Under the pieces are notes generated by a model. The model ran no database searches. It was given only the letters and a program-made list of their open reading frames with translations, and was not told the origin of the DNA. Position numbers and translations under genes: made by a program. Positions 1 to 64,000 of a stretch of 64,000 nt of DNA are shown piece by piece; within the stretch, counting starts at the first letter, position 1, and each line of letters opens with the position of its first letter. This stretch comes from Harriotta raleighana (Eukaryota), in the NCBI GenBank assembly GCA_050575255.1, contig JBNZDD010013714.1:6798959-6862958 (forward strand). Reading direction: 5' to 3'.

Positions 1-14130: not shown

Positions 14131-17100
14131 TATATTGTAGCTGATGATTTTTGATGTGTTTGATTCAAGTCAGCAGACTTCATTCAGTATAGCAGCAAAG
14201 ATACGTGAAATGAAAATAGGCAGTCATCCAACTACAACAAAATTGCATTTGTATAGTGCTTTTCACACAGCACTAAATACAATATGATCTTGTCATATGC
14301 GGAGATACAGTGTAGGATGGAGCACAAGTTTGAAGTCAGTGGGATACTGAATGATATGCTATCTACACAGCCTGGTCTGTATTGATCAACTGATCTTTTA
14401 GCTTTTGTTTAAACATAATTTAGCATTGACATGGCAACGGTTTTAGAGTGTCAATGGCACCAAACTAAACAGTAAGCAGTGTAAGAGGGAAGTAAAAATA
14501 TGAAACAATGCTTTGGTGAAATAAAAATATTTTTTTAAATGAAGCTGTGTAGTTGCAGATTAAACTCATTACTTGCTATATTTGCTAAAAATATGGAGGT
14601 CTTTTTTACTTCTTTCCTCATTGATGTAATTTCTAGTTTATTTCCTATCAAAGTTTGATAAACGGGCAAAAAACATTGAGGCTTCCTCCAGAGCAGATCA
14701 ACTGACCACAGTATCAAACACTTTGGGATATCCTCCCGTTATGAAGAGCACTGAATAAATTACATTTGCATTGTATCTTTTAGAGGAGACCTACAGAATT
14801 CAATCTAGTTTCAGAGGTTTGGGTTGAAACGCAGATAAATCAGACCAAGACAAACTGGCTGAATGTGATTGTTGTATCTGAGGTGGCATTATCTGTATGC
14901 TAGAGCCCATGATTTATTCTAAAGATCAATAGTTCACATTGAACATTGCTGGAGATGAGTGGGGCGGGAGTAGAATGTTTAAATGAGACCAGTGCTATTT
15001 TACATTTTGAAGTTAATATGGTTATTGGTGTCTCCTAACTCAGTATTGAAGAGGAAAATAGCTGAAAATGCCTCGGTGTGCATTTATTTTGTGTTCTAGG
15101 GTAAACAGAACATCACAAATTACTTCACAGAGGGAAACAAATATATAATATAGCTGGAACAGTTCATAATTTGTCATTTGGTGCATATCCTCTCCACATT
15201 TAAATCAAATGTGGAACATTATATTTCACTAGACCAAAGAGCCATAAGTAAGGGATTATGTCCTCAAACCAATGTTTCTTCCTCCTCCTCTCTATATTAA
15301 ACCCTTGCATTTGATATAGCACCTTTCACATCGAGAAGATGTCGCGCAGCACTTCACAAGATATACTGTAAAGTGTTGTGATGTATCTATAGGAGAATCT
15401 GGCAGCCAACACCTAACCTGGAGCCTTTAGTGTTGTCAGAACAAGATTATGTTTAATTACTCAGCATGCAGAATCTCAGTAAAACATTGCTCAGTTTTCA
15501 AGAGTTTGGCTTTGGATCCCAGGTATAATTGTGATTAAGAATCTGTTGCTCTGAAAAGACGAGTGTCACTAGTTTCTGGTCAAACAATTAGATGGAGATT
15601 GATGCACTTGTGAAGTAATAATAAATACTAAAGTAATATTCCTTGCATTTGATATAGCGCTTTTCACTTCTCCTAGACGTCTCAAAGCCCTTCACAGAAT
15701 ATGTGTAAAGTGAATTGACTATATATATATATTTCTGAGCAAACATCATCTTTAGATAGATATACAAATAAGCAAGAAACTATCTAACTCTGAAAGATTT
15801 TCTCAGTAGTTGGGCATTGATATTAGTTTTAGAGAAAGCTAATATGGATGAAATTACAAGATTTAACAAAACACCCAAATGAATGCAAAAATTTAATTCC
15901 AGCCCCAAATCAGTACATTTTGTTTATGTGGCTTCATTCAAGTGGAACATTTACCTCTAAAATGGTCAACCAAAAATTTAGTTGATCTCTGTTTATAAGT
16001 GAATTTGTCATAGTTCAGATTAGTTTGAAATAGAAGCTTTCAGAACATTTTAGGAAGACTGTTGAACACCCGGTTACCAGTGTTTATTTGGAGAACTGGC
16101 AATTGTCTAGTTCACAACACCAAATGCTTCCAACAACAACAAAATTACATTTGTATAGCGCCTTTCATGTCGGGAGGACGTCCCAAAGCGCTGAAGAGAA
16201 GGGCTTACCATTTAGTTTTATTATTTAACTGCTGTTACTGTTTATCAAGGAGATTTATTGATCTAAATTGATATATAGTCTTAAATGTTAGCAGTTTGTT
16301 AGTTAAGGGTTGTGGAATCTTAAATCACTCATTGAATAGTTTCCATATATTTCAAATTAATTTGTTTTCAATAGATTGATGTATTTTGATGTGAAGTATT
16401 TGAATCAAAATAAGACAGTGATGTTTATAGTTAATGCATTTTCATTACAGGTGGGAAATTAAAACTTTTAAAATAGTACAGTATATACAATTCAGTTTGT
16501 ATTATTTGCTTTTTAAGCACATAGCCTTTTACTGTTGACTCAACACCGGTCTTCTGCTCATTCCAGATTGATTGTTTTTCAGTGTAAATACCAACCATGT
16601 ATCATAAAGCCCTCGTAGGATATCTGTGTACTATAACTTATTTTCTGTAGCTCCTATCTCTTTTGTTCTCACAGCAGAGGTAGCTTTTCCATCTTTAACA
16701 TAACAATACATGCCTGGGTGTTTTCAGGGGAAAAAAAGTCTAGATCATTAAATATAATAGGTCTCAGCTGCAGTTATGATCACTGAAGCATGCACTCCAT
16801 TTATCATAGCAAATTAGGTACATCTTGGATATCTACGTATTTCTATGCATACTTTTAAAAAAAAGTTACTTGTGAATTTGTATGGATAAAATAGTATTTT
16901 TTTTCACTTAGGATTTCACAACTATGGTTTTGAATTAGGTTTATTTATGTTAAAAAAGAAATACTGTACTGTTACTATGTTGCAGTGTCTGCATTTTAAA
17001 ATTATAGGCTCACTGGTAAGATCCCTATACACATTCATAATTTATCTATTTAGTGTGCATCTTGTCTATTGTTAAGAGAGATACAATTCTATGCCGTTCT

Positions 17101-19859
17101 GGCTTTCCATACCAAATATTGGAACATCCAGCTTTTGCAGTGGTCATATATAACTGCTTGGGTTTAGGTGATACTTATTTGTTGGATTTATAATTGAACT
17201 TTTCTATTCATTTGGAAAGATTGAAATAAATATAACATTTGTATGAAATTCACAATGTACTGGTTTAAAGTGCTTTTGAAATGTAGTTATTCATGGTTAT
17301 TCTTTTTACACATATTTTTGTTAGCGAAACAATAAATCTTTCAAGTTAATTCTCATCATATATATGGCCAAATAGTTGCGTGAATGCAACAAATAGACAT
17401 TAACTCTATAGCACCGAAAATTGTAATTTCTTGGAACAATTGAAGTGGATCGAATACATTTTTCACCCACAAATATACAATCAATTCACTTGACAATATA
17501 TTCTGTGAAGCACTTTGAAACGTCTAAAAGACGTGAAAAGCGCTATATCAAATGCAAGGATTATTATTATTATTAAGTAGGGAAATTCAGAAAACCCAAC
17601 ACCACTTCATTTACACAACTATTTGTATAAGCTAAATAAGCTAAAATCTTTTAATCATGGTCCTTTATTTTGGTAGTAAAAACCTTCTTCAGTGCTCAAA
17701 ACCTTAAAGGAAGAGCATATCTACAGCAAAGTATGAAAAAGTAAATTCCCTAAAGCTCCACATTTTCCTTAGAAAATATTATCACCTTATTATTTCAGAG
17801 TTGACGGAAGAGAAAGCAGCCTCAATTCCCACGATCCATTGCATTATTTATCATTCTTGTCAGTCGACAATGTTGTCAGAACATAAATGCTGTGGCAACA
17901 TTTTTGATCCAATATTGTGCACAACTATAATATGGTATAAAATGCACATGGTGTTTTCTGACGATACAGATTGCTAGTCTGCTGGATTTGTGTTGCCCCA
18001 CTGTGAGGCAAATCACTGAATAAATGACAAAAACTGCTTTTTTTTTAAAAAAAATCATTATTTTAGCAAGAAATGTGCTTGATTTTTTAAATTATCAACT
18101 TACATTTAAAAATTATAAAATCACACTGATATTTCTTTTGTTCAGGTTTAGAAATGTTTCATAGAGTCACTTTGGCAACAAGCATTCCGGCATAGCACAT
18201 TTGTGAAAATCTAACCTCTGCATTAAATGAGATGCTGCGGTTTGGCATCATTGAATTAAAAGCTCAAAGCAGACAGATGACGAAATCATTGCCAAAAATA
18301 AATCAGTGAAACTTTTCTGTTGATAATGAATCTATTATAATGGAAGGTGATACAGTACTTTGTTTAGGTCATCATTGCTTTCAAAACATCACATACAATG
18401 TGCATCACATACAATTTCAAGCTTTCTTTTGTTTTTCATTTCCATTTCCCTGCTTGCTTATCTTTCCATCATACATGATTAATTTGTATCTGATCCTTAA
18501 AGCCTATAAGCCCAAGTTGTTATGGCTATTTAGGTTGGTCAGTAAAAGGCTTATGATGAAATGGGCCAGTTTTCTCATAAATGGCACACTCCGCTTCATT
18601 CAAATTGATCTGAGGTTGGTAACTGGGTTGATTCCTTGTGGCTGTCTTGGTAGTCTGGTGTCTGAAGCATGCATGGCTTGAGCTAGACGGTTTTGCAGTG
18701 CCTCTCAGTAGGGACAGAGAATCTTCCTATCTGCTCCTATTAACCCTCCAAGCAAAACCCCTAGAGTGGACCTAACTTGACAGACAATGCTCTCTGACAA
18801 ACTACTGTATATAGTTTCAGCTGGTTAAATTGCAAGAGTGAGTACCCCAATGCATACTCCGGGGTCTCCAAGTTTCTACCAGATTAGTCATGGAAGAATT
18901 ATATTGAACACTTTTATTTAGAGAGCTAAACAAGCAGTTCATTAAGAATAGATTATTTTGTACAACAATTCACTCATTGAAATAATAAATGAAAGTGATT
19001 GAAACAGAAAATGATTGAAGATACATATGTAACTTTTCCTTAAGCCAGTATCTTTGCTGTGTTTTCTTGTTGCAATAATTTACAATAATTTGCTTCTTTG
19101 TTAACATTTGGTCTTTGTATATTACAGTACAAGGGTTAAATGCCGCATATTTTAAAAACTTGTTAGTTGAATAACGTAACAAATCAAGAATTGATCCCAA
19201 TGTTGACCTCAAAAGAAATACATTGTGGGTGAAACAAAACTACTGTTATATCGCTTCCAGAGCATGAACCATTGATGTGAATATACAATACAGAATACTG
19301 CTTGGTGCTGTTGCTTTTGTCACCAGTAAATGCAGCTTCCTATTACCACACCGGACATTGCCAATCCAGCATTTGGCCTAAATGTTCAGCCGAATCAACC
19401 AAATTCAGTTGTGTATTTTTATAGCCCCCTTTACTGCGCACGATTCACTGCACACCCGTTGAGTGCGTTTACTGTTTGTCAGGAGTGCAAACTACTGAAC
19501 ATATGAGGCTTTAAGACAGGCCATCTGTTAGTCCTGGGTCTTTGGAAGATTGTCAAACCGCTCTAAAAATAATCAGATAAAAATACCCCGAAAAAGACAA
19601 TTGAATGATTTGTATTTGTTAATTTTTTAAATGCTTGAAGTCAAGTGGTACAAATTGTTGACCTGAAGTGAAATATTTGACAAGTCTCAGTCGTGTTCGA
19701 ATCCATTGTTAATAAACTGAATATCAGTTCAGGAAAGTTCTCATGTTTAAAATTAGCTATGCTGAAAATTTAGGGTACCCTAATCCTGCTACCTGAAGCT
19801 TTTGTCCATATCTTATTTTGAGTTCGTTTTCAGTATTGATGAGTACTGATGAGATTTCT

Positions 19860-20118
19860 ACAGTGGAGTGTCCCCCACACTTTGGAACTCCATCCCGCAA
19901 TCCCTTCGCCTCACTTCCTCCCTTTTCTCCTTCAAGGCCAGTCTCAAGACCTTCCTCTTCGACCGTGCCTTCGGCTCCCTCCTAACTCTTCCCTCTCTCC
20001 TTCCCCTCCCCGTTACCCTTGACCCCCCCCCGGCTTGGATCCTGACCTGATTGTTCAGTGCCTTGGGACATCCTTCCGACGTGAAAGGCACTCTATAAAT
20101 GTAATTTTGTTGTTGTTG
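19860..20118 (+). mobile_element. 5'-truncated L2 fragment
   Basis: PTLWNSIPQSLRLTSSLFSFKASLKTFLF = L2 ORF2 end; L2 3' terminal motif and (TTG)n tail. Confidence 0.9.
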
Positions 20119-20837
20119 TCCAGTTTCAGCATAGTATATTTTATAGTGCTTTAGTAATGGAGTTTGTAGCACTAGATATCACTATGACATTGTATAAAGA
20201 TGTAAAGTTGAATAATGATGGCATTGAATAATGCCACTGAACAATGGCATTGAATAATGCCATTCTTACTCTTACTCAGAGTAAGAATAGCAGGATTATT
20301 TTTAACTAAATCAATGTGAAATATTTATGGGAGTTTCGTAGAAAACTTCTAAAACTGTCGATAAACATCTTAAATCTTCAAACCATATTGGCAATTCAAT
20401 TGCCAACTTGTGCTTTTGTGAAAGTGGATTTAATATGAGGTCAAAGAATATTCATTCATGCAATAATTTCATTAAAGGCCAGAGTGACATTAGGAGGTAA
20501 TTTGATCTGAGAAGACTGAATGTTTTAAGAAGTCCTTCAACTCATTTTAACTTTAGGTGGAACACATTGTATTGTGGTGTTTGAAAAATGATTTTGTATG
20601 GTCTTGTTAAAATTCACCTTAACTAGGCTGTGATTGGTTCACCAGCTGTTGATCCAAACAGACTCTAAAACTTTAGGGTGAAAATGACTAACTTCCAATT
20701 AAAATTAAAATAAACATACATTGTAACTATTAGCAGAGGATCATAGAAATTACAGTAGATGAGAAAGCCATTTGGTCCATGAAGAGTAAGTTTTTATTAG
20801 TTCATCTCACTATAGGTCTGAATTGTTAGAGTTAGAA

Positions 20838-21020
20838 CAGTGGTGGCCAATCTTTTTGGTTGCCTAACAAAATACATTTTCTTGATTTGAATATTTATAC
20901 CATAAATCAAGAAATATTCAATGAAGAGAAACGTTTAAACACACAACCAAACATGCACATGCCTGTTGAGGGGGGTGGTTCGTGATGGCTCGAGTTCGCG
21001 GATTGCAGTTTGGCCAGTGT
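20838..21020. mobile_element. Possible degenerate hAT (Charlie-like) non-autonomous element
   Basis: Starts CAGTGGTGGCCAATCTTTT and ends ...gcagtttggccagtg, resembling hAT TIRs. TSD not clear. Confidence 0.35.
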
Positions 21021-24000
21021 ATTGGAATGTACTGAAATGTTTGTTGCAAATCAAGCACATACTTGTACTCTGTGCGTGTGTATTAATGTTTTTGACAGTT
21101 GGGATCGACAGACACATTGAGACTCTGTCCGGTTGTATTAATTACTCAGCTGCCCGGGTATTGTTTCAGGCTGCATTCCGGAGATGCTGATTGAACTGAA
21201 AAAGTATTACCTTGAATCAAAAACAGAAATCGCTGAAGTATACTGCACCTTGAATAAGCATGGTTATAAAACACAAAATAGGAGGAGATTAGTGCACTGC
21301 AATTCTTTAGAAATATGCACTTATTCAAGACACAATGAAAATAAATTCAGCAGATGATTTAGATTTGGTATTGGCCTGCTGTGAACACTTCCAGTTCAGG
21401 ATGTTATGGTTAGTATTCAATGGGTTGTTTTCAGATCCAGTCCCACAAAACATTAATTTTATTGATCCTTTACTGTATAATCAGTGAGGCAGCCATGAAT
21501 AGAAGAAGAAATAATGTTACGTGATTCGAGTCCGTGCTTGCAGCGAACAGTGCTGATCTTGCATTATCTCCTAAGAGACTGTCTCCAATACAGGATGGAT
21601 TAACCGATTTTGTATAAGGCGGCTGGCTGCTTTTGGATTGGAGTTGTCATTGGGTTATGATTACATTTTTCCACTCAACTCTAAATAATAATTTTGCAAT
21701 TCCCTGCAAGCAAAACATTAAAGAACTATACCAGTATAGTAATCATTCTAAGATTCTCAAAAACATTTTTAAAAATAAAATGCTGACTAATATGTGGCTC
21801 TCAATGGAAAAGGTTGCTAATACTAACAAATGAAACAAGGTGTGCATGTGCTTTAGCAAGAAAAGCATGGTTTATTGAATTAATAGAGTGTTGACTGAAG
21901 TTTGGCAGCCATGGCACAGCTTTTGAAAAGAATCTGTGAAGTCCACCATTGTGTTTTTATTTTCAGTCTGGAAATGTTCGAATGTGGTCATAGGATATAA
22001 CAATATTAGCAACTGTGACACCTGGTGGGCAGTTTGAAGAAGAACTGTGGGGTTATAGTGGAGTCACTTGATTACCTGAGAGACTTAGCTCACCATGGCA
22101 ATTCCAAAAGTCTTATTAGGATATTTGCATGCTATAAATTGTATATAATATATCAGCTGAACTGATGATTTAATGTCTAATGAGCATTAGAGAAACTAAT
22201 CTTTAGTAATACTGTAAGTCTTTTGTGAGTTAATTCCATTTATAATTTATAATTCAAAGAGACAATAGAGTTTATTAATGTATCTGTTTGTGATTAAACA
22301 TCTTTTATTATTTTTGTTTCATTACTTTAACCTCAATTACCACACTGGTAAAGTGGTTGCTCTGATTATACGACTTGCGTTTCCCTAGTTTATTATTCCA
22401 AGCAGTTCTCAGCAATTTCTGCCAGGTTATAAATTGGTAGAAGTGACGTCACTATAGACTCAATTTCTGCATAAACCAAGGATGTTCTGGTAATCTATGG
22501 AAGCTTAACCAGCTGAATATAAACCATGCTGACCAAAGGCTACATAGCAATGAGTATAACAGTACTGTATAACTAAATACACTAACCAGTGAGTTAAAAA
22601 ATAATGAGAAACATAACTGAATATAGCACACACTAGGGGAGTAAAACAATGAGATATAACTAACTCAATACTGTATACAGTTTGGTGATGAGAGTAGTAA
22701 GAGAATGTTGAGAAATATTTAGCATAGTTAGAGGAGTGAACAACAGTATGAGAACATTGACTTTGCTACTTAAATTCTCTACTATTAGTTTGTCCCCCTG
22801 TATGCAATTTAAAAAGAGTACTAAATGATGTTGGATTGTGACTGTACAAGAAAATATTAAACTTCAGCATGATTATTGGCATTTTTATCAGCATTATTTT
22901 GGAAAATAAGTGCTGCTGAATCATTAAAAAAAATAAAGGATTAATCCTGGAGAATAACTGCTTAATTTACTGATGGCAGAAAGTGTAACAGGCTGCATTA
23001 TCATCTCATTTGCATATGGCCCTGGTCCAAATCTGCACTGCAGAGTGCTGACAAATAAACTACCAATTTCTGGCACATGCACATCTCTACACAGCTGGCA
23101 CCAAAATTACACCATCGCCCAGAAAAATAGTAAAATATTCTATTAAAGGAAGAGTAGATTGGGCCGAATTTTCCAAAATCAATCCTTCAATATTCCACAT
23201 ACTGGCAGGAGTTGTTGCCCCATTAGTTACAGGCTCTAGAAGAGCTTCACACTTGTGTAGAACTCGGATATTATTAATTTCTACATTTAACTGTGATCAG
23301 AACATAAGCGAGTACTTCACTCGCCTAGTTTCTATCCACAATTTTTCAAAGACTTCTGTATAAAGTTTCAGCATCCAGTCTACATCTAATCTAAAGTCTG
23401 AGATGACAGAAACTATTGGCATTGTTTCCTTTCTAAGGTTGAGGATTGCAAGTTAGAAGATACTATTGTAGCAAGTCTCCATGGGAGGAGCAGCAGCCTG
23501 TCATTCAATGGTAGTGATCTTGGGAGCTCTGAGTTTGCTATACTCTTTGTATTCACACTTATTCATACCTATTATTTGATAAACCGTTGAATAAAAGTCA
23601 ATATTATTTATATTTTAAATGTATAATGGTGAAATTCATCTTCAGTGGTTTAGTTATCAAGCAGTTGTATTCAATTACAAATGTTACAGCTACAAAAATC
23701 TACATAATTTAGGGTGTATCTCAAATAAGTTAATGTTGTTTATGGAAAACATTACTTCTATGTTGACAGTAAATGTGAACATTTAAAAAGCTTTCAAAGG
23801 CTAATGTGCCTGTCTCAAGTGAAATATGCTGTTGTGTGAATTTTGATTCAAACAGCACTTATTTCCCCTTTGTTCAATTTTAGGGCAGCTACCTCACATA
23901 ACCAGTCCCACCGGACAATGTGTTTGCCCAATGTCAGGTACTGGGACAGATGTGGTAGTAATATGCTTATCATATTTGTCTCTATCCAATGCACTAGCAG

Positions 24001-25946
24001 GGAAACCGGGTCAGTCAGCAGGAGGAGGGAATGCACAGCTGCAGTTCCCCACACTGGCCTAGTGCCAACGTGGTGAGCTTGCCATGGGGACAAGAGGCTT
24101 CTCTGTGGATATTTTTTTGAAAAAGTAAAGTTTATGACAACTGCTGTTGATTTTTATGAGGTTAGCAATACAATTACTCGATTAATAGCTCTATCACAAA
24201 CCATCCATATTTGGTTGGACATCTGCTTCAGTTAGAATAGTTTGTATGTATGATTTGAAGACAATGCCTAGGCTCGCAATATTTCTTTATATAACTTGAG
24301 TGCTGCCACTGGGCACACGGAAGCGATATGAAAGCCAGGATTTTTTTTCATGGTGTCATCATTTATTTGTCCAGTTAGTTATACAGTATCCTTATGTTTG
24401 TGTGCATCCAATACAGGTTTCAAAACTCAGAATGTTGTTTCATTTACATTAGAAAATAGATGAATCTAAGATTTGTCATGTCACTGATGCATAAAACCAC
24501 TCTATTTGTAATACAGTACTGGGTAGTTTTACCAATCAGTTTGTTCTTGGAGGACATATGTCCATCAGTGGACTCTCCCCAACTCCAAATTGTTCTAGCT
24601 CTTAGGACCATAAACTGAAATGACTTTAGGCCATTGTAGAGGTTGAGAATTCCATTTATTCAAAACACAAAATTGATTTTAGATTTCTCTGTTTTTCTAT
24701 ACTCAACTGACATTATTTTATACCAAATAGAGCAAAACCATTTTCTAGAATACACCTGAAATGACGCTAACTGCCCTGAATGTAATGTCAAATATGTCAA
24801 AATAATTTCAAACTTACACAGGTAATAAGCTACTTTATTGCCGAAGTCTTAACTCATTGAGTATTTGTGAATACTGTACTGTAGTTCTTAATCTTATCGT
24901 CCAATTTTTAATACATCATGCCAGTTTTGATTCAGACACATATCAGTATTATCTGGAGGTGGAATTGATATTGAATCACCCTGTCTTCAGCCTTCACTTC
25001 TCCAATCATTGAGTGTACTTTCTAACATCCTTTTAGATTTACATGCAGGTGAAAAAATGAACGTGAAAGGCATCCGTATGAACCAGTATTAATAGAGAGA
25101 ATGAATAGCCAATGAACTGCAGTAATGGATTGAATTATTTGGACTAATTCTAGGCTCAATAGTATTAAACATGATCTTTTCATCTGAAGAGTCAGTCCAT
25201 CGACATTTACAAATATGTTAAGACTATTAACCTCCTGTTTATATCTATATAGTATATATCGCCTGTTTGGATAGTATGGACTGGAAATGTATATATCTCA
25301 ACCAAAATTTAATCTTAACAGAACAGACTCTCGTTGAAAACAATGGGGGAATGTTGTCCCTTAAGAACTGTTCTCTTTAACTGGCGGAGGCACTTAAATG
25401 GCAGGCAAAAAAAAACAAAGGTATTGTGCTTCCCTCTTCTGGTAGAAAAACAGAACATGCTTAATGCAGTATTGACAAAACACGTTACATGAAAGACACC
25501 AGTAAAAGGATCATTGCTGCTTTTGAATATTTGGGACAGCTTTTTGACTCTTTATATTCATATGCCTGTATGTCCCAGCTTGTTTGCGATGCTGAATATA
25601 TATGGATACCATGAATCAAAGTAGTCATGTAGATCATAATACATTATTATGCCTCTTACTAGTTGATCCAGTTTTAAGATTTCACCAGACAAATGTAAAA
25701 ATATGAATGTACCTTATTTTAATCTTACAGTAGTAAAACAAACATTTTCCAAGCATGTATATGTAACAGACAAAGAAAGGTATGTGTGTCAAGACCTTCC
25801 CTGCTGGTAAATTGTATAACATAGCTGCTGCTTTGTCTATGCACAAAGCCAAAAATGTACAGGAGTTTATACGTTATTTGCAGTGAAACTGGGTGAATAT
25901 GGACACGTGTTATTTATCCCTTATGGGTCTTTTTTTGTCTTGCCAG

Positions 25947-25976
25947 AACCACATGATGAGTCAGCACGCACAGTAA
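25947..25976 (+). CDS. ZNF423: ZNF423 terminal coding exon (NHMMSQHAQ*)
   Basis: Long T-rich tract + tgccAG acceptor (25945-46), phase 0. Completes the last C2H2 finger (ELQ-NHMMSQH); TAA at 25974-76. Absent from the ORF track because it is a 30-nt coding segment. Confidence 0.93.
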   Translation, partial: NHMMSQHAQ

Positions 25977-26580
25977 GGTGTCAGCACTGTGAGACATATT
26001 CTCTGCAGAAGACTCGACAGAGACACAGTGGGAGAGAACTTTTGAACATTACATCCAATCAAAGTGTCATTTGAAACCCAGATGTAAAATTAATGATTTG
26101 GCCATGAGGCACTGCTATTATAAGCAGTTTGAAATGAATATTAATGTAACAGATTAAAAGTATTCTATGCTCAGTATTTTTCTGTCCTGCTTTTAACTAG
26201 TGAATTCACAGCTTTTGCTTCTAATCAGAGTTATAGTGTGTTAGAAACATCAGCTTTGTTGCTGTTGTCCTTTGCTGCTTAATGTAGTAAACTAATAGGT
26301 GTTGGATAAATAGATGTATTTTGTTCATACTTGCTTTTAATTGCAGTTTTAGCCAGTTGTGATAGGCGTGATGTGATAGCTTACCATTGTCAAAATATTT
26401 TTTTCTTTTCGTCAAAGAATGTTTTAATTGGATTGGCCAGTTCACAGTACAATGAGAAATTATGTAAAGAAAAAAAATGATTGCAGTGCAACTGGATGGT
26501 GTTTGCTTCTAAAATGTGACTTACCTGATTGCAATAACTAGTACAGTATAATAAAGGGAAACCATGCACTTAATTTCTCT
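25977..26580 (+). other. ZNF423: ZNF423 3' UTR (approximate end)
   Basis: Repeat-free AT-rich sequence after the stop codon, ending near AATAAA at 26550-26555 followed by a T-rich tract. The end point is inferred. Confidence 0.6.
26550..26555 (+). terminator. Candidate polyadenylation signal AATAAA of ZNF423
   Basis: First canonical AATAAA seen after the stop, with U/GU-rich downstream sequence (tttctctttgtattt). Alternatives: ATTAAA near 26153 and AATAAA near 27482. Confidence 0.55.
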
Positions 26581-28169
26581 TTGTATTTGAGTCAAATAGC
26601 ATCTTTTAATTTTTTTTTACTCTATGCTGCCTACCAGAAAGTACTGTCTGCATTAGAAGCGATTCAATCACCATCGTAAAACAAAAATACGACCCATTTC
26701 TGTTTTTCACAGTTAGTTGATATTGCAACACACCTACAGAGATGATAGCCATGGGTAGCATATCCATGAGCTTTGATGACAGACAGCAGTCTGTATGTCA
26801 TAGAGGAAATTTATTTCTTACACACCTCTACTGAAATCACAATCCATTCCTTCTGCAAACATTCTACACATTCTCCCACATTTTATGTGCAGACCTCTTT
26901 CTCTTTTCCCCTTTAATTTGTCTCAGAGGCGTTCTGCGAGGTTGAGGTCAGGAATCTGCAGTGTAGTTCAGAAATGGCACACTATAGTCTTGTTCCCATT
27001 GCTCACAATGTCTGTTATTTGGCAAAGCACTAAGCCATCCTGAAACACTGCATCACCAGTGGGAACGAAGAAGGAGAGATTCAGTATGAGGTGGTAGGAC
27101 AGCATATAGGAAAATAGTATTTTTGTACCTTCTGTAGCTGTTCTATGCTGGTCAACCAGATGGTTTTTCACCTCCTCTAACTTGGTTGTATTTTGATGGC
27201 GTTTATTTATAGCTTTTTCATTTGGAATTGACTTTGTTATTTTAAAAAAAACTGCTGACCATGAAAAAACTGGAAATAACTTATTTTCTACTTTAGGTTT
27301 CCGTCTCTACTTCAATCAGCATTTCTATGAGCCCTTTGAGGACTGAATAGCCTTTACATTGGGAAAAAAAAGTCATATATGAAATGTTATAAATGATCAA
27401 TGAAACCGTCACACTGACTAATACAAGTCATAATTTGTACAACATTAAGAATGCAAACATTTCTTCTAATTTTATTAGTTGAATAAACAAAAATACTCAA
27501 ATCTTGTTATAGTTTCATTATTTAGCAGGGATGCTACAATAGTTCAAACAGTGCCTCAAACAGTTAACCAATGAAATGTTCTTTGCACATTTTATTCCTG
27601 TTAGTAGTTCAATTCTGCAATTTCAGTAATTAAACACAAAAAAACACTTTTGTGTAGTGTAACTGTGGGTTAAAAATGGCACAGTCCAAATATTCTCAGC
27701 CTTTTTTTGGCCGCAGCAGATCATAATTTCATGAAAAAATAATTGATTCTCTTGTAAAGCTACATTACAATCACATTATCATCACAGTTTAGTTGTTCTT
27801 ATCATCTTGTCATACGATTGCCATACATTTACAGAAATATTTCCCCATGTTTGCAATCACATTGCCTACTCAGAAGCTCCACATCACTCAGTGTTTCCAG
27901 AACGAGGATGTAGGAAGGTAACCTACGCCCAGACCACTGTCAGGACTGCACATAAACTGGCTATTGAAACCCACGTGTGACATAGCGAGATTGACTTGCT
28001 CATGAGTTTTTGCTGATTTGCTCTGAGTGAGATGAAAATTCAACAGGTCCAAACCTGTGCTATAGATTTCTAACCATCCTATAGCACAACATCTTCAAAA
28101 AATGGTTAAAACCTTGAGGTTTGCTTTAATTGTGGTTTATACATCAACGTTTCTCCCTGGAACACTGAT

Positions 28170-28950
28170 CATTATTTCAAGCCCATATTGGGTTGCTTGA
28201 AATATCAGGCCAAGGAAATGTTCTTTTCTCTTTTCATTCTGAAAGCAAATGATTCTCCTGCTTTCAGCCAGGCAGGAAAGCGCTAATGGATACCTATATA
28301 AAGATAATAAAGGCCTCTCTTCCCACATCCATTCTAATGAGGGAAACCCTCGGAGACTTCCTCAGAAATGCCAGACCATACAGGGTTGAATTCCCTGAAA
28401 CTTGACCTTTGAAACCACAAGGGCAAATAGGTCTCTTTATAAATTAATTCCCAGTGGCAGGTTAGGTGCCACCACTCAGTGGTCTTACAGGGTAGTATTG
28501 AATTCTCTGTCGGATTTACCAGAGTTGCTTGAAATGCTTCAAGACCCAAGTGAAAGTATACGTGTGTGAGTGAAAGTTGTCGCTTATCCTTCCTAAGTAT
28601 CATTCTAAAGCACGGCATCAGTCACCAATCTCAAGTGGATTTTTAAAGTGTAATTGACTTTGTGCTCCCCTTGTTTTACTATTGGTGGTAGTGCCCATGC
28701 ACAAGAGGACTGAATGGTCTTGACAGCAGGGAGCGGAAGTACTGAAGGGGTGGCTAAACTTTGCTCAGCTCTATTCGGGTATTATGCTCCTCAGCTTCCC
28801 AGGAAGTCCCTGGCACCCATCTGGATTCCAGATGTGCTTCCCCATCCAGTGAAAGAAACATCTGCTGTGTTAAAGAAGGTGTTGGTTGCTGTAAATTGTC
28901 ACTTGTTATTGTTTCTATATCTCCACCAGAGGGAGACTTGGGATAAAATT
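28170..28950 (-). mobile_element. DIRS1-like (tyrosine-recombinase retrotransposon) RNase H fossil, with a possible methyltransferase-like remnant
   Basis: Antisense SLWW...PTPSLT..ADVSFTGWG/AHL and HSVLL..TT...KQG..TKS resemble the DIRS RNase H motifs (LxWW...TDASxxGWGAH...VLxxxDNxT..xYINKQGGTxS). Heavily frameshifted. Confidence 0.6.
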
Positions 28951-29040
28951 ATGTTCAGTCTGACAAATTCTGACAGGAATGTTTGAATACTTGAGTTAAA
29001 GTGACCTCATGACGAATTATTGTACTGGCCATGAATAAAT

Positions 29041-29259
29041 CCTTTCGGTCTCAAAGCTCTTACGTGATTTTGTTTTCAGAGAAAGGCAGCAGCTGTTTCA
29101 GTGTATCTAGAAGATACGCTGCTGGCAGGGAAACTATTGCTAGGATAGTCACAAACCTATGAAGCCTGTCTCGGAGCTCTTCAGTGCCTTATCCTAGGGG
29201 CTCGAGCGTAAGAAGGCCTTGTGCTAAACAAATCTCCCTGGCCACCTCCTGAGAGGTGA
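29041..29259 (+). mobile_element. DIRS1-like reverse-transcriptase remnant, opposite orientation to the adjacent RNase H piece
   Basis: One frame from 29041: PFGLKALT*F...VSVYLEDTLLAG...SQTYEACLGALQCL...GLVLNKS, matching the RT motifs LPFGL, YLDDxLL and LGxxINxEKS. Confidence 0.55.
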
Positions 29260-30219
29260 TATGACCAGTCAGCCACACTGCAAGGAAAACATGAGAACAT
29301 AAAGCATGGATTGAGACAAAGGCCATTCAAACCACTGAATCCATTTGTTCCACACACCGTGTATAATATATAATTTGCTCTGTATACACATATGGAAAAT
29401 ATGAAGTTACCGCTTGTGCTGAGGCTAAGGGTAGCCTTAGTTTGGCACAATTAACTAATTGTGACAAAATTAACAACAGGTTGGGGATTGAATTCTACTG
29501 CTTCGACTAATTACTGCCATTTAGTGGCTATGTGTCTGTATTTTGCACACTGCTTGCACAGATATCTTTCTCTTCAATGCAAAATTTCAGTATTTGCAAA
29601 TGCAGTGTGCTCCCTTGATCAGAAAACTTGAACTGGGAAAATTAATGTGTGTGTGTCTATGTGTACAAAGCCAGTTGTAAATTCAGTGCATGTAACCCAC
29701 AACGACAATTGAATATGCTATCCATTCAATCCAAAACATGTTCAGAAATAGCAGAACAAGCAGTGACTAAACAGGTAAAATAAAGAGGGCCTAAACTAAA
29801 GGTGATTATTTACATAAAGAGCCTGAGGGTATTCAAAAAAATTAAAGAACAGATTTCCTCAGTGACAAACTGATAGTTATTTTGCTGCAAAGTTACTGAA
29901 AGCCAAATTACCAATGAGAGCCCAAGAGAGAGAATACTGGAATTCTGCAATGAGGTTCTAATTTGCATTGCATGACGCACAGAATGGTTCCTATGGTCTT
30001 CAGTGATTTTTTCATATAGACTTCAGTGTATCCACTTGGTTTTGATTTGCACCTTTGTTCTATTCAAGAAAGCAAAATAATCGATAAGTGAAATGCACTG
30101 CAACCAAAAAAATTATGAAATGCCACAAAGAAAAAAATTAAATAGCTTGCAAGTTATTGCCCTCATCAACCCCCCACACAAAAATTCCGAAAAGAAAATC
30201 ATTCATTGTATTAATTAAA

Positions 30220-30320
30220 GCAACACCATCCATCTCACCTTGATCAACAACGTGCACCCAAATCCTATCACTTGATATTTTTCAAACCATAATGTTGGCA
30301 TCTCTGATCCTCACCACCTG
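30220..30320 (+). mobile_element. Ancient LINE apurinic-endonuclease C-terminal remnant
   Basis: Translates NTIHLTLINN...NVGISDPHHL, resembling the GNTLDL...SDH motif of LINE APE domains. Confidence 0.4.
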
Positions 30321-30870
30321 GATTCTGTAGAATATCCCGTGGCTTTCCCTGATGGCTATGTGGAGGGATACATCTATGAGATATGTGGCCCACAGCCAGT
30401 ATTTAGGCACTCTGCCTGAATGATGGTGAGCAGAGGCCCATTTTCAACCTTTCCTATTTAAAACTTGTTGCCTGAACTGTTGAATGGTGTCTGTCTCGCA
30501 AGAAGAGGCAATAGAAGCAATAAAGACTATAACTAACTGTTGAAAAATATTCTATCTAGCAGAATATTGAAAAGTTTCTGGTGACAAGTTATTGCTAGTT
30601 TGTGTGCATGAGTTTGTTTGATGGGGAATCCATTACAGTCCTTTATCTCTTTATCATTCTTGGGGCTTGTATTGTTAATTTGGTTTATATGACAATGAAA
30701 TTCAATCCCAAATTACATTTGTTTATGAAGTATGTTCCTACATTCCCACCTCATAATAAAACCTTTGTTCCTCAATGGAAACTGGTCCTAATTGGCACTA
30801 TTTCAAGGATCCCTATTTTGAGTTACGAAACTGGGAAATTAAAATGCTCAGCAACAAATAAAGACTATTA

Positions 30871-31496
30871 TAGTAAAACCCTGTTTATCCGTGACTCGAT
30901 GAACCGGAAACCAAGTTAAATCCGAAGCTCAAAAAAAAGTCCTGATTCGATAAACCGGAAGTTATCCGACAGCATAGTGATGACACATTTAATGAATCGA
31001 TTGTCGCACGCGAGTACTGGTGCAGGTACTCGGCTGGCCGTTAGTTGAGTCTAAACTCGCTCCTGCTCCTTGTAAAAGTCGCAATTCAGCCATTTTTTTC
31101 CTCCATGGGTGGGGGCCGCCATTGTGAAGATAAGTATAAATAATACTGTACTAACACAATATTCTGTTATTATAGTATCTGTTATTAGTGTATTTAGTCT
31201 ATTATTTATATAGTATTGTTCAACATTTACAATAAAGTAGCCATACAATATTCTGTTATTACAGTATCTGTTATTACTGTATTTACTCTATTATTTATAT
31301 GGTACAACGTACAACATTTACAATAAAATACCCATACAATATTGTTATTATCTGTTATTATTTAATCTATTATTACTATGGTATGTGTTAAAATAGTTTT
31401 TAATTAAAACATTTTTTTAAAAAAACATTCAACCAGAAAACCGTTCAACTGCCACTGGCCAGGTCCCATGGGTGCTGGATAAATAGGGTTTTACTT
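30871..31496. mobile_element. pogo/Tigger-like MITE family A, long copy with internal ~90-100 bp AT-rich duplication
   Basis: Same termini as 9648-9790 (tagtaaaaccctgtttatccgtgactcgatgaaccgg ... gccactggccaggtcccatgggtgctggataaatagggttttact). Interior homologous to 48951-49452. Confidence 0.85.
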
Positions 31497-33119
31497 TTTC
31501 TTGAAAAGTACATGACCTACCCATTGAAACAAGCTACAGTATTTACACAATGGACAAAACTTTGTGTGGTGTCTCATTCAGGCAGAGTACACTTCCAGAT
31601 TTTCTAACGCAAATTGCAAAAGAGACTAATATGTAATTTTTCCAGCTCAAAGTTCATGATTTGTGGTGCAAGGACACAGAACTAAAGAATGAGAGCGACC
31701 CTAAATTTTGTAATAAACTTCAATGTTTTGAACTTTTATGGGTTCTTAGCTTGAATAATAATGTCCTATAAATGTTGTACAAGTCAAATTATGATTTCTG
31801 TGTCACTGATAACCTTTGACTTATGTTGTTAAATCCCTTTTTTGTGTCAAACTCTGTGGGTGCACCACATTGCAGTTAGCTCAGTGGCTAACAGAATGGT
31901 AGGTATACAGCACTGTTTCCATACTGCACCATGGTTAAAACCATGTCAAACAATTTAATGTTCCTGGAATTATTAGAGCAGTGGGCACTCTGTCAAAGCT
32001 CACTATTATCATCATGGCTACAATTGTAAATCCTAATTGCACATCCTCAGTAAGTGGATGAGTTAATGATTGGAACTTGACTGTTAGTTGACAAGCATAT
32101 TAAGATCAATGCACATTATGATATATGAGCTGAAGGCTGCATCTGAACTTTAATGTATATGGACTAAGATATGTGCAGTTATGAATTCAAGTTCAGCACA
32201 TCAATTTTAATGTGGTCTGACCTTCATCGGTCATGGAAAAGTGCTTTGGCTGGAAATCAGACTTTAGAAAAACCTTTTGTTATCGAGTCAAACATAAATA
32301 TTACTATTTAATGATGCACTTTTAATTATACAAACATTTAAGGAACAACTAAGTTATAGTCAGTTGTAAGTAAGAGTGCAGTAATTTTAGCAAGAGCACT
32401 CCCTTTATCAAATTCTTTGGCAAAACACATGTGTTTCCTGTTTCAGGAGTAAAAAAAAGAGCCATGAGCTATGTATAGTTTAGAGCACAACAATGTTTAG
32501 CAGAAGTCTTGCAGTAAAGTCATTCAGTATAATTTAAGAGTAGCATTTGCCAAAATAAATTGAAAAGATGTTGGGATCCTTTTAAAACAAAGGGTTCTCA
32601 ATCAACACATTGTTGAAATTGTTGTGAAAGTATTGGCAACATTTCCTTGTGTAACATTTGTTTTATTTATTGGGACGTACTTCTGACATGAAAGACGCTG
32701 TATAAATGTAATTTTGTTGTTGGTGTTGTTATTGTTGATGTTTATTTGTGTGACATGGGTTGATTATTCATGAACACCTCACCTATATATCAAACCTACA
32801 GCATAAGAAGATGAGCAATTGGATTTACTTACTATCCATGACACCTCAGAGAACGTTCACAGAACAGGCAGAGGTTCCTTAGCCCATTGTGCTAGTTCCC
32901 AATCCCCCGGAGCTATCCTATTCTAATCCCACTCCCTTACACTTTCCCCAAATACAATGTAAACACTTGAATATCATCCATATGTTTTCTCCCCCAGGAA
33001 ATGCTTCATTTGGGGATCTTCATTTAAACAGAAAGCTCAGAACTGACGACACATGTGAAGTACTGCATTGAATCTAGTTTTATCTCTCACATCAGCTAGT
33101 CTGAACAGTGTCCAAAAAG

Positions 33120-33812
33120 CAAATTGGTGATCCTTCCTCCCCCACATTCTGTTCCTTACCAGCACTGCTTTCTTCCATCTCCGCCACATTGCCCATCTCT
33201 GCCAATACTTCACGTCAACAGAAGCCAAAACCCTGGTTCATGCCTTTGTCACCTCTCGGCTGGAATACTCCAGCACCCTCCTCACTGGTCTCCCCTCCTC
33301 CACCATCCACACAATTCAACTCATACAAAACTCTGCCACCTGCATTCTCACCTACACCAAACTTTGCAACTCGATTACCCCAGTCCTTGTCAAACTACGC
33401 TGGGTCCCTGTCACAGAGAGGATTGACTTCACAATCCTCATCCTTCTATTTAAATCCCTTCACTCCTCTGCACCGCCACCTCTCTAACCTCCTCTCTCCT
33501 CACAATGTACCCGCTGCCTCCGCTCTACTGGGTCTGGCTTCTTCCTTGCCCCCGAATCCTTCGCTTCACCGTCGGCGGCTGTGCTTTCAGCCACTATGCT
33601 CCAAAACTCTGGAACTCCCTCGCTCAACCCCTTGGCCTCACTCCTCCTTTCACATCTCAGGTCACAAGTGAAGACCTTTCTCCTTGACCGCGCTTGCAGT
33701 CACCTTCCCCATCCCCTGGCTCAGCCTTGGCCTCGGGCCGCGCCACTGGAAAGCACTCTAAGACACCACCCACATGGAGTCTGTCATATAATTGCAAGTT
33801 GTTGTCGTTGCA
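33120..33812 (+). mobile_element. 5'-truncated, decayed L2 fragment
   Basis: Frameshifted ORF2 end (LVHAFVTSRLEYS...; GGCAFSHYAPKLWNSL; VKTFLL) and degenerate (TTG)n tail. Confidence 0.85.
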
Positions 33813-33959
33813 GTGGTGAGTGATTGGCAGAAAAGGATGAGCAAAATTTGCCAAAGCTCTTTGCAATTTTGACATATATGGTGTTTGACACTTAATGTCA
33901 TTAAAGCAAGGCTTAATTAAAAGGCAGCTTCAAAAGATGCAGGTAACAATAGGCTGTTA

Positions 33960-34800
33960 ATGTGCATGCCTACATCTGGAAAGCAGACTGTTTCTCTCAG
34001 GACTAGTTTTGTTTTTACTGAGCCTTGGCATCCTTCATGGGCTAAAGCTAGTACTCACATCTGCAAGAAGAAATGGAATTACAATTCAAGCTCCCCGAAG
34101 ACAGTTGTCTTCATTTGGTAATGCGGTCATTCATGGCCTATTTGGAAAATATTTTAAATGCTTCCACACTTCTACACTGTCAGTGATCTCTTTGTCAGTT
34201 TAAGTTCAGTTCTGAGTTCTGATTATATCTCTCAATCGCTGCACTGGAGAATCATTCTTTTTTTCTCTCTCTGTCTCTCTTTAGACTTCCTGCGATGTCA
34301 CTGCTTTGGGAATTGCATTGGCGGCAGTGAAATTGATGTGTTCTTCTTTGATTTTTGTGATCCTACTGTTCAGCAGGGTTTCATCAGACAGTGGTTGCCT
34401 TGACATAAAGACTGCTGGATTATTTTCACCAGCTCTGGGGAACGACCTTGAAACAATATGGATGTAAGTGTAATCCTAGTTATTCCATGTAAGATCATGG
34501 TTTCGATTTGGGGTTGCTAAAAGTGAGCTCCAGCGGTTTGTGATCAGTGATCATTGTAAACTGAGCCTCTAGAGGATGAAATGAGAGTATTTGTGACTCC
34601 ATACTATGGCTATTACTTAACATTTGTAAATGAGACTGTTCAATTTTTTCTGTGCTCTTCCAGTGTTGCCTTTCTTTGGACAAGTGAGGCTGGGCTGGCA
34701 TCAGCAAGACTTCAATCAACTTGAATAGGTCATTGAATACCAGCAGCTTCCCTTGATAGCACAGCAGGTATAGGTGTAGCCTGGTGGCGTCCTTGGCCAT
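33960..34800 (-). mobile_element. Ty3/Gypsy LTR-retrotransposon pol fossil (RNase H through integrase zinc-binding N-terminus)
   Basis: Antisense frames give ADASP...AIVWSH...FTMITDHKPLELTFSNPKSKP*...LHPYCFKV..RAGENNPAVFMSRQP (RNase H), KEEHINFTAANAIPKAVT (linker) and LRGA*IVIP...LALAHEGCQGSVKTKLVLRETVCFP (integrase HHCC start). Stops and frameshifts present; no LTRs seen. Confidence 0.85.
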
Positions 34801-37464
34801 TATAGACCAGAAGGTTACAGGAACAAATTTATTTTTAGTTACAAAATCAGTGAAAAAATCTTATTTGTATTTATAACTATACAATTGCAATGTCATGATA
34901 GCACAAGCATTTTCTTAAATTTAGTAGGAGAATTGTTTTATATAATTCTGGAACTAGACTTTCAGATGTTTGTTTTTTATTAGGTGGCACCACAGATGAG
35001 GACATATTCCTAAAGTTTAGGTGCTGGGAAATTTGCAGTAGAACAATTTCAAAAATTATGATTTCTCTATGACTATTTAATGCATATACGGTATTTAGCT
35101 TTTGTTCTTCGGGTAGGAAATGCTTCTGAAATGATCATTAATTGCACTTGATCTTTGTTCCCTTTTTTGTTTCTCCAACTCAGTTTGTGGACAGGTTTAA
35201 TATTTTTGACCAATAATCTGCCATGATCTAATAAACTGATGTAATAGAATCAAAAGGATGAATTGCCTTGTCCATGTTCTTATAGTACCCACACAGCAAT
35301 AATTTCTATTGTGTGTATAGACAGTGTATATATTAACCAATCTCAATATCCTGATGGTAAGATCAGATATCAGCAAATTGGCATTTGGGTGATTTTTTTG
35401 TCTAACCATATCCCTTTCATATTTCAGATATTTCATCTTTTATGTTAATTAGAGCTCATGAAACACAGAGAGAATGGCAGACTCACGGGAGAAGATTGAG
35501 TGCCTGAAGTATAACTCCAGCCAGGAGAAAGCTGCGGGCAATGAGAAATAAGTGCTGAAGACTCATGAATTGGTCATTATTTAGCTTTGCGGAAGAAGAA
35601 GAATGGGAGCAGATGAACACCAGAAAACCTCTGAGAAGAGTGTTTGAGCTGTAAATACCAAAGTTGTAATGAGTATAATTCTTATTTTAGATGCTGCTTT
35701 GACATTAAGTTTAGTTAGTGTTAAGGGACAATAAAACTTATTTATTACAAGTTAGGCTACTGCTTCCTATCAGAGTTTTAACAATTCTATTACACTAGTT
35801 TTGACCTTTAATTCATGTATTCTTGGATCTGAAATATAATTGGAATTCCAGAAGATGACAATCATTTAGTATATTGAATAAATACTATAAGCTTCATCCA
35901 CAATAGTTAAAATGTAGAGTCATTCCAGCTGGATAAATGTGTACAATGCAATGTTGCTGTTTAGGTCATCGCTTTTCTTAGTAATTTAAATGAACCATTT
36001 CTCTGTCTGATATTTGATGGGCTTTGGATGGGATTTGAAATTTTACAGCAGTCACCCAGGAACCATGCAACATTGGCCAAACAGTTCTGTAGCAAACGAG
36101 TCAAAAGACTCCACTCAGCTAGAATGCAGCTACCCTAACTTAAAGTTAAACAGATAATAAAAATCACCTTTATGCTTCCCCAATTCTCCATGTTTACCTG
36201 TTCTCCCTGCCCCCCATCTGTCCTTCCACCCCTATCCTTCCCGTCGTCCCCCCTCCTTCCCGTGGGTAGGTATATTAAGGTATTCACACTTCGGAACAAG
36301 GTGACAGAATACACTTGCCAAAGCTTTCAATAATTGGCTCCATATTCTGTTTTTGTCGTGTCTGTTGCAGACGGTCATTATTGATTTAGGACGGCATTCT
36401 TGCATAGTCAAGAATGACCTAACGATTTATAATCACTGAGTTTGATGAAGCTCTAAGATAGAGCAAACAGCCAGCTCCACTTCAAACTGCTGTGACCTTG
36501 ACAATGCCTCAAAAGTTGTTTTATTCCAGAGAAGTTGTTCCATTGTTGCACAAGTAAGGAGTCAAATTTGGAAATATTTTCAGGATTGTTTCGGTCAGTG
36601 GATCGCATTGTTTGAAGGGTATCACTGGGCAATTTATATTGATATTCTTGCTTGAGGAAGAGAACATAAGTTAATCATTGAAACTTGAGTTATGATAAAC
36701 AGGAAACTCTGACCTCCCTATGGCGTGCCAGCTGTTGGTTATCTAGTCTTGCTTTGGACCTGAGACCTTGCCACCTCACTCTTTACTCTGACCTGAAGCT
36801 GACTGCATAGTTTGCAGAAGCATCTTGTAATCCTGAGATTAATTGTTTCCAGTATCTGAACTGGAAAAAAAAAGTGCAATTAAGAGAATCAGTCAGTGTG
36901 CAGACAGAAATTAGGTGTTTGAGTGGCTGCACTGATTTCTATTGATCTATGAACTGATTATTTGACTCCTTGTGGACGAAACAATGGAATATTAGTGCTC
37001 AGATTTTAGTATCACTACTGGAAAGTAATTTAATTTGATCAAAACTGCCATTCTAACACATGCAAAGTGAATTTGGAGACTAAAATTGTTCTCAGAATAA
37101 GTAATCTCTCTCCATTCAAATTCACTGTTACTATATATGAAGGCTATATGATATTTGCTGCAATCTACTGGAAAAGATTTTTAATACCCATCTAAAATCA
37201 GTGATCTTCAGTAATTTAGCCCACCTGCCATTTTCGCATAACAAGTATATATTTTGGCATTAAAAAGAGACCCAAGGTGTCACACGGTTCAAAGAACAAG
37301 TAATATAGAAACAAAGAAGGATCCAGGTTTGTCCTGTCCTAATGTGGCGGATGAATGAATATTGCAGAGCTTTTGTTTGATTGATTTTGTTGTTAAAACA
37401 CTTTTCGAATATTTCCCCCTTAGGAAAGAGTGAATTAACAGCGGATAGTTTTTTTGCTTGATCG

Positions 37465-37975
37465 TAATAATAATCCTTACATTTGGTATAGCGCCTTATC
37501 ATATCTGAGACGTCTGAAAGTGTTTCACAGAATATAATGTAAAGTGTATATGATCTATGGAGGGAGCAGGCTTAACAGTCTATTATTACTGGCTTGACAG
37601 GCTCAATGTTCTTTACTTGTTCTCTACTTACGCAGTGTCCCTTCCACTTGCTGTAATTTTGCCATGTCGTTAAGACATCTCAAAATATACAGTAAAGTGA
37701 AGTGACTGTATTTTTTGTGGGTGAAACGTGGCAGCCAATTGCGCACAGCAGCGTCCCACAAATATTCGTGAATTGAAATGACTAATTTATTCTATTTTGA
37801 AAGAATTATTAGCCACAGAAAAGCGATCCACCAATCAACCAACAACCAGGTTCCTATTTACTGCTAGACAAAGACGTGTGGAGTAAGGAAATTTGCTCAA
37901 CATTTCACCCTGTCGGGAATTGAACCCAAGTCTCTCGCTTGCAAGACAAGTGCTGCAACCAATTCACGTGACAGT
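37465..37975 (-). mobile_element. Long-subfamily SINE (about 37655-37975) plus an adjacent second SINE tail (about 37465-37550)
   Basis: Antisense tRNA head near 37915-37970 (gggaattgaacccaag), central block aaccaggttcctatttactgctagac, core cgtggcagccaattgcgcacagcagcgtcccacaaa. Confidence 0.8.
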
Positions 37976-39377
37976 ACATTCTGTGAATTGCTTTCACACA
38001 TCTCAATGACGGCGGGATAAGGCGTCAAATAACAAGGATTAATATTATAAGTGCATTTCAAGATAGTAATACATCTTGCAGTTCTGGCTCCTAATATCAT
38101 CTGAATCTTTGGCAAGTTATTATTTTACAACACATTCCTAACTGTGGATCAAACTCACAGCTGTGTGTTACAATTTTGTGAATTCTGTTCACTTGGCACC
38201 CAACTCTACTTGTATGAAGTTAAATTGAAAATCAAAACTAGTAAACAGACCATCATAATGTGTTATACTCCCTAGGTCTGACTTGAAACTTATAGCATGC
38301 CACATTTGCTTTTCTTTTCGATACATAGCACAAAACCTTCAAGCTAGTAGACAGATATCAAGAGCTTAGCTGTCATCTCAAATGACATGAGTCAACTTAA
38401 ATGTTCAAGAGTCTCCTGAAACAGAGTGCGACTGTTAAATAGCAGGGACTTAGATGGGAATTGAAGGCTGAAATCAAATCTTAAAGTACAAATGTGCAAA
38501 GCCAGGTGAAATTCACAAAATTTAACAATGTGTCTGTCTTCTGCTTCAGTTGTGTGTGGTGATCTCACTAAAATTCCATATTACTCAACCCTGTGAATTA
38601 TTGGCCCAGTGGAGGATCACAATGTTCTGCAGAACATTGCAGTGATTTTCAAGGTGTGTTGATGACTAACGGTACCTGTCTGCTTCTACATATTTAGAGG
38701 GGCGGGGACAGTGGGAGAGAAAGTTGCAAATAGTTGCAAAACTATTGCTATTGCCAAAACCTGCAGCTGTGAAAATACACCCTATAAGGAAGATGAGAAG
38801 TGGCTCACTTACATTATATTGTTGGGCTGATATATTTACTGCAATCAGAAATGACTTGTAAAGAAACCTTATAATCTTGACTTTGTGTCCAGCGCCTTGG
38901 GACGTCCTCCTGAAGTGAAACGCGCTCTATAAGTGTAATTTTGTTGTTGTTGTTGTTGTTTACACTTTATGTAGCTTCAGTTGTGTTATGAATTAACTGA
39001 TATGGCAGCCTTTAAGCTGTGTTTGTTAGAAACCTATTTCCTGTTCCATGAATAGACTTGACGGAAATACCCCTTAATGTATCCACACTACCTACTTCAG
39101 AACTCATTTTGATCAACGTGTTGTTTTAGGAATACAGGCTACTCAATATCACCAACATTCATTGGATATTGCATATTTCTACAATGTATCCGACTGTATT
39201 AATGTCCTTATGTTTCTACTATTTACAGATCTTTACATTGGATATATCATCTATTAGGAATGAGGCTTGTGATCAGATAGAGAGGGGCAGATTCTAGATA
39301 ATAATAATCATATATAATCTTAATCATATAAATATTTTATAAATTTGACCTATTTATATGAAGAGTCGTTCATGGAT

Positions 39378-39676
39378 GGAAAATCCCTGTAGTTCAGTGG
39401 TTAGAGCACTCGCCTTACAAGCAACAGCCCTGGGTTTGATTTCAGGCAGGGCGAAACCTTGGGGAAGCTGCCCTATACCACACGCCTAATAATAATCCCA
39501 CAAAAAAAATTGGTCATTTCAATCCACGACTGTTTGTGGGACACAGCTGTGCACAATTGGCTGCTGCATTTTGCCCACATATAGTCAGTTAATTCACTTT
39601 GCAATATATTCTGTGAAGCGCTTTAAGAAATCTAGAAGATGTAAAAAGTGCTTTTTCAAATGTCAGGATTATTTTT
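39378..39676 (+). mobile_element. Full-length tRNA-derived SINE (Deu-type core, L2-like 3' tail), short subfamily
   Basis: A box TAGTTCAGTGG, B box GGTTTGATTTC, core ctgtttgtgggacac..ctgtgcacaattggctgc, tail gtgaagcgcttt...aaagtgc...tcaaatg..aggattatt. Confidence 0.88.
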
Positions 39677-40594
39677 GTTAAAATACCGCCTTAAATCACA
39701 GCCAGTGATAGCGAATCCTGATGAAGTCTGAAACTCTGGCAGGAAATATCAGAGATGGGAAGTACTACAACAATAACTTGGATTTATACAGTGCCTTTTT
39801 TGTGAAGGGTAATGCCTAGGAGTTCTTTACAAGCATGGCGTTGGCTGTCAAGCAAGAGTGAGGGGGTGGTTAACACTCAAAGAGAGAACGAGAGGGGACG
39901 AGACAAAGTATGGAATGATTCATGAAAATGAAATGTTTCACAATGTACAACGAAGGTGCGAACTGTTCCATTTGTGATGCGGGGAAACTCTTGGGTTTCC
40001 CGAGCAGAAACCTTCACCCTCTCGTGGGTCTCGCCTACATTCCAGCCACATGCCAGGCTGCGGGCAAAGGAGCAGCTGCGATCGCAGTGCTTCACACTGG
40101 ACACTTTGTGGCTCGCCTTGTGCTTTTTTTCCCCCCCAAAAGAACAATTATGACCACACGCGGTTTTGCACCACAAGTTGAATCATATGTCAAGGCTCTG
40201 GGAGGGGTGGGTTGAGCACATTTTCGCACATACTGTACTTTTAAGGGATCAGGGCACTGGACTGGGTGAATTCTGCAGAGAACTCTAGGTTCTGTTTGTG
40301 GTTTGACTGTTGTGTGTGTGTGTGTGTGTGTGGTGGGGGGGTTTTTTTTTTGCACACATCATCATCAGGCTCTTTCCACTCACTGGGTTGAAGGCAGGAA
40401 GCCTGCAGCTCCTTCCTTGTGGGTGGGAGGGATCTTTTCTCAAGAGCTGGTGTGTGTGTGTGTGTTGTGTGTGTTGCTTGATCTTAAAACCCAGCCTGTT
40501 ATTACTAGTCTGGGCGCTGTCACACACAAAAAAAACCCACAAATATCAACCGAGTTTCTCGATGATCCTTTTCTGCAGCTGCAGTTGCAGCAGA

Positions 40595-40625
<31 letters not shown>

Positions 40626-40859
40626 ATGAGAGAGAGAAAATAGAGACGATTGCGAAACGATAACAACCACCACACACAGCAAACACAACAACTAACTGTA
40701 CTAGAGAAGAAGTAAACATTCCAGCAGATGTGCAATAGTTAGAAGGGAAACTGATGGATCTCAGGTCAATTACAGGTGCTTTATTGGCTGCTGCTGCTGA
40801 TTGAGTGCAGCAAAGTCTGGAGTCAATTTGCTGCTGTGTCTGTGTGTCTGTGTGTGTGG

Positions 40860-41190
40860 GGGGGGGGGGGGGGGATTTTGATGTGAAAGAACGCTGCGTT
40901 GTCGGAGGTGGCGACTGTACGGGTCAGACTTTGAACTCGGGTCTCGGGTGGGAGTTAAACGCTCCGCAGCTACGTCAGNAGGGAGGAGTTGCGTTGCTTG
41001 GGGTTGGTTTGTTTGCGTCTTTCGTTGCTCACCTCTGTCTGTGCTTCCCGTGTATGTATGTATGTATGTGTGTGCGTGTGTATGTATGTGTGTGTGTGTG
41101 TGTGTGTGAATGAATGAATGAGTGAGAGTGACTCAGTGAGTGTGAGTGAGTGAGTCAGTGAGTGAGTGTAACTGCAAGAGATGGCGGCTG
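40860..41190 (+). promoter_or_regulatory. Putative TATA-less, CpG-enriched promoter/5' UTR of the PEDS1-like gene
   Basis: Local CpG enrichment, CRE-like TACGTCA at 40971-40977, YY1-like AGATGGCGGC overlapping the ATG, flanked by (TG)n/(TGAG)n repeats. TSS not determinable. Confidence 0.55.
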
Positions 41191-41346
41191 CTTCTCGGCT
41201 GTCGGAGGGGGACACTGAGCAGCGGTCCATGGCTGAGGAGGATCCGAACGGCAATGAACACGGAGCCGGGGCTGGCAGCAGCTCAGTGCCTCGCTGGGGA
41301 CCTCAACATGCTGGGGCCAGGCAGCTAGCGCAGCTGTACTCGCCGG
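41181..41346 (+). CDS. PEDS1: PEDS1/TMEM189-family plasmanylethanolamine desaturase, coding exon 1 (MAAASRL...[20 protein letters not shown])
   Basis: Strong Kozak gagATGG. Contains the hallmark N-terminal motif RWGxQHAGARxLAxLYSPG of TMEM189/PEDS1. Donor G|GTAAGG at 41347, phase 1. Orthology versus paralogy to human PEDS1 is unresolved. Confidence 0.92.
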
Positions 41347-41599
41347 GTAAGGAGCTCAAGAGAGAGAGACAGACAGAGAGACAGAGAGAGAGAGACAGAG
41401 AGAGAGACTGCCTTATAACCAGCTAGTTTAACACTGAGGACACCCCCTGTACACACACACACACCATGGAAAGCACCGTACATGGTGGGGTTGGTCCATT
41501 ATAAACAGCTATTCTGAGACCCTCCCAGGTGAGAGTAGCTGCAATGGGAAGGAACCACCCACCCACTCACCCAGGGCATAAATTTCTATTCTCATCAGG

Positions 41600-42080
41600 G
41601 TAAAACCTTGGGCAAGTCTCCCCGCTCCGCTCCGCATCCGCTGGGAATAATCCCCCAAAAGAGAAACGGTGATAAATTGGTCATTTCAATTCACGGCAGA
41701 TTTTTTTTTTTTTTTGGGGGGGGGGTGGTGGGGGGGTTGGGGTCAGGGGCTGCATTTCCCCCACAAAATGTACACAGTCAATTCACTCTACAGTATATTC
41801 CGTGAAGCACTTTCAAAGGTCTGGAAGATACGAAAAGCGCTATATCAAATACAAGCATTATCATTATTATTATTATTCTATCTCCCCCCCCACCCCACAC
41901 ACCCCCACCCCCCACCCTCAAAGAGGAGGTAGAAATGTGTGCTAATCCCAATATGTTTTCACCCACAAATACAGAGTCAATTCACTTTACAGTATATTCC
42001 GTGAAGCACTTTGAGACGCCTAGAAGACATGAAAAGCGCTATATCAAATACAAGGAATATCATTATTATGATTATTATTA
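41600..42080 (+). mobile_element. Two tandem 5'-truncated SINE copies (41600-41878, 41955-42080) in PEDS1-like intron 1
   Basis: Both end gtgaagcacttt...aaagcgctatatcaaatacaag..(att)n. The first has poly-T/poly-G runs replacing part of the core. Confidence 0.85.
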
Positions 42081-42829
42081 TGAAAAAGGGTCCAAGCTAC
42101 AATGACCTACCATGTTAGGATTGACACAAATTTTGATCTCTTCAAGGGAAACAAAGTTAGCTGCCTTAGCAGAGTTCTCTCTCTCCCCCTCCTGCCTTGC
42201 CCTCCTATTATATCATGACATAAAACTACCTGAAAAATGCAAGGCATCGATTTTTAAAAAAATCAAGAGCCCACATCGTCATGTGTTTTTTTTGGGCAGG
42301 AAACCAAGATCTAGTTGCCTATGCCCTGCCTGTTTTAAAGGCAGGGAGTCAGGATTGGGTTTGGGTCCGACGAGAGCAAGTTACCCTTGAATTCCTAACC
42401 CAAGTAGCGTGAAAGAAAGACAGAACTTGTATTTCACATATAGTGCCTTAACCACAAATCAAGAGCTCAGTACTGGTTGGCAAATGTGCCAGCCACTTCG
42501 CATACAGCCAAGCCCCACAAAAGGCCATGAGGGGAATGACTGATTCATCTGGGAGGTTGTTGGCCAGGACACTGGGATAACTTCCCTTTCCCTTTTCAAA
42601 TAATGTCATGGAACCTTTTTAAGTTCAACAGACTTAAGTCATGATTTCAACTTCTTATCTCTGAGTACAATCCAGCATTCCCCTAGTGCGGTACTGGAGT
42701 GTCAGCCAAGCCTATGAGCTCAGTCCCAATATGGGGTTGGGGCCCCCAAACCTTCTGACTGAAGAGGTAAGAGTCTGCTGGCTGGATCAGTACGAACACA
42801 GCCATTGGATTGGTGCCTCTTTCTGAAGA

Positions 42830-43525
42830 TCATAGTGTAGCCTTACCCTCTATTTCAAGGCCGACCACAGCCTTGCCCCCTCCTACCTCTCTGACCTACT
42901 GAATTCCTAGTAACCTGTCCTCTCCCTTTGTTCAGCAGGCTCCCCATGTCTCCCCACTCGACCTGCCCTACCATTGGCAGCCGGGCCTTCACCCTTTCTG
43001 CCCCTACACTTTGGAACCTCATCCCACAATCCTTTCACCTTGCTCTCTCCCTTGCCTCCATCAAGGTTGGTCTCAAGACCCTCCTCTTCGACCGTGCCTT
43101 CAGTCGCCTTCCTACCTCTCTGCCCTTCATCGTCCCAGCCCTCACCCCCCCCCTCCCCCACCAGTCCAGCGTCTTGGGACATCCTCCCAATGAGAAAGGT
43201 GTTCTGCTACTAATAATAATCCTTGCATTTGATATAGCGCTTTCACGTCTTTTTGTAAGTGTCTCAAAGCGCTTCACGGAATATACTGTATAACAATTGC
43301 GACAGACAATTGCGCTCAGCAGTGTCCCACAAACAGTCGTGGATTGAACTGATCAATTTCTTTTGGAGGGATTATTAATAGGCCTGTTGAGTAAGGAAAC
43401 TTGTGTGCGAAAAAGATTTTGCCCTGACCTGCCTGGAATTGAACCCAGGTCTCTCGATTGTAAGGCGAGTGCTCTAACCACTGCGCTACAGAACTCCACA
43501 AAAGTAATTTTGTTATTGATGTTGT
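42830..43525 (+). mobile_element. 5'-truncated L2 fragment whose 3' terminus is interrupted by an antisense SINE (43210-43497)
   Basis: GSRAFTLSAPTLWNLIPQS...LKTLLF. The terminal motif gaaaggtgttc|...|cacaaaagtaattttgttattgatgttg is split by the SINE. Confidence 0.85.
43210..43497 (-). mobile_element. Full-length tRNA-derived SINE, short subfamily, nested in an L2 tail
   Basis: Antisense head ggagttctgTAGCGCAGTGGttagagcactcgccttacaatcgagagacctgGGTTCAATTCC; Deu-type core; (TTA)n tail. Confidence 0.9.
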
Positions 43526-45356
43526 AGCCTAGTCTTGTCCAGAAAGCACAATTGCAACAGACACAGGAGAAATGGGGATAGGGGGGGGTCACGATATATG
43601 AATCAAAAATAAAACACCTGGTGTGCTTTTCATATAAAATCATGTGGATAAAACAAACCACACACTATTTGTTTAAACTGGACAATTGGAACAGGATGTT
43701 ACAGAAACCTTGAAAAATAAGATTTTTAAATTTTAGTAAGGCATATGGAAGAAGCAGTGTAGAGTTGGAAAGAAACTAAACTGTCAGGAGATGAATGCAA
43801 ACGCATCAGATACACTGGCAGCTTGATCCTGTCCCCATTCACACACTTTCCAGCCAGAGCCTTTGGATAATGGTCAGGAGCATAATTGCAGGTTGTTCTT
43901 TCCTGACCCTTGTCTGGAGCATCGAGTTGTTTGTAACAAAGGCTGTGATAAGCAAACTCAGCACAAACAAGGCTTCAAAACCGTTGCTGTTCGGTGTGTG
44001 TGACTGAGTGCTGCACAGGGCGGTGTTTTCCCCAGTAGTCCATGGGGAAGCATTAATCGTTCGCTTTGTGTCTTTCAATCAGAAGTAGTAGTTATCTCTC
44101 CGATTGTAGTGCCCATCTGCCAACCCAATTAATAATCTGGTCCTTTTCTTCTTCTCCCTTCCACAATAAACTAAACAGAGTTCGTTTTAATTTGTTTATT
44201 TTTTAATAGAAATGACTTAAGAAGTTCGTACATTTCCTTATTTGGGAAACACTTGTCACAGCTTAGTGATTCACCTGGTGGGGTGGCAGCTGCAGTCAGC
44301 AGCTAGTGGAAGGAAAATGTGATCAGCGAGAGCGATAGTTCCAGTATTAATCCGTTAACTGTTTAGTTTAACCATTGCCATTACTCTGCACTTTTGATGC
44401 TGTGCAGAAATTTCCATTGTACTGTTGCCAGAAGCGTAGGTAGCTGTCCTTGGCTTGGAAATGTTGCTGTAAGCAAAGTTGCCTCCAAACATCATTCTGG
44501 CATTGTTTTTATAATATATAATAATATATAATAATAATTCTTGCATTTGATATAGCTCTTTATTACGTCTTTAAGATGTCTCAAAGCACTTTACAGAATA
44601 TACCGTAAAGCAGATTGACTATACTTTGTAGATGATTTTGCTTCACTCTAGTCACTGTATGAAAATTATCCATTCTTTTACTTTAGGCATTACATTGTGC
44701 TCGGTTCTAAAATGTCAGTTTTCATCACCAAACTGAGACAATTTATGCTGGTAGACTAGATGCTTATGTCTACTTTCTATTGGTTTTAAAAAGCAGCTGA
44801 CTGCCCATCACATTCCTTCTGTAACTGGAGTCATAGTCAAATGTGCCTGCAGTACGCTGGGTAAGCAAATCTGCCACTGTGTTATGTAAAGAAGAGCCTC
44901 ATTTGGTTAAAGGATGCTTTGTGATCCATATCACTAACAATTGGCATTCCAGATAAAGGTTGATTGGGACCAATGAGCTGTGAATATATTGTACATAGTT
45001 AATCATGGTTAGTGTGAGCATCAAACTTTCTGAGGCAAACATGATTGTTACTAGTCCAGAAATGAACTAGTTGTAATGGTTGAACAGCAGTTATTGACAA
45101 ATCCCAGTAGAATAATTGCAACCTCTATTAGTGCTCTGATAGGAATTATGTTCCTTCTCTCCTGCTGCATCAATTTAACATCACAACCAGCAGTAGAGTG
45201 ATTTCGAATGGAAAACTTGGTCCATACTTTGTTGCTCAGTCTGAAGCACTATGTACATGAGCAACTTACCACCAATTTGTTTTCTAGTGTTATTTTGTCT
45301 TCCTGGTTTTGTATTGAAACACTTCAAATGTTACTGTACTTGCAAACTGTTGTATA

Positions 45357-45872
45357 CAGGTAGACCCTATTTAACATCATCTCAGTTAATGTTTTTTCGT
45401 TATTACGTTGCTGATACATTGGGAACATTTATACATTTAACGTAGCGACGTTCGCTAAAACGTCGTTTGCTCGCAGGTGGAAAGGGGGCACAATGGCGCT
45501 AGGACCTGGGAGTGAGCCAGGCCGGCAGTGAGAGAGAGAACCAGCCGGCAGCGAGTGAGGCTGGCAGTGAGTGAGACCGGCAGCGAGCGAGTGAGATCGG
45601 CAGCGGGTGAGTAAGCTGGACAGGCAATCAGGAAGCGAGTGAGTGAGCCGGGCTGGCAGGAAGGGAGCGAGTGAGTGAGCTGGGCTGGCAGGCAGGAAGC
45701 GAGTACAGCATAATGATTTTTAAGAAAATTTTGACAAAAAATATCCAAAAGAACCTAACACCAGTTTTGTATTCATTCTTATGGGAAAAATGTACAGTAT
45801 TCGCTTAAAGTCGTTTCACTTAAAGTCACATTATGCAAGAACCAAACTACAAAGTTAAGTGGGACCTACCTG
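45357..45872. mobile_element. pogo/Tigger-like MITE family B with internal GC-rich degenerate tandem array
   Basis: TA TSDs; TIRs CAGGTAGACCCTATTTAAC / GTTAAGTGGGACCTACCTG; subterminal (C/T)TTAA(A/C)GT repeats; internal (gccggcagcgagtgag)-like units at about 45505-45705. Confidence 0.8.
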
Positions 45873-46692
45873 TAATATATCTCCCTCATTCTGTTGGGTG
45901 ATGCTGAACTGGATGGGGAAGCTTGCACCAGACAGCAGTGGTAATGAGCACTAGGGAACAGGATTTAGGTTAATGTGTGAATCACTCTTGCAGTTTATGA
46001 CATTATCCAACATCCCTCAAGTGTGATGCCACCTTCTAGTAGGAACCCGCTTGCTCTTCGTGTGAATGTTACCGATCAATGACTGTAATGGTGTTTGTCA
46101 GACTTTGTAACAATGGTCTCTGGTAGATACAGGATAGTTTGCTCAAAGACCCCAGTGTTTTATCAGACTCTTGGAGCCCCTGATGAGAGATGAAGAAAAT
46201 CAGCCAACTGAGGTAAACAAATCTGAGTGACAGGCACCTCTGGGATTTGAACCAGTGAACTTTTGCTTGGCTGTCACACCCGTAGATTATTATCTCATGA
46301 CCTGATCTTCAGAATGAACACGTGACACCCTCCTTCAGTTGTCTGAAAAAAAATTAGTGGAGCACTTTTGGAGCGTTAAAAGTTTGATTACTGTATACAG
46401 AAATAACAGATGCTGTACAGTGATAATTAGATACGACTCCGTGTATCACACTCTACCTGTTAAGATTCTCAGATTGCATGGAATATCCTGCTCCGGGTGC
46501 TGTCCTTTCATCTTCTGCTGGGATTTAGGCTGTGTTGCTTGTCGCGCAAAGAAAACCAGACACTCAATCGGAGGAGATGCCACTTACGTGTTGTGCTTTG
46601 CACAGCGCCACCTTTGAACGACTGAAAATACAGTGTGCAACATCATATGTTCTGAAACATGGACAATACTCTTTATCTAACTGTCTCATGCT

Positions 46693-46915
46693 TAACAACA
46701 ACATCAACAACTTGAATTTATATAGCGCCCGTCACATGGGGTGGTGTGCCAGAGTGCTTGACAGTGGTGGAGCACGATGCTGAGTCGGGGGAAGAGGAGA
46801 GGTGACCATAGGCACGATCAAAGAGGAAGGACTTCAGATGCGATCTGAAAATGTAGAGGAAGAGGGCAAAGCGGGAGAAACAGTGCTCCAGAGGCTCGCG
46901 GCATCGCGACTCAAA
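46693..46915 (-). mobile_element. Decayed L2 3' fragment
   Basis: (CAA)n tail plus tatatagcgcccgtcac motif and purine-rich ORF2-end remnant. Confidence 0.65.
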
Positions 46916-48496
46916 CCCTGTCTTAAAACCTGTTCACTAGGTGCTGTGCTGAACATCGGGTGACTTTGCTCCTGGCATTTTGAGCTTGATTATCAATTTG
47001 GTTTTGTTGCTAATGAAGGTGATAGCACCTGATGTTTCCATTGTAATCAGGGAATTAACCCACATCATTGCTGTGCAATGACAATTAATCATGAATTAAA
47101 AGCTGCTAAACAGTTCAGTTGGCAATGGTAAACTTCACAAACGTAAAATTTATCATTGCCAACGTTTGTGTAAGAAATGTTGGCAACCCCTTGTTTTTGC
47201 AATCGCTTTCTCAGTCATTGGTTCCCAGACATTGATCTTTGCTCAAACGCCCTTCGCGGATTTCAGGAGGCGCTATTACATTTTATTCTTCAAGTTGTCT
47301 TTCAAACAGTTGATAAATAGCGATGACCTACTGTGGCAACAGAATATATATTTATGGAACCTGCCGATGGTCCCTCTTGATGTTTTTTCTTTAACCTGAA
47401 AGGCAGAAGTTTGTTTGTTTTCTGCAGTGAAAAACTAGTGTGAGAGCCCAGTTCAATAATCAAAAAGTTCAGCAATATTAAGAACAGAGTGTACTGGAAG
47501 TGTGCAGCAGAAAGCCACTTCTCAGTTTAACAGGTTGTGTTGGCCAGGACCAGTTAGTGGCTATAGAACAGCAAGTATCGTGAAATCCACACCCTGCAAA
47601 TCTGATCTTGGAAGATTCCTGATCCAATCAGTCTAGTTTGTGTCTGACTTTGCCAGATCCCATTTAAACTTGTTTTTAAACTGTGCATATATGCCTCGGG
47701 ATTCCTGAGTCGCCTGTGTTTTTTTTAACCCAAGACCATTGGATTTTAGAATAAAAATCCTATGGAATGCAAAATGTGAATCGTACAATGTCAAATTGAA
47801 AGATTATTATTCGTTTAAAACTTGTCTTAAAAGCCTTGGAAAATTCCCAATTCATTTCAGTCTTAATTTGAAGGATAGTTTGGTGCCATTCTTTTCTGGA
47901 TTCTAAATTAATACTAAATTTAAGAATTTTCCCAAATTCTCAAAGGACTTAAATTTTAAATCTTGAGGTTAAAACATCTCCACCTTTGGAACTCACTTGT
48001 CGATTGTCACAGCAGCTGTACACAAGAAAGATTAGTATGGGAGTCATCCCATCCTAGTTCACTGTTTTTGTGCCTCTTTGTAGTTGATTTGAGAGCTCTA
48101 TTGGTTGTGGATCATAGAGTCCCCTTCCTCAGTGAGGGTATAGTGCATGCTAAGGGGAGCAGCAGACATACAACTCCTTGTAACTCACTAAAAGTAGAAA
48201 ATTGCTCTGTTATGTTTATAGTGGTCCAAGTAATTCTGCTACAAAACTATGCAGTGATCTCAATGTAGATTTTTTTTTATCAATAGGTTTATTTAGCTTA
48301 GTTCCCTGTGCTTTGCTGTGACTTTTTGATTCATCACTTTACTCCCACTCTTGCCATCATTAGTACGTTTCACTGTATTTTTAGATTGCTCAAAATACTC
48401 TCTGGCTGAACATGGAGAGTTACCCTGGGTGATTCTCCAAACTCAAATGGACTCATAGTATAATTTTCACACTTCACACTGTTTGCTGCAGTGAAG

Positions 48497-48695
48497 AATA
48501 ATAATAATAATCCTTGCATTTGATATAGCACTTTTCACTTTTTCTCGACTTCTCAAAGTGCTTCACAGAGTATACTGTAAAGTGAATTGACTATATTTGT
48601 GGGCAAAATGTGGCAACCAATTTCGCATAGCAGTGTCCCACAAACAGTCATGGATTGAAATGACCAATTTCTTATTTTTTTTGAGGGATTATTAT
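48497..48695 (-). mobile_element. 5'-truncated SINE (further 3' stubs: 2938-3075 -, 15298-15410 -, 15636-15745 -, 17455-17575 +, 44520-44630 -, 50250-50336 +, 58900-59040 +, 63645-63757 -)
   Basis: Shared tail (aat)n-ccttgcatttgatatagcgcttttcac...tctcaaagcgcttcacagaatatactgtaaagtgaattgac. Confidence 0.85.
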
Positions 48696-48950
48696 GAACA
48701 TTCAGGTTGAAACAAACCTGTGATGGGAATGTATATTAAGTTTGTCTGTCGCTCCACTACCCTGACACTAGTGACAAGTTTTATACCTTTTTGCAAGAAA
48801 ATATTTCTCATCATTGTTTGAAATGTACAAGGGATCCAGTTACCGACTTAGTCAGCAAAGAATTGAATGTTTCTTCTGTATTTCTATGTTTCTTTAAAGT
48901 AAATCCTCAAGAGTTCCAGTTTCTAAACAATATTGCGTTGTTTCTAAATC

Positions 48951-49452
48951 CAGTAAAAGCCCATTTATCCGTGATTTGATGAACCAGAAAACCGGCACCT
49001 CAGAAAAAAAAGTCCCGATTCAATAAACTGGAAATTATCTGGCAGAATAGCAATGACGCATTTAATGAATAGATTGTTGCAAGCGAGTACTGTCCAGGTA
49101 TATCGGTTGGCCACTAGTCGAGTGTAAAGTCACATTACTGCCGTTTTTTAAAAGTCGCGCTACTGCCGTTTTGTTTTCCTCCCATGGCGACCACTGCAGA
49201 AGTTAAACATAAATAAAGTACTAATACAATATTCTGTTATTATAATATCTGTTATTTAGTCTATTATTTATATGGTCCAGTGTACAACATTTACAATAAA
49301 ATACTCATACAATATTGTTATTATCTGTTATTATTTAGTCTATTATTAATATGGTATGTGTTAAAATATATATATTTTTTTTAGAAAAACCGGAAAGCCA
49401 TTTAATCGGCATTGGCCAGGTCCTGTGGGACCAGATAAATGGGCTTTTACTA
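48951..49452. mobile_element. pogo/Tigger-like MITE family A, ~500-bp copy just upstream of PEDS1-like exon 2
   Basis: TIRs cagtaaaagcccatttatcc / agataaatgggcttttacta; interior collinear with the 30871 copy. Confidence 0.85.
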
Positions 49453-49585
49453 TAGTTTGCTATTTTTCATTCAGTTCAAAGTAAACTGCCCATCTTATCA
49501 TCAAATTGAAATAAATGCAAGTGTAATGTAAAACTGTATGCTATAGTGCCTCAAAGTACAATAATTTTTCTCCCTTTATTCCCAG

Positions 49586-49705
49586 GTAAACGATTGCAGG
49601 AATGGATCTGCGTCATCCTGTGTATATGTCTAGTGATACTCAACACATTTTTCCTGATAGTGCATTTTTCCACGGATCACGTTTTCAAATTAATAATCGC
49701 CATCG
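49586..49705 (+). CDS. PEDS1: PEDS1/TMEM189-family coding exon 2 (G-KRLQEWICVILCICLVILNTFFLIVHFSTDHVFKLIIAI-), first transmembrane segment
   Basis: Pyrimidine tract + cccAG acceptor (49584-85), GTAAGT donor (49706), 120 nt, phase 1/1. Continues SPG|KRLQEW as in PEDS1, then a hydrophobic helix. Confidence 0.92.
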
Positions 49706-49939
49706 GTAAGTATTAAGCATGTAGGGTGACATTTCAGACAATTATTGTGCGAGAATCATTTCAATCAGGATGATGGGCAGACAGAACAGGAAACAGTGTG
49801 AATTTGGGCTGGATTAACAGTGACAGAACGAGTGTTCACACAGAGCAATCGGTAAAAGCCCTAACAATGTCTTTCCTTTCCTCACTCGGGCAAATGGGAG
49901 TCACTAATCATTCATTCCTCATGCAACAACTTTCTATCA

Positions 49940-50032
49940 CAAAAACAGAAATCGCTGGAAACACTCAATAGGTCAGACAGCAACTATGGAGAAAGGAAAG
50001 TGAGTCAACGTTTTGGGTCTTATCTTCAGTAG
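49940..50032 (-). mobile_element. Penelope-like element terminal fragment (similar stub at about 21215-21250)
   Basis: aaaacagaaatcgctggaaacactcaataggtcagacagca...gtcaacgttttgggtc resembles the common chondrichthyan Penelope terminal repeat as I recall it; not verified by search. Confidence 0.45.
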
Positions 50033-52295
50033 TTATCTTCAGCTAAACTCAGAACCAAGTCAAATACTGACTGAAGCGGTTTCATTGCAAAATATTTATC
50101 TTCTGCCAAGAGTGAGGTCAAAATTCAGTCAGTGACTTGGATAACAAAGACAGGAAGTTTTAAAGATGTTTGTACAGAGAAGCAAACTGAATTAATGGGG
50201 GAAGAGGAGGAAACTTGGCAATGTAAAAATGTTTCATGGGAGGGTGGTGTACAAAATATACAGTCAATTCATTTTGAGACTTCCAAAGACATGATAAAGC
50301 GCTGTATCAAAAGAAAGGAATATCATTGTTATTAATTGTATAGCTGCATTGTAATCAACAGGGAATACATTGTAATGCACAAATGATCTGTGATCAAATG
50401 ATTTTACACTTTGTAGTGTTTTTTTTAAACTTAAAAAGATTCAGACCTGGAACAAAATCATTCTAATCCAAATCATTTTACCAGCTGAATTGATTACTAT
50501 TCAAAAAGAAGCCTCGACCTAACAAAGGAAAGGCACACAGCAAACAGTCGGTATCCCTTCAAAATCACTCATTTGAGTGAAAATGTATGGGAGTTGAACA
50601 GTTTGCAGTAACTCTAAATTGAAGTTGACACAAGGAATTTAATAGATTATTTATTTTATGAAAACATGGAGTGCCATGGGCAAGCAAGCAATGCAAACTG
50701 CGTCGATTCATTTCTGGAAAGCAAAGGATGAAATAAGAGAAGGCCAGACAGAGGCTTTCTGTCTGTACAGAATGTAAATGGTGGGCGGAGCTCAAACTGT
50801 TGCACAAAGAAATGTATGAAAAACTAAAGTCACGTGACTAACTCCTGGCGGATTGGATTTCTCTATACACGGAGATTAAGTAAATGAAGAGATTGGAACT
50901 CGAAATAAGAAAAGGGAATCTGAGAATATATGAGCGCAGGTATTAAAGGGGCGGATGATAGATGATAGATTAAAAAAAGTAGAAATTAAATTGCTGTGCA
51001 CATGAGCAAGTAAACACCCCCCTCCCCAAAGAGAATGAGAGAGAAATGGTGTGAATGGAAGCAAAAATGGTGAGGTTCACTCTGGGAAAGCAAATAGAGA
51101 AAAAGCAGCTGAAATCCTGGGTAACAGAATGACGGGTGATGAGATTCAATCTGAATTCAGGAATGTAAAATCAGTTTTCCATTTGGCAAAGCATCACTGC
51201 CAAACTAGAAAAGTCTTAATCTCACCCAAACCCTACGTCTGCAATTTCCAGCTCCCGTCACTTCATAGCAATCAGGAGCAGAAACTCTGGTTATTTCATT
51301 ACAATCTAGGCCGGGAATATTCTAATAATCATAATCCTTGCATTTGATATAAAGCCTCACATCAGGAGCACATTTTAAAGTGCTTCACAGGATACACTTT
51401 AAAATGTATTCACTCTATATTTTAATTGTAAACACACCAGCTGATTTGCACACTGCAATATCCTATGTACAGCTATCAAGGGAATAACCAATTTTATTTG
51501 GGAGATTGTTGGCTAGGATACCAGAAGAAACTCCCTTCTCTTTTTGAATAGTACATTGCGATCTTTAACAGTCAATGCAAACAGGCATTCGGGATTTAGG
51601 TTTAATGTCTTAACTGGCAAAACCTACAATGTTGTGCACCTATATAAGTTCAAAATCCTAAATTAAAGCTTGAACCCACAACTTTCTGACTCGGAGGTGA
51701 GAATGTGTTAACAAAATGAGCCAGGCTGACTCAATATTGACATATTGATTTCCTCTGGTTGACATGGAAAATATCCTTTAAATTAAGCTTAATTTAGGAT
51801 TTCTTCAGAATTCAGTCATTTGTTCTTTTCCTCTAAGTTTGTTTTGCATGCATTAGCCTCTGAACATTTACGCTATCAGTTCCATAAATGATTTGAAAAG
51901 CTCGGATCTTAATTTTCCCTCAAATCTTTTTTCCCCATCTGTTTGACATTTTGAAGTCCACTTTTGTGTCAGGGCAAAATACTATTTCCAGATCGGTAAT
52001 GTGAATTGCTACTGGGCAAGTACAAAATTGCTTTTGTCTCCAGATCATTGTCATTCCCCTGCCTCTCTTAGCGCAAATGGGCCAAGCCAAGAAATGGGCC
52101 AGGGTGACGCTGTAATCGACAGTAAGGCAACGTTTTGCTACACATCAGCTCCAGCCAAGCTCCAGCATGTCCATTTCAATTTTATTAGAAATCAGAGAGC
52201 ACGGATCCCTGTTACACATCAGCACGGCAGTCCAGTAAAAGAGAAGGCATCTGATGTGTTTTTTAAAAATTTAACAGCCGAGGATGGTATCTTAC

Positions 52296-52915
52296 TACAA
52301 CATTACAAAATTACACTTGTATGGTGCTTTTGACGCCAGCAGGACATCCCAAAGCGCTGAACAGTCAGGTCGGGACCTGAGCAGTGGGGGAGGGTTGGGG
52401 GGAGGGGGAAGGAGAATGGTAGAGGGCGAAGAATTAGCGGGGAGCCGAAGGTGTGGTCGAAGAGGAAGGTCTTGAGACCGGCATTGAAGGAGAAAAGGGA
52501 GGAAGCAAGGCGAGGGGACTGCGGAATGAAGTTCCATAGTGTGGAGGCAGAGAGGCTGAAACCCCGGCCAACGATGTTAGGGCGGTTAGGGAGGTGCACG
52601 CGGAGCAGGCCTGAGTCTGCTGAACGGAGGGTGCGGGAAGGCTGATAGGGAGACAGCAGATCAGAGAGATAAGCGGGGGCAAGGCCATTCATGAAAGTGA
52701 GGACGAGCCTCTTGAATTCGATCCTCCAGGGGATGGGGAGCCAGTGGAGACTGATGAGGGTGGGAGTGATGTGATCACGAAGCCTGGTGCGAGAGAGTAC
52801 ACGAGTTGCAGAATTCTGCATGATCTGTAGCCTGTGAAGGGAGAAGTTGGAAGGCCGACGAGGAGAGAGTTCCCGTAGTCAAGCCTGGAAGTGATAAAGC
52901 CGTGAATGAGGGTTA
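52296..52915 (-). mobile_element. Relatively young 5'-truncated L2 (ORF2 C-terminal ~200 codons, mostly open)
   Basis: TLIHGFITSRLDYGNSLLVGLP / QNSATRVLSRTRLRDHITPTLISLHWLPIPWRIEFK...LWNFIP...LKTFLF; CpGs largely retained; L2 3' motif at 52296-52360. Confidence 0.93.
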
Positions 52916-54669
52916 CCTATATAGGTAGGTTTGTACCTTTTGGGCCATACTACAAATGATCTCTGCAACGACTCGTATTTGTATCTCACCTTTCGCTTAA
53001 GAAAATATCTCAAATGCTTCACAGAGTTGAAGTGTGATCTCGAGCAGGCTGGGAGACATGGGGTTAGGAGGGAGGGAGGGTGGTTGACAGTCTGGTTAAA
53101 GGATAGGGTTTTACATCACCAAGTGTGAATGTCTCAATTAACAACCATGTTAATTGCAACTTGGGAACAGAGTGAAGTAAATTCATATTAAACTTATGCA
53201 TTACTCTACGAGGCAGCACAAAAGTACCTTTGCTCTCTCCCTGCTTTCAAATCCAGTCTTGGCTTCCTCTTAGAAATTGCAGATTTTTTGTACCCTTAGG
53301 ATACTTTGGTTGGTGTCCACATGCATACAGCATAAAGTATCCATTTTGTTCTCTTCCTCCCAACTGGTCCTCATTTCGCTCTGTACATTCACCGGCAGAA
53401 ATACTTACTTTGTGTGAATGTCCACGGTTTAAGTTTCTGATACTTAAGGGAAGCTGAGCTTGTGAGTGTGAAGATTTTATGAAAAACATCAGTATCAAAA
53501 AGTAAACTTCAAAAATTGTTGTCCCTGGGTCATACCAGTGGCAGCAGCAACGGTTTGACTATGCCATGAATTAACACATTCATTGAATAGCAACATAACC
53601 ATTAAGGAACATGAAAATTCAACAATTCTAAGCTTATGACTGAGCTGTTACTCAATACCATTTGTCCGCCTTTTCTTCACACACTCTGATACCCTTGCGA
53701 GTTACTACATAAATATTTTCACCATCCTTGCTTTAACTTTTCCTCAGCTGAATTCCACAATCCTACAACATTTTCAGTAAAACTGATAATAATAATAATC
53801 TTTACATATGATATAGCGCATTTCAAGTTCGGAGGACATCTCAAAGTGCTATGTCCTGTAAAATATAATGGCTTTGTATTTTGTAGGGTGCACAGAACTG
53901 ATGTAGGGCTTGAACCCACATTCTTCTGATTTAGAGATGAAAGTGCTACCAATTGAGTCAGGCTGACACAAATGAATTCACTCCTAACAGGTCTATCTCT
54001 AATTTGATTGTTTGCCCTTATAGTGTTTTATATAGTCATTTCAGTTCTGTCCGAGTCCCTATACATCCGTCAATCGAGACGCAGCATTTTCTCTTACTGT
54101 AGTTTCCATAGCTCTCCAACTTTGACATTCTTGGATATTTTGCCAGGCCTTTTAAATCATTTGCACATTCAGGAACTGCCAAGCTTTTCTGTAACTTAGT
54201 ACACGTTCGTAAATAAAGCTTTGACTAACTCAGTGCATCTGTACATAGATCCATTGTGTGGAATTATAATGCGATTTGTTTTTTTTCTTCCACTGTGAAA
54301 GGACATGTTTAGCATTTAAAACATTTTGCCTAGGAACAAAACCTTCACACTCTCATTTAATTATAATGCATGAATTAGTTATTGATACTTAACAGCCAGT
54401 TGGTCTGTCAATTGGCCCACTCTTGTCACAGGCCTGTGACCCTGTGCTTTAACATTTAAAATGCAAGAGACTGAGATCGCTGAACAACACTGAAGTAACA
54501 GCTCCTCTGGCTGTGTGCCTGATATTGGGTAAGGTTCCTGGTGTGTTGGCTCTTGACATTTTGTTTAAATGGCAGGAAAGGTCCTAATCAGCCTGACATC
54601 TCCTGGCAGACATCCTGACTGCTGGGATGTTTGTAGCTGAAACCCAGGCCCACTTTTAGCACTTCACAG

Positions 54670-54778
54670 AACAATGTCTGGTGTGATGCTTGTGAAAGCG
54701 TGGAATCCACTGCCACAGAAGGTCGTGGATACAGAATTAATTGGGATATTTATAGGGATGATAGATGGATACTTTGCT
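54670..54778 (+). mobile_element. CR1 3' fragment
   Basis: V-K-A-W-N-P-L-P-Q-K-V-V-D-T-E...IFIGMIDGY resembles the CR1 ORF2 C-terminus (WNxLPxxVVEAxSxxxFKxxLD). Confidence 0.6.
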
Positions 54779-57700
54779 TGCTCGGTGATCCAAATATTTT
54801 CCATAAAGCACTTAAAGATGTTGAGCTACATGAAAGGCTCTATGTAAGTATAAGTTTTGGGAATGTGGAATAGGAATGTAGAGAATCAGGATCAAGAGAA
54901 AGCCATTCAGGCCACTGAGACAGTTCCACAGTCAGATTTGTGCTGTATCATATCTACAGCGCATTTTAAATTTACCAGAAGGAAGTCTAGATCTAATTTC
55001 ATTGTCATTTCCTGCTTCTGTTCTTGTTGTGGCTGTGCTGGAAATAAGATAGTGACTGCACAATGTACAAACGAGCAGCAGAATATAGATCCACCCATGC
55101 TCTGCAGTGAGCTATTTTGTCGTTTAGTAATTCTTTGTATTTATTTTCTCGTAAAAGCTGCACAAACTCAGTTTATTTCCTTTACTCAGAGTTTGATCGA
55201 AAGCTTTCATCAAGTGGTTTATCTGATGAAAACTGACAAGCTCTTCTTCTTTCTGTAGCCTGTTCCCTCTTCCTTGCCCAATTCCAACAAAGCAGTGGAT
55301 CCCTTTTTTTGTTGACTGTAATTTCTCCTTATCCCCAGCTCCTCCCCAGTTTCTTTCATGTCTCCCCAAGGAATAAGACCAGGTTGCAGTGGCTCCTATC
55401 TGATCAAATTGCTTTGGGAATACGTTGTTGCAAGCACATCTCTGTGATCTGTCGAGGACACCATCTCCATTCTCCCCTTTCATTAAGAGTTTTTAAAAAA
55501 TTATATAGTAGTAGCACTTATCAAATTATCCATTCTGAATGAAATGCACATGGTGGAAATAGGATATTCTTTACGAAACAGGCCCTCGTGAGGTTTACTC
55601 AGTTTGCGACCAGTCCTATGCTGAAGTGTGCTTTTGTCGTTAACAGTGTCCTACAGGACATCCGTTCCCTTGCGTGTTAAGAAGTTGCACTATACAATGG
55701 GGAGAAAACCATTACCCAGTCACGGGATGTGAGGCTCTCTATGTACATTTGAACAGTCTTTGTCGTAGGCAGCAATGGCAGCTGTTACTTGGAAAATTGC
55801 GAACTGTCAGGCTGCAGGATATGAATTAGTAAGACCGGAGGAACGTTATTTAAACTTGGGTAATTGAAAACACATTCTTGTAATTAAAAAGAAGCAAGTG
55901 ATTGATGGTTGCCATTTTCCAAGTACTTTTAGATCATTTTTCATCTCTGCTGTGGGCCCTTGACATATTTAGTCTTGGTCTGGTTCTTGGGTGTTTGGGA
56001 GCGGATATTGCTCAGAAAGTAAAGTGCGTTCCATTTAGATACAAAGATGAATTGAACAGTTACTTACTGTTAGAAATGCTCAGCATGTGCCTGCATTTTG
56101 CTATGAGTATAAGAAAATGAACTGTTATCCGCTCAGATTCTCAAACAATAGGATTCCCAAATAATGGTCCTTTCTTCAGCTATGGGCGAAGCAATCATAA
56201 ACTAGGATTTGTTGTACAATCAGAGCACAGTAGTAGCAGCCAATGTGAGGTGAACAGCTGTGCACACACGCGTTTGGCTGTTCAGTGTGCAGGGCACAAA
56301 GGGACCACTTAATCACCTTTCAACTCTTGTCATTGTTCCCGATGCAAGATCACTTTAAAAAGGCAAATATTAGACCAAGGACAGGATAAATCAAAAGGAT
56401 TGTCGGACCTGGAAAAAGAAAGCGACATTAGGTGAGGCACAACAGTAGTGAATATTAAGCTAGGGAAGCTGATGTGAAATGTACTGAACTCTTGTGTATG
56501 AGGAAATATTGAGACTAAATCAGTGATCCTCAAACAAATGTTTTTGTGTGGCCACCAGTGAATGTTAGCCCTTGAGGTGCTAGCTGCTGTCGTCCAGCCA
56601 TCCACTTTGTAGTAGTGAGTCCAACGCTCGCTCCAACTACCAGGCTCATTAGATGCTTGCACCTTCTTTCCCCCCCTTCAAAGTGCTGGAGTGAGGGGGA
56701 ATGGGGATATCTGCTATGACCATATTAAATCACATGATGGCGTATTTGAGAAAGGCTGGACAAAACCCAACAAAAATGAAAAGGGTTCGAGCCAAGGTTC
56801 ATGTAGATAACAGGGAGATCGAGCTCAAAAAATGGACGCAGGTCTTTTGCTGTAACAGAGAAAGTTAAGAAGGGATCAAAGAAAAACTTCCCACACCTTC
56901 CCTTGTCTTAAGTCACTGTACAGCTCCATTAGGGGTTGTCTGCTTGGATGTATGAAATGGGGGACTTTTCTTTGTAATCAGATAACTTAATGTACCAGGA
57001 AGCTTCTTCATGTTTCGCCTACCTCAAATTGGATTGTTCCATTACCCTGTCTGTGGCCTATGGCCACTTCCCCTCATTTCTGTTGTTGTTTCCACTGAGT
57101 AGTCCAGGCAACAACCAAGGAAACTCATTCCATCTGGCAGGCAAATTGAAGTCACAACCAGTCCTGGCACTTCACCCATTGTTGATCCTGTTAAGAAGGC
57201 AGGGGTAGAATTCCTTCAGCAGAGCAGGCTGCGATGCTGATTTTACTCTTCCTTCTGGCATTTTACACAAAATATTTTCCCTTTCTGTACTGAGCGCCAA
57301 GTGGGTCTGTAAACAACCTGTGGCTGTTGACTGCTGTGTAATTGGTCGCTGAGAGAAGGCCCCGCTTTACTTGTCCTCATTTTCTTCCTGTGGATGTGTG
57401 TCTTGCCTTTGGAGCCTGCCCCGGGCAGATTGGCTGTCCATAGGCCTCAAACACCCCCCCGGTTTCATCCTGATCTACATATGTTTCAACAGCGGAACAC
57501 ATAATGGAGCATAATGTTCATTTCTGATGGTAGCTCTGGGATCCTGCCCTGCATGAGAAGTGCTATATAAATGCAAAATAATAGGCACAGAGGAATAAAT
57601 ACAACTGGATACACACTTACATATACAGTGTATATATACTGTATATATCTACAAAGCATTTTTTCATACTGGATGGACGTTGAACAAGTCCAGAATGCCA

Positions 57701-59819
57701 GAAATGGGGTTACTTTCCTTCGCAGGCATCTGCTTTGTGTCCTTCGGAGTCATGGGGGAATACGTCTGTGAGTTTGTACCTGCTGAGAAGCCGTCAGAGA
57801 TTGTCCAAAGTCATTTCACTGTGACACCCCCCCCCATCCCCCCTCCCTCCCCCATCAGCAAACAGCAGCCTGCAAGACCCTTTGCCCCATCTGTCTGGAC
57901 TGGGTTTGAACTCTGCTCCCAGATGTGAAACAGCAGTATACTGATGCACTCGGTCCCCACCTGCTGTTTTGTTTTCTTGTACCTCTCGAGTCCCCAGGTC
58001 GCTTTGGAGATTCTAAAATGTCTTCTTCTCACATGCAGCAGAGCAAGGGGAGCAGATTCCTCCTCAAATCCACAGCGTGCTGCTGAATTCATCATCAACC
58101 CGAGGGGAACTTGACATGTTTCCCCCCACATCAAAACAACTCTTGCTTTTATTTTAAATGCGCTGTTAAATGCCCTCCTCTCCTGAATATCGCTAAGTGA
58201 TCCATTTGACCTTCCTTCAGGAGGGAAAACAAATTCCCTACAATAACAGGCACCAGTTCAATACCCCGCCGTCAAAGTCTTTTTTTTTTACCCCCCTCAG
58301 GTCGTGCGTGGACACAAGGGGTTCCATCTCCAGTCTATAGTTCTTTGCTGAGAGCTTGTAAAACTGCTGCTTTGCAGCTGCTGCACTGAGGTATCTGCTC
58401 TGAGGGGACTTGAAAGCCGCTACGAAGCGAGCGCACACTTTAGGGGGGCACTTTCTTTTTATAGCAATTTCAGCCGCCTCATCTGTGAATCTGGGAACGC
58501 TGTGCTCTGGAGCACCGCTGCTCGGTTTTCCCAGTCCCATTGCCGTGCAATTTTAAATAAAAGATTAGTTTGGAATATTCACCTGCTGTGGTGAAGCCTC
58601 ACTTCCCAGTAAAATCATTGCCCGCGTCTATGGGACTGCAGGCTGTCATTTGCTTGGAGAACGGTGCATGCCTCCGCAGCTCTGTCCTGTGCTGTCCTAT
58701 GTTGTGTGCGAAGGCTGATCTCAATAGACCTCGAGCTGCCCCGAAGAGACAGATAGAATATTCTTAGGTTACATTCACCGAACCCTGTCAAATGATATGC
58801 ATTTTTCGCAAAGGGAGAGTGAAATGGGGACAGTATCAGAGGCTAGGACACATCCTTGCTCAGGCTTCCAGTGAGCTCTGACCTCGCTCCAGCTGCCTTA
58901 GTGTGGGCTGTTGCTATGCATAAATTGGCTGCTGCGCTTGCCTATGAAATGCACAGTCGCTATATTTACAGCAAATCCTGCTAGGCACTTTGAGACATCC
59001 TCACAATGTGAAAGGCACTGTATCAAATGGGATGAGCACTGTTATTTTTGGAAGCAGAATATGCCGAGCAGATTAGACTGAATAACATACTGAGGAAGGG
59101 TGCACAGTCTGATAGTGTCTGACTCTTGACACAATCTGCTGGCATTTTCCTGTTGTCTAACCTCAGTATAAGCTTAGGTCAGCCCCCCTAACCATTGTTG
59201 CGCTCCCCATCTTCCTGTTGTGCAACACGGAGCTGCGTGGGAAAGGGATTCTCATCAGGCCGGGGTTTTGTGACAGCATCAGGAGCAATGAACTCTGGTG
59301 GACACTCATAGACAGGAATTTGCTCAAAAAATGTTTTAATTGCGAGTCAGTTCAAAAACTGGAGGCTAACTGGGAGCGTGCTCACAGCTGCAGTAGACTC
59401 TCGGGTTTCAACGACTGCATAAACTGCTCAAATTTCTAAACGTGATTTATGCTCTCAGCCGTATCCTTCTAGTCTTGTGTTGTAGTCTTGTGATTCTCTC
59501 CCAGTGGTGTCTTATTTTCTATACAATGTGCGCGGGCCACTTTATTCCTGGTAGTCGACCCCTAAACATTTCTTGGTGAAATTTCCCGTCATTTTCACTG
59601 CTAGCTGTATGCTGGCCTTCGCACGGACCAGACCAGACAATGGTGTCTGTGCAGAAATTTGTGCAGAATTTGCACATACCTGAATAAAACTGCCCTGTGA
59701 CATTCACATATTCCAACAATTCAATACCCTGGAGTGAGTACAAGGCTGCATTCTCAACTTGGCAACGCATGACCATTATAAACCACTCAGACATGCTCCC
59801 TGGAGTTGTAAAAAGCTGA

Positions 59820-60070
59820 GCCATAGAAGTTTGATTTTTCTTATTCCCCCTAGTCTGTGATGAGTTGGAAAGATGCCTGGGAGAGCAGTCAGGGTGCCAC
59901 AATGAACCTCAGCACTCGAGATTTTGTGGGGGTCGGTCAGGGTGCTGCTCCTAATAACCACCAAAGAGGAGGGTGGGTGAGCGAATGATCAGTGAGTGCA
60001 AACATGAGCAAGCTTGGCTGTGATTTTTGGCTTTAAATAAAAGGAGTGGGGGAGACTAATGGGCCTGAGA
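59820..60070 (+). mobile_element. Ancient tRNA-SINE remnant of a different family (AmnSINE2-like, tentative); related tail at about 6590-6645
   Basis: gtctgtgatgagttg...gggtgccacaatgaacctcagcac...cagggtgctgctcct...gcttggctgtgat resembles an ancient vertebrate SINE consensus from memory; family name uncertain. Confidence 0.35.
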
Positions 60071-61149
60071 CTGAAACTGGAAGGAGGAGAAGGAAGCCTT
60101 AAACACTTTTCACACGAAGAAGGGAAACATGATTAAGCTTTGTTCTTGTGGTTTGCAAATTAACCTGAACTTTCTCTGCCTTGGTGTTCTTCCCGGATAT
60201 ACATTATTCGCAGTTTGATGCACTTCAATTGCTATACTATCTTGTAGCAATTTGCATGTAGTGAGGTGTTCTACTCGAATCGCCCTTTCTATGATTTCAT
60301 GATTAATACATTGTGATCTATCGCAGAGCATTTGAAGGATAGTTACTATAGACGGTAATGAATAACCTGGTGTCTCAGTGTGTGTGTGGGAAAAAAAGAA
60401 CCATTTGGTTGGGACGTTAAGTGGAGAGGCTGGCACAGTGCATTCACTGACAAACTCTACAGGGATCTAAGGAAGCTTAGAATAAGTCATCGGGAATTTA
60501 CAATTACTATGAATAATGGTGAATTATTATTATAAAAGCTGGAATGAGAGCTGATTGTTACTGCACCTCAGGATTCCCTGATCAACCCTGAGCCATGTGT
60601 GCCCCTCATTCTGCCTGTCAGCCCCACCTGCCTACATTAATAATCCCACAGCACTATTTGAAGGGAAGTACGTTTCTCCTGGTGTCCTGGATAAACATCC
60701 CCGCACATCAGAGCAGGTGACTTTCGTTTAGTGACTCGCCCCTGTGGTGCCTTTGAGATCAGCAAATTGTGCAAAGAAGACAGTTTCTCGAAGCAGCAAA
60801 TGGAACAGTAGAAATGTTTTCAGCGCAGAAGACTTAATGCTGCGTGGAGGGTGTATGTCGATGTGGTGGGACATAACTTCTCAAAGTGCTTTGCATGTTG
60901 ATTTGGTGGCGATGGCCTTAGACAAGTTATCAAGATGTTCCGCTCAGTGTGGGCTGCTCCAGAAAGCTACCCTGCATGAGGGGAGCAATGTAAAGTGAGA
61001 GTGCGAGAGTGTTGTTAGTCTCACTTTCCTGCTTTTCCCCTCACCCGTTTATATTTTTCCTTTTCAAATATTTGTCTGATTCCCTTTGGAAACATTTTCT
61101 GCTTATCTAAGGAACTAACATCAAATCTTTAAGCGATCTTTCCGATTGC

Positions 61150-61522
61150 CACACCATTGACAGGCAGGCTTTCAGCTTGTTCTGCATCCACTCACTGCAA
61201 CTTAATCCTACAAACCCATCAATGCATGCCCTCCCTCCTTCCCACTGTTCAAGCCTGTCACAAGACTTGCCTCTTTAATCGCACTTCTAATCATCTATCC
61301 CCTCTCCCCCCTCTTCGGATCCCCAATATCCCCTTCACCCAGCTCCGGTGCCCAGGCAATATTGTAAAGCACTTTGACTNACACTTCTAATCATCTATCC
61401 CCTCTCCCCCCTCTTCGGATGCTACCCCCTTCACCCAGCTCCGGTGCCCAGGCAATATTGTAAAGCACTTTGACTTGTCTTCTTGATGCAAAAGAGCTAC
61501 AGTATATAAATGTAAATTGTGT
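61150..61522 (+). mobile_element. Decayed L2 3' fragment (contains a gap-associated duplication)
   Basis: ggcaggctttcagc...ttcaagcctgtcacaagacttgcctcttt...aaagcactttgac...tataaatgtaaattgt. Confidence 0.65.
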
Positions 61523-62287
61523 TTTAGGGGCAAGTGATGCTGTGTAGCTAGGAATTGCTGCATGTCACCAACAGAAAGCCAGGGGTGGGCATGTTTAATT
61601 GAAGATCACAAAATTGATTTGGATGAAGAAGGCCTTTCAGTCCACCTGATCTCATCCCTCCAGAACGCTCATCCTAGCTTTCTCCCACCAAAGCATCAAG
61701 CTGCTTGTTTAATGAAGACTTCTTCATTAAAAGTCTGAAATAATGAGCAGATGCAACTGTGTGTAGCCACCACTGTATAGATCAGGAATTTCAGTTTATT
61801 TTGATCCTGTATAATCCAAGCTGCAAGTCAATACTCCATATAACGCCTTTCCTCCACTGATATAAATGTCTAAAATGTAGCAAAAGAATATGGAAGACTG
61901 GAGGGGTTTAATCTTTCTTCATCCTGTGCTTTGATGTGCGTTCCTTTCATGGTTTACGGTGAGGTCAAGTGCGGACTGATCAAATCCTGAGAGTAAAGAA
62001 ACACAGAAACGCAAATAGGAAAATATTGGAAGCTTTTAAAAAAATCAAAGACTGTAGACAGTACCTTTGGGGAAATTGAAGCAGTGCAGAACCTTGTCAG
62101 TTTGCATTAAGATGAGATCTATGATCCCTAATGGATCCTCTCCTCATCTTAACCTCTCACCTCAGTTATCAAGAGTTGACGGATCAGTGGGCTGGAGCTG
62201 TGCTGCTTGATCATATCTGACGGTAGGAGGCGCTGTGTCCGTTGCCCCACACTGAGGTGAACATCTTCCCAATTGTTTACAGGAATA

Positions 62288-62680
62288 ACAGCAAATAATA
62301 TGTATTTATATGGTACCTTCCACAAAGCATAATGTCTCGAAAGTGCTTCACAGTGGTGGGGCCATGATGCTGAGCAAAAGAGAAGGATGATGATAGGGGT
62401 GGTCAAAAAGGCAGGTGTTCAGGTGTGAGTTAAAGAGATATAGACAGGGACTTGTGTGTAGAAATAGTGACTGGGAGTTTCAGACTTTAGGGGCATAATG
62501 ACTGAAGGCTCAGTCACTGATGGTAGTGTGGAGGGGACAGGGAGATATCCAGCAGGTCTGAGTTAAGTGAGCACAGGGGACAAACAGAGGAGTGGGGTAT
62601 GCGAAGATCAGAGAGACAGAGAGGGGTGTACTAGGGCATGAAAGGTGAGGACCTTGAAGTTGATCTATTGGGAGACAGGC
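62288..62680 (-). mobile_element. Old L2 3' fragment
   Basis: tgtatttatatggtaccttccac...aagtgcttcacag tail followed by purine-rich antisense ORF2-end remnant. Confidence 0.55.
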
Positions 62681-62689
62681 AGAGATTTG

Positions 62690-63040
62690 GAATACTGTAG
62701 TTAAGAGTACTCGCCTAGCAAGCGAGAGAACTGGATTTGATTCCCGGTAGGGCAAAACATTGGGCACATTTCTTTACTGCACACATCTCTGTTTACCTAG
62801 ATTGAAGTAAGTAGGAACCCAGTTGTTAATTGAATGGTGGATTGCTTTTCTGGGGGTAAAATTCCTTAAGAAAACAATAAATCGGTCTCTCAATGAACGA
62901 CTGTTTTGTGGGACTCTGCAGTGTACAATTGGCTTGTCACCAAAATATACAGTCAATTCACTTTACAATATTTTCTGGGAAGCACTTTGAGATATCTCAA
63001 AGGTGTGATAAAGCACTATATCAAATGCAAGATTTGTTAT
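62690..63040 (+). mobile_element. Full-length tRNA-derived SINE, long subfamily (extra central block)
   Basis: tRNA-like head, extra block ctctgtttacctag...gtaggaacccagttg...ggtggattgcttttctg, Deu-type core and L2-like tail. Confidence 0.85.
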
Positions 63041-64000
63041 TTGTGGTAGTATTAGCCAGTCCTTGCAGTTGGTGGAACTGAGGCAACTGGGAAAGAGTTT
63101 GTTGAGAGTTGAGGCGGCAGGAAACAAAACTGAATAAGGGTTAATGTGAGGTTAACCCTCTTTATACTGCAGAGAGCAAAATAAACTTCTAGCATTGGTT
63201 CCACACTGGTGGGGTGAGATTTAATGAATGGTGGTAAATAAATGCTGCGTTTTTACGTTCTTTTTACATCATGTAAAATAAATTGTACATTATTCATTCG
63301 TCGTAGCTGACTAAGTCGCCTTTCAATTCCCCACTACATTGTTTCTTGTTTTGGAACAGATCTATCTCCCCAGGCTGTTTTACAATGGATGTGTAATTAA
63401 ACAATTCACCACCCCTCCCTCCCCTGCCCCCCCCCACATTTCCATTCGATATACAGTATGTGCAGAGAGTCAGGAGGAAGGTTAAAGGAGAAGGGGAGGC
63501 GGTGTCTGGCAGCTGCAGCTAAGTTGGCTTTAGATTTTAGTGAATTCAATGCATATTCACTTACAGTTTGCTCTGAACTCACTCTTCCCTGATGTTTGCT
63601 GATCTCTCAAGACTTCTGTGTTGTGTGAAGGAGTCTAGTATTTATAATAATAATCCTTGCATTTCAAATCACACCTTGTCATGTCCTTGAGACATCTCAA
63701 AGCGCTTCACAGAACAGACTGTAAAGTTAATCGTTTGTTTGTTTAGTGGGTGAAACACTATTTATAGTGGCTTTTTTTTTAATAAAAGAAATCAACTCCT
63801 ACAACAAAAGTAGCACAAAAGCGTTGCATTGTTAAGAGGTCACATTGATAGCCTACTTTCTCCCAGAGACTTTCTTTTTTCTCTTGTCTGTTTACATTAA
63901 ACCCACTGCAACCTGACCGCACATAAACACGAGAGACATCAAGCTCGGTTTGCTGTTGACTACTTTTTCCTCCAGTGGTGAAAACCTTTAAAAAGGCTTC

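Follow-up and report, generated by a model that had tools for sequence, protein, structure and literature searches.

An Ancient Second PEDS1 Gene Downstream of ZNF423 in Harriotta raleighana Retains an Ancestral N-Terminal Motif, a Candidate SPSB-Type Ligand

Gene Content of the Window

The window, a stretch of 64,000 nucleotides from Harriotta raleighana, carries on its + strand the end of a zinc-finger gene and, downstream of it, the start of a PEDS1 paralog. The upstream gene is probably ZNF423, judging from its C-terminal sequence and from its location, with a SALL gene on one side and CBLN1 on the other; comparison with solved structures gave it no name. Its earlier zinc-finger exons lie near 7547 and 11408, and its last coding exon and stop were read from the sequence at 25947..25976. 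The PEDS1 paralog, located between ZNF423 and CBLN1, is co-oriented with the zinc-finger gene at a stop-to-ATG distance of 15,204 bases, in agreement with the first-pass annotation, which had placed a spliced PEDS1-type gene about 15 kb past the ZNF423 stop on the same strand.

Exon 1 (41181..41346, residues 1–55) runs from the ATG to a gt donor in phase 1 and encodes an N-terminal tail predicted to be disordered, followed by the RWGPQHAGA segment common to the whole family. Within the tail lies an ancestral 10-residue motif (residues 16–25, 41226..41255), the end of which, D21-x-N23-x-N25 (41241-41255), is a candidate SPRY-domain ligand. Intron 1 (41347..49585; 8,239 bases, gt-ag) is followed by exon 2 (49586..49705; 120 bases, ag/gt boundaries, phase 1), which reads into KRLQEW and encodes the first transmembrane helix and the start of the second. 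Intron 2 is 24,919 bases long in total, its first part filling the rest of the window (49706..64000) and the remainder continuing past the window end. The window therefore holds exons 1–2 only, and all catalytic histidines and the stop are encoded by exon 3 (G000:C13714:6873583-6873674), exon 4 (6876084-6876228), exon 5 (6884297-6884509), and exon 6 (6887884-6888005) on the same contig. The six predicted exons join into an 858-base stop-free frame of 285 amino acids, which supplies the full coding sequence that the first-pass annotation had left to be assembled. A search of sequencing runs listed no RNA data set with the exon 6 region, a result that speaks neither for nor against expression.

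Two PEDS1 Loci in Paralogous Neighborhoods

Exons matching Pfam PF10520 occur in order at two loci of the genome, the window gene (copy A) and a second gene (copy B). Human PEDS1/TMEM189 lies at 20q13 beside UBE2V1 and CEBPB, and copy B is likewise flanked by a CEBP-type bZIP gene and by UBE2V exons, three of which were found by tblastn. A second PEDS1 next to UBE2V1, which the first-pass annotation had proposed to look for, is thus present, and it groups with human PEDS1. The possibility that the window gene is the only copy, or the human-type ortholog moved by rearrangement, falls away accordingly, since there are two copies and the other one is UBE2V-linked.

It is hardly conceivable that the window gene is a displaced ortholog, a misassembly, or a decaying pseudogene. 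The aag acceptor of exon 5 is weak, and the sequence past the gene contains scattered N and two gaps of 213 and 1,337 N; against this, a separate true ortholog exists in the genome, the frame is open with canonical splice sites, and many sharks and rays have annotated full-length orthologs. The exon 5 acceptor is also homologous in position to that of copy B. A misassembled junction, raised in the first-pass annotation, does not fit the gap-free assembly from the ZNF423 stop to exon 2 (the whole window has two single N).

Both copies have five introns in the same phases, and exons 2–6 are equal in length (120/92/145/213/122), indicating that neither is a retrocopy. Over 229 codons, the copies differ at 62/29/129 sites at codon positions 1/2/3. 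TOX, SALL, CBLN, and PEDS1 are present on both scaffolds, C13714 with copy A and C13721 with copy B, in line with the paralogy of the human ZNF423 and PEDS1/UBE2V1 regions given in the first-pass annotation, and each PEDS1 copy is preceded at 0.6–0.7 Mb by a co-oriented SALL zinc-finger exon. The genome yielded only three CBLN genes. The nearest neighbors of the two copies differ: neither a CEBP gene nor, by tblastn, a UBE2V exon was found within 164 kb around copy A, and no UBE2V exon occurs in the 75 kb read downstream of it, one 1.3-kb gap included, so that a readthrough fusion of the PEDS1-UBE2V1 kind is not expected for copy A. Between the two loci, no duplicated non-coding elements were prominent beyond the exons and six short matches of 49–98 bases. 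The MSRRKQ and SNAG patterns had no match on either scaffold; these are exact patterns, and the result is no evidence of absence.

Age and Origin of the Duplication

The window gene falls in a clade separate from human PEDS1 (clade A; support 98–100/98–99, that is 100/99, 98/98, and 100/98 in three trees), together with shark, ray, gar, teleost, coelacanth, lungfish, turtle, and tuatara genes. The human-type clade B has support of 96/88, falling to a weak 58/67 in the tree with more outgroups. Both clades contain cartilaginous fish, ray-finned fish, coelacanth, lungfish, and turtles, and AU tests rejected a duplication confined to chimaeras (p = 3.2e-07) as well as one confined to teleosts (p = 7.5e-05). 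On these sequence data, the paralog is older than the divergence of cartilaginous from bony fish. AU allows lamprey to join either clade or to lie outside both (p 0.26–0.47), and amphioxus falls outside both clades with support of only 72/84. An apparent third gar paralog beside MKNK2/MOB3A was discarded, its PEDS1 piece being identical at 71/71 residues to the gar clade-A protein and contained in a chimeric model.

Together, the paralogous blocks indicate that the paralog arose, in all probability, by early vertebrate whole-genome duplication. As an alternative, a small-scale duplication could have preceded the gnathostome radiation and put the copy into a paralogous block by coincidence. This would agree with the weakly placed lamprey and amphioxus nodes and with the lack of CEBP and UBE2V by copy A in 164 kb; it is nevertheless very improbable, given three families paired on both scaffolds, the same orientation of PEDS1, and its similar distance from SALL. 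A clade-A gene was not seen in protein listings of mammals, birds, squamates, and amphibians, and mammals appear, from these sequences, to have kept only the UBE2V-linked twin and lost the ortholog of the window gene. The first-pass annotation had suggested a second, genome-duplication-derived PEDS1 lost from mammals, and the two copies, the tree, and the paralogous blocks all agree with such a duplication. One of its arguments did not hold, namely that strong divergence of exon 2 after KRLQEW marks a paralog: identity to human over 33 columns is 24% here and 27% in the true ortholog, which diverges equally, so this divergence is no evidence either way.

The window gene is orthologous to zebrafish peds1a (si:ch211-212o1.2, ENSDARG00000011498), as judged by sequence: both belong to the same clade, 169/229 core residues are identical, and the 10-residue motif is the same. 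The guide RNA used against peds1a in PMC11362147 corresponds to the zebrafish clade-A protein. UniRef gives the Callorhinchus and Latimeria proteins the zebrafish peds1a gene name, so that the orthology is already implicit in databases. Human PEDS1/TMEM189 is, by contrast, a paralog rather than an ortholog of the window gene, and zebrafish peds1b, not peds1a, is its ortholog, which matters for the reading of zebrafish knockouts. A review (PMC9131029) presents the two zebrafish genes as departing from a rule of one copy, whereas the present data place the origin of the pair before the gnathostome radiation, so that two PEDS1 genes represent the ancestral state of jawed vertebrates. A supplement of an ohnolog study (PMC13450315) contains no gene-level entry for PEDS1. 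Among the papers listed in searches of the openly accessible literature, we found no published account of the PEDS1 pair or of the motif.

Catalytic Residues and Predicted Activity

Exons 3–6 each score above the PF10520 cut-off (36.9–89.4 bits vs. 26.4). The eight essential histidines (human 95, 120, 121, 186, 190, 214, 217, and 218, which are the mouse numbers of PMC8960569 minus one) are kept as H110, 135, 136, 201, 205, 229, 232, and 233, and the equivalents of human H130, D99, and F117 are kept as H145, D114, and F132. Human H130 is the ninth histidine, which separates animal PEDS1 from plant FAD4 (PMC9131029). The catalytic histidines, whose retention the first-pass annotation had left to be checked, are thus complete, and every residue reported as essential in human PEDS1 is conserved at an overall core identity of 149/229. 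The core positions that separate the clades are only I/L106, I/V109, and E/Q251, two of which are aliphatic swaps.

No solved PEDS1 structure was found by sequence. A model of the whale-shark ortholog, 80% identical to the window protein, has a pLDDT of 88 and four long helices. Its best fold match is Scs7p (Foldseek probability 0.91, E 0.22; VIA Z of only 7.2, rmsd 5.0, 188 residues aligned); Scs7p, a fatty-acid hydroxylase, and the SCD1-type membrane di-metal enzymes are remote matches with 9–16% identity and a different reaction. Judging from its family and its zebrafish ortholog, the window gene very probably encodes a membrane di-iron enzyme converting plasmanyl-ethanolamine into plasmalogen by desaturation, and by analogy it likely forms the vinyl-ether bond that human PEDS1 makes. 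Both zebrafish paralogs are reported to have plasmanylethanolamine desaturase activity (as relayed in PMC11362147 and PMC9131029), and the zebrafish PEDS1 homologues are reported to complement carF (PMC9131029).

The earlier suggestion of a different substrate use finds little backing in these data, in view of the kept catalytic residues, the three core differences, and the reported action of peds1a as a PEDS1. It had been linked to the richness of chondrichthyans in ether lipids; since clade A extends to bony fish, coelacanth, and lungfish, and to turtles and tuatara as well, the paralog is not shark-specific and this link is not supported. We consider it improbable that the paralog changed its substrate (head group or chain) to serve an ether-lipid-rich cartilaginous-fish physiology. 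The holocephalan copies are altered at conserved sites, with the window gene changed at three otherwise conserved positions (F132L, F178S, and D204E, human numbers) that could alter activity, and holocephalan copy A drifts faster, its core identity to the Callorhinchus ortholog being 202/229 vs. 228/229 for copy B. However, the clade spans teleosts, lungfish, and turtles, the clade-separating core positions are few, and complementation of carF is reported for the zebrafish homologues.

An Ancestral N-Terminal Motif

The clearest difference between the twins, absent from the earlier reading, is the ancestral N-terminal motif seen in their sequences. Clade A keeps SMxE[ED]DPNxN, also found in lampreys and invertebrates, whereas the human-type clade, human PEDS1 included, is without it. 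The pattern [DE]xNxN occurs in 82/91 clade A, 1/110 clade B, 7/7 lamprey, and 24/24 invertebrate-like sequences, counts that include near-duplicates and splice forms, with clade labels assigned by nearest reference. From this distribution, the UBE2V-linked twin would have lost the motif in nearly all lineages. While peds1a activity was already reported, the distribution of the motif is new.

In 30 hand-picked rows, the D, N, and N of D-x-N-x-N are near-invariant (30, 29, and 29 of 30). The window protein has DPNGN, with Pro second and G in the middle; other sequences have G, Q, K, S, C, A, Y, or F at the middle position. S16, M17, and E19 equal the D/N residues in conservation (0.93–0.97 of the same rows), and residues before Met17 are conserved as well (E9, and Ile at position 12 in 23/30). 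Residues 17–32 of the whale-shark model have pLDDT under 50.

A Candidate SPRY Ligand and Putative Degron

The motif resembles ligands of SPSB1/2/4 and GUSTAVUS, reported as DINNN in iNOS, DINNNN in VASA, ELNNNL in Par-4, and LDSNNN in REV-ERBa, and of FBXO45, which is reported to accept [DE][IL]NXN. What they have in common is the pattern acidic-x-Asn-x-Asn within a disordered N-terminal tail, which for the window protein is predicted to enter the same pocket. Binding of iNOS is reported to depend on Asp23, Asn25, and Asn27 (PMC2911665). Unlike these ligands, the window motif has Pro as its second residue, and its middle residue varies; DPNGN does not match the canonical (E/D)(L/I)NNN, and it is a candidate ligand only. 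Among the SPSB/FBXO45 ligands described in the accessible parts of that literature, we found no membrane lipid enzyme.

Co-folding with the SPSB1-like SPRY domain of this genome, run without alignments of our own, scored 0.87, and the best of three controls 0.47; the mark is reached by 51/78 solved and 2/108 mismatched microbial pairs, with peptides and disordered chains outside this calibration. The runs share at least 43% of contacts, with partner pLDDT of at least 51. Predicted contacts fall on residues matching human SPSB1 P79–S83, G110–T111, Y129, and V216–H219, the Par-4/VASA site, and the model places the motif in the R77/T111/Y129/V216–G218 pocket; similar complexes are already solved, so the score may reflect memorized structures. 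FBXO45 is also present in the genome (first exon).

We hypothesize that, through N23 and N25, the disordered tail binds the SPRY pocket of SPSB1/4 or of their relative FBXO45, a model-based proposal to which we give slightly less than an even chance. The docked adaptor would then recruit a cullin ligase and shorten the life of the enzyme, a more tentative prediction. The twins likely share the same chemistry and differ in turnover control. The account as a whole, in which an ohnolog older than the gnathostome split and orthologous to peds1a likely keeps the same chemistry and is likely controlled through a predicted SPSB-type motif, seems to us reasonably probable.

Alternatively, the motif of a same-activity ohnolog might bind a different partner, act in sorting, or provide a second start codon at Met17, with no degron. 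Consistent with this, S16, M17, and E19 are conserved beyond the need of a five-residue SPRY ligand, several database models start at Met17, and the middle Asn, whose change to Ala in Par-4 is reported to abolish binding to SPSB1, 2, and 4, is missing here. On the other hand, protein-level conservation extends upstream of Met17, the alternation of invariant and variable positions matches the three key residues reported for iNOS, and the co-folding model puts D/N/N in the known pocket, and we hold this alternative to be unlikely, though not negligible.

Under the degron reading, a DPNxN degron recognized by SPSB/GUSTAVUS or FBXO45 might be ancestral to bilaterians, whole-genome duplication having split a degron-bearing from a degron-less twin beside UBE2V1, of which mammals, birds, squamates, and amphibians each kept the degron-less one only; we regard this wider scenario as speculative, about as secure as the ligase recruitment itself. 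If true, human plasmalogen synthesis would have lost a control still present in invertebrates, lampreys, fish, and turtles, as only the degron-less twin was kept, and the SPSB ligand code would widen to D-P-N-x-N. The motif is a conserved, testable candidate regulatory element at the last step of plasmalogen synthesis, and since zebrafish retains the two twins and mutant lines already exist, the degron idea is directly testable there.

The PEDS1 gene between ZNF423 and CBLN1

The window gene (copy A) is a real, intact and ancient PEDS1 ohnolog. Its exons 1 (window 41181-41346) and 2 (window 49586-49705) lie on the + strand and both end in phase 1, exons 3-6 follow on the same contig (C13714:6873583-6888005) downstream of the window (6798959-6862958), and the six exons joined give a complete, stop-free frame of 285 residues. 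The last exon of a zinc-finger gene on the same strand (window 25947-25976) lies 15,204 bases before the ATG; from its sequence and its position we take this gene to be ZNF423, and the first-pass annotation, which had placed a PEDS1-type gene about 15 kb past the ZNF423 stop on the same strand, is borne out. A cerebellin gene best matching CBLN1 lies 50 kb after copy A.

Judged by eye, intron 2 contains a long repeat-poor stretch (window 55500-61000) with G+C somewhat above its surroundings; it may hold putative enhancers of the ZNF423-CBLN1 block, and if so could bear on the retention or loss of PEDS1-A. A tRNA-like match in intron 1 (window 43424-43495, - strand, 40.3 bits) probably marks where the head of a SINE of tRNA origin lies.

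A human-type twin and paralogous blocks

The Pfam domain PF10520 gave 8 matches among 13 scored candidates, spread over two loci with four matching exons apiece. The second locus, copy B (C13721:9057695-9070593), has a single-exon CEBP-type bZIP gene about 12 kb upstream, head-to-head, and UBE2V exons beginning 13 kb downstream, so that the second PEDS1 beside UBE2V for which a tBLASTn search had been suggested does exist. Human PEDS1 has this CEBP/UBE2V arrangement as well. Adjacency of PEDS1 and UBE2V1 is described in PMC9131029. By contrast, tblastn found no UBE2V or CEBP sequence near copy A in 164 kb that include gaps of 213 and 1,337 N. The lengths and phases of exons 2-6 are identical in the two copies, and 182/284 aligned residues of their proteins are identical.

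The order on C13714 is TOX (5.79 Mb), SALL (6.14), ZNF423, PEDS1-A (6.84) and CBLN1 (6.94), and that on C13721 is TOX (1.20 Mb), CBLN4-like (7.10), SALL (8.46), CEBP (9.04), PEDS1-B (9.06) and UBE2V (9.08); in both blocks PEDS1 follows SALL, sharing its strand, at a distance of 0.6-0.7 Mb. We take the paralogs to be TOX3/TOX2, SALL1/SALL4, CBLN4 and CEBPB. TOX, SALL and CBLN genes on both scaffolds, together with an ancient split in the tree, support the proposed whole-genome-duplication origin, and the pair very probably arose in this way. From the pairings of their gene families, the two blocks would probably have separated in the first duplication round.

A third block (C13655:1199044-2387836), with CEBP, SNAI and a CBLN2-like gene and no PF10520 match, looks like a further member of the same paralogon. 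On C13721, a TOX exon pattern is doubled at 1202833 and 1204628 (loci L041 and L042), 1.8 kb apart, through either tandem copying of the exon or a duplication in the assembly. The exon 1-2 joint of copy B has Val for the usual Gly (YSPV-KRFQEW; C13721:9057695-9085900, L019-L022), likewise in bamboo shark. In Callorhinchus a PEDS1-UBE2V readthrough form is annotated (protein P0375), and the fusion may therefore be old.

Phylogeny, age and probable losses

A tree of 71 hand-chosen, mostly full-length proteins and both genome copies, with fragments and most near-duplicates excluded, shows two gnathostome clades: clade A (24 rows, support 100/99) unites the window gene with sequences from Callorhinchus, whale shark, rays, bowfin, gar, paddlefish, teleosts, coelacanth, lungfish and turtles, and clade B (39 rows, 96/88) holds copy B, the genes of mammals, birds, squamates and amphibians, and the second genes of fish, lungfish and turtles. 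Under a mixture model, support for clade A was 98/98 (33 rows) and 100/98 (39 rows, tuatara added), and that for clade B against the outgroups was weaker (68/76 and 58/67). A duplication confined to chimaeras (AU p 3.2e-07) or to teleosts (AU p 7.5e-05) was rejected; AU tests allowed lamprey with A, with B or outside both. The candidate ohnolog of the first-pass annotation is thus ancient and not shark-specific, since clade A includes bony fish and turtles.

The peds1a and peds1b guide RNAs (PMC11362147 supplement) translate into the zebrafish clade-A and clade-B proteins, respectively, and the window gene, lying in clade A with the former, is the ortholog of peds1a. This orthology is already implicit in databases, by UniRef names. 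PEDS1 is described as single-copy in most species, zebrafish being an exception (PMC9131029). Passages matched by a term search of PMC13012113, PMC11225845 and bioRxiv 10.1101/2023.09.12.556286 contain no discussion of vertebrate paralogs or the tail, and no published account of the pair's age or of a PEDS1-SPSB link was among the matches listed, subscription journals lying outside the scope. An ohnolog database, described in PMC13450315, may list the pair. An Atractosteus model named MKNK2 (P0013) was rejected as a separate paralog: its clade-A PEDS1 exon is identical to P0009 (71/71), indicating an annotation or assembly chimera.

The best 120 of 3,240 matches to a turtle clade-A protein range as far as molluscs and arthropods. 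Among them, every tetrapod row with at least 83% identity over the match comes from a turtle or from tuatara, rows from amphibians, squamates, birds and mammals reach at most 73%, and there is no crocodilian row; all amphibian, squamate, bird and mammal rows entered in trees fall within clade B. Several independent losses in tetrapods are therefore likely from these protein listings, including the loss from mammals proposed earlier. Within the cluster of turtle clade-A proteins, the models from leatherback and hawksbill have only 149-160 residues (P0424, P0427, P0420); the sea-turtle paralog may be decaying or poorly annotated.

Conservation of the enzyme

The eight histidines that PMC8960569 reports as essential are all retained in the window gene, together with a ninth (human H130), D99 and F117, in answer to the earlier question about the catalytic histidines. 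A model of the whale-shark ortholog (mean pLDDT 88) has four long helices, an N-terminus of low confidence (pLDDT under 50 at residues 1-9 and 17-32) and a weak best fold match to Scs7p. Zebrafish homologues are reported to act as PEDS1 (PMC11362147, PMC9131029), and the window gene thus has a predicted function: its product would in all probability be a membrane di-iron desaturase of plasmanyl-ethanolamine.

In the core, the clades are told apart by three columns only, and two of these are aliphatic swaps. Divergence of exon 2 past KRLQEW, previously read as paralog evidence, fails as a marker because copy B diverges from human about equally (27% identity vs 24% in the window gene). However, the window gene is changed at three sites that are otherwise conserved (F132L, F178S and D204E), and 202/229 core residues (27 differences; P0003 vs P0106) match its Callorhinchus ortholog, compared with 228/229 (one difference) between copy B and Callorhinchus milii PEDS1, which weakens plain equivalence with PEDS1. 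In holocephalans, substitution is uneven between the twins, copy A being faster.

An ancestral N-terminal motif and a candidate ligase partner

The main interest of the pair lies in an ancestral tail motif, lost by the human-type twin, with a concrete candidate ligase partner. The motif (residues 16-25) is encoded by exon 1. Among sequences that score at least 500 over the core and have an N-terminus of at least 18 residues ahead of the RWG segment, [DE]xNxN occurs in 82/91 nearest clade A, 1/110 nearest clade B (the one from lungfish), 7/7 lamprey and 24/24 invertebrate-like sequences, where counts include near-duplicates and splice forms, clade labels follow the nearest reference, and more distant, unnamed homologues that lack the RWG segment, several of them motif-less, are omitted. 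Carriers by name include amphioxus, oyster, Solemya, Lingula, horseshoe crab, spider and centipede. This distribution argues that the motif is ancestral, retained in A and lost in B. In 30 rows chosen for carrying it, D21 (30/30), N23 (29/30) and N25 (29/30) are conserved, and position 24 shows seven different residues.

The Callorhinchus clade-A motif is eroded upstream (IADEDPNGN), and the coelacanth clade-B protein has a remnant only. Lungfish is opposite to other species, with the motif whole in its clade-B protein (DPNFN) and broken in clade A (DVDGT); the lungfish and coelacanth proteins compared are P0184, P0098 and P0117. One motif-keeping twin per species would fit a partition of subfunctions.

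Constancy of D-x-N-x-N with a variable position 24 matches the pattern of SPRY ligands. The genome has an SPSB1-like gene, a second SPSB1/4-like gene and an FBXO45-like gene. iNOS binding to SPSB2 is reported to be carried by Asp23, Asn25 and Asn27 (PMC2911665), and FBXO45 is described as a binder of [DE][IL]NXN (bioRxiv 10.1101/828426). As a caution, a middle Asn to Ala change in Par-4 reportedly abolishes binding (PMC2923778). In the literature examined, SPSB peptide ligands all have NNN, whereas position 24 varies among carriers of the PEDS1 motif.

When residues 4-38 were co-folded with the SPRY domain of the SPSB1-like gene, the score was 0.87 (best control 0.47), a result to be read with caution because like complexes are already solved and peptides lie outside the tool's calibration; the co-folding mark is reached by 51/78 solved and 2/108 mismatched microbial pairs, and by 39/65 solved and 2/126 mismatched pairs from eukaryotes. 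Runs shared at least 43% of contacts, with partner pLDDT of at least 51. Confident contacts involve residues 21-28 only; modelled N23 and N25 contact the counterparts of human SPSB1 T111, Y129 and V216-G218 and of the loop that follows R77, and Par-4 and VASA use the same SPSB1 site that the modelled tail occupies.

The four-helix topology of CarF suggests, by analogy, that the tail would lie on the cytosolic side. We tentatively predict from the model that it could bind an SPSB or FBXO45 SPRY domain and, more doubtfully, that such binding might set the turnover of the enzyme. The tail has no lysine ahead of K57, and ubiquitin would therefore go on the inner loops or the N-terminus.
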